Below, in pieces: positions 1 to 64,000 of a stretch of 64,000 bases of DNA. Numbering within the stretch: position 1 is the first letter of the stretch; every line of letters starts with the position of its first letter. The notes under the pieces were generated by a model that made no database searches, was not told the DNA's origin, and saw only the letters and a program-made list of their open reading frames with translations. Both the position numbers and the translations under genes were made by a program. The stretch comes from a virus (taxonomy: Duplodnaviria; Heunggongvirae; Uroviricota; Caudoviricetes). The stretch is taken from IMG/VR virus record IMGVR_UViG_2526164631_000023. The stretch is one strand, 5' to 3'.

Positions 1-170
1 AGTAATCCTGGAAGCCTGCTATCGACTTCTCCCAGCGCAAGCCCTGCCAACAATGCAGTTCTTGCCATATCGCTATGTTTTTTTATCTTCTCGCTCGCCG
101 CCTTTTCATTGGCATAAGCCTCTGGGCGAAGATAAATCATCACTTTCTTACGTTCCTGAGACATGGACAT
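1..170 (-). CDS. parR: ParR-like centromere-binding protein, N-terminal part only (gene runs off the window start)
   Basis: Minus-strand ATG at 170-168 with GAGG 4 nt upstream; translation MSMSQERKKVMIYLRPEAYANEKAASEKIKKHSDMARTALLAGLALGEVDSRLPGLL; ARTALLAGLAL resembles R1 ParR; lies immediately downstream of parM. Confidence 0.55.
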   Translation of the reverse strand, partial: MSMSQERKKVMIYLRPEAYANEKAASEKIKKHSDMARTALLAGLALGEVDSRLPGL

Positions 171-176
171 ACCTCG

Positions 177-1157
177 TTAACCGATTGCTTTCAGGCCATG
201 AACAAGAGCAAGTTGCGGGTCATCCGCCACGAAGAAACGGTCATCACGAATATTAACTTGCTCGCGAATTGCATCTGCCACCAGCGGTGCGCCACCACCG
301 ATCACCATGACATGCGTATATCCTTTAAAGTCGCCAATCACATCAAGAACGCGGGTACGCAGACGGTCAATGCTTGCGGCAATGGCCTTTTTCACATCAC
401 CAATCGCTGATGGGTCATTGATATTGTCGTTCAGATAATCTTCATCGTGGCGGTTAATAATGAGCTGATCAACATTGTAATTTGACGTTTCGGTATTGGC
501 TCTGGCAAGTGCTTGCCTTACTTCCCTGGTAACCAGAGAGACGCCAAGATTCGAATCGCCAAAAACACGGGAAACTGCCGTCATTTGCCCGGCGACCATT
601 GAAACATCAAGGGTAGTTCCACCCAAATCGACGATAAGAACAGAATGGGCAGGGTTCAGATTGTCGCACAGGCCAATTCCTGCCGGAATAGACTCCGGGC
701 GTACCGTAACTTTCTTAATCGTGAACACATTGCCTTTATTCAGCGTGACGGGGCGCATAAGGCTGGCTTTCTTGCGCTCGATGTTATCGAGATTGTATTG
801 CGCGTCGTCGTCGTAAAACTCCGCCAGAGGCAGCGTGACCACAATTTCTACTTCCTGCGGCTCAATGCCACTTGTCAGCAGGGCATGGTGAACAGCCAGG
901 ACGTTAAGCGGGCTGTATTGCCATTCCACGTTATTCGTCGGCAGAACATCTGGCGAGATCAAATCATACGAATACTTTTCGTCGTCAATGACATAGTTAA
1001 ACGGCTTGCCAGCACAAAATGTTGCTGACCATCCGCGCTTAAAGCTGTTAGGGCTGATGTGAGTGCGAGTTTCCCCGTCGTGCTCCCACAGCATTTTGAT
1101 ATTGGTTGAACCATCATCGATAAAAATGCGCATCTTCTTGCTCCACTTCTGAGACAC
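177..1157 (-). CDS. parM: ParM/StbA actin-like plasmid segregation ATPase
   Basis: 326-aa ORF; N-terminus MRIFIDDGSTNIKMLWEHDG...ISPNSFKRGW...WQYS..AVHHALLTSG matches ParM (R1) signature motifs. Confidence 0.85.
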   Translation of the reverse strand: MSQKWSKKMRIFIDDGSTNIKMLWEHDGETRTHISPNSFKRGWSATFCAGKPFNYVIDDEKYSYDLISPDVLPTNNVEWQYSPLNVLAVHHALLTSGIEPQEVEIVVTLPLAEFYDDDAQYNLDNIERKKASLMRPVTLNKGNVFTIKKVTVRPESIPAGIGLCDNLNPAHSVLIVDLGGTTLDVSMVAGQMTAVSRVFGDSNLGVSLVTREVRQALARANTETSNYNVDQLIINRHDEDYLNDNINDPSAIGDVKKAIAASIDRLRTRVLDVIGDFKGYTHVMVIGGGAPLVADAIREQVNIRDDRFFVADDPQLALVHGLKAIG

Positions 1158-1158
1158 A

Positions 1159-1314
1159 TTTGAGAATCAAAATGCAATTTTAAAAGAGAAGCACCCAAAA
1201 ATCCACACCAAAAGAGATAAAAAAGAGTGATTATTGAGTTCATTTTGAGAATATCTTAATCACCCAATGAATGATGGTCTGACAGTGAGATTTATTTGAG
1301 AATGAATTGAGAAT
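1159..1314. repeat. parC-like centromere/promoter iterons (TTGAGAAT at least 4 copies)
   Basis: TTGAGAAT at about 1159, 1245, 1296 and 1307 in the region upstream of parM, divergent from the PAAR-like gene. Confidence 0.4.
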
Positions 1315-1399
1315 ACAAAAATATTCCGAAATTTAACTCTCAGTTTGAATGACGAAATAACAAAGTGATGACAATAGGAGGATAACCAGGAGGTGAAGA

Positions 1400-1684
1400 A
1401 TGAGCGCAATAGCCACCAGCGACACCCTTTGTTCTGGTCACGGAGGATTTCCGCCGCGACTGGTAGCTGAAACTGTTCCCTGGTTCACCGTTAACGGTAA
1501 GCCAATTGTTGTAGATGGTGCCATGTTTCCCAGTCACACTGACGGTAACAGTGCACATCCAGGGGCAGCTGTATCGACGCGAGTATGGTTTTCGATAGGT
1601 GGAAAGGGAGTTGTCTGTGTAGGCGATCCGCTTTCTTGTGGTTCTGTTATCGCCAACGGCGAGGATATTTTTCAGGTTGCATAA
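1400..1684 (+). CDS. PAAR-like (spike-tip) domain protein
   Basis: 94 aa; motifs CSGHGG, VNGKPIVVDG, GDPLSCGSVIANG resemble PAAR/DUF4150 repeats; RBS GGAGGTGAAG upstream. Confidence 0.45.
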   Translation: MSAIATSDTLCSGHGGFPPRLVAETVPWFTVNGKPIVVDGAMFPSHTDGNSAHPGAAVSTRVWFSIGGKGVVCVGDPLSCGSVIANGEDIFQVA

Positions 1685-2487
1685 TGCTTGATTCAATAGG
1701 TGAAGTTAAAGCCTTCAAAATTCTGTCAGATGCCGGTATCTCTACACCAGAATCTATAACCATAAGCCGGGCAGCGTCTGTAAAAGCCTCATCACTCGCC
1801 AGCGCCATACAGGGAATAGTTCACGCCGATAAAACCTATCCTGATTCTGTTTCGGCCTGGACTACTCAATTGCTTGGCTTTTCTGAACAGCTAAATGAGG
1901 CCAGCAAAGCGTCTTCATTACTGGCTGATTCTCTTTCCCCATACACCAAGCCATCAGAGCTGTTACAGATGAAGATTGGCTGGGAATGCTACGTAAAAGG
2001 TAACGAGCTGACCCCCATACCTGCTTTCGCCCTTGTTGAGGGGATGGGGAATGTTTCCATTCCGCAATCTCTAACGGACGCATTGACGGCGCTAAAACTT
2101 GATGCTCTGAAAACCGCCATGAACGCCATTAACGCAAAAATAGAAGCTGCTGGAAGTGCTGGTGGTGATAGCAATGGTGGACAGGGTGGTGCTGGGGGCG
2201 CTCAGGCTCCAGTCATTACTCAGGATGAAATTGAAGCTTTACGGGAAGCAGTGACAGCCGCCGAAGTTTTACTCTCCGAAATTAACTCAGCAAGTGAGAG
2301 TGTCGTAGCCCTTACAGGTCGCATTAAAACGTCAACCACTCAGGCAACCAAAGGTTTAGAGAACGCTGTCGCCATCACGTTAACTGGTTCTCTACTGGAT
2401 GATGCAGTAATGAGTCCGGCAATCAGTTTAATCATGCCACAAGGCGTTATCGATGCGCTCCAAAAGAACACCAAAAAGGAACCATAG
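1684..2487 (+). CDS. hypothetical protein (267 aa), start overlaps the PAAR-like stop (ATAATG)
   Basis: ORF track 1585..2487; in-frame ATG at 1684 coupled to the upstream stop; Ala/Ser/Gly-rich, no recognised motif. Confidence 0.4.
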   Translation: MLDSIGEVKAFKILSDAGISTPESITISRAASVKASSLASAIQGIVHADKTYPDSVSAWTTQLLGFSEQLNEASKASSLLADSLSPYTKPSELLQMKIGWECYVKGNELTPIPAFALVEGMGNVSIPQSLTDALTALKLDALKTAMNAINAKIEAAGSAGGDSNGGQGGAGGAQAPVITQDEIEALREAVTAAEVLLSEINSASESVVALTGRIKTSTTQATKGLENAVAITLTGSLLDDAVMSPAISLIMPQGVIDALQKNTKKEP

Positions 2488-2557
2488 CAACACCACTTAG
2501 GAACACAAAAGGATGCGAATTGGTACATGTTTAACACCAAAAATGAACCTGGAGAGG

Positions 2558-3016
2558 ATGGTTTTGAAAAAGATAATTTTGATTGTAATTGCGCTTTTAG
2601 CCATTTCTGGAATTTACCGAACAACGACGGCAGTTATCGAACACATCAGGTATGTCCGATCGCTTGAAGACTCAAAATCACAACTGGAAAGCACGAACAA
2701 CACGCTTTCTACCGCATTACAGTTAAGTGAGAACGCTCGCTCAGCCATGCTGACCGAAAACGAAAGAATTAAAGCACTGGAAAAGGAGTACCAGCGCAAA
2801 ACAGCAGAACTGAATGCCAACCTAATCAAACAACGAGAGGAAAGCCAGAATGAAATCACTCGCCTTGAAAATGCGTTGCGCCGTGCTGGGATTAACGATG
2901 TGCGTGTGCCTGATGACGTTATCAGGATGCAGCGGGAACGGGCAAAAGCCATCAACCAGCGTGCCAGTGAAAATTACCGTAGAAGCCACCAGCAAGCCGC
3001 AGGCAAATCTGATTGA
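2558..3016 (+). CDS. Rz-like i-spanin (N-terminal TM plus coiled coil)
   Basis: ORF 2513..3016; ATG 2558 follows GGAGAGG; MVLKKIILIVIALLAISGIY TM helix then Q/E/R-rich coiled coil. Confidence 0.5.
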   Translation: MVLKKIILIVIALLAISGIYRTTTAVIEHIRYVRSLEDSKSQLESTNNTLSTALQLSENARSAMLTENERIKALEKEYQRKTAELNANLIKQREESQNEITRLENALRRAGINDVRVPDDVIRMQRERAKAINQRASENYRRSHQQAAGKSD

Positions 3017-3182
3017 TTACTCCCCTTGTTTAGTGCCAGAAGACACGCCAGTGCTGTTAAACAAGTATCCGACATACGCTGAACAGTTATTCAGCACGAT
3101 CGACGAATGCAACCAACGAAACGCACTGAATAACCAAAGAAACAGGGAGATTTGGGAAGGGAAGGGGGATCAAGGCTCCTGA
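2850..3182 (+). CDS. Rz1-like o-spanin lipoprotein, out-of-frame overlap with Rz and extending 166 bp past the Rz stop (alternative start 2871)
   Basis: Signal peptide with lipobox LSGC (MRCAVLGLTMCVCLMTLSGCSG); Pro-rich mature part; overlapped spanin architecture. Confidence 0.45.
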   Translation: MKSLALKMRCAVLGLTMCVCLMTLSGCSGNGQKPSTSVPVKITVEATSKPQANLIDYSPCLVPEDTPVLLNKYPTYAEQLFSTIDECNQRNALNNQRNREIWEGKGDQGS

Positions 3183-3628
3183 AGCCAGATGTCCTGGCTG
3201 TCAGCTTCTTCGAAACCGTGACAGACGTTAAAGTCACTCAAACGATACTGACGCTGACGGCCCCTATTTCGCTCATGCCAATGCATATATCCACCAGCAA
3301 ATGCCAGCGGACAATCGCTATAGTCTATGTAACCAATACCATTCCCCAAACGTGCTTCGCGCGCACCAGCTTTCCAGGACAGTAGAAAAGAGTCACGATC
3401 CGCCAGCATAACAACAAAATCGTCCGGATCTCCGATACAGTGAAGAATACCTGCCTTACATAACTGCTTGAGCGCTTTTGACTGGCTCAGGATGTCTTCT
3501 CCGTAATACTGAAAACAATCATCAACAACAGCGGGATAGCCTGTCGGGGGATTCAGGCTGGTTGGTATAGCTGACGCGATCGCCAGCATTAAGCGATATT
3601 GTGTTTTTGATGGGTTGACGTGACTCAT
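3170..3628 (-). CDS. hypothetical protein (152 aa), second gene of a divergent two-gene operon
   Basis: ORF track; 16-bp gap to the upstream gene; convergent with and overlapping the Rz1 3' end. Confidence 0.4.
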   Translation of the reverse strand: MSHVNPSKTQYRLMLAIASAIPTSLNPPTGYPAVVDDCFQYYGEDILSQSKALKQLCKAGILHCIGDPDDFVVMLADRDSFLLSWKAGAREARLGNGIGYIDYSDCPLAFAGGYMHWHERNRGRQRQYRLSDFNVCHGFEEADSQDIWLQEP

Positions 3629-3644
3629 TTTGTCCCTTGTTTAC

Positions 3645-4037
3645 TCATTGTCGCCATGCATTTTTTAACTCAGGAATATCTGCCATTTCAATTAACTTGC
3701 GAAGTCCAGCACTGACTTTCCCATTGCCAACCATAGCAAGCCAATCTCTTACAGCTTTCGGCATGTAGAGCGTTGCAGTTACCGGCTCTTCAACCCTGGC
3801 AGGACATCCGCATACAGGCCATTTAATTGATTCCATAACTTCGGATGCCGGGGTGAGGGCGGGGACATTGAGTATATCTCTACCAGAAAACTGGATAACG
3901 ATCCGTTCAGCGAGCGAGAGTATCTCACTTTCGGCAAGAATTGATGCCAACTGCGCCTCAACAAGAAAGCGACTTGTTGTGTTCAGAGAGTGGCTCTTAG
4001 CGCCATTTTTATACGAAACAAAGATTCGATACGCCAT
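3645..4037 (-). CDS. hypothetical protein (130 aa)
   Basis: ORF track; TGTGTTAGAAA motif 14 bp upstream of its start codon. Confidence 0.4.
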   Translation of the reverse strand: MAYRIFVSYKNGAKSHSLNTTSRFLVEAQLASILAESEILSLAERIVIQFSGRDILNVPALTPASEVMESIKWPVCGCPARVEEPVTATLYMPKAVRDWLAMVGNGKVSAGLRKLIEMADIPELKNAWRQ

Positions 4038-4050
4038 AACTCTAATGATT

Positions 4051-4061
4051 TGTGTTAGAAA
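4051..4061 (+). promoter_or_regulatory. TGTGTTAGAAA regulatory motif copy followed by TAAAAT
   Basis: ATTTGTGTTAGAAAACTAAAATTAAATCACA between the divergent minus operon and the capsid-like gene. Confidence 0.4.
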
Positions 4062-4195
4062 ACTAAAATTAAATCACATAACAACATGAGTGTTAATATA
4101 TTTTATTTTACTAAACCTATTGACTAAATCACAAAGTAGGTATTGTTAGCCCGTCAAAAGAACCTTCACGCCGCGCCCGAATTTAGGGCTTAACC

Positions 4196-5893
4196 GTGAA
4201 TAAAAACATTCAGCCAGCTCGTGATCGCGAGCGCGAGATTATGAATCGGGCGGCAAGCGTCATGGCTATGACCGTCGATCCGACCACCGATGCAGCAGGC
4301 AACATGATTGCTGACCAGGCAGTAATGATGGAAAACCTGGATAAAGCAATCCAGAAAGTGCCTATGTTTGAAGGCGTAAATCCAGAGGTCGCTCGTCAGA
4401 TCACTGGTGGGTGGGCTATGTCTCTGCATGAGTATAAACGTCAACATGGTCATTACCCGGCAAGTGACATCCTGGCGAACGCACACATGGCTCTTGAGCG
4501 CCTGATGACTGAATGTGCCAGTGATACCCATGAAGGCACGGGTAAGGCAATGTTTGAGTCTGTCGCGCAATCAATGCGTAGCTCTGACGGCGTAATGAAA
4601 GTTGCTCAATATGCTGCTCTAATTCTGCCTGCCTCTCTGGGCGCTGCTACCAGTGATGCCTGTACTTTTGTTCCTTGTGATCGTGACGAGTCAAATATTT
4701 ATGAACTGGTCAACGTAGCAGGCACAAAATTCGGCACCTTCAACCAAGGTGACGAACTGAATATGCAGTCAGCTGGTGTTTATTCTCAAATGAAGCGCCT
4801 GTATGCCCTTTCCACTAAAGGGGATGGCAGCACCAAAACCTTCCAGTTCAACATCCAAAATTTTGAGGGACAATCCTGCCCGCTTCGCGCTGGTTATAAC
4901 AAACTGCTGATCAACCGCAAACCGTCCAAAGTTGACGACGGCGATGGCAACCTTTATTTCAATGCTAAAGACAGCAAAGGTAATGCTTTCTCAGCGACTG
5001 CCAAAGTTGCCTATGACACTGGTGTCATTGACATTACATTTACCCAGGCTCCGCCAGAAGGTACTGAAATTGCTGTTCAGGTCGAAATTAACATCGAGCG
5101 CAATCCAAGCCTGATTCCGGTGATCAACCAGGCTATGCGTAAGTACGAAGTTCGTCCGTCCCAGTACGTACTTGCTTCCGAACACACGGTAATGTCCGCA
5201 TCCGATTTAAGCCGTGAGCACGGCCTTGAATTAGCGGCACTTCAGTTCTCCGCGATGCGCAACTGGATCTCCCATGAAACCGACATCATGCGTCTGCGCA
5301 CCCTGGTATTCCATACCGTTTATGGTCGTGAATTTGATGTGGCTCTGCCGGAAGCTCAAAACTATGAGTCCTGGGTCGGTCTCCTGCGTCACGTAGTAAA
5401 CGCTCTGTCTCAAGAAATGGCAAATCGTACCCTGACAACGGGTATTCGTGGCGGCTTTGCTGGTAGTGACGCCGCGAACTTCCTGCGCTCTCTGCCTCCA
5501 CAGCACTTCCAGATCGCACCAGGTTACGTTCAGTCGCCGTATGTACAGTACATCGGCACCCTGTTTGGCACGATTCGTATTTACGAAGTGCCGCAACCTG
5601 TCTGTGAGCAATTCCAGGCACAGGGATATGACTTCGGGCTGGATGACATCTTCTTCTATGGGCGTGGCGAAGGCATCGGTAAAGCCGGTCTGATTGCTGG
5701 TGATGCAGTCCCAGCAATCCCTTACGTTCACGAAACCAATCCGTCTCTCGTTAACCGTACCACTCTCTGGGGCAGTGCCATCAACGAAGTACATCCTCGC
5801 AACGGTGAAAACTACTTCACCCGCCTGCGTCTGACTCGTGCCAAAGAAGGTGCTATCGACATGCTGACAGGCAAGGTTAACGAAAAAAAGTGA
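4196..5893 (+). CDS. large virion structural protein, possibly major head protein (P1 gp23-like size)
   Basis: 565 aa; position upstream of an Ig-like protein and tail sheath; assignment by size and context only. Confidence 0.35.
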   Translation: MNKNIQPARDREREIMNRAASVMAMTVDPTTDAAGNMIADQAVMMENLDKAIQKVPMFEGVNPEVARQITGGWAMSLHEYKRQHGHYPASDILANAHMALERLMTECASDTHEGTGKAMFESVAQSMRSSDGVMKVAQYAALILPASLGAATSDACTFVPCDRDESNIYELVNVAGTKFGTFNQGDELNMQSAGVYSQMKRLYALSTKGDGSTKTFQFNIQNFEGQSCPLRAGYNKLLINRKPSKVDDGDGNLYFNAKDSKGNAFSATAKVAYDTGVIDITFTQAPPEGTEIAVQVEINIERNPSLIPVINQAMRKYEVRPSQYVLASEHTVMSASDLSREHGLELAALQFSAMRNWISHETDIMRLRTLVFHTVYGREFDVALPEAQNYESWVGLLRHVVNALSQEMANRTLTTGIRGGFAGSDAANFLRSLPPQHFQIAPGYVQSPYVQYIGTLFGTIRIYEVPQPVCEQFQAQGYDFGLDDIFFYGRGEGIGKAGLIAGDAVPAIPYVHETNPSLVNRTTLWGSAINEVHPRNGENYFTRLRLTRAKEGAIDMLTGKVNEKK

Positions 5894-6005
5894 TGGTGGC
5901 GAACGTGTCGGTATCACCAACGTCACTTGACGTAGATGAAGGTGAAACTATCGCCGCGAACACTTCAAAGGCACAGAAAAAACAAAGCAGAAGTAAGGCA
6001 AAAAC

Positions 6006-6026
6006 ACGCCCCTGATTAAGGGGCGT
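6006..6026 (+). terminator. stem-loop terminator after the capsid-like gene
   Basis: ACGCCCCTGATTAAGGGGCGT hairpin. Confidence 0.4.
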
Positions 6027-6038
6027 TCAGGAGAAAAA

Positions 6039-6317
6039 ATGGCAAACATTCAAGTAACTATCACGCCATCTGACGCAACAGACAAATCTTTCACTGTTGA
6101 GTCAGATCACCCTGATATTGTCCGGGTTGATGGCACTACATGTACCGCTCTTAAGGTCGGGCAGGCAGTGCTGACAATCAAAACAAATGACGGCAATAAA
6201 ACCGCACAGTGCACAGTCACTGTTAGGGAGGCACATAAAAGCGTAAGCACCGTCAGTGTTGAACCAACTACGAAAGAAGTTACCGTAGGCGATAACTTCA
6301 CGGTAAGCCAATCCTGA
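6039..6317 (+). CDS. bacterial Ig-like (Big_2-type) domain protein
   Basis: 92 aa; pattern VTITPSDAT...VGQAVLTIKT...TVTV typical of Big_2 fold. Confidence 0.5.
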   Translation: MANIQVTITPSDATDKSFTVESDHPDIVRVDGTTCTALKVGQAVLTIKTNDGNKTAQCTVTVREAHKSVSTVSVEPTTKEVTVGDNFTVSQS

Positions 6318-6384
6318 TCAGAGGCTGCCCATTAACCGTGGGTAGCCTTGCCTCGTTCTCTCGCTTTAGAGGATAAGAACCAGC

Positions 6385-8043
6385 ATGAATAAGATTAGTT
6401 TTTCGGTAGGGCAGGCAGCTGGCGTTGCTGTAATGTCAGTAAATGCTGACGCTACCCTCACCAATACCAGCGGTGGCGCATCCGTCTTTGCTGGGCTTGT
6501 AATATCGCGTCGTGGCGCACCGGGTAAGGTACTGAAAGTTGACGATACGACTTATCAAAGCGTATTAGGTTCACCGATTCACCCTCGCCAGGGCGCGGCA
6601 TTTGAACCATATCGCCACGTGGAGCGTGCAGTAAAAGGCGGCTCTGGATATGTCGTTCGAGTTTGCGCTAAAGACATGAAGGTGCCGGGTATTTCTGTTT
6701 CCGTTGTGGGCAAAGCAAAAGCGGCAAAGGCGAGCAAAGAACTTTCCGTTGAACCTACTGAAACCACAGTAAATCCAGGTGACACATTAAGCGTTGGTGT
6801 TGCTTCAACTGCAACGACTCAATCAGTGACCTTCACACCCAAAGAGACGCCCCAGATTAAAGGTGGAGAGAAGGCATTATTCTTCATCAAAGATGGTGAT
6901 GCATCTCAAAATCGCACGTTATCACTAACTCGCGATGATGAAGAAAGCGAACTCTTTACGCTGACGCTGAAAGAAAAACAAACCGATGGGTCCATTGAGG
7001 TGCTGGAAAGCCACCAAGTGTCTTTCAATCCAGAAGGCACCAACGACATGGGCCAACCAGCATGGATTCCGACACTGCTTGAAAGCCAGTCCTCTCGCAT
7101 TGGTGCCGTACTGGCAGATAATGCAGAAGCATCCGCTGCTCAACTCATTTTTGAGGATGTAGCTTTTGAAGGTGGTACTGATGGAAATCTGTCCGAAATT
7201 AACGCTGCAGACTATCTGGAAGCATTAAAGGTTCTCGAAGCTTCAGAGGTTAATTACACCGCATTGCTGTCATTGGGTTGTTATGACGCATCCGCCTTAG
7301 CCGCAATCAAAAAGCTGGCTGAAGATGTTCGCGTAGACATGTTCTATGACCTGAAGGGCAACCAGACACCTGAAAACGCTATTTCAGAAGCGAAAAGCCA
7401 TAGTTTTGGCGGCTCACATCAACCAAGCCGTTACTACTTCCCGCTCTCCTGCCGAGATACCTTCACTGGGATGAATGTCGTCTATGGCATTAGTTGCGAC
7501 GCATTCGTAGCAAAAGCAAAAGGGGTAGCGCTGGTACCGGATGTTGGTGGTTGGCATTACGCACCGGCAGGTATATCACGCGCGATTATTGATCGACAGA
7601 ACATTGCCCGAATTCCAAATATCGGTGCAGTTGATCGTGAAGCGTTCGTTCTTGCGCGCATTAATCCGGTTTCAGTTGCTGCTGATGGGTCCGTTTACAT
7701 TGACGACTCTTTAACAACTTACAGCAAAAACAACTATCTGCGATTCCAGCATGTGTCTTCCTTGATGAACGCCATCGCCAGAGATTTCTATGAAGTAGCT
7801 CAGGCGATTAAGCACGAACCGGATGGCATTACCAAAGAAACGCTAATGAAAGCAATGACTGAATTGCTTGACCGTTACGTTGCAGCCGGTGCGCTGGTTA
7901 CTCCACGTGACAAGTCCCAGGGTGAAGATCCATACGTTGTTCAGGTTGTCCAAAAGGACATCGATCTGTGGGAAGTGTCCTGGTCTGTTTGTCCGACCGG
8001 TACAGCTCGCCGAATCGTCGGTAAGCCAATTCTGATGCGCTGA
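6385..8043 (+). CDS. contractile tail sheath protein with inserted Ig-like segment
   Basis: 552 aa; C-terminal region (GWHYAPAG...AFVLARINPVSVAADGSVYIDDS) resembles the P2 FI/T4 gp18 sheath family. Confidence 0.55.
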   Translation: MNKISFSVGQAAGVAVMSVNADATLTNTSGGASVFAGLVISRRGAPGKVLKVDDTTYQSVLGSPIHPRQGAAFEPYRHVERAVKGGSGYVVRVCAKDMKVPGISVSVVGKAKAAKASKELSVEPTETTVNPGDTLSVGVASTATTQSVTFTPKETPQIKGGEKALFFIKDGDASQNRTLSLTRDDEESELFTLTLKEKQTDGSIEVLESHQVSFNPEGTNDMGQPAWIPTLLESQSSRIGAVLADNAEASAAQLIFEDVAFEGGTDGNLSEINAADYLEALKVLEASEVNYTALLSLGCYDASALAAIKKLAEDVRVDMFYDLKGNQTPENAISEAKSHSFGGSHQPSRYYFPLSCRDTFTGMNVVYGISCDAFVAKAKGVALVPDVGGWHYAPAGISRAIIDRQNIARIPNIGAVDREAFVLARINPVSVAADGSVYIDDSLTTYSKNNYLRFQHVSSLMNAIARDFYEVAQAIKHEPDGITKETLMKAMTELLDRYVAAGALVTPRDKSQGEDPYVVQVVQKDIDLWEVSWSVCPTGTARRIVGKPILMR

Positions 8044-8080
8044 TTTATAACCCCCGCTAAATGATGCGGGGGAGAGAGGT

Positions 8081-8821
8081 TTGAATATGAAAAATTATAC
8101 TGCTGATCCTTTTATGCGTGCGATTTTCGGTTCTGGCTGCTTTGAAAGCGGTGATAAATCCACGCAGGACAATAATGATAACGCCATGCTGGAAAGCGCA
8201 GGACAGAAAGGAAAGGACACTCAACCAAAGCCCAAAGACGACATTGAAACCGCGATGATGGAAGCGGTTGAATCCCGTGCACAAGGTGATATGCGCAGCC
8301 TGGCAGCTTCCATGCTTGCTGGTTGGGTTGAAGATGGTGATCCGGAGGCTGACTCATTTGATGCATTAGCAATCACTATGGCTGGCCTGGCTGATATCGA
8401 TGAAGACACCGATTTCACCGATGAGCAAATCGATGCTTATAATGATGCACTCGCAGCTCTTGCTGATGCAGCTGTTGCGCTTGGCGCTGATCAGGATGAT
8501 GTAACCGAAATGATCGACGATGAAGATGACTCAGCTGCCGAACGTGTTTATGACGCTCTTTCCGAAAGCGACACCGACATGATGGAAACAGCTATTGCCA
8601 TTTACACCGTTGCTGGTGGTGATAGCGCAATGCTGGAAGCGGTACGTAAAAAAGTGGTTCGTGATGGCAAGGTAACCATCATCCGTAAACGCCCGCGTCC
8701 TCGCCGCATGACGTCATTGCAAAAACAGGCGCTGAAAAAAGCACGCCGCAAAGCACATACATCCGTAGCGAATATCAACCGCAAAAAATCAATGCGCATT
8801 CGCAAAAAACGCGGTTTGTAA
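8081..8821 (+). CDS. highly acidic protein with Arg/Lys-rich C-terminal tail
   Basis: 246 aa; D/E-rich body (DIDEDTDFTDEQIDAYNDALAALADAA...) then RKRPRPRRMTSLQKQALKKARRK. Confidence 0.4.
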   Translation: MNMKNYTADPFMRAIFGSGCFESGDKSTQDNNDNAMLESAGQKGKDTQPKPKDDIETAMMEAVESRAQGDMRSLAASMLAGWVEDGDPEADSFDALAITMAGLADIDEDTDFTDEQIDAYNDALAALADAAVALGADQDDVTEMIDDEDDSAAERVYDALSESDTDMMETAIAIYTVAGGDSAMLEAVRKKVVRDGKVTIIRKRPRPRRMTSLQKQALKKARRKAHTSVANINRKKSMRIRKKRGL

Positions 8822-8870
8822 GTGACATAGGCCGTCTGCAAAGGTGGCCTCTACCTGGGAGAAATAGCGT

Positions 8871-9461
8871 TTGATTTGCGGCGCGATAATGCCTGACGGA
8901 ATAAGTCCGTTAATGAAGGTTTATATCCTCTCTTCAGAGGATATGGTCGTCGGTTATATCGGTGAAGGATCTACCGCAGAACTGTCATCAATGTGGCAAT
9001 CACCATTTGAAAACCAGTCAGTAGGAGGTTTGCTTGGTGGTATTAGCGCTGCGGCTGGCTCTCTTGCAGATACGCTTCAGACCGCAACCGGCGTAACAAC
9101 AAAAACCCTCTTCAACTCAATGCTTGTTTGGGAAGGTCAGCAACCGCCTGAATTTAATCTGGTAATTGATTTCATGGCGACAACGAACGCGCAACTTGAA
9201 GTGAACGCAGCCATTACAGCATTGCTGAAGATGGAATCGCCGGAACTGAACAATGTAGCGCCATTCGGTCGTCGCCCGGAGACAGTAACGTTAAACATAG
9301 GTAGGAACATAGCCCTTACCGACGTTGTTATCAAAAGCGTGAGTTACCAACTGGACGCCCCACGCACACCGGAAGGCTATTTCACTCATAACACGGTAAC
9401 CCTGCAATGCAGCGGAAACACCTCGATTAACCGTAGCAACATATCATCTGTTTTTGTGTAG
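8871..9461 (+). CDS. tail-associated structural protein (start possibly at the internal ATG about 8913)
   Basis: ORF track; position between sheath and tube-like gene. Confidence 0.3.
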   Translation: MICGAIMPDGISPLMKVYILSSEDMVVGYIGEGSTAELSSMWQSPFENQSVGGLLGGISAAAGSLADTLQTATGVTTKTLFNSMLVWEGQQPPEFNLVIDFMATTNAQLEVNAAITALLKMESPELNNVAPFGRRPETVTLNIGRNIALTDVVIKSVSYQLDAPRTPEGYFTHNTVTLQCSGNTSINRSNISSVFV

Positions 9462-9469
9462 GAGTATTT

Positions 9470-9961
9470 ATGTCCGGTTTTGCAAATACAAAAGCCGATA
9501 TCGCTTTTCTGAAATCCCGGTTGAACAAAAACCTGGCAGCGGGCGAAAAACTTATTGGTTCAGAATTCTGGATGACTATTAAAGGTTACGAAAAACTATC
9601 TGTACTTGTTCGTACCACTCAGTTGCCGGAAATGACTCGCGAAGACGTGGAAGACTATGGTCCTGGCGGCATGAAGATCAACCAGCACGGGCCATTGCGT
9701 AACTCAGGTGAATTCCAGGTTACCTGCTCTGAAACCATCGAAGGGGATGTTCTGGCCGCCGTAAAACAAATGGTATATGGCAAAGAATATCTGGAAATTA
9801 CCTTACAGGCAGCGGCTGAATCCAATAGCGGTAACCATAAAGGTCTGATCCGCACATATTATCACTGCAAAGTGTATTCCGACGCAGTGGACTTCTCCAC
9901 CGAAGACGTAACAGCAGTCGTTAAGCCTTCCCTGCGTATTGTTTACAACTGGGTAGAGTGA
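9470..9961 (+). CDS. putative tail tube protein
   Basis: 163 aa; size and position after sheath; weak resemblance to myovirus tube proteins. Confidence 0.35.
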   Translation: MSGFANTKADIAFLKSRLNKNLAAGEKLIGSEFWMTIKGYEKLSVLVRTTQLPEMTREDVEDYGPGGMKINQHGPLRNSGEFQVTCSETIEGDVLAAVKQMVYGKEYLEITLQAAAESNSGNHKGLIRTYYHCKVYSDAVDFSTEDVTAVVKPSLRIVYNWVE

Positions 9962-10013
9962 TCTCTTTCCCGCCCTTGTGGCGGGAACTCCTTGTATTTG
10001 AGTTGTAGGTACG

Positions 10014-10565
10014 ATGACACCAACCGAATTATTAGAAAGCGTTAAAGCACGATTTAATCCACTGCTTGTGCGTGAAGAAGAAACGCTGAAAGCCTTCCTG
10101 ATCAAAGCTCTGACCACGTATCAGGACAGGGCAGGGGTAGTGAAAACGTTAAAACTTGAAAAAGCTGGTGGTACTGCAATCCCATTACCAGAAGATTATC
10201 TCTCTCTGGTTCATGTTACCGACAACAATGGCCTGTTGGTCTATTCGGATGAATTATCCGGATTTATTGAATTAGAGCTAACAGGTTCAGAGCGCTGGCC
10301 TTTTCGAATGCTGTATCTGGTTAATCTACACGACAGAAAGCTGGATGAATGGCAAGTGCCTCCTGCAATCATTGGAATGCTGGAGGAATATCTAGAGGCG
10401 CTTATCAATGTAAGAAATGTCGCCCGGCAGCGTAGAGCGTCCATCGACGGGAAATTTGACTACTCCGATCTGCCCGATGAAGCCACGCTATATGCCCGCG
10501 TGCAGGAGATTGAGGAAAAAATGTCCTCAAACCGGGCCATTATTCCGGGGGCTACCATTTTTTAA
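10014..10565 (+). CDS. hypothetical protein
   Basis: ORF track, 183 aa. Confidence 0.35.
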   Translation: MTPTELLESVKARFNPLLVREEETLKAFLIKALTTYQDRAGVVKTLKLEKAGGTAIPLPEDYLSLVHVTDNNGLLVYSDELSGFIELELTGSERWPFRMLYLVNLHDRKLDEWQVPPAIIGMLEEYLEALINVRNVARQRRASIDGKFDYSDLPDEATLYARVQEIEEKMSSNRAIIPGATIF

Positions 10566-10580
10566 CGCTGGAGGCGCAGA

Positions 10581-11288
10581 GTGAGTATTTTCAGCAGCGT
10601 TGGTAGAACGTTGACCACCGCATTGTCATTTAACACGAAATCATTCACCAGCAACCTCATTAGCGACATTCTTGATAAAGCCATATCAGGCGGCGGGGTA
10701 AGCGGGAATTACAGTAGCGATATTGCCTACGGGAAAAATATTGTTGCTGCCGCTATGCGTATCCGTTACGCCCAGGGGTGGCAGTGGACCGTTGAAGTGG
10801 ATGGCCTGAACGGCTTCGATATGTTCGTGAAGGATATCACCTACAGCAGTGGAAACATTGAGACAGAAAGCAAGGTGATCGGCAGCGTAGAATTCAGCAA
10901 GCCAACCTATGTTAGCGCCGGACCGGTCACTATGACCGTGAGGGATACCGAAGATGGCAAGATCATGGACTGGTTCAAAGAGCGTCGTTCTCGTGTAACA
11001 AATCCTGATGGAACAATAAACCTTCCTCCGGAATATCTGATGAAAATCCGTGTCTACCGGGTAACTCAGGACGGCGGAAAAGAACTGGAAGAAGAAATGC
11101 GCGTATTTCCTACACAACTTGGGGAAATCACTCGCTCACGTGATCAGGTGTCAGAGTTCTTGTCATACCCAATCACTTTCCAGAAATACACATCTGCAGG
11201 CTCAGGTGTTTCTGCTTTGGTCAACGGTGCCGCTGGCATGGCTACAAGTGCGTTAAAGGGGGCTATCAGTGGAGTGATCAAATTCTGA
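10581..11288 (+). CDS. hypothetical protein
   Basis: ORF track, 235 aa, RBS GGAGG upstream. Confidence 0.35.
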   Translation: MSIFSSVGRTLTTALSFNTKSFTSNLISDILDKAISGGGVSGNYSSDIAYGKNIVAAAMRIRYAQGWQWTVEVDGLNGFDMFVKDITYSSGNIETESKVIGSVEFSKPTYVSAGPVTMTVRDTEDGKIMDWFKERRSRVTNPDGTINLPPEYLMKIRVYRVTQDGGKELEEEMRVFPTQLGEITRSRDQVSEFLSYPITFQKYTSAGSGVSALVNGAAGMATSALKGAISGVIKF

Positions 11289-11300
11289 AATGCTTTAATT

Positions 11301-11522
11301 ATGTGTGCTGTAGGGAAAGGTTTACGTTAAATGTGTGCTGCCGGGAAACCCCATTGCTCAAGATGTGTTGTAGAGGGAATGGTAATGGCAACATGTGTGC
11401 TGGAGGGGAATTTCGCATGTAAAGAGCGTCATTTATCCCTCCAGCACACATCTGAAATAAGCAATCCTCTGAAATTCCCTCCACCACACATCCAGACATG
11501 AAACTATCCCTTCAGCACACAT
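11301..11522. repeat. incA-like RepA iteron array (about 7 copies, 4 direct and 3 inverted)
   Basis: 19-bp units ATGTGTGCTG(N)GGGAAA at about 11301, 11331, 11362, 11392 and CAGCACACAT-type inverted copies at about 11436, 11475, 11507; matches the P1 iteron consensus. Confidence 0.7.
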
Positions 11523-12386
11523 TTAATCTGTTGGTTTAAGTTTCGGATTCCGAGAGTGAACGATAATGAAGTTTTCACGACCTTGCTTTTCAATGGTGCA
11601 ATCGAGATAACCTATTGTTTTTAACTGGTCTATAGCTTTTTTTATCGTTCTGTTTTGCTCACTTACCGATGACATCAAGGCTAATCTTTCACGTATTCTG
11701 GCAAATGAAATAGGTATTGGACGTGCCGGGAGGCTTTCTATAAAGGTATATATGGCCTGGGCTGCTTCTTTTTTAGGTAAAGCGCGAAGTGCGTGTTGCT
11801 GTAGAAGCACCCGATAGTCTAGCTGGAAGATTTCCCATAACTTGGAATCAGCCTCCAGTTCAACGACATCTGTTTCAAAGTCAAAATATCCCGTTTTAAG
11901 CAGGCCAGTATTGTAGCTTCCACGAGCACTTTTCCCTCTTTTGAATGAGATGCCTTTGTTGCGTAACCGACCTAAAGAATCGTGGATCGTGTTTCTTAAT
12001 TTCCCATCAAGTCGCTTAGATGGAAATCCGCACGCCTTTGCAAATTCTTGAAAAGAAAGGCGAATTGTATTCGATGATAAGCCATACTTGCTAAATGAGT
12101 AGATTACCCCAATCCAGACTTTGAAATCAGTATCCATGTCCAAGCGAGGGCCAGTGATCTTGATGTTGTCGTAGCCTTCTGCTTGAGCTATTTCCAATTT
12201 GGAAAAAACAGATGATGCATCTATCTCGTTGTTTTCACCCTGTTTTTTAGTTGGTTTAGGGACGAAAACACCAAGCCGCATAAGTGCGACAGGTTGAACA
12301 GTATTGTTCGAATTAACTGTTAATTCTTTAGCCTTGCTTTCAATGTCAGCATAAAGAATATCAGAGATAAATGACTTATCCATCAA
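11523..12386 (-). CDS. repA: RepA replication initiator (P1 R-replicon type)
   Basis: 287 aa; MMDKSFISDILYADIESKAKELTVNSNNTVQPVALMRLGVFVPKP... recalled as near-identical to P1 RepA; flanked by iterons on both sides. Confidence 0.85.
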   Translation of the reverse strand: MMDKSFISDILYADIESKAKELTVNSNNTVQPVALMRLGVFVPKPTKKQGENNEIDASSVFSKLEIAQAEGYDNIKITGPRLDMDTDFKVWIGVIYSFSKYGLSSNTIRLSFQEFAKACGFPSKRLDGKLRNTIHDSLGRLRNKGISFKRGKSARGSYNTGLLKTGYFDFETDVVELEADSKLWEIFQLDYRVLLQQHALRALPKKEAAQAIYTFIESLPARPIPISFARIRERLALMSSVSEQNRTIKKAIDQLKTIGYLDCTIEKQGRENFIIVHSRNPKLKPTD

Positions 12387-12447
12387 TAAGTTACCGTCAT
12401 GTTGTGAATAAAGTTTACGACAGTGGATATCCGGCTTTTTTTCCCAT

Positions 12448-12652
12448 CAGCACACATCCTACATCCCGCCAGCACACATGTAAAACCCTCCAGCACACAT
12501 ATTTTTCCCGTCAGCACACATCGTTCTCCCTCCAGCACACATCTGAATAGTGGTTAAAGCCTTATGTGGCGCGGCCTGAAGAGCTACGGGATCTATTTGG
12601 TACTATATGGATCTAATCAGGATCTATATATTGGATCTATCCTGTGGATAAA
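12448..12652. promoter_or_regulatory. oriR/incC-like origin: 5 iterons, GATC cluster and DnaA box
   Basis: CAGCACACAT at about 12448, 12469, 12491, 12513, 12534; five GATC in 12588-12650; CCTGTGGATAAAA (DnaA box) at about 12641. Confidence 0.75.
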
Positions 12653-12737
12653 AAAGAAGAATTACAAAGCTCCACCCAATTTCACACACTACCTATCCTC
12701 CAACGAATAAACAGACATCTGCTTATCGGAGGAATAC

Positions 12738-13559
12738 TTGAACATTCCAAAATTCCCATTGCCTTCCCGTCCTGAGACAGAAATTCAGTTCCACGCCCCT
12801 ACCGTGAAGGATGCGCTGAAATATTCTGACCTGAACCCGGCAGAAGATGAGGCAACTACTACAGAGTACCTTAACTCTATGCAGGATGGTGAAATTAACG
12901 ACAGTGCTTACTGGACAGTCCAAGATCGCAGAACTGCCCTTTGGTGGATATTTGTTAATTCGCGCCCCGATGCAGTAATGACCTACTCCTATGAGTGCAG
13001 TCACTGCGGTAATACGCATCATGCAGATATTAACCTGAGCGACCTGGCCCAAACAGTAGAAATACTCACTGTACCTCCTTACGTGAAAACCAACGTACCA
13101 GTAAATGGAGTACCAACTGACTGGATACTTAAACCATTAACCGGGAAAGGTGTGGAACTCCTTGAACGAATGCGAGCGTCACTTCCTGATATGAAAAGTC
13201 CCGAATACAGTGCTGGCGTAGCACGGATGCGAATTGCTGAACTCGCTTTATGCACGGCGCTTGAAGACGATCCGGAGGACTTCACGCAGGCCGCTAACCG
13301 ACGCTTTGACATCATTGAAAGCATGGCGCTTGAAACCGAATTTACTCCGCTTGTGGCTCGCATACAGCTTATGCAAAAAGACCTACGCCACGGCCTGAAA
13401 ATGTCTATTGAGAGAGGCTCAAGCCGACTGATCCTGCCTCCGCAACATTGCAAAAACGCTAAGGAGGGTGCAGATGTGACAACCACACTGTACGTCCCCT
13501 TTCTCAATAGAGAGTTTATCCCATCAATTAGATCTGAATGGATGGCTAACCATTATTAA
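12738..13559 (+). CDS. hypothetical protein with CxxC...H motif
   Basis: 273 aa; YECSHCGNTHH. Confidence 0.35.
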   Translation: MNIPKFPLPSRPETEIQFHAPTVKDALKYSDLNPAEDEATTTEYLNSMQDGEINDSAYWTVQDRRTALWWIFVNSRPDAVMTYSYECSHCGNTHHADINLSDLAQTVEILTVPPYVKTNVPVNGVPTDWILKPLTGKGVELLERMRASLPDMKSPEYSAGVARMRIAELALCTALEDDPEDFTQAANRRFDIIESMALETEFTPLVARIQLMQKDLRHGLKMSIERGSSRLILPPQHCKNAKEGADVTTTLYVPFLNREFIPSIRSEWMANHY

Positions 13560-13573
13560 CAACCTGACTCTGT

Positions 13574-16500
13574 ATGGATATCAGCCCGTTAGTGACGTTG
13601 AACAATTGCCACAATGGCGAGCACTCCATATGTCAAAAGCCCTGGAAGAAAAATACAAAGCTCAAGCCGGGAAACGTTGTCGCCGCTGGTAAAAGAGAGG
13701 TTATTTTGAAAGAGAATAAAGACCGTATCGCAATAATTGACGCTATTCAGGGGGCGAGCACAAACGAACTTAAGGCTCTTGCTGAGATCAAAGACGCCAT
13801 TCTCTCTGGTAGAGGGTCTATAACTCAACTTGGTGAAAATCAAGGTAAAGTAAGTCAAAGACTATCCCGTAGACTCATAGCAAGCGAACCCTATGTCTCT
13901 GGTGATGCCAAGAATACCCAACCTAACCCATATATAAAACGCCTTCCGATGAAAAAAGGGAGGAAGCAGGTCAACAACGGAGAAGAACGTCTCATTGTTG
14001 CAACCAACACATCAGAGCGCGTTCATTTTGCGTCATCACTCCAGTCCGCCCAAAAGTTGAAAGGTTCTGTGCCAGTAGCCGCTAATTCTGCTCCTCTTGA
14101 ACCACAATCCCCCCAAAGCCAAAAAGGACCGCTTCGGGATAGTAATGGACGCTTTGTATCCCAGAAAAACAACGAAGATATAGCCAGAAAAAAAGAATGG
14201 CAGAACGCACGTAAGGCCGACGCCAAACTACAAGAAGGCTTCCTCCGGAAATTAGGCTCCATTATAGGGGTAGATGGCAATCAGTCTTCCAGTGAAGAGT
14301 CTTTAACAGATGCCGCAGGTATCGGCGCTGGTGGTCCGTTGTGGATAGCTGCTCGCGGCATGTACGACATTACTAAAGAGATCACAGGTAAAGCAGAATC
14401 TCTTAAAGAATGGATAGAAAAGGGGAAAGGTGAGGCTTCATCTTCGAAAGCGACATCACCAGCTATCACTTATCCGGCGGTGGTGAATACTCAAAAAGCA
14501 ACCTCTGCAACAGCATTTAATAATGCTGTTGAGACAAAATCAGCACAAGCAGTAGAAGAGCAAACAAAAATTCTTCAGACCAATGACAACAAAATAATTG
14601 ATGGTCTGGAAAATGTCTCCGACGAAGTAGTTAAGCTACGCAAATCAGTATCTTCTGGAAATAAGTTCGGCTTAAGTGATCTCTGGAGAAATCGAGCAAG
14701 CAGAAGAAATAAAATCAATATTGGCGATCAGGCTGGTAAAAATAAACGGAACAAACCGAAAAGGAAAGGTCGCAATCTGGGGAAAAAAGCCCTTTCTGTT
14801 GGTGAAAAAGCCGCTGCCGGAAGCGCTGCTGCTGGAGCTGGTGCCGGAGCTGCAAAGACTGTTAAAACAAAGGTTAGTAAAGCCAAAGACATCAGCACCA
14901 CAAGCGACGCATCTAAGGGTATTGCTAAAGAAACAAAAAACACAGCAAAGGCAGTTAAGCCAGCAGGTGTTGTTGCCGAAGAGGCCACAATTAAAACAGG
15001 TGAAACTGTTGCAAAGAAAAAAACCGAATCCGTAGCCCTCAAAAGTGCTGCAAAAATAGGTGTTAAATCAGCGGCTTCTACAGCTGCAAGAGCTATCCCG
15101 ATCATCGGATCGCTGGCTATGGCGGGATATGACGCTATAGATGGTTACACTGATACAGATGCGCAAAAGGCAGCCTTTGGATTAAGTGACGATGATGCTG
15201 TATCCGAACAGCAAAAAACGGCTTACGCAACAGCTAATGTGCTCGATATGGGGGGCTTGGTGTCGGGCACAACGAACTTGATAGGGAAAGGAATTTCTGC
15301 GCTAGGATTTGAAAGAGCAGGTGAAAAACTTCAGAATTTTGATACCGGAGATATTGCTCGTGGTGTTAACGGCGCGGTAGATATCAACAAATCTGTTTTT
15401 GGTAGCCTTAAGGATACATTTTTATCCACTGACGAAAACACGAAACAAGTAAAAAAAGCTGTTGAAGACGGCACCAAAAAAACTGTCGATGCGATTCATT
15501 CTCTTGGTGAACAATTACAAGGTGGGCGTAATGGCGAGGATGGAGTTGGTGAGCACGGGTATACTTCTCCAACTGAATTTAGTGCACCTGCCAACAACAC
15601 CATTGCAGCGGATCTGAATATTGGCGGCAGCAACGCTAAAAACCGCAATTACCGAAATAATAATCTCGGCAATCTTGTTTTTGCCAACCAGGAAGGGGCG
15701 ACGCTGGAATCGCCAAATGTAAAAGGTGAACAACGTTTTGCGCGATTTAACACACCTGAAGAAGGGATCAGGGCACTGGCAAACCAGGTTTCCAGCTATT
15801 ACAACGGCACCAGTGCCGCAGCGGGATATCAGAAGTTACAGACGGTATCCAGCATCATTTCAAAATGGGCACCGCCAAATGAGAACAATACTAACCAATA
15901 TATTGATAACGTCAGTAAATATCTTGGTGTATCGCCTAATGAAAAAATAGATGTCAGCAAACCAGAGGTTATGACGCAATTAGTTCGTGCAATTGCGACG
16001 AAAGAAGGCGGAAATCCGGCAGTTAATAATGAGTTCATTAAGAACGCACTTGGAGCATTTAACACAAACACTGGTCGATGGGAGGGACAATTCTCTGACG
16101 AAACATTGGCGCGGATTAATAAAATTCAGAAAGAAAATGGTGGTCAGCTAATTGCCCGCGATTCGCAATATAGTGTTGGTCGCAAGGTAAAATATGCTAA
16201 TGGAAAATCTCCAGCTCAACCAGTTTTGAATGCCGTTCCGACAGCAACACAACAGCCAATTGAGGTTGCACAACATGCCCAGGCAGTCAAAAAGCCACAA
16301 AAAACAGGTAACCAACCACAACCGATTAATCCAGAGAACGCTGATGTTAATACCGGCTCTCCATCGAGTTTGCTTGAGCGGTTAATCGCAATAAATGAAA
16401 GCGGAATCAGTGGTGCAAGTAATTTATTTGGCGGCGCGGCTACCAGCCTTGCTGGAACAAGTCTGGACCTGGTAAAGGATTTTGCGTTAGCTACTTCGTT

Positions 16501-17443
16501 TGGTTCTATATCTTCGCTTTCCGAAAAAGCGAAAGGAATGGATCAGGCTCTTACTGAAAAGATATCCGGCTTAACCGGTAAATCTTTTGGATTTAAAAAA
16601 GCTTCTCAAGTGGCTGATATCGCAACAGCCATACAACAAAAACGCGCTGTTAATCGTGATACAGAAATCATTGATCTACTTCCGGGAGATCAAGTATCCC
16701 CTTCTACTCCGAAAACTCCACAGCAGGAGCAGGCTCTAGCAATCAGCCAGGCTATAGAGGGAGCTGCGCCAGTAGTTGCCTCTGGAAAACGAACTATCAC
16801 GGCACCAAGTGATGTGCAGATTTATGACAACGGCTACAAGGTGGTTACAGGTGAGGATAAGAGCTTCTTTGGTTCGCTATTTGATTCCACGGTGTCAGGG
16901 ATTAAACAGACAGGAACCGCAGCAATTCCTGCCGTTGGCGATAACCTTTCACGACTTGTTGGGGGGATTGATAGTACAGGGATATTGAACGATCTTGTAA
17001 TGCAGTCTACTGGGCAGAATAGTGCGATTGCGCGAGCTATTAGCCCATTAACAAGAAATGTTGGAGACTGGCTGAATGGGGGGATTCAACAAACCGCTAA
17101 TAGCATTAGGGGAATAGCAACTGGTGCCAATAACGCCATATTTGGCTCTGCTTCAGCTGTGCAAGAACCTTTTCTTGCTATGCCGCCACAACTCCCTACT
17201 GTAACCGATCTCGCACGAAGCGGAATAAGACAACCATTAACTACTGACACTATAAATAACGATCCTGCTATGTTGAAGGCGCTGGATAACATCTGCTCTA
17301 TCCTGAACGATCTGCTGAATGTGAGCAAGAACAATACAAAAGGCGATCCGGATAATGTTGTCAAAACATCGCAGCCGCAGCCGCGACCACGTGCGAGCAC
17401 AACTATTAATGACCAGTCGCTGGATGCTCTGCTTGAGGATTAA
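13574..17443 (+). CDS. large virion protein, tape-measure/Sit-like with a possible muralytic region
   Basis: 1289 aa; Lys/Ala-rich central region; conserved-looking segment NNLGNLVFANQEGA...KWAPPNENNT; start codon uncertain. Confidence 0.4.
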   Translation: MDISPLVTLNNCHNGEHSICQKPWKKNTKLKPGNVVAAGKREVILKENKDRIAIIDAIQGASTNELKALAEIKDAILSGRGSITQLGENQGKVSQRLSRRLIASEPYVSGDAKNTQPNPYIKRLPMKKGRKQVNNGEERLIVATNTSERVHFASSLQSAQKLKGSVPVAANSAPLEPQSPQSQKGPLRDSNGRFVSQKNNEDIARKKEWQNARKADAKLQEGFLRKLGSIIGVDGNQSSSEESLTDAAGIGAGGPLWIAARGMYDITKEITGKAESLKEWIEKGKGEASSSKATSPAITYPAVVNTQKATSATAFNNAVETKSAQAVEEQTKILQTNDNKIIDGLENVSDEVVKLRKSVSSGNKFGLSDLWRNRASRRNKINIGDQAGKNKRNKPKRKGRNLGKKALSVGEKAAAGSAAAGAGAGAAKTVKTKVSKAKDISTTSDASKGIAKETKNTAKAVKPAGVVAEEATIKTGETVAKKKTESVALKSAAKIGVKSAASTAARAIPIIGSLAMAGYDAIDGYTDTDAQKAAFGLSDDDAVSEQQKTAYATANVLDMGGLVSGTTNLIGKGISALGFERAGEKLQNFDTGDIARGVNGAVDINKSVFGSLKDTFLSTDENTKQVKKAVEDGTKKTVDAIHSLGEQLQGGRNGEDGVGEHGYTSPTEFSAPANNTIAADLNIGGSNAKNRNYRNNNLGNLVFANQEGATLESPNVKGEQRFARFNTPEEGIRALANQVSSYYNGTSAAAGYQKLQTVSSIISKWAPPNENNTNQYIDNVSKYLGVSPNEKIDVSKPEVMTQLVRAIATKEGGNPAVNNEFIKNALGAFNTNTGRWEGQFSDETLARINKIQKENGGQLIARDSQYSVGRKVKYANGKSPAQPVLNAVPTATQQPIEVAQHAQAVKKPQKTGNQPQPINPENADVNTGSPSSLLERLIAINESGISGASNLFGGAATSLAGTSLDLVKDFALATSFGSISSLSEKAKGMDQALTEKISGLTGKSFGFKKASQVADIATAIQQKRAVNRDTEIIDLLPGDQVSPSTPKTPQQEQALAISQAIEGAAPVVASGKRTITAPSDVQIYDNGYKVVTGEDKSFFGSLFDSTVSGIKQTGTAAIPAVGDNLSRLVGGIDSTGILNDLVMQSTGQNSAIARAISPLTRNVGDWLNGGIQQTANSIRGIATGANNAIFGSASAVQEPFLAMPPQLPTVTDLARSGIRQPLTTDTINNDPAMLKALDNICSILNDLLNVSKNNTKGDPDNVVKTSQPQPRPRASTTINDQSLDALLED

Positions 17444-17448
17444 TACTG

Positions 17449-17823
17449 ATGCTTTACGAAATAGACGCAAGACTTCAAACGAATGAGAGCGGTGTCATTA
17501 TTGCAGAAGGAAGTACCGCAGCATGGATGGCCCGACTTGAGGAGTGGCTACGAACCCCTGAAGGGAGTGTTTATGGTTTACCCTCTTGGGGGAGTCCAAT
17601 GGAAGAATTTAAGCATGAACCATTCGGCTCTGAAACTTCGCACATAGTTGAAGTGGCTATTGAAGGGAGAATGATGAAAAAACTACGACAAGACTTGCCA
17701 GGTTTGGATGTGCAGGGGATTCGTTGCACATCAATTTCTGAAGATTCTTTATTAATTAGTTTTTATGCGAAAGGTGGGAGCATGGATATTGTTATGCAGA
17801 AATCAAGTGGGGTGGGCGCGTGA
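17449..17823 (+). CDS. baseplate wedge protein (gp25/W-like)
   Basis: 124 aa; size and motif pattern LRTPEGSVYGLPSWGSP. Confidence 0.4.
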   Translation: MLYEIDARLQTNESGVIIAEGSTAAWMARLEEWLRTPEGSVYGLPSWGSPMEEFKHEPFGSETSHIVEVAIEGRMMKKLRQDLPGLDVQGIRCTSISEDSLLISFYAKGGSMDIVMQKSSGVGA

Positions 17824-19250
17824 CGATTACAGAATTACTGGACAAATTTAACGCCAAGTTAAATGAAAACACATGGTGGTCACGATTTGTAAATAGTCAG
17901 TTTGTGCAGATGCACGCTATATTCGGATCGCAGCTTATTTATATTGCCCGTACATTTGCAAGCCGCGGCCTCACTGAGGGACTTATTTCAACGGCAACGC
18001 GTCGCTCAAGTATTTTAGCGGTTGCTGAAGACCGTAGCTACGTAGGGCGATTTGTTAGTGCTTCATACGGAACAACGTCTATAACCAATAAAACTGATCG
18101 GGATATTACGTTACCAGCCGGGGCTGAATTGCTTGCCAATGACCAAACACCTTTGGCAATTATTAACAGTGTTGTAATTCCTGCTGGAGGAACTGTTTCT
18201 GGCGTAGAAACTAAACAGCATGAAGCTGTTAGCATTACATTTGATATTGAGAAGGAAACTTTATTTCTGACATTGTTGCTTTCCAGAGAGTTAACAAAAG
18301 AAGTCTCTAGCCTGGATGTTTATGTTATTACAGATGGAGTAGAAGAAAAATGGACATATAACCCATTATTTAGAATGTCCAGAGACAAGAGTAAGCACTA
18401 TTCATTGGCATATAAACCTACAGAACAACTTGGAGTCAAGTTTGGTGATGGTTCTATGGGTATGATGCCTCCAGCAGGCTGTCAGGTTCGAATCGATGTT
18501 ATGGCTAGCCTTGGCGACTATACTTTGGCTGAAGGACAAAAGTTAGAACCGGCTGGAAATATCGCTCAATATGTGGAGTCACTAGAGTTTAAAACTGATT
18601 CGATCATTACCGGTGGTAGTGGTATGGAAACTACAGAAGAAACTCGAAATCGTGCTCAGTATTATGTTGCATACGATGAACAAGTGGTATGGGGCGGTGA
18701 TTATCGCCAATTCATTCAGAATGTTGTTCATGGAACTTCATGGTTGAACGTTTGGGGCGAAGCGTTGCAAGAGAAAATAACTGGGTTTGACGTTCGAAAC
18801 ATAAACAAGATTTTCTTTTGCGGACATAAGCCAGGTGTAAGCCAGGCTCAGCTAAAATCAGAAATACTGAAAGCTCTAGAGAATGTTCCAAATGAGTTGA
18901 ACAAGCGGTTTGAGTATGTAGATACAAATGAACAACCATTTACTATAAAATTTACAGGTATTGCACGTAAAAATGTTCTGATAGACGACGCTCAAAATGC
19001 TATTAAAGCAGCGTTGGAAGATAATTTTGGTCGTGATTCGTCATCATTCAGTTTATTACTACAGAGTGATGATGATTCTCAGCAATGTTATGCACAGGTA
19101 AAAGTTAAAGATATTTGGCGAGTAATAGAGTCGCTGGATATGTTTCTCTCTTATGACATAACAATACAAAATATGAAAGATGCAGTTTACTTTAATGACT
19201 TCATTTATCTTGACGTGAAATCTTCAACGTTCAGCATTTCTTACCCGTAA
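17820..19250 (+). CDS. baseplate J-like protein
   Basis: 476 aa; start overlaps the upstream stop; position in a baseplate cluster. Confidence 0.4.
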   Translation: MTITELLDKFNAKLNENTWWSRFVNSQFVQMHAIFGSQLIYIARTFASRGLTEGLISTATRRSSILAVAEDRSYVGRFVSASYGTTSITNKTDRDITLPAGAELLANDQTPLAIINSVVIPAGGTVSGVETKQHEAVSITFDIEKETLFLTLLLSRELTKEVSSLDVYVITDGVEEKWTYNPLFRMSRDKSKHYSLAYKPTEQLGVKFGDGSMGMMPPAGCQVRIDVMASLGDYTLAEGQKLEPAGNIAQYVESLEFKTDSIITGGSGMETTEETRNRAQYYVAYDEQVVWGGDYRQFIQNVVHGTSWLNVWGEALQEKITGFDVRNINKIFFCGHKPGVSQAQLKSEILKALENVPNELNKRFEYVDTNEQPFTIKFTGIARKNVLIDDAQNAIKAALEDNFGRDSSSFSLLLQSDDDSQQCYAQVKVKDIWRVIESLDMFLSYDITIQNMKDAVYFNDFIYLDVKSSTFSISYP

Positions 19251-19260
19251 TGAGGTTAGC

Positions 19261-20106
19261 ATGAAAGATAATTGGCTTAAGGAACGATTAACTAAAGTAA
19301 AACAGGATTCACATCTCTGGAGTGCATTTATAGACGCTTTACAGGATGTCTGGAATGAGGCAGTAGAACCAATATTAACAAGAATAAGTAACAGAAAATC
19401 CTTCTTCACTATGGACAGTGAGGACATGGATGCCCGCATTGCTGAATACGGGCGTTTTTTCGTTATCACTGAAAAAGATAAGGACCGTAGGCCAATGCTG
19501 CTGGCGCAACGTTTAGATGAAGTGCACTTTAAAGGCACTATCTTGCCTATTGAGCAGACATTCTGGCGTGAATTCGGTTGTATTCCTGTTAGTTGGGAAC
19601 CGCTGTATGCACCTGTAAATATAGAAAAACACCCCTATGGTTCATATTTTGCGACCGAAATAGAAATACCTACGGCACAGGCTCAATTCGGTGAGTTCTT
19701 CCTGACATCAAGGGGGCTGGTCGTTGTTGATCAGAACAAGCTATATCGCTCATATGGAGAGCAGGATAAAGAAGCCGCTGTGCAGAAATTGTTATCTGAC
19801 TTCGAAACAGTAATAGCCCCTTTGTTGCCATTGCATATTGTTTTTGATGGCGTCTCGTTTCGGCTTAGTGCTGTATTCCCTGAAGTGGCAGAAATACTAA
19901 ATTGCTTGTCTACGGATGTTTCGGTAATTGAAGGTGTTTATGTTACTGAGAGTATGGCTGATATGCTATCCCGTAGTGATACCTCCTGCCAGGTAAACAA
20001 TATTTCTCTTAACGCCATACCGAACAGAACGGCAGAAAAGCAATTACATCTTGATGTAACCCCACTCGATGCGTGGCCTTTGGATTACCACCTTCAACCT
20101 GTTTAA
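19261..20106 (+). CDS. baseplate/tail protein
   Basis: 281 aa; followed by a hairpin terminator at about 20110-20135. Confidence 0.3.
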   Translation: MKDNWLKERLTKVKQDSHLWSAFIDALQDVWNEAVEPILTRISNRKSFFTMDSEDMDARIAEYGRFFVITEKDKDRRPMLLAQRLDEVHFKGTILPIEQTFWREFGCIPVSWEPLYAPVNIEKHPYGSYFATEIEIPTAQAQFGEFFLTSRGLVVVDQNKLYRSYGEQDKEAAVQKLLSDFETVIAPLLPLHIVFDGVSFRLSAVFPEVAEILNCLSTDVSVIEGVYVTESMADMLSRSDTSCQVNNISLNAIPNRTAEKQLHLDVTPLDAWPLDYHLQPV

Positions 20107-20200
20107 TAATTCTTCCCCCAAATGCGGGGGAAGAACAACGGAAATCACAAACTGAGCATACTCTCCTTTGGTTCATTGCTTATGAAGGGGCTATGTTCGT

Positions 20201-20647
20201 ATGGCTGAAAATTTAAAGGCAAGAGATGGTAACCGCCTGTATAAGGCGCAATTGCTTTCCTACTATTATTCACGCCGCGCTGAGTCGGCGATCGGCAAAG
20301 GTGCGCGTTTTGTTATCTCTAAGGCGTATTGGTGCAAATCTAGTCTGGTAACTGCTAATGGTGCAGGAGGCTGGAATATAGCGGACATTCCACTCGATTT
20401 TAAATTGAGAAACGCTCAGCAGTTTGCTGTGTCCGATCTGATATTGTCCAGTGTGGATGGGATTATCACTATCAATGCAGCCTTCCCTCAAGAAAGAATG
20501 CCGGATAACACGCCTTACGACTTTAACACGCTTGTGCTTGTTGATGCTGAGGAACAGGCTTTTGCTGTGCTTTGCACCCAGCAAGACACCCTCTATAAAG
20601 GTAAACGTTACAGTATTCTCATGACAATCGAGCAAGTTGAGGGTTGA
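20201..20647 (+). CDS. tail-fibre-associated protein (P1 R-like position)
   Basis: 148 aa; stop overlaps the start of the fibre gene. Confidence 0.35.
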   Translation: MAENLKARDGNRLYKAQLLSYYYSRRAESAIGKGARFVISKAYWCKSSLVTANGAGGWNIADIPLDFKLRNAQQFAVSDLILSSVDGIITINAAFPQERMPDNTPYDFNTLVLVDAEEQAFAVLCTQQDTLYKGKRYSILMTIEQVEG

Positions 20648-23600
20648 TTATGGGTGCTGATAAAACGAACAACATAATGACACTATCCTCTGGTGTCTCA
20701 CAGCCGTTGCTTGCTGATGTTCAATATTTCGAACTCTATAGTAGTTCGGCTCTTAACAGAAAACTTAAAAATATTGTTTTGCCGGGCTTTTACTGTGGAT
20801 TTGAACCAGTTCCCGGCGCAGGGTTGAGAGTCCGTATAACTTCTGAAAACTCAGAAGGTAAAGGGGCTGCTTCAGTAGATGTAAATAATGTTCAGATATC
20901 CGTTCAGCAAATAGAAGATGTGACTGTCTCGGTAAAGGCTGGGGCTACCAACATTATTGTGCTAGAAGCCAATTTTGAACATGGTGTAAAAACGACACAG
21001 GTAGAGAGCGCATCTTCTGTCAGTGCTGCAAGAATTTACGCGCGTACGGACAATACTATTGGGCAGAATCAAATTGAATTATGTCGAGTTATCGTGCCTA
21101 ACGGCGCAACGGCTGTGACGAAAGAAATGATTGTGCTTAAATACCGGGTTAACCGTGCTGTTGGTGTCGAATTCTCTAATGAAATAAGCAGTACAGAAGA
21201 AAGAAAAGCGGCTACACCTCTGGCTGTCAAAACTCTCCATGATTTGGTTGATACAAAAGCTCCGCTCGATAGTCCACATCTGTCAGGTACGCCGACAGCA
21301 CCTACGGCCTCACAAGGCACAAATAGCACGCAGATTGCAAATACAGCCTTTGTTAAGGCAGCTATAACTGCACTTATCAACGGTGCACCTGGCACACTGG
21401 ATACGCTGAAAGAAATAGCGGCTGCGATCAATAACGACCCGAATTTCAGCACAACTATCAACAATGCCCTGGCTCTCAAAGCGCCTTTGGCAAGCCCGGC
21501 GTTCACAGGTACGCCGACAGCACCTACGGCCTCACAAGGCACAAATAGCACGCAGATTGCTACGACCGCTTATGTAAGAGCTGCCATATCCGCATTGGTT
21601 GGTTCATCACCAGAAGCTCTTGATACCCTGAATGAGCTTGCCGCAGCACTTGGTAATGACCCGAACTTTGCGACAACAATGACAAATGCGCTGGCAGGCA
21701 AACAGCCTCTGGATGCAACTTTAACCGCTCTTGCTTCCCTTGCGACTGGTGCAAACAAACTGCCTTATTTCACGGGTAAGGATACGGTAGCTCAGACTGA
21801 TTTAACGTCAGTCGGTCGCGATATTCTGGCTAAAACAAGCATACTGGCCGTTATCCAATACCTTGGTTTAAGAGAACTCGGTACCAGCGGTGAAAAGATC
21901 CCCCTGTTAAGCACAGCTAACACATGGAGTGCGCGCCAGACTTTCAACGGCGGGATCACCGGGGCGCTGACAGGGAACGCCGACACCGCGACGAAATTGA
22001 AAACCAAAAGGTCGCTTCAAGTTGACCTCCAAAGTGATAACGCCATCGACTTTGATGGTTCATCAAATGCTCTTCTGGGCATAAAAGGTATTTTACCAAT
22101 TACTCATGGGGGATTAGGTGCATCCAGCGTCTCTGGAGGGCGTACTAATCTTGGATTAGGTGTTGCGGACGTCCCCCAATTTAAGGGTATCAATCTTGTT
22201 AACTCAACAGACGCTGATTTAGCCGCGTCAGGGATTGTAAGTGGTTATCTGAATAATTCAGCTGGGGTACAGAGGAGTCGTTTCAGAATTTATTCAGAGA
22301 TAAGGAGTGGCAACCGCTCATGGCTGACGTTACATCTACAATCTGATACCAACACCAATAAATATGCCGGATTAGACATTGACGGTAACTTTCTGATTAC
22401 CGGAGATAGCAAATGCCGAGCATTAGAACCAACTGATGCAGCGTTAACAAGAAAAAATATTGATGTTTACAGCAAAGCCGAAGTAGACCTTAAAAAAGGG
22501 ATGAAATTCACCAGAGTCAATGCTCCTTCTGGAGCTGAAGAGGGTAAATTCTATCCTGTAGTCATCAAGAGATCTGCAACGAGCAATGGTGAACTTGCTT
22601 CTCGGGTTATTATTTCCACTGCGTCGCGCCAAGCTGCACATCGCATGAACAACTGCGAATTCAATGGTTTTGTGATGCCTGCTGGTTGGAGTGACAGAGG
22701 GCGGTACGCATACGGGATGTTCTGGCAATATCAGGATGCAGAACGGGCGATTCATTCTATTGCGATGAGCAATAAAGACGATGAAGTTAGCTCAGTTTTT
22801 TATATTGAAGGCGGAGCATTTCCAGTATGCGTTCTTGTGGAGGAGGGGCTTTCTGTTGTTGTCCCTACAACGGATTATATTGTTGGACAAACCACATACA
22901 AATGGGGGGCTACCAACCCTAAAGCTGAATGTATAGCTGCCGACATAATTATTGATTTTAGCAATGGTCGTGGTTTCTATAGCTCTGGAAACCTCAATGG
23001 TAATGCTGCAACAGCAACTAAATTACAGACCGCCAGAACAATCAACGGAGTAACCTTCGATGGCACTACTGATATTTCGTTGACACCAGAGAACATTGGC
23101 GCGCTGTCTCTATCCGGAGGCACATTATTAGGAGGTCTGACAGCTCCATTACTTACCACTAAAAGCGATCTTATTTTTAGTAGCCATACAAGCCGTCATA
23201 TCCGCTTTACATATACGAAAAATGACGGCACAACACTAACTGATGGGTACATATTTAAAGATGGCGTCGATAACCCTAACAGACGACCAGGCATCCGGAT
23301 AAATTGTGCTGCGCCGAATAAAGAAACCGGCAATGGTACTAATTCAGGTGATTGGATATTCGGTGAAGATGGCATTTTTACCATGCCGGGTGGCACTGTT
23401 CTTCGGGGAGGAATCAATAGCAATGGCGTGCCGCAAAGTGAGTATAAACATGACATGCTCACGTCAGTTGTTGACGATGCAAAAATGTATCTGCGACGTT
23501 TCCGCTCCAGCACAGGTGCAAGCATATGGCATGAAACAATAGAGAATAATGTTTATCGCTTATGCACAGGAACAACTGACGCTCAGGAAGAGTTAGTCTT

Positions 23601-24969
23601 GAGGACTGGTTCCTATGCGAAATTCGCTGGCGAGATTATTTCCAAATCGGCGAATGGTCTGCGCATTGTCTATGGCAACTATGGATTCTTTATCCGAAAC
23701 GATGGTTCAAGCACATACTTCATGTTGACCGATTCGGGTAACAGCCTAGGAACCTATAATAGGTTAAGGCCGCTTATCATTAACAATGCCAATGGTGCTG
23801 TTACGATCGGTAATGGACTCAATGTTACTGGCGGCATCAATGGTAGTTTGAACGGTAATGCTGCAACTGCAACAAAACTGCAAACAGCACGCACAATAGG
23901 CGGTGTGTCATTCGATGGCTCCGCCAATATCAACCTGCCGGGTGTAAACATTGCTGGTAACCAGAACACAACCGGTAATGCAGCGACAGCGACCAAGTTG
24001 CAGACAGCATGTACTATCAACGGCGTCTCGTTTGATGGTTCTAAAGATATTGAACTTAACCCACGGTCTATAGGCACGATCAACTCCACAACAATGTCTT
24101 TTAGTGGTGGTGCTGGATGGTTCAAGCTAGCAACTGTAACCATGCCACAGGCCAGTTCCGTGGTTTACATAAGCCTGATTGGTGGTGCAGGGTATAACGT
24201 TGGCTCCCCGCATCAAGCAGGCATCTCTGAGCTGGTTCTGCGTGCCGGAAATGGAAATCCAAAAGGTATTACTGGTGCATTATGGCGACGGACCTCGGTT
24301 GGATTTACTAATTTTGCATGGGTGAATACATCTGGTGATACCTATGATGTTTATGTTGAAATAGGTAATTACGCCACAGGTGTTAATATTCAGTGGGATT
24401 ATACCAGTAACGCCAGCGTAACGATTCATACATCACCAACTTATACAGCGAATAAACCAACAGGCCTGACAGATGGAACTGTATATGTAATTTACAGTTC
24501 GCACATTAAACCGACTGCTGCTGATGTTGGGGCGTTGTCATTATCTGGAGGTCAATTGAATGGTGCACTGGGCATCGGAACATCCAGTGCTCTTGGCGGT
24601 AACTCGATTGTTTTGGGTGATAATGACACGGGCTTTAAACAAAATGGCGACGGTAATCTGGACGTTTATGCTAATAACGTCCATGTTATGCGCTTTGTCT
24701 CCGGCAGCATTCAAAGTAATAAAACCATAAATATTACAGGGCGTGTTAACCCCTCGGATTACGGTAACTTTGATTCCCGTTATGTGAAAGATGTTCGCCT
24801 GGGTACGCGTGTTGTTCAATTGATGGCGCGTGGTGGTCGTTATGAAAAAGCCGGACACGCAATTACCGGATTAAGAATCATTGGTGAAGTAGATGGCGAT
24901 GATGAAGCCATCTTCAGACCAATACAAAAATACATCAATGGCACATGGTATAACGTCGCACAGGTGTAA
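20644..24969 (+). CDS. tail fibre protein (constant part Sc codons 1-407 fused to the currently expressed variable part Sv)
   Basis: 1441 aa; repeated fibre motifs NGNAATATKLQTARTINGV(S/T)FDG, ALSLSGG; C-terminus FRPIQKYINGTWYNVAQV parallels the Sv' C-terminus. Confidence 0.8.
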   Translation: MIMGADKTNNIMTLSSGVSQPLLADVQYFELYSSSALNRKLKNIVLPGFYCGFEPVPGAGLRVRITSENSEGKGAASVDVNNVQISVQQIEDVTVSVKAGATNIIVLEANFEHGVKTTQVESASSVSAARIYARTDNTIGQNQIELCRVIVPNGATAVTKEMIVLKYRVNRAVGVEFSNEISSTEERKAATPLAVKTLHDLVDTKAPLDSPHLSGTPTAPTASQGTNSTQIANTAFVKAAITALINGAPGTLDTLKEIAAAINNDPNFSTTINNALALKAPLASPAFTGTPTAPTASQGTNSTQIATTAYVRAAISALVGSSPEALDTLNELAAALGNDPNFATTMTNALAGKQPLDATLTALASLATGANKLPYFTGKDTVAQTDLTSVGRDILAKTSILAVIQYLGLRELGTSGEKIPLLSTANTWSARQTFNGGITGALTGNADTATKLKTKRSLQVDLQSDNAIDFDGSSNALLGIKGILPITHGGLGASSVSGGRTNLGLGVADVPQFKGINLVNSTDADLAASGIVSGYLNNSAGVQRSRFRIYSEIRSGNRSWLTLHLQSDTNTNKYAGLDIDGNFLITGDSKCRALEPTDAALTRKNIDVYSKAEVDLKKGMKFTRVNAPSGAEEGKFYPVVIKRSATSNGELASRVIISTASRQAAHRMNNCEFNGFVMPAGWSDRGRYAYGMFWQYQDAERAIHSIAMSNKDDEVSSVFYIEGGAFPVCVLVEEGLSVVVPTTDYIVGQTTYKWGATNPKAECIAADIIIDFSNGRGFYSSGNLNGNAATATKLQTARTINGVTFDGTTDISLTPENIGALSLSGGTLLGGLTAPLLTTKSDLIFSSHTSRHIRFTYTKNDGTTLTDGYIFKDGVDNPNRRPGIRINCAAPNKETGNGTNSGDWIFGEDGIFTMPGGTVLRGGINSNGVPQSEYKHDMLTSVVDDAKMYLRRFRSSTGASIWHETIENNVYRLCTGTTDAQEELVLRTGSYAKFAGEIISKSANGLRIVYGNYGFFIRNDGSSTYFMLTDSGNSLGTYNRLRPLIINNANGAVTIGNGLNVTGGINGSLNGNAATATKLQTARTIGGVSFDGSANINLPGVNIAGNQNTTGNAATATKLQTACTINGVSFDGSKDIELNPRSIGTINSTTMSFSGGAGWFKLATVTMPQASSVVYISLIGGAGYNVGSPHQAGISELVLRAGNGNPKGITGALWRRTSVGFTNFAWVNTSGDTYDVYVEIGNYATGVNIQWDYTSNASVTIHTSPTYTANKPTGLTDGTVYVIYSSHIKPTAADVGALSLSGGQLNGALGIGTSSALGGNSIVLGDNDTGFKQNGDGNLDVYANNVHVMRFVSGSIQSNKTINITGRVNPSDYGNFDSRYVKDVRLGTRVVQLMARGGRYEKAGHAITGLRIIGEVDGDDEAIFRPIQKYINGTWYNVAQV
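21851..21876 (+). promoter_or_regulatory. Hin/Gin/Cin-type crossover site 1 inside the fibre gene (core TT at 21863-21864)
   Basis: TTATCCAATACC TT GGTTTAAGAGAA versus gix/hix consensus TTATCNAAAACC NN GGTTTNNGATAA. Confidence 0.6.
23627..23865. repeat. left copy of an about 237-bp inverted repeat within the fibre distal modules
   Basis: Reverse complement of 26652-26890 with only about 2 mismatches; encodes EIISKSANGLRIVYGNYGFFIRNDGSSTYFMLTDSGNSLGTYNRLRPLIINNANGAVTIGNGLNVTGGINGSLNGN in both genes. Confidence 0.8.
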
Positions 24970-24972
24970 ATT

Positions 24973-25500
24973 ATGCAGCATTTAAAAAATATTAAGTCAG
25001 GAAATCCAAAAACAAAAGAGCAATATCAGCTAACAAAGAATTTTGATGTTATCTGGTTATATACAGAAGACGGTAAAAACTGGTATGAGGAAGTAAATAA
25101 CTTTCAGGACGACACCATAAAGATTGTTTACGATGAAAATAATATTATTGTCGCCATCACCAAAGATGCATCCACGCTTAACCCTGAAGGTTTTAGCGTC
25201 GTTGAGGTTCCCGATATTACAGCCAACCGCCGCGCTGATGATTCAGGAAAGTGGATGTTTAAGGATGGAGCTGTAGTTAAACGGATTTATACGGCAGACG
25301 AGCAACAACAACAGGCCGAATCACAAAAGGCCGCATTGCTTTCCGAAGCTGAATCAGTCATCCAACCGCTGGAACGCGCTGTCAGGCTGAATATGGCAAC
25401 AGACGAGGAACGCACACGACTGGAAGCATGGGAACGCTACAGTGTTCTGGTCAGCCGTGCGGATACGGCAAATCCTGAATGGCCACAAAAACCAGAGTAA
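24973..25500 (+). CDS. tail fibre assembly chaperone (U/Tfa)
   Basis: 175 aa; [24 protein letters not shown]; paralogous to the inverted copy 25529..26062. Confidence 0.75.
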
Positions 25501-25505
25501 AAATT

Positions 25506-25525
25506 AAGGCCCGATAGCGGGCCTT
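25506..25525. terminator. bidirectional hairpin between the convergent chaperone genes
   Basis: AAGGCCCGATAGCGGGCCTT. Confidence 0.5.
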
Positions 25526-25528
25526 CTC

Positions 25529-26062
25529 TCATTCTGGTTGTTCGGGAAACGTTACTGGCAGGCCGGAAGTGTCTGTAGATTCGACTTTCTGCGCATAGAG
25601 CATCCACTCGGTTAATTTTTGTTTATTCTCGTCGGAAATGATGCCCAGCCGTAGCTGTGAGTCCCATAGCTGGGTTTTATCCCTGACAAGTTGCAACAGG
25701 CTTTGCTTTTCATTTTCCGCTTGTTGCCTCTGCTCTTCCTCGGTATAAGTTCGCTTTATCACTACGCCATCTTTGAACATCCATTTCCCCGAAATATCAG
25801 CCCGGCGATTTGCTGTAATATCAGGTAATTCAACGACGCTTGCACCCTCTGGATTAATTGCTGAAACATCCTTTTCAATACAAATAATAACGCCGTTATG
25901 GTCATAGACCATTTTCAAAGTGTCTGGCTGGAAATTCTTTTGTTCCTCATACCAGTTTTTTCCATCATCTGAATAAAGCCATTTGATGTTAAATTGCTTT
26001 GTTAGCTGGTATTGCTCTTTTGTTTTAGGGTTGCCAGCAGTAATGTTTTTTAAGTGCATCAT
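25529..26062 (-). CDS. alternative tail fibre assembly chaperone (U')
   Basis: 177 aa; [24 protein letters not shown]. Confidence 0.75.
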   Translation of the reverse strand: MMHLKNITAGNPKTKEQYQLTKQFNIKWLYSDDGKNWYEEQKNFQPDTLKMVYDHNGVIICIEKDVSAINPEGASVVELPDITANRRADISGKWMFKDGVVIKRTYTEEEQRQQAENEKQSLLQLVRDKTQLWDSQLRLGIISDENKQKLTEWMLYAQKVESTDTSGLPVTFPEQPE

Positions 26063-26064
26063 CG

Positions 26065-27735
26065 TTAAATACTCCCCGCGTTATACCACGTCCCATTAAT
26101 GCAATACTGAATTGGCCTTGCCTGAGTTGTATCAATTAATTCATCACGGTTTCCGTTAACTGAACCCGTAACGACATAACCTGACCTGTCAGACCAGCCG
26201 GGACCATTCCATGTCTGAACAGATGACAGACCGCCAAGGCGAATACCTGTAATAAACCTTGAGTTACATTCTGCCTGCGTGTATGCACCAACATCTCCCG
26301 CAGAGGGTTTGCGGGTCGTGGTGTAAAACTCTGACCAGTCAGCCTCAAATCCATAACCATCACGCGCTGAACGATAAAAGATACCGCCGTTTTTATAATT
26401 CACGCGGAACTGTACAGCAGGGCAACTCCCCGCATTCATATTAAAGTGGAGGATTAATGTCGATGCGCCACCAATGTTTGCGTTATAGACCCCGCTATTC
26501 CAGTTCCAGCCAACAGCTTTATCATTTGCGACCCTGCTTCCTGTTTGCCCTAGAGCAAACGCACCTACATGACTTGCTTTTAATGTGATATCGGAGGAAC
26601 CATCAAAAGCCACGCCACTTATTTTTCTGGCAGTTTGTAACTTTGTAGCCGTAGATGCATTACCGTTCAAACTACCATTGATGCCGCCAGTAACATTGAG
26701 TCCATTACCGATCGTAACAGCACCATTGGCATTGTTAATGATAAGCGGCCTTAACCTATTATAGGTTCCTAGGCTGTTACCCGAATCGGTCAACATGAAG
26801 TATGTGCTTGAACCATCGTTTCGGATAAAGAATCCATAGTTGCCATAGACAATACGAAGACCATTCGCCGATTTGGAAATAATCTCGCCAGCAGCAGTTA
26901 ATCCGCCAGTTAACGCTCCTCCAGATAGTGGTAAAGCTCCGACATCAGCCGCAGTAGGCTTGTTTTTAGTGTTATACGCTCTGCGCCATCCTGGTGAATA
27001 ACTTGTGCCATTAGACACATAGATAAATTCAGCATTAGTGAGTGCGCCAGATACACTTGTCATCGTTGCCGTTGTTATTCGAATGGTGTAATTGTTGGTA
27101 TTATTGCTGAATACTTCTATCACAGCACCCGCCAGTGGAATAATGCCACAACCAGTTTCACTGTCTGGTATGGATGCACTATTTGCATACGCCCAAGCAC
27201 AACGAGCGAACCATGCTTTCGTATTGAATGCCCCGTTATTTTGCAACAAAGTAACTAACTGGGCTGTCGTTATTGACTCACCGTTATTACCTGTTGTTAA
27301 CCAACCAGTAGGAGATGCCGGGCAACCAATATTTGCTGGTGACAGTGAAATATTCGCAGAACCGTCAAATGAAACCCCATTAATGGTACGTGCTGTTTGT
27401 AATGTCGTGGCAGACGCCGCATTTCCTGTTGTGTTCTGGTTGCCCGTTGTATTTACGCCCGGTATGGAGTCTTTCGATGTATAGACCTGTGCCCACTCAG
27501 ACCATGCCGCACCTGTGTAATCTCTTCGGGAGCGAATGAAAACTGGCGCATGTGCACCGCTCGTACCACTCCAGCCAATAAGCAACTCGCCCTCACCAGC
27601 AGCACTCGCACCTTTCATGTGCAATACGTTGCCATACGTGGTCGGGTAGCTATTGTTGTACGCCTCGTACATTTGAATGCCAGCAGCGCCTTGAGTAGAG
27701 CCGCTTAACGCCGTAACTCGGCCACGAGATACCAA
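26065..27735 (-). CDS. alternative tail fibre distal segment Sv' (no ATG, preceded by in-frame TAA; silent in the present orientation)
   Basis: 556-aa ORF opening at TTG 27735-27733; C-terminus RPIQYCINGTWYNAGSI; fibre motifs; shares the 237-bp inverted repeat with the expressed fibre gene. Confidence 0.7.
   Translation of the reverse strand: MVSRGRVTALSGSTQGAAGIQMYEAYNNSYPTTYGNVLHMKGASAAGEGELLIGWSGTSGAHAPVFIRSRRDYTGAAWSEWAQVYTSKDSIPGVNTTGNQNTTGNAASATTLQTARTINGVSFDGSANISLSPANIGCPASPTGWLTTGNNGESITTAQLVTLLQNNGAFNTKAWFARCAWAYANSASIPDSETGCGIIPLAGAVIEVFSNNTNNYTIRITTATMTSVSGALTNAEFIYVSNGTSYSPGWRRAYNTKNKPTAADVGALPLSGGALTGGLTAAGEIISKSANGLRIVYGNYGFFIRNDGSSTYFMLTDSGNSLGTYNRLRPLIINNANGAVTIGNGLNVTGGINGSLNGNASTATKLQTARKISGVAFDGSSDITLKASHVGAFALGQTGSRVANDKAVGWNWNSGVYNANIGGASTLILHFNMNAGSCPAVQFRVNYKNGGIFYRSARDGYGFEADWSEFYTTTRKPSAGDVGAYTQAECNSRFITGIRLGGLSSVQTWNGPGWSDRSGYVVTGSVNGNRDELIDTTQARPIQYCINGTWYNAGSI
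26652..26890. repeat. right copy of the about 237-bp inverted repeat
   Basis: See 23627-23865. Confidence 0.8.
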
Positions 27736-27759
27736 TGTATTAATGTTGGTTTAAGAGAA
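27734..27759 (+). promoter_or_regulatory. crossover site A (core TT at 27746-27747), same orientation as site 1
   Basis: AATGTATTAATG TT GGTTTAAGAGAA; right half identical to site 1, left half degenerate. Confidence 0.5.
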
Positions 27760-28053
27760 CTCGGTACCAGCGGTGAAAAGATCCCCCTGTTGAGTACGGC
27801 TAACACATGGAGTGCACGCCAGACTTTCAACGGCGGGATCACCGGGGCGCTGACAGGGAATGCCGACACCGCGACGAAATTGAAAACAGCACGCACGATT
27901 GGCGGTGTGGTATTTGATGGCTCGGCCAATATCAACCTTCCAGGTGTAAATACAACAGGTAACCAGAACACCACCGGGAATGCTGCTACCGCGACAAAAC
28001 TTGCGACGGCAAGAAACATCAACGGTGTTAAGTTTGATGGCTCAGGCGATATC
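27748..28053 (+). other. 306-bp invertible mini-segment carrying 102 codons of the common Sv N-terminal region, currently facing away from Sv'
   Basis: 27748-27878 is about 95% identical to 21865-21995 of the fibre gene; exactly 102 codons in frame between the cores of sites A and B. Confidence 0.6.
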
Positions 28054-28067
28054 AAGGTTTAGGATTG
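28042..28067 (+). promoter_or_regulatory. crossover site B (core AA at 28054-28055), inverted relative to sites 1 and A; overlaps the invertase stop codon
   Basis: TCAGGCGATATC AA GGTTTAGGATTG; right half matches GGTTTNNGAT; the hybrid site predicted after A x B inversion (TTCTCTTAAACC AA GGTTTAGGATTG) resembles hixL. Confidence 0.5.
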
Positions 28068-28619
28068 AAATGATGACGCCGGAAACTTCTTATAAAGCGT
28101 GGAAACAGCCACATCATAGATGATTGCAACCTGCTTACGGGGGATGCCCTTCTCCAGCAATCGCCGCATTTGCTGCCATGTTTCTTCTTGGTATTTAGGC
28201 CGACGCCCACCTATACGACCTTCTGCGCGAGCTGCATCAAGTCCAGCGCGTGTACGTTCAACGATAAGCTCGCGTTCCATTTCTGCCAGCGCCCCCATTA
28301 CGTGAAAGAAAAAGCGCCCCATTGGTGTACTGGTGTCGATGGAGTCAGTGAGACTCCGGAAGTTAATGCCTTTGTCACGAAGCTCTTCCACCAGCACAAC
28401 CAAGTGACGCATGCTGCGCCCAAGACGATCTAACTTCCATACGACTAGGGTGTCACCTCTGGAAAGCATACGGAGAACCTTTTTTAACCCAGGGCGTTCA
28501 GCCTTTTTGCCGCTCGCCTTATCCTCAAAAATTAGCTCACATCCTGCGCTTTCAAGGGCGTTTCGTTGTAAAGCTGTGTTTTGGTCATTAGTTGATACGC
28601 GAATGTATCCAATAAGCAT
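28059..28619 (-). CDS. cin: serine DNA invertase of the Hin/Gin/Cin family
   Basis: MLIGYIRVSTNDQNTALQRNALESAGCELIFEDKASG...; 186 aa from ATG at 28619-28617 with GGGGG RBS; C-terminal HTH. Confidence 0.9.
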   Translation of the reverse strand: MLIGYIRVSTNDQNTALQRNALESAGCELIFEDKASGKKAERPGLKKVLRMLSRGDTLVVWKLDRLGRSMRHLVVLVEELRDKGINFRSLTDSIDTSTPMGRFFFHVMGALAEMERELIVERTRAGLDAARAEGRIGGRRPKYQEETWQQMRRLLEKGIPRKQVAIIYDVAVSTLYKKFPASSFQS

Positions 28620-28723
28620 ATGTCCCCCTTGTATGTTAAGGAGGGAGATTTTAGAAGATGTCCTGTAAGGAAATAACAAACTGACTAAGTTAGTGGCGCA
28701 TTAGATGTTATTTCTGGAGGGGT

Positions 28724-29050
28724 ATGTTTGCAGATTATGAAAATCTGGCTGTAGTAGTCATAACATCCCTACTAAGTGGAACCGGCGTATTCCTTCTCGG
28801 AGTTAGAGACGGGCGCATTTCTGCGTCCCTGCTCAATCTTGCGAGTGAATTGTTTACTGCGGTAACAGCCGGGCTTGCGGGGTATGGGGTGGCGGTTAGC
28901 CAAGAATGGCCTGAAGGTATCATTTTCTGCGTTGTTCTGATTGCCAGTAACAACGGTAGTGAAATTTTACAGGGCTTAAAGTCCAGAGCTAGTAACGTCT
29001 TGAATCTCTTAAGCGTAATAGCGAATGGGGGAAAAGGTGGAGAGAAATAA
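28724..29050 (+). CDS. holin-like small membrane protein (LydA-like position)
   Basis: 108 aa with about 3 hydrophobic helices; first gene after the invertase in a lysis/dar-type operon. Confidence 0.4.
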   Translation: MFADYENLAVVVITSLLSGTGVFLLGVRDGRISASLLNLASELFTAVTAGLAGYGVAVSQEWPEGIIFCVVLIASNNGSEILQGLKSRASNVLNLLSVIANGGKGGEK

Positions 29051-29496
29051 TGGGTAACTTTGGAAATTATTTCATTTTTATCATGGCATTTGTTGCCATC
29101 ATTGACCGTTTCATTTTTCGTCGCAAGAGTGTTGAGATTTTGAGTATTGGTGACGCTGTAGTGAAAGAATCCGCTATAGCATTTCCTGTTTCGCTACGTG
29201 TTAAGCGAAGCTGGGTCAGCAATGCTCAAATCGAATATTGGTTGCAAGACCTGAAAAATCCATCTGTGGTTATTTCAGGGAAAACGCGACCAGTTGACGC
29301 CTCAAAACGCGGTGAGAGAGAAGAGTATTTGCTCATCGATACGAAATATCTTGAGCCAACGAAGTGGGATCTGAAAGTCACATTGACTAACGGTAACTGT
29401 CGACTGAATCCGCTTTATCGCATTTTCCCTATCAATGACTGCATAGAGCGCCAGTTTACGATCGAAAAGCGTGAAGGAGACTGGGATGTCAAATAA
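29050..29496 (+). CDS. membrane-anchored protein (LydB-like position)
   Basis: 148 aa; N-terminal TM helix; start overlaps the upstream stop. Confidence 0.3.
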   Translation: MGNFGNYFIFIMAFVAIIDRFIFRRKSVEILSIGDAVVKESAIAFPVSLRVKRSWVSNAQIEYWLQDLKNPSVVISGKTRPVDASKRGEREEYLLIDTKYLEPTKWDLKVTLTNGNCRLNPLYRIFPINDCIERQFTIEKREGDWDVK

Positions 29497-30106
29497 GAAT
29501 AATTATGTTCTTCTTAATTATGATGAGTTAAACGAAAAGGGGCTGTCAAAACTCGTCAAAGAAATCAGCAAAGGTGGTTACAAGATAGCGAGGGTGATCC
29601 CTGCAAGTAATGGCAGGAAGAAAGATGGGATCATGACGCGCACGTTTACCCTTATTGGTATTGATGAACAGACAATGGAAGTTCAGGTTAACGATACCGG
29701 TGATATATCTGGGATCAAACTGAATGGTAAAACAGTACCGTTCAAGCCAGTAAAAACAATGTCGGCTTTGGGGCAATCTCTTGCGGCTTTATTTAATCGC
29801 GGAGCAACTTCTTTCCAGAAGTCATTAGCTCGAAAACTTGCTCGTGCAGCAAAAAATATTGATGACGGAAATAAGAAGCGGCAGGGAGTTAAATCTAACG
29901 CTCAGAAATTAGCTGAAGCGAAAGAATCACGTGATGCACTCCGTGAAGATATCGCTAATGCTAACGACAAACTGTCTAAACTCCAGAGCAAGTCAGACAA
30001 AGTAATGCAAGATACGGGTAATGTTAAAGCTGCCTTGTCTCAGGAAGTAGCTAAGACACGTGCTCTTAAAGAAGAAATCGCGCGCCTGGAGGATGAGCAT
30101 GATTAA
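29471..30106 (+). CDS. coiled-coil hypothetical protein
   Basis: ORF track; likely start MSNKNNYVLL at about 29486. Confidence 0.35.
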   Translation: MKETGMSNKNNYVLLNYDELNEKGLSKLVKEISKGGYKIARVIPASNGRKKDGIMTRTFTLIGIDEQTMEVQVNDTGDISGIKLNGKTVPFKPVKTMSALGQSLAALFNRGATSFQKSLARKLARAAKNIDDGNKKRQGVKSNAQKLAEAKESRDALREDIANANDKLSKLQSKSDKVMQDTGNVKAALSQEVAKTRALKEEIARLEDEHD

Positions 30107-32035
30107 CAATCCTTTACGAATTAATATTCAGTCTACTTTTGCTGATACGATCCCCGGCTATATGCCAAGTCGCTGGTCTTCAGAAGAATTAAGCGAAGAT
30201 GACCTGATTTTTGAGGCGGCGACCTTAGAAGATATTGAGCTTGCCTATATGGGCAATGAAATTCTGGTTGTGTCTGACGAAGCTATGTTTGAGTCCATAA
30301 CTACAACCAGAATTCGGTTAGCTCAAACAATGCGAGCTTTCGTCCGTGCGCTGAATCGTGGCCTGAATGGTACGAATATTATGGCAGGGACTGATGAAGC
30401 CGGGACCGATGAAAATGGACGTAATTGTATTGGTGGTGCGATTATCGGTCGTGTACGTCGGGTAGCTAATATCCCTGTTTTGACCGCGCAGATACCGCTT
30501 ACTGACGGGCAGAGTACAAGCATAATTTTCCACTCTCCAACAGCTGACGGGGCAAAAATAAAGAGTAACGACGAGCTTGTTGCATTTCAGTTTTTACTTA
30601 ATAAGCGTAACGTAACTCACGTTGTCGCCCCGATTGGTGGGAGAGATGTTTCTTTAAGCCAGGTATGCCAGGCGCTATCTAATTTGATTGAGCGTAACAG
30701 CGAAAAATTTAAGAAGGCAAAAGAGCGCCAGGACAAAATGAAGGCAGATATTGAGAGTTATCTCAATGAAGCAGATAAACTGGCAGAAGAACGGTCAATA
30801 ATGATTGATCAGGTGGACGTTGCGCAACGTGGGCTGACTGAAAAGCGTGCTGCTCTTACGGAGATGCAAAAAAACTTGATGCCCAGAAAGCCATCAACGA
30901 GGAATTACAAGCAAAACGCGATAAATTGTTGTCTGCTAAAGGTGAAAAAACGAAAGAACGAGCGTTTAGCGACCAGCTGCGACATGTAAAACATAATCTT
31001 GCCATTGACGGAAAAACAGTGCTGGATAATGGCGCTGAAGTTAATTATGTCACGTCCGGCAGTGACAATTTCGTTACGATAGTAGCACCTGAAGGTAAAT
31101 TCAGTATTGATGCCAGTGCTGTCAAAGGAGGCAGTTTGGCAGATGCTGCAACCAAATTACTTAAAGCCTACCGAGAGCATAACGCAGATAAATATAAAGT
31201 TGATGTGTTACCAGGCCAGCAGGAAGACCCCGAACCACCACAGACAGACCCCGAGACGAACCCAGTATCACAACCAGAGAGCCAGGATGTAGGTAAATAC
31301 CACTATGCACTTCAATCTCGCCCGGCTGGTGTTGGTGCTGTGCCGGATGGAAATAAAGCCGTGCTTGATCGTCCTGACCAGGCTGATCAGTATTACGAAT
31401 ATGCTCGTCACGGTATCATTACGTATGACCGTAAACTGACAGATGAAGAAGTCAGCCAGTACGAGTTGCTCTATCTTCCTGATGAAGATGAGCTGAAAGA
31501 TTTTGCAGGCCAATTGGTTGTGTCCAGCATGTCGAAACATATTGATGGCTATGTAGACCTGTTTGGCAGTGACCTGAAAACATTCAAGGCGCAAGTGAAA
31601 ATTCTTTTCCGCAAAGCGTTTCCAAACGTGGCGTATCCACTTGGTGATGGGGAGAACCTTTTCATTATGGACGTATATAACGCCCTTCAAAATCATTCAA
31701 ACGAAGTAACGCCAGAGCCTGAATTAGCACCTGTAGTTGAGCCAGAATCACACCCACAAACAGCACCAGAGCAACAGCCAACGCCGGAAGACGCTGAAGA
31801 AGCGGCAACTGAAGCTGATCAGGAAGCAGATAAAGCACTGGAGTACCTAAAATCCGTCCCGGTGCAGTTTACATCTCGCGATCTGACGGTAATCAGTGCC
31901 GAACTTGACCATGTGCAGGAAGCTGCAAACGCTCTTATCAGTGCTGGTCGATACGACGAGAACGAATCAACGGTTGGCGCAGCAGTTGACTACCTGATCA
32001 ACATTCTGGCTGAAATTCAGCAGGGAGGTGCTTAA
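30093..32035 (+). CDS. virion/anti-restriction-operon protein split by a -1 frame change at A_AAA_AAC (30869-30875); zero-frame product about 298 aa, shifted product about 647 aa
   Basis: ORFs 30060..30989 and 30926..32035 overlap; coherent coiled-coil sequence continues across the A7 run only in the -1 frame (…TEMQKK LDAQKAINEELQAKRDKLL…). Confidence 0.45.
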
Positions 32036-32409
32036 TGACTATCTCTGTTTTAGACCGTCTGAAATTGGGTAAAGAGCTATCAGATTTAATGCAGGCGCAG
32101 AAAACCGCGCCAGTATTACAACGCGTCGCCATTGGTAAGCAGATTGTTGATCTGATGCTTAAACTGGGGTTGGGTACTGCCGCTCAACCGATGTCGGAAC
32201 CGCAACCACAACCACAGTCTGATCCTGTTGCAGATGAAGTTCCTAAGATAGTGACTGACTTCCTGGGCGGCGTGTTCACAAAGTCCACACAAATGGAATT
32301 TATTGATGCGCTGCGTGGGATCTCAAACTATGTTGGCGAGTTCCTTACGTTGGAGCAGGCTAAAGAACAGACCATAAGCTGGGTGAAAGCCAACGGTTAT
32401 GCCGGGTAA
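32035..32409 (+). CDS. hypothetical protein
   Basis: 124 aa; ATGA start/stop overlap; hairpin terminator follows at about 32413-32435. Confidence 0.35.
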   Translation: MTISVLDRLKLGKELSDLMQAQKTAPVLQRVAIGKQIVDLMLKLGLGTAAQPMSEPQPQPQSDPVADEVPKIVTDFLGGVFTKSTQMEFIDALRGISNYVGEFLTLEQAKEQTISWVKANGYAG

Positions 32410-32491
32410 TCAAAAGGGGGCGAAATGCCCCTTTCACTTCTCTGTTCTCACATAAATCACACTCTTTTTACACTCACAGCTTTCTCTATAG

Positions 32492-33889
32492 TTGGAGTGT
32501 ATTTTGAACAAATCAGTTACTTCTGCGCTTTCCGAGGCCGCAGATATTAACAGCGTCATTGCTCTGGTTTCTTCATTAGAGAGGAAAGAAACACGCCTGG
32601 GGCGAAGTAGCTACGTAGTCACCAGCAAAGGTGCAGAGGTAAAGACGGCTTTTAAGGTCGTTGATGCCAGCAGTCTGATCATTTCGAACAACCTTGACGG
32701 TATGATTAACCCGGCCTTCCCGGAAGAACTCCAACCACGAGATCGTACCCGGCTATCCAGCAAACTCCAGGTTAACCGTATTGCCTCCAATTTACGCCCG
32801 GCACAATTAACGGATTCCGGTATGAGCAGCCACGGAGCGCCGATAGTTGGTCCGGACAACGTTGTTGAATCCGGCAACGGAAGGAGTATGGGTATCTGGC
32901 GTGCCTATGAGCAAGGACAGGCGGATGAGTATCGCCAGTACCTGATCGACCATGCGAAAGAGTTTGGTCTGAATCCTGACGAAATTTCGCAAATGTCTAT
33001 GCCCGTACTAGTGCGAGAAAGACTCACAGATGTAGACCGCGCTCAATTTGCCCGCGATTCAAACATTAGCGATCTGCAAGAGATGGCAGCAAGTGAAAAA
33101 GCGTATGCGGATGCGCAATTTCTCACTGAGAGCGTCATGGCGCTATTTAATCCTTCAGATGATGGAAATCTGCTGGCGCGGTCCAATGATGCGTTTATTC
33201 GTGCGTTTTTGCGCGAAATTGGCGATACAGCGACGGCAGGCTTGCTTACTGCCGATGGGCGTCCCACGAAACAGCTTATCGATCGCATCCAGAATGCAAT
33301 TTTTGCCAAAGCGTACAAGGATGAAAGGCTTGTTCGGCTAGTGTCGGAAGAGCCAGATCCGGAAATGCGTAATATCCTGACCGCATTAAATACGGCAGCC
33401 AGCGATTTTGCGCAAATGCAGTCGCTGTCTGGCGACGCTCACCATGACGCAGTAACAGGCTTAGTGGACGGTATAGAGCAGGTTAATGGCCTGGATACAC
33501 AGGCGATAGCAGCACTCCAGGAAGCAATTAATCTTGTACGTGAAGCCAAAGACAACGGTCAGGCCGTTGAAGAAGTGATCGCCCAAAGGGGGTTATTCGG
33601 CGACAGTACACCGGAAGCTGAGGCATTGGCGTTATTCATCGTAGCAAATAATCGCAGTGCGAAGCGTATGGGGGCAGCATTCAAAAAAATGGCGCAAAAA
33701 ATCAACGACGAGCTGACTCATAAACAACAGGCATTGGGCGATATGTTCGGCGGTGGCGATGTTGATCTGCGTCGTATTTTGTCTGCTGTATCTGATGAAA
33801 TTGAGGGTGAATTTGGCGAAGGGAAAGGTCTGAACTTTGCTATGTTTGAAAATTCTACAGATCTAAATAATTGCCGTACGGAAAACTAA
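32492..33889 (+). CDS. hypothetical protein with ParB/Srx-like N-terminal motif
   Basis: 465 aa; FPEELQPRDRTR resembles the ParB-like nuclease domain motif. Confidence 0.3.
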   Translation: MECILNKSVTSALSEAADINSVIALVSSLERKETRLGRSSYVVTSKGAEVKTAFKVVDASSLIISNNLDGMINPAFPEELQPRDRTRLSSKLQVNRIASNLRPAQLTDSGMSSHGAPIVGPDNVVESGNGRSMGIWRAYEQGQADEYRQYLIDHAKEFGLNPDEISQMSMPVLVRERLTDVDRAQFARDSNISDLQEMAASEKAYADAQFLTESVMALFNPSDDGNLLARSNDAFIRAFLREIGDTATAGLLTADGRPTKQLIDRIQNAIFAKAYKDERLVRLVSEEPDPEMRNILTALNTAASDFAQMQSLSGDAHHDAVTGLVDGIEQVNGLDTQAIAALQEAINLVREAKDNGQAVEEVIAQRGLFGDSTPEAEALALFIVANNRSAKRMGAAFKKMAQKINDELTHKQQALGDMFGGGDVDLRRILSAVSDEIEGEFGEGKGLNFAMFENSTDLNNCRTEN

Positions 33890-33953
33890 ACCAACCGCTG
33901 AAATCACATACTGATTATGCTGCCGCAAAACTGGAAACAATTTGCGGTGATTC

Positions 33954-35636
33954 ATGGCAACGAAAGACAAAAACAAAGGCTTTCTGTCAGCATTGAAGAA
34001 AGCCTTCAACGGTGGTGATGTTACGCCCGCCGATCCGGTCGTTTTTACGAGCGGACATAGTGTCGTTGCTCGTTCCGGCCTGTCTGCTTTACGTCCAGGC
34101 ATCCTGGGGAGCAATGGCGATGGCATTACGAGTGAAGCAGATTCAATTTCTTTATCCGCTGAACTGCCCGGCGAGCGCCTGCAAAAGTACAACATCCTGG
34201 AAACGATGGCTAAAAGCCCGACTATCTCGACGGCTTTAAACATTCACATTGCACATGCGCTTGCGCCTTCAAAAAAAACCGGACAAGCATTTATCCTTTC
34301 GCCAAAGGATGGTTCCGATGCCGAGGCAGTAAGTAGATGTGAAGAGTTAACCGCTGATTTGGGGGCGATGATTAATGACGGACTTCCTTCATGGGCCATG
34401 ATTATGGCGATCTTTGGGGTGTCTTATGTCCGACCTTATGCTGAACAGGGCAGGGGGATAACAGGCATTGAGTCCAGTTATTACACTCTGCCACACTTCG
34501 TCCAGGAGTTTTATCGTGGTAGCCAGCTGGTAGGTTTCAGTGGTGATTACATTCTGGATACGCATAGTTTGCGCAGAGTAATAACCGAACCGTGGAATCT
34601 GGTTTCCATGAAAAATCCCTATTGGACGCCACAGCATAAAGTTATTCCGGTTAGCTACGGCACAAAAGGGTACTCACTGTTAAGTGATCAGGCTGATAAG
34701 CCGTTAATGGAGACGCAGAATTACGGAACTTCATTCCTGGAATACAGCTATGAACCTTACCTTAATTTATGTGCTTCGCTCGCCGCGCTGAAATCAACGC
34801 GAAATAATGCAGCCAAAATTGACCGCCTGATTGCTCTTACGACGAACACACTGGACCCGGTTAATGCGGCGAACTATACGCGTGGCGTCAGCCAGGCATT
34901 GAAGCGTCATAGTGACCTGGTGGCGCAAAGGTCGATTAATGCCAACGCTATTCCGACTGTGCTTAACCATCTGATACCTGTTATGGGAGACGGGAAGAAC
35001 GGCATCACCATTGATACGCAATCCATACCCGCAGATATCAGTGGTATCGAAGACGTTATGTTTCACCTCCGGCAGCTTGCTGCAAGCCTCGGCATTGACG
35101 CAACAATGCTTGGCTGGGCTGATCAGATGAGCGGAGGGCTTGGAGAAGGCGGCTGGCAGCAAACTGCTATCCAGGCTGCATTGCGTGCGAACTGGATCAG
35201 ACAGGCCGCCCAGCGAACTATTTATCGGCTTCTGGACATTCACCTCGCTTATAAATACGGCAAGGTTTACACCGAAACAAACCGCCCTTATGACGTGCAA
35301 TTCAACTCAATGAACACAGCTATCCAGGAAGAGGAAAACCGAGAACTGGATGCACGCGCCAACTTTGTTGCTGTCATCTCCCAAATTATGGACCAGATCC
35401 AGAACAACCCGAAACTGGCTGGTAGCGACGCGTTTATGCGTTATCTGTTCACTGAGCAGTTGCACATCGACGATGACACTCTCAACACCATGATCAAAGA
35501 GTTTAAGGCGAATGAATCAGAGCAAAACAACGAGCATGGTATGTACGAATCCGCGCCGTTGTCGTCCGGTGACGATCCGGAAAACTGGACGCCAGAACAG
35601 TTAATAAACTTTGCAAAATTTGTGATGAGCAATTAA
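33954..35636 (+). CDS. putative portal protein
   Basis: 560 aa; size, acidic C-terminus and adjacency to a protease/scaffold-like gene; no motif proof. Confidence 0.3.
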   Translation: MATKDKNKGFLSALKKAFNGGDVTPADPVVFTSGHSVVARSGLSALRPGILGSNGDGITSEADSISLSAELPGERLQKYNILETMAKSPTISTALNIHIAHALAPSKKTGQAFILSPKDGSDAEAVSRCEELTADLGAMINDGLPSWAMIMAIFGVSYVRPYAEQGRGITGIESSYYTLPHFVQEFYRGSQLVGFSGDYILDTHSLRRVITEPWNLVSMKNPYWTPQHKVIPVSYGTKGYSLLSDQADKPLMETQNYGTSFLEYSYEPYLNLCASLAALKSTRNNAAKIDRLIALTTNTLDPVNAANYTRGVSQALKRHSDLVAQRSINANAIPTVLNHLIPVMGDGKNGITIDTQSIPADISGIEDVMFHLRQLAASLGIDATMLGWADQMSGGLGEGGWQQTAIQAALRANWIRQAAQRTIYRLLDIHLAYKYGKVYTETNRPYDVQFNSMNTAIQEEENRELDARANFVAVISQIMDQIQNNPKLAGSDAFMRYLFTEQLHIDDDTLNTMIKEFKANESEQNNEHGMYESAPLSSGDDPENWTPEQLINFAKFVMSN

Positions 35637-35649
35637 CCGGAGGGAAATA

Positions 35650-36648
35650 ATGCAATCACTGAATACTGTTACGGATCGCTTCTCCCTGGTAGAGAAAATC
35701 CGCAAACACACACCGCAGAACAACCGAAATTACGTCATTCAGTCGGTACGAGACACATTCAACTCGCCAGAAACAAAAGAGCGTATCGCGCTGGGTGAGA
35801 TGTATGGTTATTACGGTCATGGTCGCCGGGCGATGCACTATAACAAAACGAAAAGCCTGAACTTGCCGGAAGTCTCTGTTGTGATGGTAGATGGGAAGCC
35901 TGTTGTATTGGAGAACGTGCCGTCAAACAGGACTATCGACATTTCGATTGACGACAACGGCATTGTTACTCATACGCAGGAAATACTGAATACAGACACC
36001 GGGCATATTGTTCAGGGCATGATTAATTCTGGTGCTGGTGGTTGGTCGTGGGCTACATCTGGTCCAGATTCATCGGTATCCCTGGTAAAGTCTTTCCACG
36101 GCTTTGATTACGTAACTGTGCCTAACTATATCAGCCTCGACAAGAAAAGCCTGATGCTTGAATCAGCAGAAGAGCGCGATGCGGCTATTCATGCAGCACT
36201 TATCGAACAAGGTTTTACCGATAACGCTGCTACGGATCTGGTTCACCACTTTTCAGCAATGAAAAATCAGCAAGCCATGCTCGAATCTGCACATCGTGAA
36301 GCCCTGGAATCAGAATTGATGCTCCTTGAAGTGGAAAACATACAGCTTCGAGATAAGCTGCGCGCTCAAACAGCGATGATGGAAAGCCAGGGGGAAAATG
36401 CAAAGCAATGCCGCCGGATTTTGCGTGAAGCTATCCAGGAAATGCCTGTTTTTATCAGCGCAGAACAGCGCCGGGCGCTCTGCCGTATGCAGTCTGAAGA
36501 TGATGCCCGCATAGTGGCTGCGATGCTTGAATCTCTTGGGGCAAATGCTACTTATGGCTTACCGGTATCAGGCAAGAAAGAACCAGAGTTATCACCGAAG
36601 GAGAACAAAAACACTACCCCGTTACTCTTCGTTTCCAGAAGGGGGTAA
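35650..36648 (+). CDS. putative prohead protease/scaffold
   Basis: 332 aa; context only. Confidence 0.25.
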   Translation: MQSLNTVTDRFSLVEKIRKHTPQNNRNYVIQSVRDTFNSPETKERIALGEMYGYYGHGRRAMHYNKTKSLNLPEVSVVMVDGKPVVLENVPSNRTIDISIDDNGIVTHTQEILNTDTGHIVQGMINSGAGGWSWATSGPDSSVSLVKSFHGFDYVTVPNYISLDKKSLMLESAEERDAAIHAALIEQGFTDNAATDLVHHFSAMKNQQAMLESAHREALESELMLLEVENIQLRDKLRAQTAMMESQGENAKQCRRILREAIQEMPVFISAEQRRALCRMQSEDDARIVAAMLESLGANATYGLPVSGKKEPELSPKENKNTTPLLFVSRRG

Positions 36649-36666
36649 TCGCCTTGTTAAGTTAAA

Positions 36667-36675
36667 TTTCTAACA
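36667..36675 (-). promoter_or_regulatory. TGTTAGAAA motif copy (minus orientation)
   Basis: AAATTTCTAACATAG. Confidence 0.35.
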
Positions 36676-36761
36676 TAGTGTATTTATATACACTGTTGAT
36701 CCTGGTGGATGGGATCGAGTAGGATCGCGGTCACTGCTCCGGTAGCGACTGCCAAAAAAGC

Positions 36762-36788
36762 AAAAGCCGCTGAGAAGCGGCTTTTTGG
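36762..36788 (+). terminator. rho-independent terminator
   Basis: AAAAGCCGCTGAGAAGCGGCTTTTTGG. Confidence 0.6.
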
Positions 36789-36848
36789 GTGTATAAATCC
36801 ACTGCCATAGATTTATACGGTAGATAGATTTTTTCACGGAACTATCTG

Positions 36849-37337
36849 GTGAGTATTTTAAATTCAGTTTCAGTAACTTTCAACACTTCTGAGTATAAAA
36901 ACAACACTGAATACCACAAAAAAATCAAAGGTCATCAGTTGAGTTTTTTTGCTCGTCATAGCGGTCTTCTTTCCCCTTCACATAGCGCCATTATTGCCGA
37001 GTTCGCCAACCTGGCAGGGTCTACCGATGAATACATGATCCGTCGCTCATATGCTGATATGTCCGAGATTACAGGACGCAGTATTTCTACTGTGCGCCGG
37101 GCATTTGCTGAAGCGACGAAGTGCGGAATGCTTGTTAAGCAACATCAGGTAGCGAATAACAATGCCCAGGTGTGTAACGTATATCGGTTTACGACACAAT
37201 TTCTCCACTTCATTCATGTAGCAATGGAGATAGGGGGTAAGCAGGGCATCAAATTTGCCAACGCCACAAAACTGGTTAAGCAGTTGATTTCAAAGGTTCG
37301 TTATTTTTTGAAACTGGGACCCCCCTGTTCAAATTGA
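36849..37337 (+). CDS. HTH-domain protein (possible transcription regulator)
   Basis: 162 aa; MSEITGRSISTVRRAFAEA helix-turn-helix-like segment. Confidence 0.3.
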   Translation: MSILNSVSVTFNTSEYKNNTEYHKKIKGHQLSFFARHSGLLSPSHSAIIAEFANLAGSTDEYMIRRSYADMSEITGRSISTVRRAFAEATKCGMLVKQHQVANNNAQVCNVYRFTTQFLHFIHVAMEIGGKQGIKFANATKLVKQLISKVRYFLKLGPPCSN

Positions 37338-37810
37338 ACAAGTCCCCCCATGTTCAAAATGAACAGCCAATAGAAAATAAGAGTCACTCTATAGCCAAAA
37401 GAAGAGAAAGATCATGCGCGGTTCAGCCAAAGGCTTCACCAGCAGATAGTTCTCAAACGGCTAACGTGGTGCTGGATAAAAAACCAGTAATCAGGGAAGA
37501 ACATACCAACCACTGCCTGGCGGCGGCAAAAGCGAGAGCTGCAAAGCGTCGTTCAGACGAGGGGCACGCAAAACGGCAGGCTCTGTATCGTACCGCTGAA
37601 AAGCTGGCAAAAAAATTTGCATGGATACGTAGTGCCGCTACCGCAGTGAATAAGCCTAAACAATCCAGTGCCCTGGATTTCTCAATGGATTATTCTGGCT
37701 CCCAGGGGTGTGCAACCATTGGTGAAGCCTTTGACCTGATGAAACAGCGTGGCTATCGGTCTGAATTTGACCGTGAGGATTGGTCAATCCCGGCTGGCTT
37801 TAGGGGATGA
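37334..37810 (+). CDS. hypothetical basic protein
   Basis: 158 aa; ORF track. Confidence 0.3.
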   Translation: MNKSPHVQNEQPIENKSHSIAKRRERSCAVQPKASPADSSQTANVVLDKKPVIREEHTNHCLAAAKARAAKRRSDEGHAKRQALYRTAEKLAKKFAWIRSAATAVNKPKQSSALDFSMDYSGSQGCATIGEAFDLMKQRGYRSEFDREDWSIPAGFRG

Positions 37811-37862
37811 CCTGTGCGTCTACAAAACATCCCAATGATCGGAAAATGCTCGCTCAATAATT

Positions 37863-37873
37863 TGTGTTAGAAA
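37863..37873 (+). promoter_or_regulatory. TGTGTTAGAAA motif copy with partial inverted partner
   Basis: TTTGTGTTAGAAAATTAATTTGATGTTTCTAAATC. Confidence 0.4.
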
Positions 37874-37999
37874 ATTAATTTGATGTTTCTAAATCGGAAT
37901 GTATGATCTGCATCATCGACTGAAGTCATCCATTGCTGAAATTTTTAGTTGATCTTCCATGTTTTCAGGCTTATATTCATGTCGTCGTAGCAAATTCTG

Positions 38000-38200
38000 C
38001 GACCGGGTTTAGCAGCCTGAATACGAATGCGGACAACCGCAGATATCCGATATTGCGGTATTTTTGTGTCCGTAAAACCACGTTACGCCCGAATTATGGT
38101 GGGGCGTGATGGGGAGGCTTCGGCCTGCTGGTTTCATTCGTGCCAGTCTGCTAACCCCGTCACGTCCTGCCACCCGTTTAGCAGCGGGTGCGCAGGTTGT
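38000..38200 (+). ncRNA. candidate c4-like antisense RNA / structured leader
   Basis: GGGTTTAGCAGC (about 38004) and CGTTTAGCAGCGGG (about 38174) are both complementary to GTCTGCTAACCCC (about 38146); hairpin CACCCG-TTTAGCAG-CGGGTG. Confidence 0.2.
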
Positions 38201-38225
38201 TAAACCTACGAATGAGGCCGTAACT

Positions 38226-38450
38226 ATGGTTAATGCCAATCCTTGCTCGCGCCCGGAATTTATCTGGCGTTTCCACTCCCTGCAAAAACACTGCGATCAC
38301 TTCGCAATTGCCGCAACTGAAAAAGAAGCCCGTTCTCTGATCCCTGATCAACATGGCGTCCTGACTGGCCGTTTCTCTACTTCATCACAACCAAACACTA
38401 ATCCTTGGTATCGCAATATTACCAATCCCGGAATTGCGGAGGCACACTGA
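38226..38450 (+). CDS. small ORF translationally coupled to the antirepressor (P1 icd-like arrangement)
   Basis: 74 codons from ATG 38226 (GAGG RBS); stop TGA 38448-38450 overlaps the antirepressor ATG 38450 (TGATG). Confidence 0.3.
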   Translation: MVNANPCSRPEFIWRFHSLQKHCDHFAIAATEKEARSLIPDQHGVLTGRFSTSSQPNTNPWYRNITNPGIAEAH

Positions 38451-39157
38451 TGGATATCTGCATTCTTGAAAAGCCATCAATGACCAGCATTGAGATCGCG
38501 GAGCTGGTGGGAAAACGTCATGACAATGTGAAGCGTACCATTGAAACATTAGCCGAATCCGGCGTTATTGTTCGTCCTCAAATTGAGGATGAACCAAAAA
38601 TAGATGTAATGGGGCGTTCTCGATTAATTCAGGTGTTCCGATTTAGCGACGAGCAAGGCAAACGAGACAGTATCATTGTAGTCGCACAGCTTTGTCCTGA
38701 GTTTACTGCCCGGCTGGTGGACCGCTGGCGCGAACTGGAAGAACAAGCACGCCAGCCGTTGACCGAAATAGAGATGATCGCCGCAATGGCTGCAAATGCA
38801 GTTCAGCAGCAAAAGCGGCTTCATGTTGTTGAGTCAAAGGTTAGCCAGGTGGTAGAAACCGTCGAGCAAATCAAGAAGGGCAACATGCCGGAAGGTTACA
38901 TTGGCTACCGCCAGCTGGCGGCAAAATGCGGCCTGACCGAAGCCAAATGTCGCAACCTGGTTAACGCTTACCGGATTCCCACCGATACACATGAGTTTTT
39001 AACTCCAGAGGGGGTATTGTCGCGTCGTTCCATCGTGGCCTTATCTCCCTTCATGAATGCTTTTAACCGGATGATGTCGGAGGCTGAACACCGAGGAAAA
39101 CGCTGGTATCACCCCAAAATGGGGCAATTCCAGGTGATCGGTTGGGGAGGTGAGTGA
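38450..39157 (+). CDS. Rha-family antirepressor-like regulatory protein
   Basis: N-terminus MDICILEKPSMTSIEIAELVGKRHDNVKRTIETL matches the Rha domain; GGAGG RBS. Confidence 0.6.
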   Translation: MDICILEKPSMTSIEIAELVGKRHDNVKRTIETLAESGVIVRPQIEDEPKIDVMGRSRLIQVFRFSDEQGKRDSIIVVAQLCPEFTARLVDRWRELEEQARQPLTEIEMIAAMAANAVQQQKRLHVVESKVSQVVETVEQIKKGNMPEGYIGYRQLAAKCGLTEAKCRNLVNAYRIPTDTHEFLTPEGVLSRRSIVALSPFMNAFNRMMSEAEHRGKRWYHPKMGQFQVIGWGGE

Positions 39158-39354
39158 TGGACATCATGCAGGCGGTAAAAAAAATCAGGGAAGGACATGC
39201 TGAAGTGTGCCGCCGTAAAGCATGGAGTGTTGGTGTATGGGCCTGGCCTGATAATTACTCTACTACCGGATGGTTTTGTATTAATGGACTCCAGATCCGG
39301 GAAGTTGATTTATCGACGGCTGATATAGTCGGTAATGATTGGATCGTGACTTGA
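39154..39354 (+). CDS. DUF2829-like small protein (Tad2-like fold candidate)
   Basis: 66 aa; IMQAVKKIREGHAEVCRRKAW ... ADIVGNDWIV resembles the DUF2829 pattern (ALKALKEGKKVRRxGW ... DWEI). Confidence 0.4.
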   Translation: MMDIMQAVKKIREGHAEVCRRKAWSVGVWAWPDNYSTTGWFCINGLQIREVDLSTADIVGNDWIVT

Positions 39355-39363
39355 AGCGTGATG

Positions 39364-39387
39364 CCCCGGCCTGGCCGGGGCTTTTTT
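39364..39387. terminator. bidirectional rho-independent terminator
   Basis: CCCCGGCCTGGCCGGGGCTTTTTT. Confidence 0.6.
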
Positions 39388-39872
39388 CATGCCTCATTAG
39401 TTGAGGTTGCTGCGTCTCCGACTGGTAACAGAGCGGTATTGCGTGGTTCGCCAGCAGGCCAGCGATAGCCAGACACTCTTGATGTTGGGAATGCGCGAAT
39501 ATTAACCGCATCCCCCTGGTTCCCACCCAGGACAAGCAGATCGCCATTGGCGCGGCGTCCGACAACGAAGCCTACGTGCCCACCGCCTACGCGGGTAAAT
39601 ACAACGATACATCCGTATGCCGGTGTATCTAATTTCTCGCCCCAATCCAGATAGGATTTTGCCGACTCAAATCTTGTTGAGCGGATGCCTACACGTTCCA
39701 GCATTGCACCGACAAATGCTGCGCACCACGGCGTTTCATCGTCTTTAATTCCGCCGCGCTTGATGTCGCGCCAGAACTGAACGATTTCAGGGTTGTGTTT
39801 AGCGCCTTTTATTTCAGTCAGGCCAATGTGCTTACGGGCTTCAATTAGCCAGCGAGGTTCAATGTTTGCCAT
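39387..39872 (-). CDS. putative cell-wall peptidase (NlpC/P60- or CHAP-like)
   Basis: 161 aa; Cys...His arrangement (PWCAAFVGAM ... GGGHVGFVVG) typical of papain-like amidases. Confidence 0.4.
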   Translation of the reverse strand: MANIEPRWLIEARKHIGLTEIKGAKHNPEIVQFWRDIKRGGIKDDETPWCAAFVGAMLERVGIRSTRFESAKSYLDWGEKLDTPAYGCIVVFTRVGGGHVGFVVGRRANGDLLVLGGNQGDAVNIRAFPTSRVSGYRWPAGEPRNTALLPVGDAATSTNEA

Positions 39873-39947
39873 ATTTTTCTCCCGGTCATGGGTTAATAAG
39901 TAGGCAAACTATGGGGAGTATGTGATTTTGACGGTAGTATCGTCCCC

Positions 39948-42900
39948 GTGAAAATAACATTCTCCATACCCTCTCAACCGTACCGCATAGCGGAATTTTT
40001 ACGGTTTAGAGGGGGAAATCCTTTGGACAAACTACTTCATTCAATCAGTGAAGCCTCCAGCTTAGGCGAACTGATTGAAATTGTTAGTCGGTTGCATAAA
40101 TTACGAGCTGTTGCGACCTTTGGCGTCAGGAAAGCCGATGGCGTCAGTATTCAGAAAACACGCCGGGCAGCAAACAATGCCGCAGTAAATCTTCTTAATT
40201 CCCTTCCGCCCGGCTTCGATGGGGCGAAATTAACTGACGAACAACGTCAGATTCTTGCCGGGTATACCGGTGAAGGCGGCCTGACAGATGGTGAGGGCAG
40301 CCAATACGAATACTACACGCCACAGTTTATGGCTGAAGGTATATGGGATCTGTTTGCTGGCTACGGTATTGATGGCGGGCACGTACTGGAACCATCAGCG
40401 GGCACAGGTATTTTCCAGGAGACAAAACGACAGGGCATGATAATGACCAGCGCCGAACTGTCTCCGATTTCCGGTCGAATAAACCAGCTTTTGCACCCGG
40501 AAGACGATGTGAATATCGGGGCGTTTGAGGCGCTGGCGGCGAAAGACGCAATGTATGATCACGCTGTTGGTAACGTACCGTTTGGTGAAGGGCGTTCCGG
40601 TGTCGCCGGGCTTGATCCGGCATATGCAAACGAGAAGAACGTTGGCAATTACTTTGTGCTGCGCACGATCGACAAGGTTAAGCCTGGTGGGCTTATCGTA
40701 TTGGTGGTGCCGAATGGCATGACCGATGGTGCGAAATATAAAAAATTGCGCGATAAAGTCAGCCGTAAAGCGGAATTTTTGGGCGCGCATCGTATGCCTT
40801 CCGGTACGTTCAGTGAATCAGGTACAGATACCGTGGTGGACGTATGGGTATTGCGTAAACACCCGGAAGCCTTCCTGGAGATGATCCCCGATACGGATGA
40901 TTCGACGCTCAAATCGGCAAACGTCCTTTGGGATACCTTCCTCAAAGGAAAATGGTTTACAACCGAAGGGAAGCGATTTGTTTACGGCGACATGGAACGT
41001 ACCAGCTTCCGCAATACCCTGGTGGTGAAAAAAGACGGTCGTGTATCCAATGAGTCGATGAAAACCGCGCTATCTCGTCGCTTTGATAGTCGCATCAATT
41101 GGGATTTGCTCGGCGTAACTACTCAGGCATGGCAGGGCGCGAAAGTGGGCGATAAACGCCTTGTAGGCGGTATCTGGCATGAGTTTGATGGTCTGAAATG
41201 GGTTAAGGACACGACAACCAAATCCTCCGCGCTTGATGTAAGTCGATATGGTGTTTCGACGTTTGGCGATCTGCAGATCGCGTTTCAGTCAACAAATGGC
41301 ATTCTGGCTTTGTCATGGGACCAGATATCGGCGATCGCGTCTGACTATCCATCGGTTGTCAGTGATGAAGTGGCAGCAATGATTCGCTTTGCTGGCAAGC
41401 AGCGAGAAAAAGACAGGGAGCGCGTTATGCGCGGTGCACTGATAGGTCAGTTGATCAACAAGGCACTTGATTTGCGTAACCTGGGGGTGAACGTTGATGA
41501 CAAACTGGCAGATGCATCCCGCCTGGCGGCAGCAGAAGTTGCGAAGTATGGACCACCGCACGCGATTAAGCTGAATGGGCTTGCTGAAGCTGGCGCTAAA
41601 AACTGGATGACGTTCACTGGCAATGTGAAACAGGATGGTTCCACTTCTGACCTTCTGGCAGGGCGACTTGATGTAACGGATGGTGCTGCCGGTATTGACT
41701 TTACGCGTCCTGAACAAGTGATAGCACATCTTTTTAGTGATGTAGCCCTTAATCCTATAACGCTGGGCGACTTTCGTGAGGCGTTTGCTGGTGAACTGCC
41801 AGAGGACGACGACGCGGCCCTTGAATACCTGGCGAAATTTGATGATATCGCTATTGATGGGTATGGCTGTCTGCTGCCGATGGACCGCGCCACCAGCGGC
41901 GATGTTGCAACCAAAACAGCACTGCTGATGGGCTGGCGTGATGCGTCAACAGGTGAGCAGAAAGCGAACTTTGAGCGTCAGTTGGCGAAAATCGAAGAGA
42001 AACGTATTTTCACGCCACTAAATAAAGTCACCGTTAATCTGAATGCCCGCTGGCTGGATCGCCGCTTGATAAAAGAGTTCCTGGCAGAGCAGGGCTATGA
42101 CGAGTTTAAGTACACTGAACCTGATCTGAAGGTCGTCGATGGCATTCTGGTATCTCCGGACGATTACGAAGGTAAGGACGGGGTATTTACCGGCTATCAG
42201 CTACGAACCGTAAACGGCAAAAACGGGAATGAGTTCAAGAAGGCCAACAATAAAGACGGCTTCCTGAACCAGTTAGAAAACTACCTGAACGGTGTTAAAC
42301 CGCGTGGGCAGAACGCTAACGAGTACCTGGATAAAATTGCTCAACTGGAAGTTAGTTTTAACGACTGGTTACGCACTCACCCGCAGGCTGATCAGATAGC
42401 CCGCGAGTATAACGACGCATTCAATGGTTTCATTCCGTTCACGCATTCTGACGCACCGCTTGGCCTGGAAGGGCTTAGTGGAAAGCGCATTCCTCTTACT
42501 TATCAGAATGAAGAAGTTCGGCGCTTGTCAGAAGATGGGCGCGGCATCATGGGATTTGGTACCGGGCTGGGTAAAACCACGACCGCGCTTGCGCTTGAGG
42601 CGTATAACTTCGAAACAGGTCGCACTAAACGCACGTGTATTGTTGTTCCGAAGGCGGTTTATCAGAACTGGTATCACGAGGCACAGAGTTTCTACAGTGC
42701 TGATGCCTTCGCCAATATGATGTTTATCGGTTTGGATGAAGTTCGTGATGACAGCGGAAATATTCTGACCGCGCCGGTGCTTGATGAAAATGGCGAACCA
42801 CGCCTCGACAGTAACGGGCAGCCTCTTACCAGAAATGTTGTGAAAGAGTCCGCCAGCGCCGTTATCGTTCAGCGTATGAACATGATCCCGTCGTCAAATT

Positions 42901-45900
42901 GGCGAACGGTCATCATGACAAAAGAACAATTCGCGTCTATCCCGCTACGAGAAAAAACCATCGAGGAGAACTCACAGCAAGCTGTCTTTAATGCTGTGGA
43001 AATGGGGCGTCTTGACCTGGCGTCCGGTAAACACCGTGATGCGCAGAAGAAGAACAAGATTAAGGATCAGGCCGCGAATACCGGTACAACGAAGAAGCAG
43101 AATATCCCGTACTTTGAGGATATGAACTTCGATAGCGTGATTGCCGACGAGGGGCATAATTACCGCAACTCCTTTAATGCCGGGCGTGAAGCGGGACAAC
43201 TGGCATATTTGCCTAACCCGGCAGTATCCAAGATGGCCCGCGACATGGCTGTAAAAGCTGCGTACATGATGAAACGCAACAACGGGCGTGGTGTAGTCAT
43301 GCTGACGGCAACTCCGCTGGTGAACAGTCCGATTGATGCCTTCAACATGCTGTCTACTGTCATTCCGCAGGAAGAGTGGATGCGCATGGGTATTGTTACG
43401 CCGGATGATTTCGTTCGCGTGTTCGGCAAAACAGCCACAGTTCAGGTTCAGAAAATTTCCGGTGAGGTGGAAGAGAAGCAGGGGCTGGTGGGCTTCCAGA
43501 ACCTTGATGGTCTGCGTGGTATTTTCCACCGTTGGACCACTCTGAAGACTGCCGCAGATGTCGGAGCGACGGTTAAAATTCCCGATATCATCGAGAACAC
43601 CTTGCAGATCCCGATGACAGGGGAGCAGGAGGCTGCTTATGAAGAGCTTCGTAAGCGTGCTCAGGAGTTAAGTCGCAATGATGAGCTGACAGTCGATGAA
43701 AACGGGCATATCACTAACGACAAACCGGATGATTTCATCTTCTCCATCATCCGCGACATGGATAAGGTTGCTATAGATCCGGATCTGTATGCCAGTGCGA
43801 TTACATTCCAGTTCCCCGTTGAGCTTGCAGACAAGGTAAAAGCTATTGCTGATGCCCTGCCAAAAGTCGCAGGCGGTAAAGTGGCAGATGATGCAGACGA
43901 GGCCGAAGAAGACGGCGCTGGTGGACTGGTCAGTACGCGTACCAGCAAGGTAGTGAAGACCACCTTTAGTGAACATCCGGCGCATGTTGAAATACGCGCC
44001 AGCATTGAACTGGAAGCTGAAATACTGAAGGCCATTGCTGCCGCCGGGATTGATCTGCAGCAGGTATCACACCCCATCCCACCGAAGTATGCCGCGCTGA
44101 TCGAAAACCTTCGTGAAGGTCTGAAGAACGGTAAACAAATTGTCTTCATTGATGAAAAAGCCCAGCACCAGAAGCTGCGCCGTATTATCGCCAGTGCACT
44201 GCAAATGCCGGAGCAGGAGATAGGCATTATCAATGCGACGACCGTTAGCCAAGCTGGCGGCATCAAGCTGAAGAAGGTGAATAAACCGACTGAACCTACT
44301 CCGAATAAAAACGGTGAATACAAAGAAGGGGCATGGGAAACCTACTACAGCAAACTTGCCCAATATGAGGATTATCTCTCAGCTAAAAATGATGCTGGCC
44401 TTGAGGGCATGGAAGGTATTGCCGCCGACTATAACGAAGGTCGCACGCGCATCATAATCTGTAACAAGAAGGCTGAAGTAGGTATTAACCTGCACATCGG
44501 GACAACCGATATCCACCACCTGACACTACCCTGGACACCAGCCAGTATCGACCAACGAAATGGGCGCGGTGCGCGCGTAGGGTCACCGCAAGAGAAGGTC
44601 AATGTTCACTACTATTGTGGCAAAGGCACATTCGATGACTTCCGTCTGGATACGCTTAAACGTAAGAAAGACTGGATCAAGATGGTGATGACCTCCGACA
44701 TGTCAGAGATCGCCAATGGTGATGCGGATGATGCTGATGAACGCGCCATTATGCTGGCGGCAAACCCGGAAGAACGCCGCGCAATCATGGCTCGCCAGGC
44801 GCAAGAGCGTGAAGAACGTCTGAAACTGAAAGCACAGCGCGAGGCCAACAATGCTCTCGATATCTACCTGAAAGCGGCAAACGCCGCCGGAAAAGATATC
44901 GGCATGATGGAGACAGAACTGAAAAGCGCGATGGAACAGATAGAGTATTACCAGCGAAATCTTGACGACCTGATAAAAGCGGGTACGAACAGGAATGGGC
45001 AAAAATACGCGCTTGAGCAGTTGAGTAGCTACAGAAAACGTGCGCGGGTGCTGCGGTTTGCGATCACCAGGGCAAAAGACGCGGATACCATAATGAAACG
45101 CTCTCGTGGTGATGTGGAGCGCGCTATTAAGTCTGGTGTGCTGGATATCAGTATCGATGTTATTCAGAACCCACAGGAATATATGCGCACTGACAAGAAT
45201 ATCCTGTTGCATAAAGGTAGTTATTACCGTGCAGTCATTGATGATCGCGAAACAACAGCGATTGTCCGGGTGGAAAAAATTGACGGTGAAAAAGCACAAT
45301 ACCTCTGCCGTATCGCCTGGCTGGATAGAGCAAGTCGTTACGCTCGAGCACCGGGGTCAATCATTACATTGCCGTTTGACTCTGTGATTGAAGCGGTAAC
45401 TTTTGAAGAGGGGGTAGCTGAATCGCGCGCAACGGCTGCGCGAGGTGTTCAGTGCCACCAGCTATCAACAATACTTACTCGCGATCAGTTCTATGATGCT
45501 ATTCGCAATGGGGTAATGAATGTTATTGCTGGTAAACCTGGTAATGCATGGGGCGGTGGGTCAGCTATTAAATACTGGGCATATCGCACAGATGATGGTC
45601 AGATCGCGCTGTCATCGGCCTATGATGGCGTGATAGGCCAAAAAATCGGGCGAGCATCGGATATAGCACCTGAGCGATGGATATATCCTGATGGCAACGA
45701 CGAGGCGCTGAAGCGTGAAGTGGCAAAAATACAAGCCAGTGATAACCCGCTGAATATCGTGGACGGCGAGGGATTCCTCCAGGCATTGTATGGGTATGAT
45801 TACATCCAGGGAATGCAGGCATGGGGCGCACAGGCAACGATGGATGATGTTGCCCAGGAGTTCGAAAACTGGATGGCTGGGCGTGGTCTGTCAGGTCGTT

Positions 45901-46859
45901 CGCTTAATAAAGTCACTTCTGAAGATATTCTTAGCTTGTTCCGCAAACCGTCCGGAGAAGGTCTGGAATCATTCTGGAGGACCGTGCTGGCATACCGTTT
46001 ATTCCAGGGCAGGATGAAAGCCTTTAGCAATATCGATGATATTGAACGGATGTTTAATCAGGTCAAGATCGCGAAAATTAAGGCGAAGATCGAAAAAACA
46101 CGTTCTGCGCTGGTGGCCTGGCGCGATGCATTGTTTGAGCAATATAAATCACTCAGTGATGCAGATGGATGGGCGGCATTGGAACAGCTGGCGAATAATG
46201 GGGTAGATGGAGCGAAACTCGCCATTGTTCAGGCTGATAACCCCCTGGAATCACCGGCAGCACAGTGGATTAAGGTGGGGGCTGTCATCAATGCATTTGA
46301 TGAAAAACACATTAGTAAGGACGATTTTGCTGATGCTGTTTCTGTTAATCGCCTGGTAGAAATGGCTACCCGCCGCGCCCGTGAGTTGAAAGACGGCGAC
46401 TATGTGAATGAGTTGCCGGATACGCTCAAATCGGCAACGTGGCAGGACTATGTATCGCTGAAAAACGGCGGGGCCACTGAATCAGAGATCGCGGAAAGGC
46501 TTGAGCAGGCTGAAAGCAAAAGAGAAGAGCAGGCGGCAGTGGCTGAAGCCAGAGCTGATGAAGCGGCGAATGATGACTATATCATTGTGGTTAATGATAA
46601 GCCGATTCGCGCTAAGGCGCGTGTTCGCGGGCGCTGGTGGAGCGTCAGCGAGGACGTTGGCGCGGTTTATCTCATTGCCGACCAACCAGGTTCCTCGACA
46701 ATACGGAACGCCAAAGACGCGATTAAGAAGATTGGCGGGCGTTTCTGGAATTTTGAAGCAAACCCGGTTGCTGATGTGAACTTTGACCGTCCTGCATGGA
46801 TGGTATCTACGCGTTACTCGGTAGATGAACTGCGTAAAATAATCGCCGATGCGGCCTAA
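39948..46859 (+). CDS. DarB-like giant N6-adenine methyltransferase / SF2 helicase (anti-restriction type), GTG start uncertain
   Basis: 2303 aa; MTase motifs VLEPSAGTGIF and NVPF; helicase motifs GFGTGLGKTTTA, VIADEGHNYRN, LTATPLVNSP, QRNGRGARVG. Confidence 0.8.
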   Translation: MKITFSIPSQPYRIAEFLRFRGGNPLDKLLHSISEASSLGELIEIVSRLHKLRAVATFGVRKADGVSIQKTRRAANNAAVNLLNSLPPGFDGAKLTDEQRQILAGYTGEGGLTDGEGSQYEYYTPQFMAEGIWDLFAGYGIDGGHVLEPSAGTGIFQETKRQGMIMTSAELSPISGRINQLLHPEDDVNIGAFEALAAKDAMYDHAVGNVPFGEGRSGVAGLDPAYANEKNVGNYFVLRTIDKVKPGGLIVLVVPNGMTDGAKYKKLRDKVSRKAEFLGAHRMPSGTFSESGTDTVVDVWVLRKHPEAFLEMIPDTDDSTLKSANVLWDTFLKGKWFTTEGKRFVYGDMERTSFRNTLVVKKDGRVSNESMKTALSRRFDSRINWDLLGVTTQAWQGAKVGDKRLVGGIWHEFDGLKWVKDTTTKSSALDVSRYGVSTFGDLQIAFQSTNGILALSWDQISAIASDYPSVVSDEVAAMIRFAGKQREKDRERVMRGALIGQLINKALDLRNLGVNVDDKLADASRLAAAEVAKYGPPHAIKLNGLAEAGAKNWMTFTGNVKQDGSTSDLLAGRLDVTDGAAGIDFTRPEQVIAHLFSDVALNPITLGDFREAFAGELPEDDDAALEYLAKFDDIAIDGYGCLLPMDRATSGDVATKTALLMGWRDASTGEQKANFERQLAKIEEKRIFTPLNKVTVNLNARWLDRRLIKEFLAEQGYDEFKYTEPDLKVVDGILVSPDDYEGKDGVFTGYQLRTVNGKNGNEFKKANNKDGFLNQLENYLNGVKPRGQNANEYLDKIAQLEVSFNDWLRTHPQADQIAREYNDAFNGFIPFTHSDAPLGLEGLSGKRIPLTYQNEEVRRLSEDGRGIMGFGTGLGKTTTALALEAYNFETGRTKRTCIVVPKAVYQNWYHEAQSFYSADAFANMMFIGLDEVRDDSGNILTAPVLDENGEPRLDSNGQPLTRNVVKESASAVIVQRMNMIPSSNWRTVIMTKEQFASIPLREKTIEENSQQAVFNAVEMGRLDLASGKHRDAQKKNKIKDQAANTGTTKKQNIPYFEDMNFDSVIADEGHNYRNSFNAGREAGQLAYLPNPAVSKMARDMAVKAAYMMKRNNGRGVVMLTATPLVNSPIDAFNMLSTVIPQEEWMRMGIVTPDDFVRVFGKTATVQVQKISGEVEEKQGLVGFQNLDGLRGIFHRWTTLKTAADVGATVKIPDIIENTLQIPMTGEQEAAYEELRKRAQELSRNDELTVDENGHITNDKPDDFIFSIIRDMDKVAIDPDLYASAITFQFPVELADKVKAIADALPKVAGGKVADDADEAEEDGAGGLVSTRTSKVVKTTFSEHPAHVEIRASIELEAEILKAIAAAGIDLQQVSHPIPPKYAALIENLREGLKNGKQIVFIDEKAQHQKLRRIIASALQMPEQEIGIINATTVSQAGGIKLKKVNKPTEPTPNKNGEYKEGAWETYYSKLAQYEDYLSAKNDAGLEGMEGIAADYNEGRTRIIICNKKAEVGINLHIGTTDIHHLTLPWTPASIDQRNGRGARVGSPQEKVNVHYYCGKGTFDDFRLDTLKRKKDWIKMVMTSDMSEIANGDADDADERAIMLAANPEERRAIMARQAQEREERLKLKAQREANNALDIYLKAANAAGKDIGMMETELKSAMEQIEYYQRNLDDLIKAGTNRNGQKYALEQLSSYRKRARVLRFAITRAKDADTIMKRSRGDVERAIKSGVLDISIDVIQNPQEYMRTDKNILLHKGSYYRAVIDDRETTAIVRVEKIDGEKAQYLCRIAWLDRASRYARAPGSIITLPFDSVIEAVTFEEGVAESRATAARGVQCHQLSTILTRDQFYDAIRNGVMNVIAGKPGNAWGGGSAIKYWAYRTDDGQIALSSAYDGVIGQKIGRASDIAPERWIYPDGNDEALKREVAKIQASDNPLNIVDGEGFLQALYGYDYIQGMQAWGAQATMDDVAQEFENWMAGRGLSGRSLNKVTSEDILSLFRKPSGEGLESFWRTVLAYRLFQGRMKAFSNIDDIERMFNQVKIAKIKAKIEKTRSALVAWRDALFEQYKSLSDADGWAALEQLANNGVDGAKLAIVQADNPLESPAAQWIKVGAVINAFDEKHISKDDFADAVSVNRLVEMATRRARELKDGDYVNELPDTLKSATWQDYVSLKNGGATESEIAERLEQAESKREEQAAVAEARADEAANDDYIIVVNDKPIRAKARVRGRWWSVSEDVGAVYLIADQPGSSTIRNAKDAIKKIGGRFWNFEANPVADVNFDRPAWMVSTRYSVDELRKIIADAA

Positions 46860-46895
46860 CAGATAAGGAGCGGCCCCAACCGGGGCCGAATTTGA

Positions 46896-47330
46896 ATGAC
46901 GACATTAATTGACACTGTAAAACCGACGGAATCCTACCTTGATGACAATTTGCCGCAGGCGCTCAATGGCAGGAGTGAAGAGGCGTTTCTGGATGCATAT
47001 CTGAATGGCATGGTGGAAAGGCTGAAACGAGATCCACAGCTTTATCACCTTTATGGGCCGTGGTGGCCTGCGCTTAAAACGTTATTGCTGGAGCGCGGCG
47101 ACATATCATTTGGACAAGTTGTAGATAGTGATGTGGCAGAGATCTACAAAATGAGTCGCCCGGCGCTTACGGTTTTGGCTGGGCATCTGTATTCGAGCGA
47201 TCGCCTGGAAAATGACGCGGTATACAATCCTGTTCATGCTCTGGAAGTCGCACCTTATGCCGATGATACAGAGCCATACGTGTACACAAGTTACGACGAG
47301 TCTATAGAGAAATATCGAATCATGGGGTAG
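46896..47330 (+). CDS. hypothetical protein
   Basis: 144 aa, ORF track. Confidence 0.35.
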   Translation: MTTLIDTVKPTESYLDDNLPQALNGRSEEAFLDAYLNGMVERLKRDPQLYHLYGPWWPALKTLLLERGDISFGQVVDSDVAEIYKMSRPALTVLAGHLYSSDRLENDAVYNPVHALEVAPYADDTEPYVYTSYDESIEKYRIMG

Positions 47331-47332
47331 CC

Positions 47333-47593
47333 ATGCGAAAGAATCGTAGGTTTACGGTCGAAGACCTAAAGGAATATTCCATATCGAAGGGGTATATCCT
47401 TGAGTTCCACCGATACAAGAAGGTTTTTACGCTGCGAAAAGCAGAAAACCCTGCGAACTGGAGCTGGATATACTTTCCTCACACCGATGATAAGTTGGTA
47501 GAACTTGTTGATGATTTAACCTATGAAGGTTGGTTGATCGCAATCGACAAGACAATCAAAGAATTATCCGAACAGGATAAAATAACCCTTTAA
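47333..47593 (+). CDS. hypothetical protein
   Basis: 86 aa; hairpin GGGTAAATGCCATGCGATTTACCC follows. Confidence 0.3.
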   Translation: MRKNRRFTVEDLKEYSISKGYILEFHRYKKVFTLRKAENPANWSWIYFPHTDDKLVELVDDLTYEGWLIAIDKTIKELSEQDKITL

Positions 47594-47729
47594 AAATAAC
47601 AGGTTGGGTAAATGCCATGCGATTTACCCTCCTTGTTGATTAAGGTCACTCTTTACTCTAAAAGCAAATCCGACCTGTTGCATATAGACCATCCTTGAGT
47701 AGTATCTCTCTTGTTTTACAAATCTAACG

Positions 47730-48224
47730 TTGTTGTTATTATTTCGCATATTTACTATCAATGAGTGTGTTAGAAAAATAGCGCGAAAGAGAAGGCGTCG
47801 CAGTGAATATTCTGAAACATCCCCACATGCCGCAGCTCTTAGAGAACTGGAGAAAAACCCAGATCTAATCAAAAGGAACCATGAGCATTACGAGCAGGTT
47901 CGCGTCCTGGACTGGTTGTATCGCAATATGCGTTATGTGTATGAGCATACTCACGCCACTCCAAACGGTGGTCTGCGAGGCATAAGGACGGCAATAAAAA
48001 TGGTGGCAGAGGGCCAAAAGAAGGTATATCCCGATCTTTCTATAGACCTTGCTTGTGGGGGATACCACGGAATGCGCATTGAGATGAAACATGGGAGAAA
48101 TCGCCTGACTCCCGAACAACTCGTCTGGATGACTCGCCTCACTGAAGCCGGTTACTACTGCTTTGAGGCGCGCAGTGCCGCTGAAGCCATAAAAGCTATC
48201 ACGGAGTATGTTTGTCTTGATTAA
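47730..48224 (+). CDS. VRR-NUC domain nuclease (true start downstream of the motif, probably non-ATG)
   Basis: EQVRVLDWL ... GYHGMRIEMKHGRNRLTPEQ fits the VRR-NUC/PD-(D/E)xK pattern; no in-frame ATG between the motif and the domain. Confidence 0.45.
   Translation: MLLLFRIFTINECVRKIARKRRRRSEYSETSPHAAALRELEKNPDLIKRNHEHYEQVRVLDWLYRNMRYVYEHTHATPNGGLRGIRTAIKMVAEGQKKVYPDLSIDLACGGYHGMRIEMKHGRNRLTPEQLVWMTRLTEAGYYCFEARSAAEAIKAITEYVCLD
47766..47776 (+). promoter_or_regulatory. TGTGTTAGAAA motif copy
   Basis: TGAGTGTGTTAGAAAAATAG. Confidence 0.4.
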
Positions 48225-48238
48225 ACGGAGAAATCGTT

Positions 48239-48439
48239 TTGCGTTTACTTAACGTGGCAGAACTTATCCCTGCAGGAACTAATGCTATCGCTCGTCGTCG
48301 CTCATGGCAGCAGGCTCTATGTATTGAGATCTCGAAACGTATCAATGGAAGTTTTGAAGCTCGCAATATTGTTACTGGCGATAAGGTTCACATAACCCCG
48401 GAAAGTGCAAGCGCTGATGATTGGGAGTTTGTACATTGA
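48239..48439 (+). CDS. small hypothetical protein (TTG start)
   Basis: 66 aa ORF. Confidence 0.25.
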   Translation: MRLLNVAELIPAGTNAIARRRSWQQALCIEISKRINGSFEARNIVTGDKVHITPESASADDWEFVH

Positions 48440-48735
48440 GCAAAAAATATTATGTGAGTCTGGCGTTCGCTGACGATGCGGGGAGGACGCGGAGTATCAC
48501 GTTGAGCACACCGGTTAAGGCTGTGACAGCGCCGTTAATCCGTGAAGCTCTCAGAGAGCTGGAATTGGGGGAAAACTCGGCACTGTTGTCGGTTAGTTGG
48601 TTCGGGAAAATGTCAGAGAAACAATACGTGGATGGAGTTACCCCAATAACAGTAATGAGGCTACTTTCATTGCTGCAATGGGCCATCGTACCTGTATTTA
48701 TCGCGTATCTTATTTATCAGGCTGCAACACAGTAA
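48436..48735 (+). CDS. small protein with C-terminal TM helix (TTG start after GGAG)
   Basis: MSKKYYVSLAF...LLSLLQWAIVPVFIAYLIY. Confidence 0.3.
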   Translation: MSKKYYVSLAFADDAGRTRSITLSTPVKAVTAPLIREALRELELGENSALLSVSWFGKMSEKQYVDGVTPITVMRLLSLLQWAIVPVFIAYLIYQAATQ

Positions 48736-48742
48736 TTGCATA

Positions 48743-48769
48743 AAAACCCGCCAATTAGCGGGTTTTTTG
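48743..48769 (+). terminator. rho-independent terminator
   Basis: AAAAACCCGCCAATTAGCGGGTTTTTT. Confidence 0.7.
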
Positions 48770-48810
48770 TTTATTGCATCTTCCGATACCGTCATCAAAC
48801 TAATAAAATA

Positions 48811-48819
48811 TGTTAGAAA
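48811..48819 (+). promoter_or_regulatory. TGTTAGAAA motif copy
   Basis: AATATGTTAGAAAACTAATTT, about 15 bp before the RBS of the 48834 gene. Confidence 0.4.
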
Positions 48820-48833
48820 ACTAATTTAAAAAA

Positions 48834-50057
48834 GTGACGGGAACAGCAATGAGTCAACACACTGATACTTCTAATCTGGAAATTATCTCGACAGCAATTG
48901 AAACGCTGCGCACACAAATCGCTCTTATACAGAAACGGAATCCGGGTGATGACCTGTCAAAGCGACTGCACGAGAGTGTCATTGCCACTACAGATAACCT
49001 GGTGGCGGAAATCAACAAGCTGCTTGATGATGGGGCAGTTGATTACAATAAGCTGGTGGATCAGTTTGAGGAATACCAACAAGCAGTTAATGATGGCTTG
49101 ATCCGTTTTTCACAAGTCACAGGCGTATCAGCGACAGTTGAAAGCCTGGGTGATGCAGTTAATCAATTTGCCGCGAATATGCGTAATGAGATCGGCAATC
49201 TGGAAGCGCGTCTTGAACAGGCAAATACACTGCGTAAATCTGCCGAAGCCGATTTGAACCGTTACAAAAAAGACTATCCGCCAAGCCTGACAAAGCGGCT
49301 GGATGTTGCGGAGAAGGATAACCGCACGCTGAAAAGAGAGCGCCGGGAACTAAAAGAGCGTTTAACCAAGCTCAATCAGCAATGCATTGATTATCAAGGC
49401 GAAGGCGTCACACTGCGTAAAAAGTTGGCTACAGCGCAGAGCATTATCGAAACATTAAAGCGAGAGTGCTCACAGCTTGGTCACGATCTGAACCGTGCTT
49501 GTGGCATGGGACAAAGACCAGAGACATTTCCACTTATGTATGATGGAAGGGATGCCATTGCCTACATCCATGAGTATCCGCACGGCCTGGTTGCGGAAAC
49601 TGGGCAGCGTGGCGAAGCACTGCTGACGGCTAATTACCATCAACAAATCAGAACCAATCGCCTGTTAACGATGGATGTGATCCCATCGGTATGGGGAACG
49701 CCGCTTTACTATCGCCTGCCGGGCTTCGAAAAGGACTGGAATACCGACATAGACGAATGTCTCGCAGATAAAATTATGGCGTACCTGGAGACGGATTTTC
49801 CGCGCTTATATCGCCGGATTATGGACTCTAAGGATGCGCCAATCGATGAATTAAAAATGCGTCCGGAGACGCTGGAGGCAATCAAGCAGACGGAGTTTGA
49901 TACTGTATTCAGTGTGGCCTGCATTCCAAGCTGTTTCCATGAAAGCATCCCGTTCATGCAAGGAGATCGTCGTCAGGAAATCATTGACGCTTGCCGGGTA
50001 TGGGCGAACGAATGGGATAAGAAGAATGGGGGTGTAGAAGATCTTTATGGGAAATAA
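48834..50057 (+). CDS. hypothetical protein with N-terminal coiled coil
   Basis: 407 aa ORF. Confidence 0.4.
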   Translation: MTGTAMSQHTDTSNLEIISTAIETLRTQIALIQKRNPGDDLSKRLHESVIATTDNLVAEINKLLDDGAVDYNKLVDQFEEYQQAVNDGLIRFSQVTGVSATVESLGDAVNQFAANMRNEIGNLEARLEQANTLRKSAEADLNRYKKDYPPSLTKRLDVAEKDNRTLKRERRELKERLTKLNQQCIDYQGEGVTLRKKLATAQSIIETLKRECSQLGHDLNRACGMGQRPETFPLMYDGRDAIAYIHEYPHGLVAETGQRGEALLTANYHQQIRTNRLLTMDVIPSVWGTPLYYRLPGFEKDWNTDIDECLADKIMAYLETDFPRLYRRIMDSKDAPIDELKMRPETLEAIKQTEFDTVFSVACIPSCFHESIPFMQGDRRQEIIDACRVWANEWDKKNGGVEDLYGK

Positions 50058-50068
50058 TGTGTTAGAAA
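50058..50068 (+). promoter_or_regulatory. TGTGTTAGAAA motif copy followed by TAAAAT
   Basis: TAATGTGTTAGAAATCTAAAATCACA, near-identical extended element to the 4051 copy. Confidence 0.45.
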
Positions 50069-50214
50069 TCTAAAATCACAATTCGAATGTATTGATTGTG
50101 AAGATAACTTAACATAGAATTTTCCTTGCTGGTGGGCGGTACCCACGTTTCGCTTGCTGGGCTTGATAGTCACTTATTGGTTATTGTTCGCCCACCAGCA
50201 TTTAACAAATTAAA

Positions 50215-50224
50215 GTGTTAGAAA
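50215..50224 (+). promoter_or_regulatory. GTGTTAGAAA motif copy followed by TATAGT
   Basis: AAAGTGTTAGAAATGTATAGT. Confidence 0.4.
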
Positions 50225-51292
50225 TGTATAGTAATGCAAGAGCACGCTTTGGCACCGTGCAGGCCAAAGTTCAGCAGGTTTAGTGCGGAAAGTGGTTTCA
50301 GAGAGAGCACTTTGCGGAGTAAACGACAATACATGTTGAGCCACGGAAGGTCTTTTTAAGGTGTTCATTGATGATGGTCCGGCAGAGAGTAACGGTACAT
50401 GCTGCATCTAATCATCAATGCACATCTTCAACATTAAGGAGGCATAGGGATTTTTGTGGCGGTTACCTTTTGCCCTGAGTCTCCTTAATGTTGCGGTAAT
50501 GCACCTATGCGGATGTGGCCTTGCATTGTGTCTTGAAAGAATGGGGTAAGGCCGGGGATATCCCCAGGGGGAGGCACCCCCGCTGCAACGAACAGCCACA
50601 GACGGCAGTCGAGTGATGGAAACGTGTAAAGACTTTAAACCTCGTTACGGCTGGCGTGGCAAACGCGACAACCGAGACAGAGCGGTGACGGGCGGAGAGA
50701 GTGCCGCATCAAGAAAGAAGCCGACTTGTGATCCCTTTCAGCGGGCATTTGAAAGTGAATCCAGCTCAGGCAGTCGGCTTCTTTCTTGTGTGAGATGTAG
50801 CGTATTTGCCCATCTTCGGGTGGGCTTTTTTAGGGTTTTCGTCATGGTTAGCGACTTTGCGGCGGTTTAGAAACTGACCATTAAAGTAAATGCAAACGAT
50901 GATCTGATGATGGTAGCGGCCTAAGAAGCCAGACGCCACGGGGTATGAGTCGTCCCCCGTCAAAAAAATCGACCGCAGAGTGTCCCCGTCTGTGTATTAG
51001 GGAACGGGGAGGCATAACAGGCAAGGGCGCTGGTGTGATTAACCAGATGAATGAGAAGGGTCAGGTCTTTCTGGTCAGCGCCCTTACCTGTTGCGTCCTT
51101 CCCGCGTAACAGCCATTGCTTAATGGCATCCTGGGAGAACTTCTTGTAACGGGTATATCCCGTCATGCTGAAGGCGCTAATCACGCTGGAAGCCAGGGTT
51201 GTGCATCCCCTGTTACCGAATTGCAGCCAGGGCGCGGTGCGCCGAAAAGCATACGGAGGTGGAAGCCCTCGCCGGAGACGTACCCGGCAAGT

Positions 51293-51369
51293 GATGGTGT
51301 AGCTCAGTAGGATAGAGCAGCAGCCTTCTAAGCTGTCGGTAGGTGGTTCGAATCCACCCACCATCGCCA
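51293..51369 (+). tRNA. tRNA-Arg (anticodon TCT)
   Basis: Manual cloverleaf: acceptor GATGGTG/CACCATC, D-stem GCTC/GAGC, anticodon loop CTTCTAA, T-arm GGTGG-TTCGAAT-CCACC, CCA end. Confidence 0.7.
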
Positions 51370-51374
51370 ATTTA

Positions 51375-51461
51375 GGGGAGTTAGTCCGTAGGGGTAGCGG
51401 GGTAGACTGTAAATCTACTGTCATTGCGACTCGGGTGGTTCGACTCCATCACTCCCCACCA
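51375..51461 (+). tRNA. tRNA-Tyr (anticodon GTA), long variable arm
   Basis: Acceptor GGGGAGT/ACTCCCC, anticodon arm GTAGA-CTGTAAA-TCTAC, T-loop TTCGACT, CCA end. Confidence 0.65.
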
Positions 51462-51465
51462 AATT

Positions 51466-51541
51466 GCCGGTTTAGCTCAGTTGGTAGAGCAGTCGCTTTG
51501 TAAGCGAATGGTCAGCGGTTCGATCCCGTTAACCGGCACCA
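51466..51541 (+). tRNA. tRNA-Thr (anticodon TGT)
   Basis: GCCGGTTTAGCTCAGTTGGTAGAGC...TTTGTAA...GGTTCGATCC...AACCGGCACCA; close to E. coli tRNA-Thr as recalled. Confidence 0.7.
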
Positions 51542-51995
51542 ACACAACAGGTAAGAGCATTTGTAGAGTTCGACTCTCTACCGTGGGCTTTTTCCCGCGA
51601 TGCGAGCCATAAATGCTCTTACCGTTGTGATGAAGTGCAGCTCTTTGAAGCAACCAGAAGATAAGCATCTGGCTTCACAACATAAACCGCAGGAACGACC
51701 AATAAACGGTAGTCCGTATGGAGAACACCCCGTTGAGGAAGAGGTCTGGCCGGAACCGTAACCGGCACTACAACGTTGAGAACACTGGCGTAACGGGGTC
51801 ATATCCCAATCTACGAATAAATGTTGCGTTGCAGCGTGACAACCAGTGTTCTCAACATTGTGGTGAATGCGCAGGCTGATGCGCGAAAGACATTGCAGCT
51901 ATTGCGGAAAAGAGCTGTTCGGCGGGGCAATTAAACGCCCGTGAGAGTCTGAAATAACCGCAAGCCGGAGATCAGCACCGGTCGCCACAATAACG

Positions 51996-52082
51996 GGAGA
52001 GTAGGGAGCATGGTGCTCAAGCGGTCTTGAAAACCGTCCCATTGCGCAAGCGATGATGGTTCGATTCCATTACTCTCCGCCA
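51996..52082 (+). tRNA. tRNA-Ser (anticodon TGA), long variable arm
   Basis: Acceptor GGAGAGT/ACTCTCC, anticodon arm CGGTCTTGAAAACCG, T-loop TTCGATT, CCA end. Confidence 0.65.
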
Positions 52083-52373
52083 GTGCAACGTTAAGAGTAT
52101 TTGGCTAATTAAGCGAATGCCGGAAGCAGAACCGGATCACCAAATGCGTACAGGCGTCATCGCCGCCCAGCCAGCCAAGTGCTCTTACCATTGCGGTGAA
52201 TGCGGCTAAGCGCACGCGGAACAGTTAAAACAGTAAAGGTGGTCTTTTTACTGGCGTAACGAGAATCCATAAGTGATCCGGCGTTAATTGTTAACTGGTT
52301 AACGTCACCGGGAGGCACCCGGCACCGCAACCTAACAGCAATGGCGTTTTGTCTTAAAAGGTGGCTGCAAGTG

Positions 52374-52502
52374 ATGGATTTTTGGGCGTTTGCCGATAAA
52401 AACCCGGAGTGGACATTATTGTTTCTGCTGGTGGTTGCATACGGGGTAGAGCAAGCGGCAAAAGCCTTACGCGGTTCTGGCAAAAAGCGTAAGCGTAATT
52501 AA
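52374..52502 (+). CDS. small hydrophobic peptide (42 aa) inside the tRNA island
   Basis: AGGTGG RBS 10 nt before ATG; MDFWAFADKNPEWTLLFLLVVAYGVEQAAKALRGSGKKRKRN (one TM plus basic tail). Confidence 0.25.
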   Translation: MDFWAFADKNPEWTLLFLLVVAYGVEQAAKALRGSGKKRKRN

Positions 52503-52511
52503 CAGTAATCT

Positions 52512-52587
52512 GGCCCTTTAGCTCAGTGGTTAGAGCGGGCGACTCATAATCGCACGGTCACCGGTTCAAGTCCGGTAGGGGCCACCA
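52512..52587 (+). tRNA. tRNA with anticodon CAT, most like tRNA-Ile2 (lysidine type); elongator Met not excluded
   Basis: GGCCCTTTAGCTCAGTGGTTAGAGCGGGCGACTCATAATCGC...GGTTCAAGTCC...GGGGCCACCA, close to E. coli ileX-type tRNA as recalled. Confidence 0.65.
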
Positions 52588-53039
52588 CATTTGGTTGTAA
52601 CACGGCGTATGGCACATGCGTCGTTAGCGGTCTGGTGTAGCTGTTAGGTACCTTTTACTAACACTGCATGGGCACACCAGGTAGCCGGAATGTGCAAGCC
52701 CCGTTCATAGCGTCGGACTGCGGATTCACCATCCTGGCGATTCGGTGTGACAGCCGGAAGAGCACGGCGCACAACAGGAAAAGGCGTTTAATTAGCGTGA
52801 GCGCCGTTTCCGTTGTGGTAATTGCGGCTATGCGCTCGTGACGAAGCCATTTTCATTCACTACGTTCTGATAAGTGACGTCGCCAGGAGTGGCTAACCTG
52901 GCAGGTGGAGGCACCACCGCCACAACTCCTTTCAATTCATCATATAGCCGCTCAGGCTGTACCCCTTAATTAATACGAAGTTACGACATCACTACCGGTA
53001 CTTCCGGGGGATAGTCGCGCGTGTAAAAAAGGAGACGTT

Positions 53040-53615
53040 ATGTTAATGGCGAACGATAACGCATATGCAGAAGAAGATCTCATTTTGAGTGACTTCATAG
53101 GGAAGCGGGAACGCTGGACCAAAAAGCGAGAGGAACTTTACGCCTCATTAGTTCGCAAAGGCGTCAATATCGAAACCGCACAGAGCGGTGATATGACAGT
53201 GGTAAGCGTGGATTTGCACGGTGTAAGCGTGTCAGCAATCAATCATGAGCCATACGTTGCGTTATCCGAGTCAATGGTAAGGTTAGTTAAGTTCCTGAAG
53301 TACACAGAAGCGAATAATGTAATCATTGGCAAAAAGAATATCCCTTTTTCCTCGGCTTTTTACTGGATGATGAAAGGGCTTGATGCCCGGCGGACATCAT
53401 GGCCTAAAGGGAGCTATATATCGATGTTCCGTGGCAGCATTGGCAGCAAAGAAAAGCTCTTCGAATTCTTGCCGGAAGAGGCATTCGATATTGTGGAAGG
53501 GTGCGATGTGATGGTGATGCCTCGCCTGGTAATGATGAATGGTGATTTACAGGCGCAGACAGACTGGTTTGCAACTGGTGTGGATATTATCGCGACTGAC
53601 TGGGAGGCTTTCTGA
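53040..53615 (+). CDS. hypothetical protein
   Basis: 191 aa; first gene of an overlapping pair (ATGA). Confidence 0.35.
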   Translation: MLMANDNAYAEEDLILSDFIGKRERWTKKREELYASLVRKGVNIETAQSGDMTVVSVDLHGVSVSAINHEPYVALSESMVRLVKFLKYTEANNVIIGKKNIPFSSAFYWMMKGLDARRTSWPKGSYISMFRGSIGSKEKLFEFLPEEAFDIVEGCDVMVMPRLVMMNGDLQAQTDWFATGVDIIATDWEAF

Positions 53616-54007
53616 TGTACGGGACTACCAAATTAAGCACTCAACAGGCCACCAATATGGAGTGGTCTATCGCTAACTGTAAGATCGTGTCATGCAATGC
53701 CACGCGTACTGATGTGGGCCATAAAAGCACTATAACAGGCTATCTAGTAATGACCACCAGGGGGATGAGGGTTAGATTTCGCTGGAAAGCAGAGCAAGTA
53801 ACGCCATTCAGAGAGCCATCAATGCCGCTGCAGGTTGAGCAGGATTATCTATGTTTACCAGAAATAGATGGAGGAATGCTGGTGGAGTCTGATGGTAGTA
53901 AGGCTGATTTTGAAGCCAATTTGAAGCTGGCACAGGCCGTAATCAATAGTTATCGCGGACAGTGGATCGCAAAAGTGAAACATGTTGTTCGTTTGTCTCG
54001 CTGGTAG
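53615..54007 (+). CDS. hypothetical protein
   Basis: 130 aa. Confidence 0.35.
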   Translation: MYGTTKLSTQQATNMEWSIANCKIVSCNATRTDVGHKSTITGYLVMTTRGMRVRFRWKAEQVTPFREPSMPLQVEQDYLCLPEIDGGMLVESDGSKADFEANLKLAQAVINSYRGQWIAKVKHVVRLSRW

Positions 54008-54114
54008 TGTTAGGTATTTAATATTAATTTTCTAATATAATCATCTTTTTACCAGTCTATACAGTTTTAACATTCTCATTATCATCCCCTCGGTCATTTC
54101 CTGCCGGGGGATTA

Positions 54115-54507
54115 ATGGAACAAATCAGCAGCGCAGAAATTGCGGATATCATGATCAGGGCTGACTGCTATCTGACAGTCACTGAAATTACCACTCTCGC
54201 CAAAGAAAAATACCCTCATCTCCATGTTTCACGAGTAAGTGTAACTAACATCATTCGTCATTTTGTTCGTTCAAGCAGGGCAATCTGTGAGCTTGATGAT
54301 CGTGTTTACCCACGAAAATACTGGTTGCATGGCCTGAACGGATATCAGTTCAAGGTGCGTGGGCGAACCCCTGAATACGGCAGTTTACTGGTTAAAAACT
54401 GTAGCAGGAAATCAGTCGAACAGGCGCGAAAAGAGCAACGAGAGCTGGTGGACATGGCGAATAAGCTGTGGAATGCCGCCGTTAAAAAGCGTGGTGTTGC
54501 TTTATGA
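54115..54507 (+). CDS. hypothetical protein upstream of the terminase genes
   Basis: 130 aa; stop overlaps the start of the next gene. Confidence 0.3.
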   Translation: MEQISSAEIADIMIRADCYLTVTEITTLAKEKYPHLHVSRVSVTNIIRHFVRSSRAICELDDRVYPRKYWLHGLNGYQFKVRGRTPEYGSLLVKNCSRKSVEQARKEQRELVDMANKLWNAAVKKRGVAL

Positions 54508-55868
54508 GTCTGGTTAATTGGGAGGAGCACCGCGCCCGCTTTATAGCGTTGCGTGAAGAAAAAGGGATCACTGTAAAGGAATACTGTGAGGAGCATGGCC
54601 TTAGCTTCAATACAGCCAGAAAGCATCTCAATATGAAAAAAAATGAGGTGCGGTCGCAGGTAAAGACAACAAAAAAAAGCACCAAATCACCTGAAAAAAA
54701 ACGGGCAGGAAGAGCAACAAAAAAGCAGGAAGAGGGTGCAGAAAAAACAAAATTTACAGAAATTGACAATTCGCAGGGCGCAGGTTCTTTCCGAAGTATG
54801 CCGAGAAAGAAAACTTCGGATCATGAAAATAATTTAAATAATAACAATGAGATAAAAGAATCCGTCAGGAGATCATTGCGCGAAAAAATGGCGAAAATGA
54901 TCCCCGAAGAAGATAAAAGTGCCCCAAAAATTGAGGGATCTTCTGCAATGATCCCTGACGGTGCTGTGCAGCGTGCCACATTGCCAACTACGAATGTGGC
55001 TCGCGATATGATGAAGAACGGCGCAGAAGAACACCTGCGGTTAGCAATTCAAATGGCGCAAGAGCGCGCACTTCAGTATCAAAGCATTGTTGATCAGGAG
55101 GCCGAACGTCTACAGGCGGAAATAGACACCTTGGGCGATAAAGAGCCAGAAGGAATGCACCCTGGGCAGCGCCTTCTCGGTCTAATCAGTGACGCGGCCT
55201 ACTACATGAATGATTTTATCAGTAGGTTGGCAGCTATATATCAGTCCGAACAAAAGCTGCGACAGGGGGATGAAAAGCTTCGTCAGAGCGCTCGCCAGCA
55301 AGCATTCAAAGAGGCTGAGGCCAGAGAAAAACTCGAATTAGCACGCCTACAGGCCGAACAGCGTGGCAAAGAGATTGAATATCGCATTGGCGCTGACGCA
55401 CGCGCAGCCAGAGTTATCGCCGCCGCTATACGTATGCGTGAGCGCGAGGAACTGGATGATATCGGTGTTGCTGAATACATCGAGCGCCAGGGTGTCAGCG
55501 TCCCGGCTATCCTCGCGGCGCGCGCGGCGAAAGCTATCACTCTTCTCGAACCACCTGTTTCTGACGTCAATGATGTTGATGATGAACAGCTGGACAAAGA
55601 GGCAAGGGAGTTTGCAACGCTTCAGGCTAACCATCCGCTATGGCTGGCAGAGCGCCGGGCGGATGTGGCAACCATTGTTGAAGAATTGGGTTGCGGAGAT
55701 TACGACCGCAATGGCGAGCGTAAAGCTGGAGAATTCGAGGCCAACGACGAAGAGCTGGATATTGACCCTTCGGCAACGGCTGAAATTTACGGTGATTATG
55801 ATGCATCTGATGCAGGGTATGACGCCGGAGATGATGATATCGCGATAGAACCGCCGGAGGATGATTAA
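54504..55868 (+). CDS. terminase small subunit (PacA-like)
   Basis: 454 aa; basic N-terminal region, acidic C-terminus (DYDASDAGYDAGDDDIAIEPPEDD); stop overlaps the start of the large terminase (TAATG). Confidence 0.5.
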   Translation: MSLVNWEEHRARFIALREEKGITVKEYCEEHGLSFNTARKHLNMKKNEVRSQVKTTKKSTKSPEKKRAGRATKKQEEGAEKTKFTEIDNSQGAGSFRSMPRKKTSDHENNLNNNNEIKESVRRSLREKMAKMIPEEDKSAPKIEGSSAMIPDGAVQRATLPTTNVARDMMKNGAEEHLRLAIQMAQERALQYQSIVDQEAERLQAEIDTLGDKEPEGMHPGQRLLGLISDAAYYMNDFISRLAAIYQSEQKLRQGDEKLRQSARQQAFKEAEAREKLELARLQAEQRGKEIEYRIGADARAARVIAAAIRMREREELDDIGVAEYIERQGVSVPAILAARAAKAITLLEPPVSDVNDVDDEQLDKEAREFATLQANHPLWLAERRADVATIVEELGCGDYDRNGERKAGEFEANDEELDIDPSATAEIYGDYDASDAGYDAGDDDIAIEPPEDD

Positions 55869-57376
55869 TGGCTGGCGGGCGCAAGGTTAAATGCGTCACC
55901 AGAGATCCACGCTGGCGCGATATGGTAATCAAATACCGCTACAACTTTACCCAGGCTGTTGTCGATATTTTTGGGATGTTCCCCTCCCACCAGCAGCAGC
56001 AGATCATTCAGTCCGTACAGGAAACGGGGAGTAGGACTACCGTCACGTCCGGACACGGAACGGGGAAGTCGTCCCTTACCGCGATGTTGCTGTTGATTTT
56101 TATGATCCTGTTCCCCGATGCCCGTGTCATCATTGTTGCTAACAAGATAGGCCAGGTAAAAACAGGCGTATTCAAATACGTTAAACAGTATTGGGCGAAT
56201 GCAGTTAAGCGTCATGGGTGGTTGCAGACCTATTTTGTCCTCTCTGACACCATGTTTTATGAGCGCTCCCGTAAGGGGATTTGGGAAGTTCTCTGCAAAG
56301 GTTATCGACTCGGCAACGAAGAAGCGCTGGCGGGGGAACACGCGGCACATTTGCTTCTAATTCTGGATGAAGCATCTGGTATATCTGATAAGGCGATCGG
56401 CGTAATGACCGGTGCTCTTACTGAAGAAGATAACCGGATGTTGATGCTATCCCAGCCAACAAGGCCAAGTGGTTATTTCTACGATTCGCACCATTCTCGA
56501 GCAAAAACCCCAGGCAACCCGAAAGGGATCTGGACAGCAATTGTTCTTAACTCGGAAGAATCACCGTTCGTCACACCACAATTCATCAAGGAGAAGCTTC
56601 TGGAATATGGCGGGCGCGATTCTATTGAGTACATGGTCAAGGTGCTTGGTCAGTTCCCACGAGAAATTAACGGCTATTTGCTTGGTCGTGATGAATGCGA
56701 TCGCGCTGCTCGCCGCAAGGTGTTGTTGGAGAAAAACTGGGGATGGGTGGCAACGGCTGACGTTGGTAATGGGCGAGATAAGTCGGTCCTCAACATCTGC
56801 AAGGTATCAGGTCACAGGGATAAGCGGCGCGTTGTTAACTTTAAGGTAATGGAGATGCCTGGCACTATGGACCCATTGGCCTTTGCTGACTTCATATATA
56901 ACGAATGTACGCCGGAAAAATACCCGAATATAACAATCGCGGTTGATGCTGATGGTTTTGGTTCTGATACGTGTGCGCAGTTGGTGCGTCGTGGTGCGAA
57001 CCCGGTACGTATTCGGTGGGGAAAACCCATGTTTGCGAACAAAGACAGGGAGCGATTTGTTAATCAGCGTGCCTACGCAAATATTATGGCGCGTGATGCC
57101 ATAAAGTCAGGGCGTATGCGGATAGACAGTGACCCTAAAACGGCAGAGCAAGCGTCAAAAATCCCCTTTTTACTGAATGAAGAGGGGAAAATGGCGATGA
57201 TGCGCAAAGAGCACATGCGGCAAAAGCTAAACATCAAATCGCCTGACCGATGGGATACCTACTGCTTCACTATGCTGGTGGACTATGTGCCTGCTAATGA
57301 AGATATTGGTGCCGAAATGGCAACTTTCCGAGATCAGGTTCTGGCGGATATCGAAATGCCGGATCTGGATATATAA
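55868..57376 (+). CDS. terminase large subunit (PacB-like)
   Basis: 502 aa; Walker A VTSGHGTGKSS; Walker B-like LLLILDEASGI. Confidence 0.75.
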   Translation: MAGGRKVKCVTRDPRWRDMVIKYRYNFTQAVVDIFGMFPSHQQQQIIQSVQETGSRTTVTSGHGTGKSSLTAMLLLIFMILFPDARVIIVANKIGQVKTGVFKYVKQYWANAVKRHGWLQTYFVLSDTMFYERSRKGIWEVLCKGYRLGNEEALAGEHAAHLLLILDEASGISDKAIGVMTGALTEEDNRMLMLSQPTRPSGYFYDSHHSRAKTPGNPKGIWTAIVLNSEESPFVTPQFIKEKLLEYGGRDSIEYMVKVLGQFPREINGYLLGRDECDRAARRKVLLEKNWGWVATADVGNGRDKSVLNICKVSGHRDKRRVVNFKVMEMPGTMDPLAFADFIYNECTPEKYPNITIAVDADGFGSDTCAQLVRRGANPVRIRWGKPMFANKDRERFVNQRAYANIMARDAIKSGRMRIDSDPKTAEQASKIPFLLNEEGKMAMMRKEHMRQKLNIKSPDRWDTYCFTMLVDYVPANEDIGAEMATFRDQVLADIEMPDLDI

Positions 57377-57379
57377 AAG

Positions 57380-57396
57380 CCCCGCGGTGCGGGGCC
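57380..57396. terminator. bidirectional hairpin between convergent genes
   Basis: GCCCCGCGGTGCGGGGC. Confidence 0.5.
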
Positions 57397-57404
57397 GGTG
57401 GTGA

Positions 57405-58442
57405 TTACCAGAGCTTTGCGGCGTGCTGCGTTTGGGGGAATGTGTATCCGTAACGTTCTTCGATTGCTTTGCCGTATTTTTTACGCGCTTCATTCAGTTT
57501 GATGCCGGTCAGGTCGTCTCCAGAGGCCATCATTACGTCTAACAATTCCAGATCCATTTTATCCAGCCTTGCCATTGCTTCACGCGATGTACGAATCTTA
57601 CGTTCAATGATATGGCGAATGGCCGGATCGGCATCCTCCAGCATCTTAGCGGATTTCTGCTTAAGGTTTTCGTTGCGAATATCGATGTTCCTTAAGATGT
57701 ACGACTTCGCAACGTAGCTTGGCTGGTGTTTTTCCAGGTCACGAACACGATATAAGTTAAAATCGCCGAGAAGGCTGCAAGGTACCGATTCGACGCCAGA
57801 ATAAATTGTAATGCTCCGGCGTTCACCAACATTATTGACAACGGGGATCGTTGTCTTCGGTAGTCTTGCGAAAACCAATGCGCCATGTGCGCCAACTCTA
57901 AAGCGAGAAAGGGCATTGCTGCCTTCGATGTTTGTTGTCAGCACAACATCTGTATATGCCTCTTTACGCGCCCGGTAGATCTCGCCTTCAGGCTCAGCTT
58001 CAAAGAAGCGCTGTTCTTCTTCAAGAGCACCTACGATTTGAGAAAAAACCCTATTTTTCAGGCTTTTCTTTATGATTTTGTCGTATTTTTTGAGCAATTG
58101 CTCACGTGTAAATGTACGTGTTGTTGTAGCGCTTTGCACAACAACATGCGTGCTTTGATTGGTGTCCTCAATGATGAATGGGATCGGAGAATATACAGAC
58201 TCAACAATGTTCGACGCTTTGCCGTCGGCATCGCGACACATGTCAACGAAGGCTTTCCATTCAGCAAGACATTTTTCAGCTTCTTCTAATATGTTTTGGT
58301 CATGCGTTAATGCAACATGGCGGAATTCCTCGCCAGCATAACTGGTATCATGGAAAACAGAGTTTGCGACCACCAGCTCTTTCCACCGTTCAGCGGTTTG
58401 CAGGAACCGTTTGTACTCTTTCTCGATCGACTTCTTACTCAT
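57405..58442 (-). CDS. hypothetical protein at the position where P1 carries the c1 repressor (candidate regulator)
   Basis: 345 aa; between terminase and the lox-like site; TGTTAGAAA motif immediately upstream of its start. Confidence 0.3.
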   Translation of the reverse strand: MSKKSIEKEYKRFLQTAERWKELVVANSVFHDTSYAGEEFRHVALTHDQNILEEAEKCLAEWKAFVDMCRDADGKASNIVESVYSPIPFIIEDTNQSTHVVVQSATTTRTFTREQLLKKYDKIIKKSLKNRVFSQIVGALEEEQRFFEAEPEGEIYRARKEAYTDVVLTTNIEGSNALSRFRVGAHGALVFARLPKTTIPVVNNVGERRSITIYSGVESVPCSLLGDFNLYRVRDLEKHQPSYVAKSYILRNIDIRNENLKQKSAKMLEDADPAIRHIIERKIRTSREAMARLDKMDLELLDVMMASGDDLTGIKLNEARKKYGKAIEERYGYTFPQTQHAAKLW

Positions 58443-58461
58443 TATTCCTACTCGATTTAGT

Positions 58462-58470
58462 TTTCTAACA
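58462..58470 (-). promoter_or_regulatory. TGTTAGAAA motif copy (minus orientation)
   Basis: AGTTTTCTAACATAAAAT. Confidence 0.4.
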
Positions 58471-58650
58471 TAAAATTACTATGACAAATTTATGTCGAAT
58501 AACAGAGTGAGTAAAGGATAGAGCTGTGATTTTTTGTCATCAATTTTAGAAAACCAACTGTATAAACCACACTTCGCAAATTAAAGACCATGAAGGCAAC
58601 GTGTTACTGGTCAGAATCAATCTGTGATGGATTAAAAAAATCGCCATTTT

Positions 58651-58684
58651 ATAACTTTAAATAATTGGCATTATTTAAAGTTAG
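58651..58684. other. lox-like recombination site (13-bp inverted arms, 8-bp spacer)
   Basis: ATAACTTTAAATA ATTGGCAT TATTTAAAGTTAG; arms 12/13 complementary; compare loxP ATAACTTCGTATA GCATACAT TATACGAAGTTAT. Confidence 0.6.
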
Positions 58685-58835
58685 GCTATAATCATGTGTA
58701 GATGAACAGTGTTGACATCACTGAAAATACGTGCCTCGAATCAAAGGCTTGTATTTTGAAAATTAACTTATAGCTACCCTGTCATTTTTATATTTTTCGC
58801 GTAGCGTCATCTGTATATAGAGGTCAAATAGTTTC

Positions 58836-59864
58836 ATGAGTGAATTAATTATCTCTGGCAGTTCCGGTGGTTTTCTGCGCAACATTGGCAAAGAGTACCA
58901 GGAAGCCGCAGAAAACTTTATGCGGTTCATGAATGACCAGGGGGCTTATGCGCCGAATACTCTGCGCGACCTCCGGTTGGTGTTTCATTCCTGGGCGCGC
59001 TGGTGTCACGCTCGCCAGCTTGCCTGGTTTCCGATCTCACCAGAAATGGCCCGCGAGTATTTTCTTCAGCTGCATGATGCCGATCTGGCTTCGACCACCA
59101 TTGATAAGCACTACGCCATGCTGAACATGCTGCTTTCGCATTGTGGCCTTCCGCCACTTTCGGATGATAAAAGTGTTTCTCTGGCTATGCGGCGCATCCG
59201 GCGCGAAGCGGCAACTGAAAAAGGCGAACGAACAGGCCAGGCTATACCGCTTCGGTGGGACGATCTGAAACTGCTCGACGTCCTGTTGTCCAGGTCAGAA
59301 CGGCTGGTAGACCTGCGCAACCGGGCTTTTCTCTTTGTTGCATACAATACGCTGATGCGTATGTCGGAAATATCGCGTATTCGTGTAGGTGATCTGGACC
59401 AAACAGGTGACACTGTCACGCTACATATTTCACACACGAAGACAATAACGACCGCCGCCGGGCTTGATAAGGTGCTTTCCCGTCGCACTACTGCTGTGCT
59501 GAATGACTGGCTGGATGTTTCCGGGCTTCGTGAACATCCTGACGCGGTGCTGTTCCCGCCGATACACCGTAGCAATAAGGCCAGGATTACGACAACGCCC
59601 CTTACTGCACCTGCAATGGAGAAAATATTCAGCGACGCCTGGGTGTTGCTGAATAAAAGGGATGCCGCGCCAAACAAAGGGAGATACCGGACGTGGACCG
59701 GGCATAGTGCTCGTGTCGGGGCCGCTATCGATATGGCTGAAAAGCAGGTGTCTATGGTGGAGATCATGCAGGAAGGAACCTGGAAGAAACCGGAAACACT
59801 TATGCGGTATCTGCGCCGTGGCGGTGTGTCTGTGGGGGCTAATAGCCGCTTGATGGATTCGTAA
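58836..59864 (+). CDS. Cre-like tyrosine site-specific recombinase
   Basis: 342 aa; recalled Cre alignment: RNRAFLFVAYNTLMRMSEISRIRVGDL, WTGHSARVGAAIDMA, VSLAMRRIRRE. Confidence 0.85.
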   Translation: MSELIISGSSGGFLRNIGKEYQEAAENFMRFMNDQGAYAPNTLRDLRLVFHSWARWCHARQLAWFPISPEMAREYFLQLHDADLASTTIDKHYAMLNMLLSHCGLPPLSDDKSVSLAMRRIRREAATEKGERTGQAIPLRWDDLKLLDVLLSRSERLVDLRNRAFLFVAYNTLMRMSEISRIRVGDLDQTGDTVTLHISHTKTITTAAGLDKVLSRRTTAVLNDWLDVSGLREHPDAVLFPPIHRSNKARITTTPLTAPAMEKIFSDAWVLLNKRDAAPNKGRYRTWTGHSARVGAAIDMAEKQVSMVEIMQEGTWKKPETLMRYLRRGGVSVGANSRLMDS

Positions 59865-59875
59865 ATTAAATTTCT
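59865..59875 (-). promoter_or_regulatory. TGTGTTAGAAA motif copy (minus orientation) directly after the recombinase stop
   Basis: AAATTTCTAACACAT. Confidence 0.4.
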
Positions 59876-59925
59876 AACACATCTTTTTAGATTGATATCT
59901 TTGCTGTAAAGTACCCTCGCCTATT

Positions 59926-60282
59926 TTGGAGGGTGCTTTGCAGAGTCAAATCACGGAATCAAGACGCTTCACGGTGGATGGTTACACCGTAACCTTCGCC
60001 GCTGGTGTTAAGAACAGTCATGCTGTCGTTGTATTCGGCATCATGACCGGGCTTGAGGCCGTCACTGTGTTTACCCTCGAAAAAAACTGGCGAAATCTGG
60101 AGGAAGCAGAAAGCTACGTCCGGAAAGTAACCATCATTGCCGCCGAAAAACTCCTGGCCCACTATCAGGAAAATTATCGCACTATGGTCGAGAAGATTAA
60201 TCTCGCTTTCACTCGCCCCACTACCGGCTTTATTGCACCGGATACTAATGCAGGTCGCTATCCTGCAAGGGGGCGTCGGTGA
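59926..60282 (+). CDS. hypothetical protein
   Basis: 118 aa ORF; start uncertain. Confidence 0.3.
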   Translation: MEGALQSQITESRRFTVDGYTVTFAAGVKNSHAVVVFGIMTGLEAVTVFTLEKNWRNLEEAESYVRKVTIIAAEKLLAHYQENYRTMVEKINLAFTRPTTGFIAPDTNAGRYPARGRR

Positions 60283-60755
60283 AAACTTATTACACATCTC
60301 TGAATTGTTACCCGTCTTCCTATCCAGAATTGTCCGGGAAGCTGTTAGCTCTATTAGCTAAAGCACCTACGGAATGGTTTAAGCCAGTCATTATCAATCC
60401 ACACTTCCTGGATTACGGATCTGTTCGCACTCGTAACGAACTCAAAAACCTACTGGCGCATGGATTCATTCGACACCGTGCCGGGAAAGGCTATCAGTTA
60501 GCGATTGCGCCAGAAGAGGCCGTGCGGCTATTCGCATATCGTGACAGCCAGACAAAAGCTCGGGTAATAGCTCAAATACTTCATAACGGCAGCACCTATG
60601 CCCGCCAGTTTGGCGGCGATACGTCGCAGTTCTTGCGGGCGGTGCGATCGCTGGAGGAGCAAGGGGTTATTGAAAGTTCCTGTCTTCCTGTTCCTACCGT
60701 TCCACATATCAAACGTCGGGTTTACACCTTCACGCAGAGAGCTAAAAAACAATGA
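60279..60755 (+). CDS. hypothetical protein
   Basis: 158 aa ORF. Confidence 0.35.
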   Translation: MKTYYTSLNCYPSSYPELSGKLLALLAKAPTEWFKPVIINPHFLDYGSVRTRNELKNLLAHGFIRHRAGKGYQLAIAPEEAVRLFAYRDSQTKARVIAQILHNGSTYARQFGGDTSQFLRAVRSLEEQGVIESSCLPVPTVPHIKRRVYTFTQRAKKQ

Positions 60756-61246
60756 TTTACGTAAAAGTGAAACGCCTACATCCGGCAGCAAAACTTCCAG
60801 CTTATGCCACCTCCGGATCGGCGGCGATGGATTTTGAGGCTGTTGAAATAAAACCATGCGTCGATAGCAATGGTGCAATTTCCTCAAGCTGGTGGGTGTA
60901 TACCGGACTGGCTATGGAGATCCCGCCCGGCTGGTGTCTGAAACTCTATCCGCGATCCGGATTGGGCTGCAAAAAACATACTCGCCTGGCTAACTGCGTA
61001 GGAATTATCGACTCCGATTATCGCGGCGAAATCATGGCAAAACTGATTACTGATCCCGGCGGGGAAGGCGTTTGTCTCAAGCCTGGAATGGCTGTCATGC
61101 AAGGAATTTTTGAGCGTGTTGAACAAGTCTCACTAGTCGAGGTTGAGGAACTCAACGAAACGGAACGTGGTGCTGGTGGCTTTGGTAGCACATCGGAAGG
61201 CCACTTTGAAATTAAGCGTTCACCGCTTCAGTACGAAAAGTTATAA
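60752..61246 (+). CDS. dut: dUTP diphosphatase (trimeric dUTPase)
   Basis: SAAMDF, PRSGLG, GIIDSDYRGE, GGFGSTSEG dUTPase motifs. Confidence 0.8.
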   Translation: MIYVKVKRLHPAAKLPAYATSGSAAMDFEAVEIKPCVDSNGAISSSWWVYTGLAMEIPPGWCLKLYPRSGLGCKKHTRLANCVGIIDSDYRGEIMAKLITDPGGEGVCLKPGMAVMQGIFERVEQVSLVEVEELNETERGAGGFGSTSEGHFEIKRSPLQYEKL

Positions 61247-61260
61247 GCAGAGAAAAGACT

Positions 61261-63974
<2,714 letters not shown>

Positions 63975-64000
63975 ACATGTATTCCCGGTGAAAAAGACAA

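Follow-up and report, generated by a model that had tools for sequence, protein, structure and literature searches.

Among the closest described systems are the immI (immunity I) modules of phages P1 and P7, which run in the order promoter, a1/b1, c4, a2/b2, icd and antirepressor gene, the last two coupled by a stop/start overlap. The 5′ end of the P1 c4 RNA is generated by a cut by RNase P, and expression of the P1 antirepressor also needs escape from Rho-dependent termination. In 1990, Citron and Schuster reportedly defined the c4 RNAs of P1 and P7 genetically as trans-acting repressors. A further relative is the isrK-orf45-anrP locus of Gifsy-1 in Salmonella, where the short IsrK RNA, which bears a1/b1, acts in trans to switch on translation of the ORF and antirepressor gene that follow it (PMC4825925). 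The annotation of phage D6 carries icd and an anti-repressor gene, and for the D6-like plasmid group c4, icd, the antirepressor and a second c4-icd region are already on record (PMC6799933).

We analyzed a region of a 64,000-nt stretch of viral DNA (IMG/VR record IMGVR_UViG_2526164631_000023; hereafter, the window), which is a D6-like E. coli phage-plasmid. The region is very likely the immI module of this P1-related element. The c4-icd-antirepressor system that it carries is already known and is not a discovery, and an initial annotation of the region had read it essentially correctly. The P1-like immI architecture proposed there was borne out by matches to the Rfam C4 and c4-a1b1 families, by Icd homology, and by DNA identity of 86–88% to P1/P7 from the promoter into icd; the sequence elements it had named were all present, at or within 1–2 nt of where it had placed them. 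For every feature annotated in P1 (P51b, a1, b1, c4, a2, b2 and icd), the alignment gives a counterpart in the window. The features, all on the + strand, are as follows.

37860–37879, +: operator-like motif, with the core TGTGTTAGAAA at 37863–37873
37880–37907, +: promoter-like sequence TTGATG-16-TATGAT, adjoining the motif; consensus match only
37949–37977, +: promoter TTGATC-17-TATATT, aligning to the annotated P1 promoter P1c4 (former P51b)
37971–38023, +: Rfam c4-a1b1 element, two successive hairpins, the second with a1 in its loop
38009–38015, +: a1 (TTAGCAG), the upstream "a" target, exact complement of a′
38023–38029, +: b1 (ACGAATG), the upstream "b" target, exact complement of b′
38036–38069, +: putative terminator-like hairpin (ACCGCA...TGCGGT, then ATTTTTGTGT), corresponding to the IsrK terminator
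38098–38174, +: c4 antisense RNA, a 77-nt mature form predicted by homology with the annotated P1/P7 C4 RNA
38135–38141, +: b′ (CATTCGT), recognition sequence, looped out in c4 hairpin 2
38148–38154, +: a′ (CTGCTAA), recognition sequence, single-stranded between hairpin 2 and the closing stem
38178–38184, +: a2 (TTAGCAG), downstream target 4 nt 3′ of c4, homologous in position to the annotated P1 a2
38208–38214, +: b2 (ACGAATG), abutting or overlapping the icd Shine-Dalgarno sequence GAGG (38214–38217), homologous to the annotated P1 b2
38226–38450, +: icd-like gene, 74 aa (NF033153, 40.4 bits; cut-off 25)
38450–39157, +: gene for a Rha-type putative antirepressor, 235 aa, with GGAGG (38438–38442) 7 nt upstream of its ATG
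39157–39354, +: gene for a 65-aa protein with a Tad2/DUF2829-like predicted fold, with GGAGG (39146–39150) upstream
39363–39387, +: intrinsic terminator, a hairpin (39363–39381) with a GC-only 8-bp stem and a 3-nt loop, then TTTTTT

The non-coding stretch that precedes icd, from the repL stop (37810) to the icd ATG (38226), measures 415 bp and not the 550 bp originally given for the leader. The repL gene of the window is frameshifted. An in-frame 114-codon ORF (38106–38450) was rejected as a gene, because it merely reads through c4. Identity of the window with NZ_CP066033.1 was likewise rejected; a homopolymer indel, an extra IS100 and inverted segments distinguish the two.

The module differs from those of P1 and P7 in what surrounds the c4-icd core. 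A Rha-type protein stands in place of Ant1, and the next gene is the Tad2-like ORF, not kilA-repL; repL lies upstream, where P1 has sim genes, and the upstream operator is unlike the P1 C1 consensus. Phage D6 is closer: its orf19-orf17 region is 92% identical over 1.6 kb, and D6 and D6-like plasmid prophages such as pYU39_89 share with the window their backbone and the order repL, icd, antirepressor, small ORF, peptidoglycan hydrolase and darB-like gene. D6 has another "a" (TTGACAG) and another "b" (ACTTACG) allele, however, and D6 and the element analyzed here would therefore be expected to be heteroimmune at immI. Similarly to Gifsy-1, where translation of an antirepressor-like gene is coupled to that of a 45-codon ORF, the window has a short ORF (icd) in front of its Rha gene. 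The window leader, comprising a1/b1 and the terminator hairpin, aligns to the IsrK model, and the processed STnc1160 RNA downstream of isrK and the c4 RNA are candidate counterparts.

The c4 RNA that the initial annotation had suggested from local complementarity was recovered by covariance models. RF01695 (C4) matched over its full length (model positions 1–87) at 38092–38177 with 71.9 bits against a gathering score of 45, and RF03163 (c4-a1b1) matched at 37971–38023 with 52.2 bits against 46.7. The c4 sequence folds with −45.7 kcal/mol (z = −6.3) into a long closing stem around two hairpins, in which a′ and b′ are unpaired; the minimum-free-energy and centroid folds coincide. Relative to P7 c4 the predicted 77-nt RNA has 5 differences, all in the b′ loop, and relative to P1 c4 it has 7, with the closing stem and the 3′ CCACC unchanged from P1. 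The complementary triplet noted originally is present as GTCTGCTAACCCC (38146–38158), GGGTTTAGCAGC (38005–38016) and CGTTTAGCAGCGGG (38175–38188). These segments hold a′, a1 and a2, and the exactly complementary core of this "a" triplet is 7 nt. A second complementary triplet, consisting of b1, b′ and b2 with exact 7-nt matches, had been overlooked. The window combines the "a" of P7 with a "b" (ACGAATG) that is absent from P1, P7 and D6.

We surveyed 114 IMG/VR loci and analyzed covariation across 53 distinct sequences. The loci were picked by an exact 25-nt c4 core and are therefore close relatives. In these relatives the complementary elements are conserved as such and co-vary, the opposite of an outcome that the initial annotation had named as refuting. 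Across the 114 loci, a1 and a2 were identical to each other and to the reverse complement of a′ in all 13 allele combinations; the same held for b1, b2 and b′ in 12 of the 13, the exception being a single poorly aligned locus. Between c4 and a2/b2, 98.4% of cells were paired and 183 were changed on both sides; between c4 and a1/b1, the values were 99.9% and 188, many of these covarying cells being the product of shared ancestry and not of independent events. When the partner columns were slid as a control, pairing was about 30%, with a range of 22–52%. Column entropy was 0.64 bits within the elements and 0.10 bits outside them, and the energy of the loop-to-target duplex was about −21 kcal/mol for cognate pairs as against −9 to −17 kcal/mol for non-cognate pairs. 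The P1-type c4 occurs with at least 13 a × b combinations and a second c4 type with 4. These combinations are shared across P1-like and D6-like backbones, and the plasmid family also contains a diverged c4 paralog of the same layout, whose a/b sequences are unrelated. We found no description of c4 allele diversity beyond P1/P7 in the literature searched, which is weak evidence, as few subscription journals were covered.

Upstream of c4, the operator-like motif is present in 9 copies with at most one mismatch in the window, compared with 1.6 expected, and none of 100 shuffles reached 9. Other copies lie 20 nt upstream of a C1-like ORF (57405–58442, − strand) and upstream of repL, and the copy at 37860–37879 occupies the position of Op51 in P1. 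This copy is probably a binding site of the D6-type C1-like repressor. The protein encoded by the C1-like ORF is just 21% identical to P1 C1, and the P1 C1 operator consensus had no match in the window at up to 3 mismatches. The promoter-like sequence at 37880–37907 may be a repressor-controlled promoter analogous to P1 P2c4/P51a, the repeated motif being the basis for such control; four promoter-like sites were found in total, with 3.1 expected in shuffles. The isrK model (RF01394) aligned at 37984–38065 but, with 46.5 bits, fell short of its gathering score of 50, while the paralogous copy on the plasmid outside the window scored 62.5 and passed. The leader hairpin at 38036–38069 is nearly invariant in an alignment of relatives; a simple terminator scan did not call it on the + strand.

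The Icd protein shares 62% identity with its P1 counterpart (E 1e-27). As originally described, icd ends in a TGATG overlap, its TGA at 38448–38450 sharing a nucleotide with the ATG of the Rha ORF at 38450–38452. In P1, icd (3261–3482) overlaps ant1, which begins at 3479. The overlap in the window mirrors this arrangement, and translational coupling is predicted here too. The ATG of the 65-aa ORF (39157) in turn overlaps the Rha TGA (39155–39157). The operon ends at a terminator that had been called strong and bidirectional: it is convincing on the + strand, but no site was called on the − strand, where no T-run follows the stem, and "bidirectional" is therefore unsupported.

The Rha assignment of the putative antirepressor held, PF09669 (Rha) matching residues 11–98 with 37.1 bits against a gathering score of 29.9 and phrog_63 ("anti-repressor Ant") matching with 3e-46. 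TIGR02681 reached 18.2 bits, below its cut-off of 45.95. BLASTP gave no similarity between the Rha protein and P1 Ant1 (E 0.38), and the protein is not homologous to Ant1/Ant2; a search of PDB sequences returned nothing relevant to it.

For the 65-aa protein, a word-indexed search found just 3 near-identical proteins, and an exhaustive HMMER search found 6, one of them a false PKD-repeat match. PF11195 (Tad2-like/DUF2829) scored 16.1 bits, below its cut-off of 25. Foldseek matches of a first AlphaFold2 model (5 sequences, pLDDT 60) were meaningless; an informative model was built from 12 sequences (pLDDT 78), and its best predicted-fold matches were Tad2/DUF2829 anti-Thoeris sponges, including AcrIIA7/HgmTad2. 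The description of the gene as DUF2829 thus relies mainly on resemblance in predicted fold. The solved Tad2 proteins are longer than the 65-aa protein, whose domain is fused to the Rha C-terminus in relatives.

Since all six recognition elements would lie on one transcript, pairing in cis is possible, and alternative cis structures were seen in the Gifsy-1 study (PMC4825925). We nevertheless consider it extremely improbable that the elements occur in a structured leader incidentally, with no trans-acting RNA involved: two Rfam models (RF01695 and RF03163) scored above threshold, the P1/P7 annotation lists c4 as genetically defined trans-acting repressors, the three-way covariation takes in sites about 130 nt apart, and allelic diversity of this kind is expected under selection for heteroimmunity in trans. 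The protein encoded behind icd could be a Rha/Roi-type DNA-binding regulator or a factor for lytic growth, placed behind icd by chance, and not an antirepressor of a C1-like repressor. The missing homology to P1 Ant1, winged-helix matches (PF13412), the NCBIfam and PGAP name (just "Rha family transcriptional regulator") and a note in the D6 annotation that likens the protein to HK97 Roi are in keeping with such a role, and no link from the protein to a repressor was found in structures or experiments. Against this, the gene sits exactly in the ant1/2 slot behind c4-icd and has the stop/start coupling seen there, the phrog_63 entry is the best PHROG match of its product, and anrP, its positional equivalent in Gifsy-1, is an inducer of the prophage (PMC4825925). 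Taken together, these observations make a role other than antirepression unlikely, and we treat the Rha protein as the antirepressor, with the C1-like repressor as its assumed target.

The last gene of the operon had been presented as an anti-defence passenger, which is doubtful: the paralogous module and related contigs encode a fused Rha protein of 313 aa, and it is with the C-terminal domain of this protein that the 65-aa protein aligns. An independent passenger would be a Tad2-type sponge for Thoeris/CBASS nucleotides riding in an early immI operon, and an operon active straight after infection would fit an anti-defence gene. The DUF2829 proteins described in 10.1101/2023.05.01.538930 and 10.1101/2023.11.15.567273 sequester immune signals. 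PF11195 is the sole or top Pfam match over the full length of the protein, with E ≤ 1 in 6 of 12 family members and 23.9 bits at best, and the 8 best Foldseek matches of the informative model are all Tad2 structures (probability 0.89–0.99). None of the 12 family members, however, reaches the Pfam cut-off; a profile of the protein did not find Tad2 among PDB sequences, BLASTP against the bona fide DUF2829 protein of the same plasmid gave nothing, and 65 aa fall short of the 89 aa of SPO1 Tad2. We therefore regard an independent passenger as somewhat unlikely. Because its domain forms the C-terminus of a single Rha protein elsewhere, the 65-aa protein most likely works together with the Rha protein. 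A bolder version, which we rate as very unlikely, makes the Tad2-like domain a functional portion of the Rha-type antirepressor, fused to it in the paralogous module and split off here, which, if it still binds immune signaling nucleotides in the manner of Tad2, could couple prophage derepression to the Thoeris or CBASS alarm of the host; the fusion and the fold resemblance are supported, and the sensing role is pure conjecture. Should the domain sense immune signals, the phage-plasmid would leave a cell that has sensed infection. No mention of a Rha-type antirepressor with a Tad2-like domain, fused or split, was found in the literature searched.

With c4 as a trans-acting RNA and the Rha protein as the antirepressor, the module may work as follows; c4 processing, translational repression, polarity, antirepressor activity and the role of a1/b1 are here modeled on work with P1/P7 and Gifsy-1. 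Transcription would start at the P51b-homologous promoter (37949–37977), and possibly at a second, repressor-controlled promoter beside the motif at 37863. The transcript would cross the leader with a1/b1, the terminator-like hairpin and the c4 RNA, and c4 (38098–38174) would be excised from it. The exposed 7-nt b′ in its hairpin loop and the single-stranded a′ would then pair with b2 and a2, which lie a short way downstream on transcripts of the same kind. With b2 abutting its ribosome-binding site, icd would remain untranslated, and the antirepressor, whose start lies inside the icd stop codon and which would therefore depend on icd translation, would stay silent. The genes under control would be icd, the Rha-type antirepressor gene and that for the 65-aa Tad2-like protein. 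As a consequence, the C1-like repressor of the prophage would be left undisturbed, and a superinfecting phage of the same c4 type would be held in check. The upstream a1/b1 probably compete for c4, as a decoy or an anti-antisense, like the homologous short IsrK RNA in Salmonella Gifsy-1.

In P1, a1 and b1 are annotated merely as "putative", and in the loci surveyed here their covariation with c4 is as tight as that of the functional a2/b2. This covariation, together with the IsrK work, makes the long-unclear role of a1/b1, as a decoy or an anti-antisense, directly testable. The panel of c4 alleles also constitutes ready-made orthogonal sets of antisense RNAs and targets. From the number of a × b combinations, at least 13 for the P1-type c4 and 4 for the second type, immI heteroimmunity is predicted to extend to many classes besides the classical P1/P7 pair.

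The immI-type module of this phage-plasmid encodes a c4 antisense RNA together with two sets of sequences complementary to it. In a covariance search against Rfam, both the C4 antisense RNA (RF01695; 38092-38177, 71.9 bits, cut-off 45) and the a1/b1 target motif (RF03163; 37971-38023, 52.2 bits, cut-off 46.7) scored above their cut-offs. The c4-like complementarity described in the initial annotation was present within 1-2 nt of the positions assigned there, with an exact core of 7 nt; that annotation overlooked a second complementary set (b1, b' and b2), and its 550-bp leader corresponds to an untranslated gap of 415 bp. The positions of the promoter, a1, b1, c4, a2 and b2 were obtained by transferring the curated P1 annotation through an alignment of the window with P1.

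Features of the c4 region (plus strand; a' and b', recognition sequences of c4; a1/b1 and a2/b2, upstream and downstream copies of their targets)
37949-37977: promoter homologous to P51b, TTGATC-17-TATATT (P1 annotation transfer)
38009-38015: a1, 7-nt core TTAGCAG
38023-38029: b1, ACGAATG
38036-38069: terminator-like hairpin in the a1/b1 leader
38098-38174: c4, 77 nt (P1 annotation transfer)
38135-38141: b', CATTCGT
38148-38154: a', CTGCTAA, exact complement of the a1 and a2 core
38178-38184: a2, TTAGCAG, 4 nt past the c4 end
38208-38214: b2, ACGAATG, directly abutting the icd Shine-Dalgarno sequence

Structure prediction for the 77-nt c4 yielded the expected c4-type fold, two hairpins enclosed by a closing stem (-45.7 kcal/mol, z = -6.3); a' is single-stranded there and b' lies inside a loop. 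The window c4 differs from that of P7 at five positions, all within b', and from that of P1 at seven (four in b', two in a' and one beside a'). An ORF of 114 codons (38106-38450, starting at GTG) crosses c4 and continues in frame into icd; the absence of stop codons from this frame over the RNA gene is the sole reason for its existence, and it could be a trap for gene callers.

We then scanned IMG/VR with the exact c4 core and obtained 120 loci, 114 of them with complete regions. The complementary elements are kept in these relatives: a1 and a2 were identical to each other and to the reverse complement of a' in all 13 allele combinations, and the same held for b1, b2 and b' in 12 of 13, the exception being a single poorly aligned locus. 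Among 53 distinct sequences, 98.4% of cells were paired between c4 and a2/b2 (183 changed on both sides) and 99.9% between c4 and a1/b1 (188 changed on both sides), although these cell counts overstate independent events, as the loci were picked by an identical 25-nt core and are close relatives. When partner columns were slid by 1-3 positions as a control, only 22-52% of cells paired. Variation per column was 0.64 bits within the elements versus 0.10 outside.

Recognition alleles
P1: 'a' allele TTGACAG, 'b' allele GTTAGTG
P7: 'a' allele TTAGCAG, 'b' allele GATTGTG
D6: 'a' allele TTGACAG, 'b' allele ACTTACG
Window: 'a' allele TTAGCAG, 'b' allele ACGAATG

Predicted duplex energies were about -21 kcal/mol for cognate pairs and -9 to -17 kcal/mol for non-cognate pairs. 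Five 'b' alleles occurred with both 'a' alleles, and identical alleles were found on P1-like (Ant1) and D6-like (Rha) backbones alike.

Downstream of c4, the icd-like ORF (38226-38450, 74 codons) hits NF033153 and shares 62% identity with P1 Icd. Its stop codon (TGA) and the ATG of a 235-aa ORF overlap, confirming the stop/start overlap noted initially, and the TGA of the latter in turn overlaps the ATG of a 65-aa ORF (39157-39354); GGAGG lies 6-7 nt ahead of both downstream starts. The 235-aa protein scores above cut-off for the Rha domain (PF09669) and hits PHROG 63 ('anti-repressor Ant') at 3e-46, in agreement with the Rha-type antirepressor proposed from the sequence; BLASTP detected no similarity to P1 Ant1, and gene position and family names point to an antirepressor role. 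The operon ends in a hairpin with a stem of eight G-C pairs and a T6 tract after it. This agrees with the proposed terminator on the plus strand; none was called on the minus strand, which leaves its description as bidirectional unsupported.

The 65-aa protein, initially assigned to DUF2829, aligned over its full length with PF11195 (Tad2-like, formerly DUF2829) at 16.1 bits, below the threshold of 25, and 6 of 12 relatives also gave sub-threshold matches. In a second AlphaFold2 model (pLDDT 78), the best eight Foldseek matches were Tad2 structures. A Tad2 fold is therefore moderately supported, but membership in the PF11195 family is unproven. Elsewhere in the window, an extra IS100 copy (61741-63693, within region 61261-63693), absent from this site in E. 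coli plasmid NZ_CP066033.1, cuts a gene whose uncut product (225 aa) scores 80 bits with PF11195; this canonical DUF2829 gene beside dut is thereby inactivated.

Plasmid NZ_CP066033.1 (L123) also carries, beyond the window, a diverged paralogue of this immI module (18848-20270), comprising an isrK-type leader (62.5 bits), a C4 RNA (76.7 bits), an icd-like gene and one 313-aa ORF in which a Rha domain is fused to a Tad2-like domain. The window Rha protein aligns with residues 1-237 of this ORF (65% identity) and the 65-aa protein with residues 256-313 (43% identity). The fused form, common in database relatives, lies directly behind icd in one IMG/VR D6-like contig as well, indicating that the two window genes represent a split two-domain protein. 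The initial annotation regarded the 65-aa protein as an anti-defence passenger; its alignment to the C-terminal part of the fused Rha protein instead favours a function joint with the antirepressor over an unrelated passenger.

The c4 of the second module has recognition sequences (a' GTTCCAA, b' CCTTTTGC) unrelated to those of the window, each matched exactly by its a1/a2 or b1/b2 partners. Among related loci, two 'a' and two 'b' alleles make up every one of the four possible combinations, and the three-way match was perfect in 69 of 71 IMG/VR loci. In the other two (L170 and L176), which look like recombinants, a1 is of the other allele and a' and a2 still match, suggesting that an a1 mismatch is tolerated. 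A PGAP 'ash family protein' CDS (L123 20023-20142) overlies this C4 RNA, probably through a gene-calling error.

The sequence at 37800-39400 shares 100% identity with NZ_CP066033.1 and 92% with D6, a plasmid prophage related to P1. Gene content around it likewise corresponds to D6, with prt-like portal and pro-like genes, repL, the immI module, an oppositely oriented TIGR02594/CHAP hydrolase gene and a darB-like gene (2303 aa). The window is a near variant of NZ_CP066033.1 and a distinct record. repL, 320 aa in D6 and NZ_CP066033.1, is split in the window into two ORFs (36849-37337 and 37334-37810) because one base is missing from a T run (T6 at 37298-37303, T7 in NZ_CP066033.1), through either a genuine frameshift or a sequencing error in the homopolymer. 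Compared with NZ_CP066033.1, two segments near tail-fibre genes and a recombinase gene (21853-23932 and 26586-27748; 98-99% identity) run in the opposite direction, which fits a Cin-type invertible host-range segment in its alternative orientation. Four tRNA genes (three at 51293-51538, one at 52512-52584) are present, as in the tRNA regions of P1 and D6.

Icd and an anti-repressor are already annotated in D6, and c4, icd, antirepressor and a second c4-icd region have been noted in a D6-like plasmid (PMC6799933); the module was therefore correctly found but is already known. The searchable literature, outside which key subscription-journal papers lie, held no description of the breadth and free assortment of c4 recognition alleles or of a Tad2-like domain on a Rha-type antirepressor, which is weak evidence that these are new.

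The a1/b1 leader resembles IsrK, the short RNA of Salmonella prophage Gifsy-1, including the terminator-like hairpin, and scored 46.5 bits with the IsrK model, below the cut-off of 50. Because short IsrK activates translation of a downstream ORF and antirepressor in trans in Gifsy-1 (PMC4825925), this precedent suggests that a1/b1 may act as a decoy. At no more than one mismatch, the motif TGTGTTAGAAA is found at nine places in the window (4051, 36667, 37863, 47766, 48809, 50058, 50214, 58462 and 59871; 1.6 expected). Of these, one precedes a C1-like ORF (57405-58442, minus strand, 345 aa, 21% identity to P1 C1) by 20 nt and another is upstream of repL. Judging from this distribution, TGTGTTAGAAA is probably the operator of a D6-type master repressor, which may also control a second promoter at the module, as at P1 Op51.

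The module shares the design of P1/P7 immI with a different antirepressor. In P1 and P7, c4 is released from its leader RNA and pairs with a2/b2, which stops icd translation and thereby the coupled antirepressor's expression, as reportedly worked out by Citron and Schuster (1990), Biere et al. (1992), Riedel et al. (1993) and Hartmann et al. (1995). By homology, the c4 of the window would be excised from its leader transcript and pair with a2/b2, blocking icd translation and, with it, the coupled antirepressor expression; such control, as in P1/P7, is the most likely mode of regulation here.

Follow-up and report, generated by a model that had tools for sequence, protein, structure and literature searches.

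The darB–ulx anti-restriction region of a D6-like phage-plasmid and a downstream VRR-NUC nuclease unit with a putative C1 operator

In phage P1, darB heads a darB-ulx(-lxc) operon with an annotated sigma-70 promoter, PdarB, and Ulx assists the incorporation of DarB into the capsid (PMC9024508 Table 1). P1 also carries pmgM, a non-essential gene (PMC10695390) that begins with ATG, follows pmgL and belongs to a unit with a late promoter and C1-controlled promoters, as well as pmgR, whose product is required for head-tail joining (PMC9024508); pmgR-pmgS is controlled by the operators Op86a/b (OpmgRa/b), of which Op86b lies in the 5' UTR. Escherichia phage D6 is a P1-like plasmid prophage, and the 64,000-nt stretch of viral DNA analysed here (the window) shares 99.3% nucleotide identity with it (NC_050154 / MF356679), so that its source, judged by this match, is a D6-like, P1-family phage-plasmid. 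All genes of the region described below are already known from the D6 annotation, where they run from orf15 to orf9 and include darB-, ulx-, pmgM-, pmgR- and pmgS-like genes, and homologues of the remaining P1 Dar genes (hdf, darA, ddrA and ddrB) are annotated elsewhere in the D6 genome. The region is the ordinary anti-restriction (darB-ulx) region of such an element, for which most likely no unconventional mechanism is needed. It would comprise two transcription units, darB-ulx-orf13 (unit 1) and a VRR-NUC nuclease gene with orf11 and a pmgR-like gene (unit 2), and on balance we think it probable that unit 2 is placed under a C1 operator and that the nuclease of this allele is translated from TTG 47733/47730.

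The first gene of unit 1 (D6 orf15) encodes a true homologue of P1 DarB, with 40% identity along the whole protein (~2250 residues), in agreement with the sequence-only reading, which had described a DarB-like methyltransferase fused to an SF2 helicase. The motifs LEPSAGTG, GNVPFG, GFGTGLGKT, DEGH and QRNGRGAR are all found, and the Pfam search returned SNF2-related, ResIII and Helicase_C, with N6_Mtase slightly under the cut-off, for an N6-adenine methyltransferase-like N-terminal domain joined to an SNF2/SF2 helicase. The 2303 aa proposed in that reading describe the longest ORF (GTG 39948..46859), but the protein itself is likely ~2278 aa long and encoded by 40023..46859 on the plus strand, because Met1 of P1 DarB aligns to TTG 40023, where the alignment begins, because this codon is preceded by the Shine-Dalgarno sequence GAGGGGG, and because a late-promoter match lies 3' of GTG 39948. 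By its energy, the anti-Shine-Dalgarno duplex is also stronger at TTG 40023 (-11.1 kcal/mol) than at GTG 39948 (-3.2), and D6 orf15 is annotated with the start equivalent to TTG 40023. By homology to P1, DarB would be a capsid-packaged methyltransferase-helicase that is injected with the DNA and shields it from type I restriction.

The probable promoter of darB falls between GTG 39948 and TTG 40023, at 39952..39972 on the plus strand (AAATAACA-ttctcca-TACCCT), with one mismatch to a late pattern of D6 type, AAAT(C/A)ACA-N7-TAnnnT, for which 15 matches were found against 6.7 expected. This pattern sits upstream of the capsid, tail-fibre, ddrB-like, portal, lysozyme-like, lydA and darB genes, and every exact copy is upstream of a late operon. 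One exact match (AAATCACA-N7-TAnnnT, 39908..39928, minus strand) is divergent from darB and would serve the lysozyme-like gene orf16 (39387-39872, minus strand), which precedes darB where P1 has prt/pro. The apparent use of a D6-type late promoter likewise distinguishes this darB from that of P1. The gene order darB then ulx is common to both elements: the ulx homologue (46896..47330, plus strand, 144 aa) is 46% identical to P1 Ulx and matches phrog_1629, 'Ulx-like anti-restriction', with E = 1.7e-58, and its product would, as in P1, help to load DarB. The third gene differs, as orf13 (47333..47593, plus strand, 86 aa; phrog_6844, function unknown) occupies the place of lxc and its product has no similarity to P1 Lxc detectable by BLASTP. 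An intrinsic-terminator-like hairpin at 47606..47640 on the plus strand (GGGTAAAT...ATTTACCC and a T-rich tail), whose stem is kept in relatives at 76-80% identity, would close the unit opened by the late promoter.

Unit 2 begins with the nuclease gene (D6 orf12), whose longest ORF spans 47730..48224 on the plus strand and encodes 164 aa. Its assignment to the VRR-NUC family, made earlier from the sequence, holds: the product is 57% identical to P1 PmgM and matches PDB 4qbl with E = 3.7e-23, with the PD...E-x-K motif aligned and all catalytic-motif residues intact, although the Pfam VRR_NUC match is weak. The D6-like nuclease shares with P1 PmgM and the VRR-NUC proteins (4qbl) a basic N-terminal extension before the core domain. 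Unlike pmgM, the gene has no ATG start and heads a short unit with pmgR. Transcription of unit 2 would come from one or two sigma-70-type promoters within 47678-47742. We infer promoter function for Pa (TTGCAT-16 nt-TAGTAT, 47678..47705, plus strand) from its two hexamers, which do not change in any relative although the spacer between them does. A second candidate, Pb (TTTACA-16 nt-TATTAT, 47715..47742, plus strand), matches 10 of 12 consensus positions, has a TG upstream of its -10 hexamer and corresponds to TTGATA-16-TATTAT in the relative L004; were Pb the promoter used, TTG 47730/47733 would be absent from the mRNA.

Downstream of these candidates, and within the longest nuclease ORF as had been noted before, lies a copy of a recurrent motif (47763..47779; core TGTGTTAGAAA at 47766-47776). 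Its 10-mer, allowing up to one mismatch, occurs 14 times versus 5.4 expected from shuffles, none of 100 of which reaches 14, and the core of the present copy is invariant across lineages of 76-100% identity while its flanks diverge. The distribution of the motif in the genome and its resemblance to the C1 operator of P1 are the reasons for which we take it, most likely, as a putative operator of a D6-type C1 repressor and not as a promoter. Copies precede c1 (19-28 nt before the ATG), lpa (78-87 nt before the ATG), repL and pmgS, and also the c4/icd/ant immunity locus, where the copy is immediately 5' of the Rfam C4 antisense RNA and its a1b1 targets. The P1 operators and the D6-type motif are both asymmetric 17-bp elements with about ten copies and a TCTAA core, and both occupy the c1, lpa, immI and repL loci and also precede pmgR and pmgS; Olpa of P1 lies 71-87 nt before lpa in the orientation of the D6-type copy. 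In reverse complement the motif (AwTTT-TCTAAC-AyAwww) matches the P1 operators (ATTGC-TCTAAT-AAATTT) at 9-10 of 17 positions and differs at 7-8, and since D6 C1 is only 21% identical to P1 C1, this similarity could be partly coincidental. The copy at the nuclease gene retains only the core half and has an A-tract of variable length. It would lie 3' of the promoter and 5' of the conserved stretch of the gene, next to a start codon, in the layout of Op86b between PpmgR and the pmgR ATG in P1, and the phage C1 repressor would control unit 2 through it.

The alternative, to which we give little credence, is that the motif is an Lpa-dependent late promoter, with transcripts beginning at ~47790 and translation of the nuclease then starting further 3' or in an unconventional way, or with only orf11 and pmgR expressed. 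Most copies do point toward a downstream gene, one of them 143 nt upstream of the capsid gene; a TAAwwT hexamer follows nine of ten copies at a fixed distance, resembling the P1 arrangement of box, 4 nt and -10; and a promoter is needed between the terminators flanking unit 2. Against this, the copies at c1, lpa, repL and c4/ant mark classical C1-controlled loci, two copies face away from the nearest gene, and none precedes the portal, lysis/darA, tail-fibre or darB operons, where the other motif with a proper -10 is found. At the nuclease copy itself the hexamer is missing, with TAGCGC in its place here and TGATGC and ACAATC in relatives, and purifying selection acts on codons that would lie 5' of the predicted transcript start. 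The sequence-only reading had assumed that the motif forces a downstream start, which would be true only of a promoter; an operator is transcribed, and a start codon upstream of or within it is therefore allowed.

In a comparison of about 30 relatives, the nuclease gene comes under strong purifying selection immediately 3' of the operator: from 47778 onward the D6 group shows 30 synonymous versus 3 non-synonymous variants, and the silent changes directly after the operator are, among others, CGA to AGA or CGG and AAG to AAA, so that the constrained part extends from ~47781/47784 to 48224. No constraint at the protein level is seen in the annotated N-terminal extension: most variants 5' of the operator are non-synonymous, also across the 15 codons between TTG 47733 and the operator, and a stop codon, TAG, replaces TTG 47730 in two relatives. 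The functionally conserved protein starts at ...ARKRRRR (47781 onward). Within the operator, the polymorphic A-tract (47774-47778) has 4, 5 or 6 A among relatives, and at least three independent changes of its length have taken place. The ancestral allele is A5, which also predominates (about 75%) and is carried by all deep branches of the D6 group; A4 is seen in about 20% of plasmids, spread over two independent clades, and A6 in one small derived clade (L012, L032, L049). Both A4 and A6 put TTG 47730/47733 out of frame. A second A5 run within the ORF (47853-47857) has no indel in 20 of 20 sequences with an intact ORF, a count that leaves out the frameshifted relative L020, and this difference between the two tracts would be explained more simply by a start 3' of the first.

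The nuclease of this allele requires a non-ATG start, as had been proposed as one possibility, since, as also noted then, no in-frame ATG separates the motif from the domain; the first one after the motif (47928) lies inside the domain. Another mechanism, the other possibility raised, would probably not be required under the operator reading. We infer either TTG 47733/47730 or, less likely, AUA 47778. The TTG pair is the only canonical in-frame start of the A5 allele, lying in an AU-rich leader that is essentially unstructured (-1.5 to -2 kcal/mol); no Shine-Dalgarno sequence was found for it, and TTG starts are also used in the neighbouring darB, orf11 and pmgR-like genes. The resulting 163/164-aa protein would have its first ~15 residues encoded by regulatory DNA and unconstrained as protein. 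Initiation at AUA 47778, directly 3' of the A-tract, would instead give a 148-aa (M)ARKRRRR... product, and we regard it as unlikely. It is the sole near-cognate codon between the variable tract and the first synonymous-only codons (47784 onward), is in frame in A4, A5 and A6 alleles alike, and would account for tolerated indels in one tract beside the invariant run in the ORF. It is also the positional equivalent of the TTG-ATG start in the sister lineage L004/L042, where an in-frame TGA upstream means that the start follows the motif, and its N-terminus resembles those of L004 (MRRRRHH...) and an Enterobacter relative (MVGKRRPARSK...). The codon has a weak Shine-Dalgarno-like GAGTG (-3.1 kcal/mol) but no strong one, AUA initiates very poorly in E. 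coli, and no natural gene of that species is known to us to start with it; moreover, the A4 alleles could be merely tolerated nulls, given that P1 pmgM is dispensable. If AUA were used, expression would be low, in keeping with a nuclease that may be toxic.

Translation could conceivably also begin at ATG 47761 and reach the nuclease frame through the A-tract, by -1 slippage on GAA-AAA-UAG in A5 or by heritable length switching (A6 on; A5 and A4 off), but we consider this very improbable. In A6 alleles the ATG is in frame (MGVLEKIARKRRRR...), in A5 (ATG AGT GTG TTA GAA AAA TAG) the lysine tRNA that reads AAA could shift back by one base and pair again just before the stop, and the repeated changes in tract length fit such a route. 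However, the predominant allele is the ancestral A5 and the in-frame A6 is confined to its small clade, the ATG has no Shine-Dalgarno sequence (+1.9 kcal/mol) and is mutated to ATT in L026, A4 alleles would require another kind of shift, and a five-A run is short for efficient slippage and likewise for phase variation. We attach less weight still to loss of the start in this allele, which would make the gene an untranslated young pseudogene intact only through recent origin. The lack of a canonical start with a Shine-Dalgarno sequence, the dispensability of pmgM in P1, the frameshift in L020 and the disagreement between pipelines over the start (164 aa in GenBank D6; 102, 98 or 74 aa in RefSeq plasmids) are compatible with it, whereas the excess of synonymous variants in a group whose deep branches are all A5 and the intact catalytic motif argue against it.

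The small ORFs earlier noted downstream of the large gene (144, 86 and 66 aa, and 48421/48436-48735) are all present, as is every other feature of that reading at the coordinates given there. The 66-aa orf11 (48239..48439, plus strand; phrog_7206, function unknown) has a TTG start with the Shine-Dalgarno sequence GGAG (-6.6 kcal/mol). The pmgR-like gene (D6 orf10) most likely starts at TTG 48436, overlapping the orf11 stop (TTGA), and thus spans 48436..48735 on the plus strand (99 aa); its product is 31% identical to P1 PmgR over 61 aa (E = 3e-6). An intrinsic terminator that is conserved in relatives (48742..48775, plus strand; 10-bp stem, then a T-run) closes the unit, and beyond it a full 17-nt motif copy, a putative operator conserved as far as the Enterobacter relative, stands ahead of pmgS (ATG 48849) at 48811..48827 on the plus strand. 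Differences between D6 and the window include indels elsewhere, visible as shifted c1 and capsid coordinate offsets, and, at 48025, the replacement of a Gly of the nuclease by Val, a change private to the window.

The locus studied here is already known. Window positions 46800-49000 share 99.3% identity with the P1-like plasmid prophage Escherichia phage D6 (NC_050154 / MF356679), and across 47594-48240 the identity to one E. coli plasmid in PLSDB is 100%. Because the D6 records already annotate all of the genes concerned, as 'similar to P1 darB' (orf15), 'ulx' (orf14), hypothetical (orf13), 'pmgM' (orf12), hypothetical (orf11), 'pmgR' (orf10) and 'pmgS' (orf9), the locus counts as published and annotated, and for its DarB, Ulx, PmgM and PmgR the homologous P1 genes have been characterised or catalogued. 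The coordinate offset to the published D6 genome varies along the window, being 473 bp at c1 and ~870 bp at the capsid gene (window ~4000-6000 and 50000-58500), and the window therefore carries indels relative to D6. Our scan of genome contigs returned no D6-type loci, its matches being P1-like or remoter relatives together with two remote ones. The contributions of the analysis are a revised start for darB, the interpretation of a recurrent motif as a putative operator alongside a separate late-promoter consensus, doubt about the annotated nuclease starts, and an A-tract polymorphism embedded within the operator.

The distribution and sequence of the recurrent motif, one copy of which lies at 47763-47779 in the front part of the VRR-NUC nuclease ORF (47730-48224, plus strand), point to a putative C1 repressor operator and not to a promoter. 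The 10-mer TGTTAGAAAA occurs 14 times in the window with at most one mismatch, compared to 5.4 expected, and ten copies share the asymmetric 17-nt pattern TGTTAGAAA(A/T)nTAAwwT. Copies on the minus strand lie at 58461, 19-28 nt before the c1 ATG (58442, minus strand), at 54028, 78-87 nt before the lpa ATG (54115), and at 36666, ~180 nt upstream of repL, and a plus-strand copy at 37865 precedes the immI locus. In P1, c1, lpa, repL and immI are the classical C1-controlled loci, and the placement of the motif at c1, lpa, immI (c4/icd/ant) and repL parallels that of the P1 C1 operators, including Olpa and Op86. P1 Olpa, 71-87 nt ahead of lpa, shares the orientation of the window's lpa copy, and P1 pmgR-pmgS are under Op86a/b and a sigma-70 promoter, with Op86b in the 5' UTR, 15 nt before the ATG. 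Two copies of the motif point away from the gene closest to them. At the nuclease copy, the 11-nt core TGTGTTAGAAA is unchanged across all E. coli lineages amid divergent flanks, as expected of a protein-binding site. The motif's reverse complement, AwTTT-TCTAAC-AyAwww, agrees with the P1 operator consensus ATTGCTCTAATAAATTT (ATTGC-TCTAAT-AAATTT) at 9-10 of 17 positions, TCTAA core included; the repressors themselves, however, are only 21% identical, and the D6 and P1 Lpa proteins only 31%. A sigma-70 promoter overlapping the operator was sought at every copy, and a plausible -35 at matching distance was found only at the c1 and nuclease copies.

The motif had initially been read as an Lpa late promoter, since its box-plus-hexamer layout resembles P1 late promoters. 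We rejected this reading on the strength of the copies at c1, lpa, repL and c4 and of a separate late-promoter motif; the TGTTAGAAA motif is absent upstream of the portal, lydA/darA, tail-fibre, lysozyme-like and darB genes. The separate pattern, AAAT(C/A)ACA-N7-TAnnnT, has 15 matches in the window versus 6.7 expected, with copies correctly oriented upstream of late genes. Exact copies lie on the plus strand at 4126 (capsid gene), 20142 (tail-fibre R gene), 32454 (ddrB-like gene) and 33901 (portal gene) and on the minus strand at 39908 (lysozyme-like gene), and copies with one mismatch lie on the plus strand at 28671 (lydA) and 39952 (darB). This arrangement suggests that the pattern is probably the D6-type Lpa late promoter, and candidate Lpa sites in D6-type phage can be written AAATCACA-N7-TAnnnT. 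The P1-type late box, AAGTGACTA-N4-TAnnnT, shows no enrichment in the window (3 matches versus 3.55 expected). In D6-like phage-plasmids, widespread as plasmid prophages in E. coli and Salmonella, the putative C1 operator and the probable late promoter are distinguished here as two recurrent regulatory motifs, which alters how each motif copy is to be read.

The product of the ORF that carries the nuclease copy of the motif is a predicted VRR-NUC family nuclease, an identification already made from the sequence alone and now strengthened. It is 57% identical to P1 PmgM and matches PHROG 5702, 'Holliday junction resolvase' (E = 6e-36). Taken alone, the sequence scores 21.1 bits against Pfam VRR-NUC (PF08774), under the 23.8 cut-off, and a profile of five nuclease sequences matches the solved VRR-NUC structure PDB 4qbl (E = 3.7e-23) with the PD and E-x-K elements aligned. 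The PD-(D/E)xK residues are kept, in EHYEQ (the helix-1 Glu), YPDLSID (the Asp of PD) and RIEMK (E-x-K); they align with 4qbl, and these catalytic columns are invariant in the nuclease alignment. The core domain starts at EHYEQ, preceded by a family-specific extension with a basic cluster. P1 pmgM is non-essential (PMC10695390). At 48025 the window carries a private GGA to GTA change (Gly to Val) in the conserved KKGYPD segment beside the catalytic Asp, where all 20 other D6-group sequences scored encode Gly. One related locus, L020 (IMGVR_UViG_2778261184_000002), has a frameshift near the PD motif, which may be an assembly error; it is the sole disrupted ORF among ~30 D6-group sequences.

Terminator-like hairpins at 47606-47629, after orf13, and at 48742-48767, after the pmgR-like gene, set the nuclease gene, orf11 and the pmgR-like gene apart as a separate unit. 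Within it, orf11 starts at TTG 48239 with the Shine-Dalgarno GGAG, and the pmgR-like gene, whose product is 31% identical to P1 PmgR, starts at TTG 48436, overlapping the orf11 stop, with GGGAG. Upstream of the putative operator are two sigma-70 promoter candidates, TTGCAT-16-TAGTAT (47678-47705) and TTTACA-16-TATTAT (47715-47742), and in relatives the hexamers of both are conserved and the spacers variable. Upstream of this unit, orf13 (47333-47593, 86 aa) takes the slot right after ulx, which in P1 is held by lxc, encoding an 82-aa C1 co-repressor. BLASTP found no similarity between orf13 and Lxc and we rejected that identity; given how far D6 C1 has itself diverged from P1 C1, orf13 could still be a diverged functional analogue of Lxc.

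Nuclease length calls clash in GenBank/RefSeq (164, 157, 102, 98 or 74 aa for orthologues of 76-100% DNA identity), and our evidence lends little support to either the GenBank start or the RefSeq starts. The D6 group compared here comprised the window and D6 together with 18 loci from IMG/VR, 8 from metagenomes and 6 from plasmids. Between 47778 and the stop codon this group holds 30 synonymous versus 3 non-synonymous variants, a sign of strong purifying selection, and the synonymous changes directly 3' of the motif include CGA to AGA/CGG and AAG to AAA. In the TTG frame upstream of the motif, by contrast, the variants are TTG to CAG/TAG, R to C, I to L, E to G and G to W, with one synonymous. 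The synonymous excess on one side and mostly non-synonymous change on the other indicate that the constrained protein begins right after the operator. The sequence-only reading had noted that no in-frame ATG lies between motif and domain, and indeed the first one 3' of the motif, at 47928, is inside the domain; its implied assumption that the motif forces the start downstream is not supported with the motif read as an operator, which permits a start upstream of itself. Among relatives, two loci at 80% DNA identity (L004 and L042) carry an in-frame TGA upstream, with TTG-ATG following three codons past the motif core, two at 76% (L005 and L014) have a start ATG five codons before the motif, and Enterobacter relatives at 70% have a start ATG with a good Shine-Dalgarno and no motif.

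The motif's A-tract (47774-47778) has 4, 5 or 6 A across the D6 group, giving alleles A4, A5 (the window) and A6. The A4 allele occurs in ~24% of sampled plasmids, and in a neighbour-joining tree all deep branches are A5, A4 having arisen twice and A6 once. The other A5 run, inside the ORF at 47853-47857, has indels in 0 of 20 intact-ORF sequences (the frameshifted L020 excluded). The allele determines which in-frame starts exist: A5 offers TTG 47733/47730, giving 163/164 aa with a ~15-residue unconstrained leader, A6 offers ATG 47761 with the N-terminus MGVLEKIARK..., and A4 has no canonical in-frame start, leaving AUA 47778 alone. A non-ATG start, one of the options raised earlier, is thus what the A5 allele provides; TTG 47730/33 has no Shine-Dalgarno and lies in an unstructured AU-rich stretch (~-2 kcal/mol). 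If the candidate promoter at 47715-47742 is used, the transcript starts 3' of both TTG codons and they fall outside the mRNA. Several other starts were rejected. A6 as the ancestral state, with ATG 47761 as the original start, disagrees with A5 on all deep branches and A6 in one derived clade. The out-of-frame ATG 47882, a frameshifted start with the good Shine-Dalgarno AAAGGAACC, is absent in L004 and P1, and its region simply encodes the codons N-H-E. The PGAP internal starts TTG 47916 and ATG 47928 (102 and 98 aa) would delete helix 1 and the catalytic Glu, and the codons 5' of them vary almost only synonymously. In three related loci (L021, L022 and L026) TTG 47916 is ATG (Leu to Met), an internal codon taken as the start by RefSeq/PGAP.

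The comparative data thus fit the annotated nuclease start awkwardly. The account that we find most economical, and favour as a whole with moderate confidence, is that the nuclease, orf11 and pmgR-like genes would form a C1-controlled sigma-70 unit with its operator placed at the 5' end of the nuclease gene, and that in the A5 allele a TTG start lacking a Shine-Dalgarno would add a dispensable N-terminal leader to the nuclease. Its main rival is initiation at AUA 47778, which would suit the A4, A5 and A6 alleles alike and coincides in position with the start of the sister lineage. AUA initiates translation very poorly, however, and we regard this reading as unlikely. The motif as an Lpa late promoter, for all the similarity of layout, is less likely still: its placement is wrong, and no fixed-distance -10 hexamer (TAnnnT) was found at 47768, where the window has TAGCGC and relatives have TGATGC or ACAATC, with a box-to-hexamer spacing that shifts among the A4, A5 and A6 alleles.

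Slippage or phase switching at the A-tract is likewise less likely. For a programmed -1 frameshift, ATG 47761 would be the start, but this codon is ATT in L026 and has no Shine-Dalgarno, and the frame relationship is not fixed, differing among the three alleles. A silent nuclease gene, set beside the 30 to 3 ratio of variants, is also less likely. We consider distinctly improbable a broader scenario in which a strongly selected VRR-NUC nuclease lacks a usable canonical start in most D6-like phage-plasmids and has its production deliberately kept very low, through AUA 47778 or A-tract slippage, with A-tract length tuning or switching expression and repressor binding together. In that scenario, because the A-tract lies inside the putative repressor operator, variation in its length would affect both jointly, and an AUA start or an A-tract switch, if true, would be a small neat case of toxic-nuclease expression control built into an operator.

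The large protein upstream had been described as a DarB-like methyltransferase-helicase of 2303 aa, and the family assignment stands, as does the length for the longest ORF (GTG 39948 to 46859), though not for the product. In BLASTP it matches P1 DarB (~2255 aa) with 40% identity over the full length (~2370 alignment columns) from P1 Met1, which aligns with residue 26 of the ORF, TTG 40023. This codon has a strong Shine-Dalgarno (GAGGGGG, -11.1 kcal/mol), against practically none at GTG 39948 (-3.2 kcal/mol), and the late-promoter match at 39952-39972 lies 3' of the GTG. For these reasons the darB start is corrected to TTG 40023 and the product to ~2278 aa, the start also used in the D6 annotation of the darB homologue. 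Methyltransferase motifs I (LEPSAGTG) and IV (GNVPFG) are both identical to those of P1 DarB, and SF2/SNF2 helicase motifs I (GFGTGLGKT), II (DEGH) and VI (QRNGRGAR) are present. The proposed domain search bears out the helicase part, with SNF2-rel_dom (46.6 bits), ResIII and Helicase_C above their Pfam cut-offs; N6_Mtase falls 0.1 bit under (20.3 bits versus 20.4), and we know of no demonstration of methyltransferase activity for DarB itself. Directly downstream is a Ulx homologue (46% identity to P1 Ulx; phrog_1629, 'Ulx-like anti-restriction'), and homologues of hdf, darA, ddrA and ddrB are present in the same genome according to the D6 annotation. P1 DarB is packaged in the capsid and acts against EcoK and EcoB restriction, and P1 Ulx helps DarB localisation (PMC9024508); both darB and ulx are non-essential in P1 (PMC10695390). 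From this homology we infer the anti-restriction mechanism of the window's DarB, and knowledge of Dar anti-restriction is unchanged by our analysis. The darB 5' leader (39979-40022) contains nested inverted repeats, ACCGTA..TACGGT around CCGC..GCGG, which may form a leader structure between the putative late promoter and the Shine-Dalgarno. The sequence AGTTAGAAAACTA inside darB (42271-42283) has the 11-mer GTTAGAAAACT in common with three copies of the putative operator (4053, 48811 and 58461), which could be coincidence or mark a repressor site within the gene.

Several other features of the window were recorded. Rfam places a C4 antisense RNA at 38092-38177 (plus strand, 71.9 bits) and an a1b1 target element at 37971-38023 (plus strand, 52.2 bits), which sit between repL and icd/ant in a P1-type immI immunity locus, just downstream of the motif copy at 37865. 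A repA-like gene (11523-12386, minus strand) is flanked by ten copies of ATGTGTGCTG(GAGGG), which form two oppositely oriented clusters (11301-11514 and 12448-12534) and are probably plasmid replication iterons. The commonest 9-mer of the window, TGCTGGTGG, contains the Chi octamer GCTGGTGG and has 14 copies over the two strands together, for example at 2157, 8611, 36033, 50127, 52426, 53877 and 57273. The ~0.9 kb after pmgS (50058-50960) holds no long ORF, and the corresponding D6 stretch is unannotated; it carries two operator-motif copies (50060 and 50216) along with a late-promoter match at 50073 that has one mismatch, and is followed by tRNA genes at 51293-51538 and 52512-52584, four in the window versus three annotated in D6.

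Follow-up and report, generated by a model that had tools for sequence, protein, structure and literature searches.

A tRNA island in a D6/P1-family phage-plasmid interleaved with paralogs of the STnc100/PasD RNA superfamily

We analyzed a 64,000-nt stretch of viral DNA (hereafter the window), which is a D6/P1-family phage-plasmid. Its positions 50059-52932 probably form an almost wholly non-coding accessory operon, in which five tRNA genes are interleaved with paralogous RNAs of the STnc100/PasD superfamily and which is processed into small RNAs. The island holds at least four diverged structured-RNA paralogs (units A, E, B, and C) and two or three degenerate copies, with a unit length of 110-150 nt. 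The units have a common, covarying fold on the plus strand and belong to a family that is repeatedly placed 3' of phage tRNA clusters. They are further members of this known, poorly understood phage small-RNA family, not a new kind of element.

An earlier sequence-only reading had described the region as ORF-poor, which was borne out; an 85-aa ORF there has no Pfam hit. The only likely coding sequence, as judged by homology, is a small membrane-protein ORF resembling TciC of phage P1, for which a Pfam search also gave no hit. Immediately 3' of the island lies a gene whose product scores 39 bits (cutoff 25) for a Tad2-like Thoeris anti-defence domain, and an Lpa homolog is encoded at 54115-54507. 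The features of the island are as follows.

50059..50076 (+): putative late promoter 1, GTGTTAGAAAT-c-TAAAAT, without a -35 element (exact motif)
50127..50200 (+): long hairpin with a 12-bp perfect base, between the two promoter motifs (z = -2.3)
50215..50232 (+): putative late promoter 2, GTGTTAGAAAT-g-TATAGT (exact motif)
50355..50431 (+): hairpin, 21-nt arms, 86% complementary (z = -2.8)
50429..50493 (+): H0 hairpin of unit A, CAAC-AUUAAGGAG…CUCCUUAAU-GUUG (inverted repeat)
50485..50595 (+): unit A, STnc100-like (R1 33.8 bits, E = 8e-7; fold z = -2.4)
50710..50831 (+): 17-bp perfect hairpin (50710-50788), then an intrinsic terminator (GCCCATCTTCGGGTGGGC + T run, 50808-50831) (z = -3.8)
51016..51092 (+): H0-type hairpin X, AACAGGCAAGGGCGCUG/CAGCGCCCUUACCUGUU, with a degenerate tail (inverted repeat)
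51293..51369 (+): tRNA-Arg(TCT) (ARAGORN; Rfam tRNA 69.7 bits)
51375..51461 (+): tRNA-Tyr(GTA) (ARAGORN, Rfam)
51466..51541 (+): tRNA-Thr(TGT) (ARAGORN, Rfam)
51543..51629 (+): H0 of unit D, CACAAC-A-GGUAAGAGCAUUU…AAAUGCUCUUACC-GUUGUG (begins 2 nt past the CCA of tRNA-Thr)
51624..51682 (+): degenerate mini-unit D, closing helix GUUGUGAUGAAG/CUUCACAAC around the hairpin CCAGA-AGAUAAGCA-UCUGG (direct reading, fold)
51749..51775 (+): unit 3'-end remnant F, hairpin CCGG-AACCGUAA-CCGG, then CACUACAAC (direct repeat, direct reading)
51766..51865 (+): H0 of unit E, 23-nt arms, 91% complementary (inverted repeat)
51852..51997 (+): unit E, divergent STnc100-like (R1 17.8 bits, E = 0.008, weak; fold closes with helix P1)
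51996..52082 (+): tRNA-Ser(TGA), class II (ARAGORN; Rfam tRNA-Sec model)
52086..52195 (+): H0 of unit B, loop holding a 65-nt segment, 52107-52171 (fold)
52185..52337 (+): unit B, clearest STnc100-family member (RF02076 40.8 bits; R1 82 bits, E = 6e-19)
52374..52502 (+): small membrane-protein ORF, homolog of phage P1 TciC (tblastn 39% identity, E = 5e-5; D6 match too)
52512..52587 (+): tRNA with CAT anticodon (Met/Ile2), ileX-like tRNA-Ile2 (ARAGORN, Rfam; ortholog of phage P1 trnI)
52594..52776 (+): possible degenerate unit G, closing helix GUUGU/ACAAC and 3' hairpin GCCG-GAAGAGCA-CGGC (fold)
52777..52811 (+): H0 of unit C, GGAAAAGGCG…CGCCGUUUCC (inverted repeat)
52807..52932 (+): unit C, STnc100-like (R1 31.9 bits, E = 2e-6; fold)

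Two separate repeat families had been proposed, a hairpin followed by a tail and GGAGGCACC…CAAC. Both repeats are real, the second at 50570, 52311, and 52907, but they represent the two halves, 5' and 3' respectively, of a single RNA unit. The tail GTTGYGGTRAAT is the 5' strand and GGAGGCACC…CAAC the 3' strand of a single closing helix, accompanied by two conserved hairpins. We read them as one unit because the tail and the strand that follows GGAGGCACC are paired in the Rfam STnc100 alignment, and because A, B, and C have this architecture in common in their minimum free energy (MFE) folds. The closing helix (P1) is GUUGYGGUG…CACCRCAAC; it encloses hairpin P2, which is bulged, a variable middle, and hairpins P4 and P5. 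The P4 loop pairs with the segment 3' of P2 in a pseudoknot, and P5, which has 5 bp and an AGGCA loop, is immediately adjacent to the 3' strand of helix P1. A 10-23-bp hairpin, H0, stands 5' of each unit. The earlier count of four tailed hairpins was too low, as six carry a (G/A)TTGYG tail (50429/50493, 51016/51092, 51550/51623, 51766/51865, 52090/52189, and 52777/52811). The full unit A in the leader had also been overlooked, along with the connection to lambda, DicF, and Stx-phage regions.

The units differ in how much of this architecture they retain. Unit B has P1, P2, P4, P5, and the pseudoknot CAGUUAA/UUAACUG. Unit C has P1 GUUGUGG/CCACAAC, P2 GCGGC…GC-U-CGU, P5 GGUGG-AGGCA-CCACC, and the pseudoknot AGCCAUU/AGUGGCU, while unit A has P1 GUUGCGG/CUGCAAC, P2 GCACC…GG-A-UGU, and P5 GGGGG-AGGCA-CCCCC. 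All three thus have helix P1, the bulged P2, P5, the AGGCA loop, and the GGUGAAU junction (GGUAAU in A). Unit E keeps P1 (AUUGUGGUGA/UCGCCACAAU), but its P2 differs and its P5 loop is enlarged (CCGG-AGAUCAGCA-CCGG); a 97% copy of it lies on an E. coli chromosome. Mini-unit D was not detected by the covariance model R1 described below, and the fold of 51683-51775, around remnant F, was not significant. Region G, with a fold z-score of -0.9 and no R1 hit, is tentatively modeled as a degenerate unit. The 13 hairpins of the H0 set show several pair types per position and compensation between orthologs; in the phage P1/D6 ortholog of the H0 of D, for example, compensatory changes are seen (GGGUA/UACCC).

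The covariance model R1 drew on 40 units from viral contigs and included no window sequence. When nine of the source contigs were re-scanned with the Rfam STnc100 model (RF02076), their units scored 52-165 bits except for a GCGGC-P2 subtype, which fell below the cutoff. Searched against both strands of the 64 kb, R1 gave exactly four hits, all on the plus strand and all inside the island (B, A, C, and E, with the scores listed above); the next-best match reached 12.4 bits (E = 0.19). Because a model without window sequence matches only these places in 64 kb, the units are beyond chance. No window unit reached the RF02076 gathering score of 47 bits; the best was B (E = 1e-6), and A, C, and E were not listed even at E<=10. 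Orthologs of B in phages P1, P7, and D6 are similarly sub-threshold (33.4-43 bits).

Covariation was evaluated over 59 distinct sequences with 500 shuffles. Paired cells amounted to 97.8%, versus 86% in shuffled and 40-49% in slid alignments; 11 of 17 pairs showed compensatory changes, with 101 compensatory cells versus 25 expected, and none of the 500 shuffles reached any of the covariation measures. The 29 G-U cells identify the plus strand as the transcribed one. Single-unit MFE z-scores are modest (-1.0 to -2.4). The pseudoknot was present in 42/42 sequences, comprising 40/40 viral representatives and units B and C, with a mean of 6.6 contiguous pairs versus 4.4 for permuted partners, and was formed by many different sequences; it was not found in unit A. 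We found it neither in the Rfam STnc100 consensus nor in a 2026 Pas-sRNA preprint, and we propose the pairing between the post-P2 segment and the P4 loop as a feature of the STnc100 family.

These data bear on whether the conserved sequences act mainly as DNA, that is, as linkers or boundaries for phage recombination that swaps tRNA and moron cassettes, with the fold being incidental or secondary. The island is a mosaic, and it sits in differing contexts, in the ban leader of phage P1 and between pmgS and lpa in D6 and the window. Unit content varies among P1, P7, D6, and the window, and D and E have exchanged places in CMS-2020a. The 65-nt segment in the H0 loop of B is 98.5% identical to the lambda late leader and 88% identical to rV5-like phages, where it lies inside a different, still complementary stem, and the internal-segment chimera in tRNA-Arg (see below) fits the same idea. 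However, linkers should keep sequence rather than pairing, whereas here sequence drifts and pairing is kept in the 11 of 17 pairs, the pseudoknot, and H0; the G-U cells further indicate selection on one transcribed strand. We therefore regard a mainly DNA-level role as quite unlikely. Note that DNA-linker and RNA roles are not mutually exclusive.

Among known ribozyme and riboswitch classes, a search of 49900-53100 with Rfam 15 at E<=10 returned only tRNA, STnc100, and chance-level hits. Integron attC sites were considered and rejected: CACAAC/GTTGYGG fit the core sites (RYYYAAC…GTTRRRY) at only 5/7 positions each, and the stems are continuous except for one bulge, whereas attC sites have extrahelical bases and a central spacer that is unpaired. 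No integrase ORF (an attC site would call for a neighboring IntI) was seen in 48-55 kb.

All five tRNAs claimed from the sequence were confirmed by ARAGORN (exactly five, all on the plus strand) and Rfam. Four match the Rfam tRNA model at 42-70 bits and the class-II tRNA-Ser matches tRNA-Sec at 43.5 bits; each ends in an encoded CCA, and the cloverleaf is recognized by ARAGORN and the Rfam tRNA clan. In alignments, the acceptor stem, D-stem, and T-arm of tRNA-Arg are those of tRNA-Asn and its D-loop (A20), anticodon arm, and variable loop are Arg-type, so that it is on this comparison an in-place, internal-segment chimera of a resident tRNA-Asn. tRNA-Tyr is absent from phages P1 and D6 and is ~95% identical to an rV5-like phage tRNA-Tyr. 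The CAT tRNA aligns at ~84% with phage P1 trnI, which is annotated as tRNA-Ile2 and is 89% identical to E. coli ileX. The acceptor pairs C4-G69 and C5-G68, which are TilS determinants, can be read in its sequence, and it is predicted to be of the tRNA-Ile2 type with a lysidine-modified CAU.

The suggestion that the repeats are themselves decayed tRNA genes, relics of tRNA duplication, can draw on some resemblances. The direct stacking of P5 (5 bp) on P1 (7 bp) bears a loose likeness to a T-arm/acceptor minihelix, the 3' end and flank of tRNA-Thr (CCGGCACCA-ACACAAC) resemble the 3' end of a unit (CCCGGCACCACAAC), and a T-arm-like GUAGAGUUCGACUCUCUAC lies in the loop of the H0 of D. The units nevertheless drew no ARAGORN call and no hit from the Rfam tRNA clan at E<=10. 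They have no cloverleaf but their own covarying architecture, with five helices, a pseudoknot, a 5-nt AGGCA loop in place of a 7-nt T-loop, and no anticodon arm, and their matches, of up to 82 bits, are to a distinct family. This reading is effectively refuted and retains hardly any credibility. Of the options raised in the sequence-only reading, small RNAs are instead favored, as R1 and covariation place four paralogous members of the STnc100/PasD structured sRNAs in the spacers; the H0 hairpins, of 13-23 bp, are possible processing signals.

The long ORFs of the window use AGA, AUA, ACA, UCA, and UAC at 5.8, 12.4, 19.2, 14.4, and 11.8 per 1000, respectively. E. coli K-12 averages are ~2-3 times lower for the first four, while UAC is near the host level. 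The remark that the decoded codons are rare in enterobacteria therefore holds for AGA, AUA, ACA, and UCA but not for UAC, and codon supplementation is consistent with the same four and not with UAC.

In the leader, the motif noted earlier, GTGTTAGAAAT, was found as two exact copies (50059 and 50215). Its extended form, RTGTTAGAAA-N-yTAAWWT, occurs in ~9 copies in the window, most of them just 5' of long ORFs, and with an Lpa homolog encoded nearby we interpret it as a putative late promoter; it bears no obvious resemblance to the single P7 late promoter compared. No ORF of >=60 aa follows putative promoter 2, which would therefore drive the non-coding island. The long leader hairpins that had been described are also real (50127/50200, 50355/50431, and 50710/50788; fold z = -2.3 to -3.8). 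The terminator at 50808-50831 separates the putative promoters from the tRNAs, which counts against the operon interpretation. It is shared with the "dicF-like region" annotated in the homologous leader of phage P1. The DicF model RF00039, which in L005 and L006 recovered true DicF (76.7 bits), had no match in the window at E<=10 and none in phage P1 at E<=0.01.

The closest overall counterparts of the island are the tRNA regions of phage P1 (trnA, trnT, and trnI in the ban operon) and D6, which are orthologous. Thr and Ile2 are common to them, as are unit B, which also has an ortholog in P7, and the H0 hairpins of D, E, and B. The window island has Arg in place of Asn, an added Tyr, and no tciA or tciB; tRNA-Ser occurs in the window, P7, and D6 but not in P1. 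Units A and C are as in D6, where A is identical, and C is absent from P1 and P7. The window island follows pmgS and has late-type promoter motifs, whereas that of P1 lies behind the C1-controlled ban promoter.

STnc100 itself shares the closing helix with GGUGAAU, the bulged P2, P4, the CCGGG-AGGCA-CCCGG hairpin, and the CACC… 3' strand, as well as a phage context in which it often stands in tandem 3' of tRNA-Ile2/Arg/Arg clusters. The window copies differ in scoring under the curated cutoff, as a GCGGC-P2 sister subtype missed by the Rfam threshold (L024 and L031:10170 are likewise unlisted), and in lying, each with an H0 upstream, among the tRNAs of a P1-family phage-plasmid rather than in a lambdoid prophage. 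In the DicF-dicB region of Qin-type prophages, the sequence immediately 3' of DicF is 78-80% identical to unit B, with the DicF terminator hairpin in the place of H0; there the unit is a single copy without tRNAs and is followed by dicB. This post-DicF unit occurs, without annotation, in 4631 of 5426 complete E. coli genomes (85%). The lambda late leader (tR' to gene S, NC_001416 ~44790-44945) has CACAAC, an H0 (GGUAAGAGCA/UGCUCUUUCC), then GUUGUGCUG…CAGCACAAC, and the 65-nt segment, which is 3' of the hairpin in lambda and inside its loop in the window; it lacks the P2/P5 core and scores only 12.4 bits with R1.

The placement of the units could mean that they serve purely in cis to punctuate tRNA precursors, with H0 hairpins as RNase III sites separating tRNAs, knotted units blocking 3' exonucleases or RNase E scanning and thereby preserving the tRNA precursors, and no trans product. 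H0 stems of 13-23 bp start 0-2 nt past the CCA of tRNA-Thr and tRNA-Ser, and helix P1 of unit E ends 4 nt 5' of tRNA-Ser. Of 124 viral units, 27% lie within 1 kb of a tRNA, versus 7% of random positions; all 34 of these are on the tRNA strand, and the tRNA is upstream in 32. Tandem arrays 3' of tRNA clusters occur in L094, L019, L020, and L049, and a tRNA cluster followed by same-strand tandem STnc100 copies is a layout that recurs in lambdoid phages. [quoted passage not shown] The remaining 73% of units have no nearby tRNA (they stand 3' of DicF, 3' of stx2, and in late leaders of the lambda type), and an elaborate fold that conserves a pseudoknot and keeps certain loop bases invariant exceeds what a nuclease block needs. 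PasD and STnc100 also accumulate as discrete RNAs that depend on Hfq and whose partners have been mapped (PMC8550237). A role confined to cis is thus unlikely, though it is the alternative we take most seriously.

A trans-acting product is favored by the behavior of PasD1 and PasD2 of EPEC prophages, the only relatives with direct evidence, which we liken to the window units by description only. PasD was Hfq-dependent on Northern blots and in RIL-seq, where its targets were mapped (PMC8550237), and the top chimera bound by CsrA includes PasD2 (bioRxiv 10.64898/2026.08.12.744399). Expression of STnc100 was seen by qPCR (PMC12370729), and PasD and STnc100 are reported as (structural) homologs (bioRxiv 10.64898/2026.05.13.724894). 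PasD copies lie in the late region near Q and are dispersed across prophages rather than in tandem (same preprint), whereas the window has at least four copies within 2.5 kb.

The island might instead be a counter-defence module, in which the tRNAs stand in for host tRNAs that anticodon nucleases have cleaved and the structured RNAs are decoys or inhibitors of defence or RNA-chaperone systems. Phage tRNAs can counter tRNA-cleaving defences, codon usage leaves the recently acquired tRNA-Tyr unexplained, and the Tad2-like domain is encoded immediately downstream. The homologous region is non-essential for phage P1 in a laboratory host by CRISPRi (PMC10695390), as accessory or anti-defence genes would be. 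On the other side, the GGA motifs that a CsrA sponge needs are not enriched (34 observed vs ~33 expected), and we consider this reading very unlikely.

Under the favored reading, a non-coding operon processed into small RNAs, the island would be transcribed rightward as one precursor, from the two late-promoter-like motifs in D6-type phages and from the C1-controlled ban promoter in phage P1. RNase P and the 3'-end tRNA-maturation enzymes would excise the tRNAs and thereby also free the spacer RNAs, and RNase III may cleave the H0 hairpins. Such release of non-tRNA RNAs from tRNA precursors by tRNA processing is known for E. coli 3'ETS-leuZ and for stable RNAs C and D of the phage T4 tRNA cluster, none of which is related to the units in sequence or structure; 3'ETS-leuZ is short and comparatively unstructured. 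The compact pseudoknotted units would then persist as stable small RNAs and may act in trans via Hfq and/or CsrA, by analogy with PasD/STnc100 as reported in lambdoid prophages, while the tRNAs would supply the phage-overused codons AGA, AUA, ACA, and UCA. Since the phage P1 region is non-essential by CRISPRi (PMC10695390), any function is conditional. Sequence comparisons suggest that the island has evolved by exchanging modules with the genomes of lambdoid phages, rV5-like phages, and other phage-plasmids.

The tRNA island of the window is best read as a phage RNA operon made up of tRNAs and structured RNAs of the STnc100/PasD family (STnc100 is Rfam RF02076; PasD1 and PasD2 are its relatives in EPEC prophages). 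The sequence-only reading of this region had picked out a real feature, and the interpretation is sharpened here. ARAGORN found precisely the five tRNAs that it had proposed and no others in the 64 kb, and Rfam agreed. Both kinds of repeat (hairpin-plus-tail and GGAGGCACC), the long hairpins of the leader, and the GTGTTAGAAAT motifs all lie where it placed them, but the hairpin-plus-tail elements number six rather than four. Its suggestion that repeats might be relics of tRNA duplications is rejected, as ARAGORN and Rfam gave no tRNA-model signal for them. It had also treated the tail and the GGAGGCACC region as two separate repeat families; their complementary strands, an STnc100 match, and shared folds instead make them parts of one RNA.

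As read from the sequence, the tail GUUGYGGUG is complementary to CACCRCAAC, the segment just 3′ of GGAGGCACC, and GGAGGCACC is itself a hairpin whose stem varies by copy (CCGGG/CCCGG, GGGGG/CCCCC, and GGUGG/CCACC). In a permissive Rfam scan, 52192-52329 matched STnc100 at 40.8 bits (cutoff 47, E = 1e-6), and the STnc100 consensus structure carries exactly the same closing helix and hairpin as the window repeats. Units A, B, and C have MFE folds of the same design: an upstream hairpin (H0), then the 5′ strand of the closing helix P1, which an AAU junction links to the bulged hairpin P2; a variable middle follows, then the hairpins P4 and P5 (the latter with an AGGCA loop), and last the second (3′) strand of P1. 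Since the STnc100/PasD family is already known, the window units are new, divergent members of it and not a new kind of element.

We scanned IMG/VR with the pattern GGTGAAT-N70-100-GGAGGCACC (over 120 contigs among the matches listed) and trained a covariance model, R1, on 40 representative viral units with <88% identity, none of which came from the window. On nine re-scanned source contigs, the R1 source units scored 52-165 bits against STnc100, above the gathering score, save for a “GCGGC-P2” subtype that fell below it. The Rfam cutoff thus misses a whole sister subtype of STnc100. Run over the entire window on both strands with filters off, R1 had four significant hits, each on the + strand at a predicted unit:

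50485-50595, + strand: unit A, 33.8 bits, E = 8e-7
51852-51997, + strand: unit E, 17.8 bits, E = 0.008
52185-52337, + strand: unit B, 82 bits, E = 6e-19
52807-52932, + strand: unit C, 31.9 bits, E = 2e-6

The best remaining hit in the 64-kb window reached only 12.4 bits. Region 52594-52776 was rejected as an extra unit; its fold is suggestive, but it has z = −0.9 and no model hit. Among relatives, R1 found A, B, and C in phage D6, B and a weak E-like copy in phage P1, and B in P7.

The predicted helices covary. In an alignment of 59 distinct hits, which is fitted to the model and has GGTGAAT and GGAGGCACC fixed by the search pattern, standard pairs fill 97.8% of cells, compared with 86% after shuffling and 40-49% when partners were slid. 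Both sides changed in 11 of 17 pairs (101 cells vs. 25 expected), the covarying positions lie outside the two fixed words, and none of 500 shuffles reached any of five covariation measures. The alignment also contains 29 G-U cells that would become A-C mismatches on the opposite strand; therefore, the unit RNA is read on the tRNA strand.

R1 holds only P1, P2, and P5 because MAFFT misaligned the variable middle, and a pseudoknot was tested apart from the model, by permutation. The segment just 3′ of P2 is complementary to the P4 loop over at least five contiguous pairs in all 42 of 42 sequences, with a mean of 6.6 pairs vs. 4.4 for permuted partners (best of 200 permutations, 4.8). The pairings are highly diverse (CCAGUC/GACUGG, AAUGACUG/UGGUCAUU, AAGGUUG/CAACCUU, and ACUGGAUA/UAUCCAGU). 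Within the window, unit B pairs CAGUUAA/UUAACUG and unit C pairs AGCCAUU/AGUGGCU; no pseudoknot was found in unit A. The Rfam STnc100 consensus line shows none, and a 2026 preprint on the family never uses the word. A well-supported pseudoknot is hereby proposed as an addition to the STnc100/PasD fold.

H0, with the consensus CAAC-R-GKWAAGRGC…, precedes each window unit. Across 13 instances from the window, P1, P7, lambda, and rV5-like phages, at least 12 pairs are kept with several pair types at every position, and there are 11 G-U pairs vs. 4 A-C mismatches. Orthologs show compensation (GAGCA/UGCUC in the window, GGGUA/UACCC in P1 and D6), and in rV5-like phages the hairpin 3′ of tRNA-Ser has another stem (GUUGACC/GGUCAAC) that encloses the same 65-nt insert. 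We rejected the upstream hairpin as a universal trait of the family: one of at least 10 bp directly precedes 47% of units vs. 20% of random positions, making it a subfamily trait. The CAAC/GUUG flanking each H0 is explained by the tandem arrangement of units. CAAC is the end of the preceding unit's P1 or its remnant, as at 51749-51775 and 52756-52776, and GUUG the start of the next unit's P1.

Related features recur in other phage regions. In the lambda late leader, immediately 3′ of tR′, CACAAC, an H0 hairpin, and GUUGUGCUG…CAGCACAAC match the window, and a 65-nt segment is 98.5% identical to window 52107-52171. This segment (UUAAGCGAAUGCCGGAAGCAGAACCGG…GCCGCCCAGC) shows the same 98.5% identity to lambda-type late leaders and 88% to rV5-like lytic phages, where it is located 3′ of tRNA-Ser. 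Such conservation among unrelated phages is unusually high; the segment's own fold is not significant (z = −1.2). In lambdoid dicBF operons, the sequence 3′ of DicF is 78-80% identical to unit B. Of 5426 complete E. coli genomes, 4631 (85%) contain the DicF-plus-unit sequence (query 3928-4160 of comparison locus L005), with a median of 2 copies and up to 9, and the post-DicF unit is unannotated in RefSeq, dicB alone being listed under the match. STnc100 has been placed 75 nt downstream of stx2 (PMC12370729), and STnc100 and PasD are described as homologs located close to the antiterminator gene Q (bioRxiv 10.64898/2026.05.13.724894). PasD is Hfq-dependent, with RIL-seq partners (PMC8550237), and PasD2 is the most abundant CsrA-bound chimera (bioRxiv 10.64898/2026.08.12.744399). 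No publication on sRNAs of the P1 tRNA island, or on the tRNA region of D6, came up in our literature search.

The units are also linked to tRNA genes. The 120 viral loci examined contain 124 units, of which 34 (27%) have a tRNA gene no more than 1 kb away; for random positions the share is 7%. Each of the 34 shares the strand of its tRNA, which is upstream in 32 cases. The commonest nearest tRNA is Arg-TCT, from the Ile2-Arg-Arg clusters of Stx-type phages. One comparison locus (L094) has three tRNAs and then two units, the first 78 nt downstream; another (L019) has two tRNAs and then four units, and L020 and L049 are further examples of tRNAs followed by units. Given this association, the window represents the P1-family version of a general arrangement, which suggests that phages move tRNA clusters and tandem structured RNAs as one RNA-only module.

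The earlier remark that the tRNAs serve codons rare in enterobacteria holds for four of the five. Per 1000 codons in the window's long ORFs, AGA (5.8), AUA (12.4), ACA (19.2), and UCA (14.4) occur at about 2-3 times E. coli K-12 frequencies and therefore fit codon supplementation, whereas UAC (11.8) is near the host level. The CAT tRNA is an ortholog of P1 trnI and has the C4-G69 and C5-G68 pairs typical of tRNA-Ile2. P1, D6, P7, and CMS-2020a have a tRNA-Asn(GTT) where the window has tRNA-Arg(TCT), at 51293-51369. The Arg gene retains the Asn-type acceptor stem, D-stem, T-arm, and flanks; its D-loop (with a gained A20), anticodon arm, and variable loop are of Arg type, nearest to rV5-like phages (compared loci: L128 2502-2576, L002 2793-2868, and L007 1494-1568). 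It is a chimera whose identity was switched in place from Asn to Arg by an internal segment swap, a clean example of such a change in a phage tRNA. The next gene, tRNA-Tyr, is about 95% identical to that of rV5-like phages. CMS-2020a (CP054387), a different phage-plasmid of about 109 kb, carries Asn-Tyr-Thr…Ser at 2502-3325, with E-like and D-like elements in reverse order relative to the window; thus, spacer modules have been shuffled as well as tRNAs. In the D6 record (NC_050154), three tRNAs at 2793-3498 are annotated on the strand opposite to the ARAGORN and Rfam calls, and a fourth (CAT, Ile2-type; 4484-4559), found by both tools, is missing from the annotation.

Over 50000-53000, the window matches E. 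coli plasmid NZ_CP066033.1 at 100% identity and D6 at 94%. Together with a P1-type C4 antisense RNA (Rfam) and an Lpa late-activator gene (54115-54507), this identifies the window as a D6/P1-family phage-plasmid. The C4 RNA (71.9 bits) and an a1/b1 target element (52.2 bits) at 37971-38177 mark a P1-type immunity region, immI. The homologous island of P1 forms the leader of the ban operon, which C1 controls, and includes an annotated “dicF-like region”; in D6 and the window it lies between a pmgS-like gene (48834-50057 in the window) and the orf6/orf5/lpa block. The island has therefore moved between genomic contexts. CRISPRi knock-down of P1 trnT, plp, upl, tciA-C, trnI, and ban left plating unaffected (PMC10695390), indicating that the island is accessory under laboratory conditions. 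Immediately 3′ of it, the C-terminal half of gene 53040-53615 contains a Tad2-like (Thoeris anti-defence 2) domain (Pfam PF11195, 39.1 bits, cutoff 25), which suggests that the island borders an anti-defence or accessory region. Window 52973-52983 (ATACGAAGTTA) equals 11 of 13 bases of a loxP arm (about 0.03 such 11-mers expected by chance in 64 kb, both strands); no matching second arm lies nearby.

About nine copies of the motif RTGTTAGAAA-N-yTAAWWT, which lacks a −35 element, are spread over the window, mostly just 5′ of long ORFs:

+ strand: promoter-like motif copies at 4052, 37864, 47767, 48810, 50059, and 50215
− strand: promoter-like motif copies at 59880, 58471, and 36676

It is probably the late-promoter type of this phage; the annotated P7 late promoter LPdam2 was of no help in identifying it. 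The two at 50059 and 50215 face into the island and are followed by no ORF, and that at 37864 is just 5′ of the C4/immI region. An intrinsic terminator at 50808-50831, also present in P1, precedes the tRNAs. With a 17-bp perfect hairpin before it (50710-50831), it resembles an sRNA 3′ end, and it is identical in the P1 leader region annotated as dicF-like. A DicF homolog in the leader was rejected: the Rfam DicF model has no match, and only the terminator is common to the P1 region. All five tRNAs encode CCA. The H0 of the degenerate copy D begins 2 nt after tRNA-Thr; tRNA-Ser has the end of unit E 4 nt before it and the start of the H0 of unit B directly behind it, so tRNA excision would also set the ends of the spacer RNAs.

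Coding potential in the island was likewise rejected. Neither the 85-aa ORF at 50613-50870 nor a 53-aa ORF has a Pfam hit, and the sole homologous part is a small hydrophobic ORF at 52374-52502, directly 5′ of tRNA-Ile2, a homolog of TciC. The tciA and tciB genes of P1, P7, and D6 are missing from the window, which joins unit B almost directly to tciC. P1 plp and upl (L001 3118-3687) are homologous to window 51436-51890 (approximate), minus strand. The plp ORF runs antisense to these RNAs, with a C-terminus that corresponds to tRNA-Thr in reverse complement. Its frame is broken by an in-frame stop in the window and by a frameshift in P7. For upl, none of D6, P7, and the window has a homolog, and both genes may have been called spuriously.

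Two other readings of the spacers did not hold. For a CsrA sponge, the GGA count outside the tRNAs of the island shows no enrichment (34, vs. about 33 expected under a first-order Markov model and 32 from the remaining window); GGAGG is modestly high there (6 vs. about 1.8) and is kept as a lead. Integron attC-like sites do not fit at the core sites, and no integrase ORF was seen in 48-55 kb. A more ambitious reading, which we consider unlikely, is that the unit is no ordinary base-pairing sRNA but a conserved pseudoknotted scaffold in which loops and junctions are invariant and the middle is hypervariable. This scaffold and the tRNAs would together make up an RNA-only operon, horizontally mobile and common to lambdoid, P1-like, other phage-plasmid, and (in part) rV5-like phages, and the scaffold would have its own biochemical role in lytic growth, such as binding or titrating Hfq or CsrA, directing tRNA-precursor processing, or countering RNA-targeting host defence.

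We believe that several elements of this work are new: the unification of two motifs in one RNA, the presence of the family in P1-type phage-plasmids, the sister subtype below the Rfam cutoff, the pseudoknot, the H0 hairpins, the quantified tRNA-cluster link, and the tRNA chimera. A seemingly messy spacer region becomes a defined set of RNA genes, and the STnc100/PasD family is extended from lambdoid prophages to P1-family phage-plasmids. Four regions usually handled apart are now linked: the lambda late leader, the DicF-dicB spacer, the near-stx regions, and the P1 tRNA region. The RNA-only-module hypothesis is testable in P1, which is genetically tractable and in which the whole region is dispensable in the laboratory. 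If the scaffold reading is true, an RNA that ranks among the most widespread without annotation in E. coli, carried by 85% of complete genomes, would have a function so far overlooked.

Follow-up and report, generated by a model that had tools for sequence, protein, structure and literature searches.

The locus at positions 58651-59864 of the DNA analysed here (the window, i.e., the whole stretch of 64,000 nucleotides) is almost certainly a Dre/rox module for site-specific recombination, carried by an E. coli phage-plasmid that resembles phage D6. Megablast analysis of the segment 58440-59900 against phage records retrieved Escherichia phage D6 with 97.9-98.3% identity, and the D6 features lying under the match are annotated as 'dre: tyrosine recombinase' and 'region of crossover (rox) site for Dre recombinase'. 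The D6 record AY753669 places rox at 4909-4940 and dre at 5093-6121, and the 400 nt around the rox site of the window are 98% identical to this record. There is no evidence contradicting the identification, and the Dre/rox pair is already known and therefore represents no new discovery. It is said to have been reported for Escherichia phage D6 (GenBank AY753669 and MF356679) by Sauer and McDermott in 2004. Characterisation of the system dates back to 2004, and it is routinely combined with Cre/loxP in the engineering of mice, zebrafish, mammalian cells and bacteria.

The rox site and its recombinase

The module consists of the following features:

58651-58684, plus strand: 34-mer ATAACTTTAAATAATTGGCATTATTTAAAGTTAG, comprising rox and one native flanking base per side (A...G)
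58652-58683, plus strand: rox, 32-bp Dre recombination site, a perfect 14-4-14 inverted repeat
58652-58665: left arm of rox, TAACTTTAAATAAT
58666-58669: asymmetric spacer of rox, TGGC
58670-58683: right arm of rox, ATTATTTAAAGTTA
58836-59864, plus strand: dre, coding for a Cre-type tyrosine recombinase of 342 aa (A278 allele); intact ORF started by ATG

Both arms of rox are 100% complementary across a gap of 4 nt, as detected by a repeat finder, and 152 nt separate the end of the site from the ATG of dre. The 32-mer is present as a single copy in the 64-kb window, as is the 14-nt arm with up to two mismatches allowed, and neither a second rox nor a pseudo-rox was found there. No match to the 32-mer was obtained in 100 shuffles of the sequence (0 expected by chance), and the palindrome is far above chance level. 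All 32 of its positions are identical to the misc_recomb feature 'rox' of AY753669 (4909-4940 there), and rox as published, 5'-TAACTTTAAATAATGCCAATTATTTAAAGTTA-3' (PMC4777119), is the reverse complement of the plus strand of the window; published rox oligonucleotides agree with the site as well. The native D6 sequence printed by Suzuki & Nakayama 2011 as '(A)TAACTTTAAATAAT TGGC ATTATTTAAAGTTA(G)' (PMC3082901) matches the 34-mer exactly. The locus thus contains what is typical of Cre-type recombinases, namely a target of 32-34 bp with inverted arms and a short asymmetric core near the gene.

An earlier note, made from the sequence without database searches, had described a 34-bp site about 150 bp upstream of a recombinase gene, with a TATAAT hexamer just downstream. 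Indeed, the 34-mer ends 151 nt before the ATG, and the hexamer follows after 2 nt at 58687-58692. The same note had parsed the site as 13-8-13. This is a legitimate loxP-style alignment, which is also used for comparisons in the literature (PMC4777119), but it leaves the outermost A...G unpaired, so that 12 of the 13 positions pair, whereas perfect symmetry is obtained with the 14-4-14 parse given in published descriptions of rox (PMC4777119, PMC12331466). The compatibility of sites is set by the bases at the arm/spacer junction (PMC4777119). As claimed, the arms differ from those of loxP at three of 13 positions (ATAACTTTAAATA vs. ATAACTTCGTATA, positions 8-10), and exactly these bases were highlighted by Karimova et al. 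2016 (PMC4957104); the core is different as well. The loxP sequence itself (ATAACTTCGTATA-GCATACAT-TATACGAAGTTAT) does not occur in the window, where two isolated half-site-like matches with two mismatches each correspond to chance level. With a 14-4-14 repeat that is unique in the window lying beside the gene, the proposal of a natural pair of a recombinase with its own lox-like site was correct.

The dre product belongs to the tyrosine recombinase superfamily, as indicated by a match of residues 157-327 to the Pfam family Phage_integrase (PF00589) with 62.6 bits at a gathering score of 27.1. Residues 22-341 align with residues 21-340 of Cre (E = 5e-69 with PDB Cre chains), showing collinearity over the full length, and the identity to P1 Cre is 40.5% in a global alignment, which agrees with the initial description as a Cre-family protein far from identical to Cre. 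All of the catalytic residues R175, K202, H290, R293, W316 and Y325 are present and align with R173, K201, H289, R292, W315 and Y324 of Cre, and the identical numbering has been reported for Dre (PMC4777119). The protein also contains R44, P259 and K263, which are assigned roles in rox specificity (PMC4777119, PMC4957104); introducing the respective exchanges K43R, R259P and G263K into Cre leads to activity on rox (PMC4957104). No solved Dre structure was present among the PDB matches, all 17 distinct sequences of which are Cre or engineered derivatives such as Tre.

Compared to Dre of phage D6 (AAV84949), 341 of the 342 residues are identical, the sole change being T278A. A 342-aa 'Dre' with 99.7% identity is listed for E. 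coli DEC12A in the supplement of Karimova et al. 2016, and judging from the sequence, the window allele is this catalogued DEC12A allele. It may be asked whether T278A alters the activity or the target preference relative to laboratory Dre, as it is the only difference from the D6 enzyme and is located five residues before R283, the counterpart of R282 in the Cre alignment. However, position 278 belongs to a gapped, variable stretch of this alignment and is occupied by K in Cre and by A, T or P in natural relatives keeping rox-type sites, including a relative with 70% protein identity (L109) that also has A278 together with rox arms. Moreover, the cognate site of the window element is an unchanged rox. 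Because position 278 varies among relatives, an effect of A278 vs. T278 on Dre is unlikely, and we consider an altered enzyme highly improbable.

Dre recombines rox efficiently in E. coli and does not cross-react with Cre/loxP, VCre or SCre (PMC3082901), and cross-reaction between Cre and Dre was likewise absent in B. subtilis (PMC12331466). The suspected difference in specificity from Cre/loxP is therefore supported by published assays with the identical site and a protein one residue apart; the A278 allele itself probably recombines rox without acting on loxP, as shown for laboratory Dre. A Cre-like pair that is truly new and orthogonal to every system described so far might have been expected from the 40.5% identity to Cre and from arms and a spacer unlike those of loxP, but its probability is negligible with a site that is the published rox, a protein 99.7% identical to Dre, and an allele already catalogued in E. 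coli DEC12A. Likewise, the suggested interest as an orthogonal recombination tool is real, but this value was realised two decades ago with the same pair, and the recombinase, while divergent from Cre (40.5%), is not merely similar to Dre but is Dre, one of the enzymes that the earlier note had named for an alignment. The raw sequence was nevertheless enough for recognising a true recombinase/site pair.

Phage-plasmid context and natural distribution

The genes surrounding the Dre/rox module and those of an insertion element downstream of it are located as follows:

about 54505-55869: pacA, directly upstream of pacB
55868-57376, plus strand: pacB, large terminase subunit; ORF
57405-58442, minus strand: c1, coding for the phage repressor and pointing away from rox; counterpart of c1 in AY753669
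60752-61246: dut, following dre and two small ORFs
61807-62588, minus strand: istB of IS100, frameshifted
62585-63607, minus strand: istA of IS100

The order pacA-pacB-c1-rox-dre-orf2-orf3-dut in the window is that of the D6 immC region (AY753669). The annotation of AY753669 reads lpa-pacA-pacB-c1-rox-dre, and the same order is present in the D6-like plasmid NZ_CP066033.1. The intergenic DNA between c1 and rox is 98% identical to D6, and, similar to P1, the distance between rox and the packaging genes is about 3-4 kb. Positions 1-20000 of the window are 96% identical to phage D6 and contain tail, capsid and partition genes. Because of the immC gene order and the 96% identity of structural and partition genes to those of D6, the sequence identifies the window as a D6-like phage-plasmid. 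Among complete records, the closest matches (99.9%) are 97,453-bp plasmids, one from E. coli O111:H2 strain 12A and one from FDAARGOS_1059.

Some further elements were recorded in the window. A C4 antisense RNA with an a1/b1 target element, as in the P1-type immI immunity region, is located at 37971-38177, and five tRNA genes (Arg-TCT, Tyr-GTA, Thr-TGT, Ser-TGA and Met-CAT) at 51293-52587. The motif TTTCTAACA is present in nine copies compared to 0.66 expected (positions 4053, 36667, 37865, 47768, 48811, 50060, 50216, 58462 and 59871), with an asymmetric extended consensus of about 17 nt, aTTA.tTTTCTAACAcA. Copies are found between c1 and rox, 7 nt past the stop codon of dre, and beside the C4 antisense RNA. 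By analogy to the scattered C1 operators of P1, they are candidate operators of a D6-type C1 repressor.

Downstream of dut, a copy of IS100 (IS21 family) at about 61740-63697 is inserted in a gene of the DUF2829/Tad2 family starting at 61261. Within the element, a 1-nt deletion near 62100 breaks istB into two ORFs of 162 and 97 aa ('QRE*' at the point where an intact IstB would continue with 'VMAPRLL...'). The remaining segment, 63698-64000, contains a truncated GTPase gene of the YeeP/YfjP type, which is chromosomal-type and non-D6-like. When compared with E. coli O111:H2 strain 12A, IS100 and the sequence to its left match the 97,453-bp plasmid to 100%, and IS100 and the sequence to its right match the chromosome to 99.9%. 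The junction at 63697/63698 reflects either an IS100-mediated plasmid-chromosome cointegration or an assembly join across the repeat. That Dre/rox itself integrated the phage-plasmid into the chromosome, which the match of 63698-64000 to the chromosome rather than the plasmid of strain 12A might suggest, is hardly credible, as the switch occurs at the IS100 copy about 3 kb from rox and not at rox, both arms and both flanks of rox are of the plasmid/phage form without any hybrid rox, and the junction is explained by IS100 recombination or an assembly join.

The conservation of the site was analysed in 36 IMG/VR contigs encoding relatives of Dre with 55-100% identity, 35 of which cover the sequence upstream of the gene. 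Each of these 35 contigs has a rox-type palindrome beginning 184 nt ahead of the ATG (183-187 nt as parsed in divergent variants), and the site therefore passed the refutation test set in advance by the earlier note, i.e., whether it is conserved in related elements. This question was judged on viral contigs, while the relatives retrieved by a scan of genome contigs all came from Pantoea, Erwinia, Rahnella and Mixta and, at 41-47% identity, were unsuitable for it. The following forms of the site were found:

exact rox: 22 of 35 loci
single A-to-G change in the left arm: 9 loci, plus L106
spacer GGGG: L098
spacer TTGGAG together with the left-arm A-to-G change: L106 (89% protein identity)
spacer TAGC: L109 (70% protein identity)
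ATAACTTTATATAA-TGTCAG-TTATATAAAGTTAT: L111 and L112 (55-56% protein identity)

The A-to-G change affects only position 9 of the left arm (TAACTTTAGATAAT), creating an asymmetric rox variant in 10 of the 35 relatives (L079, L081, L083, L085, L094-L096 and L104-L106). It often occurs with C for A just outside the arm, and its partner enzymes range from a Dre identical to canonical D6 Dre (L079) to one with 89% identity to the window Dre. The enzymes of L111 and L112 (gene at 1501, site 184 nt upstream) are 55-56% identical to Dre and 40% to Cre and have kept R44, P259 and K263, and their arms are intermediate, with two differences from loxP and one from rox in the 13-nt frame. From these sequences, enzyme and site of L111/L112 may possibly represent a further heterospecific pair. 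A literature search for the variant sites, including the L111/L112 sequence, gave unrelated matches only.

Outside the viral contigs, PLSDB contained 144 plasmids with the locus, and of 5,426 complete E. coli genomes, 124 had it, with 124 of 127 places on plasmids. Dre/rox is a natural, widespread and conserved module: it is common in nature, with about 2% of the complete E. coli genomes carrying it, nearly always on D6-like phage-plasmids. The natural rox variants, i.e., the left-arm A-to-G change, the spacers TAGC, GGGG and TTGGAG, and the lox/rox-intermediate site, could seed new heterospecific pairs.

A promoter overlapping rox and the natural role of Dre

A consensus scan of the region 58400-59960 detected a single promoter-like site, which overlaps rox:

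58665-58692, plus strand: predicted sigma-70 promoter reading towards dre, 11 of 12 consensus positions

The predicted -35 element TTGGCA (58665-58670) consists of the TGGC spacer with the adjoining base of each rox arm, and is followed after a gap of 16 nt by the -10 element TATAAT (58687-58692). The -10 element is kept in every relative with at least 70% protein identity, even where the flanks have fully diverged. The -35 element is also unchanged in these relatives except for L098, L106 and L109, whose spacers GGGG, TTGGAG and TAGC weaken it. The promoter is absent in the relatives with 55-56% identity. No comparable promoter exists beside loxP of P1. There is no GATC between c1 and dre, and a P1-style regulation of dre by Dam was rejected for this reason; a structured 5' leader (58699-58850) was rejected as well, because it folds no better than shuffled sequences (z-score -0.92).

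Transcription of dre would start from this strong promoter, and because Dre bound to rox would occlude the -35 element, it might block the promoter and repress its own gene, limiting its own synthesis. The rox site would then double as the control region of dre and keep the recombinase at a low, self-limited level. We put this forward as a reasonable but tentative idea, which we consider less likely than not. If it were true, the rox spacer would be under dual selection for promoter strength and crossover identity, and a low and self-limited recombinase level would suit a low-copy plasmid prophage. The accessible literature, a scope that excludes the original 2004 description, contains no mention of a rox-embedded promoter or of autoregulation, and the embedded promoter is a small point that may be new. 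In practical terms, the native right flank of rox supplies a predicted strong promoter reading outward, which is relevant for bacterial rox constructs.

The near-consensus promoter overlapping the palindrome with its -35 element in the spacer, and the conservation of the -10 element in the Dre clade, may also be taken to mean that the palindrome is mainly a transcriptional element of dre (promoter/operator) rather than a recombination site. We give this explanation practically no chance. The 32-mer alone suffices for excision and integration by Dre in heterologous plasmids and genomes (PMC4777119, PMC4957104, PMC12331466, PMC3082901), and the 55% relatives have conserved arms despite lacking the promoter. 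An exclusively regulatory role is therefore refuted by the published assays, whereas a dual role of rox in recombination and regulation is plausible.

As a recombination site, rox requires only the recombinase: Dre alone recombines two rox sites by excision or integration in E. coli, B. subtilis and mammalian cells (PMC4957104, PMC12331466, PMC3082901). One Dre monomer should bind to each 14-bp arm, and a Dre tetramer would synapse two sites if the reaction follows that of Cre. By the same analogy, Tyr325 would cleave the DNA, and the strands would be exchanged via a Holliday junction in the central region, with the asymmetric TGGC core giving the site its direction. Dre acts without any accessory factor. 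Its preference for rox over loxP derives from the three differing arm positions (TAA vs. CGT) and from residues including R44, P259 and K263.

The natural role of the system may be deduced from that of P1. With a single rox, Dre would resolve dimers of the low-copy plasmid-prophage so that partition works, and it may circularise incoming, terminally redundant phage DNA whenever rox falls in the redundant ends. For dimer resolution, we consider the analogy to Cre/lox of P1 a reasonable one. Both functions would fit the locus because rox is present only once, the pac genes are 3-4 kb away, and no candidate C1 operator is located between rox and dre; without such an operator in between, dre can presumably be expressed in the lysogen.

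Comparison with known recombination systems

Compared to Cre/loxP of P1, the D6-type system shares the protein family with full-length, fold-level homology and the catalytic R-K-H-R-W-Y set, a site that precedes the gene close to the c1/pac region and has inverted arms flanking an asymmetric core, and the presumed roles in cyclisation and dimer resolution. It differs in an amino acid identity of 40.5%, far from near-identity to P1 Cre, and in a 14-4-14 instead of a 13-8-13 site with three differing positions per arm, and the two systems do not cross-recombine. The gene arrangement differs as well: in P1, about 420 nt separate lox and cre and contain cra, three weak promoters (100-420 nt away) and Dam sites, whereas the window has 152 nt between site and gene, no GATC, and one strong predicted promoter overlapping rox.

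VCre/VloxP, SCre/SloxP, Vika/vox and Nigri/nox are also Cre-type systems with inverted-repeat sites of 32-34 bp which are used as orthogonal tools (PMC4957104, PMC3082901). These enzymes are far more distant from Dre and act on unrelated sites, without any reported cross-reaction with Dre (PMC4957104, PMC3082901); the DEC12A Dre allele, for example, is 24% identical to Vika (Karimova et al. 2016, supplement). Panto/pox of Pantoea sp. aB has arms that are one base off rox, and both enzymes have the R/P/K residues in common (Karimova et al. 2016, PMC4957104). Dre and Panto recombine each other's site (Karimova et al. 2016, PMC4957104), but Panto is reported to be about 52% identical to Dre, and the different spacer prevents recombination between rox and pox (PMC4957104).

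With Dre/rox of phage D6, finally, the module of the window agrees in all 32 bases of rox, 341 of 342 residues of the protein, the distance between site and gene, and the neighbouring genes. The differences comprise a few flank substitutions and one change in homopolymer length (97.9% identity over 1.46 kb), the T278A exchange, and the IS100 insertion that the window element carries about 1.9 kb downstream of dre.
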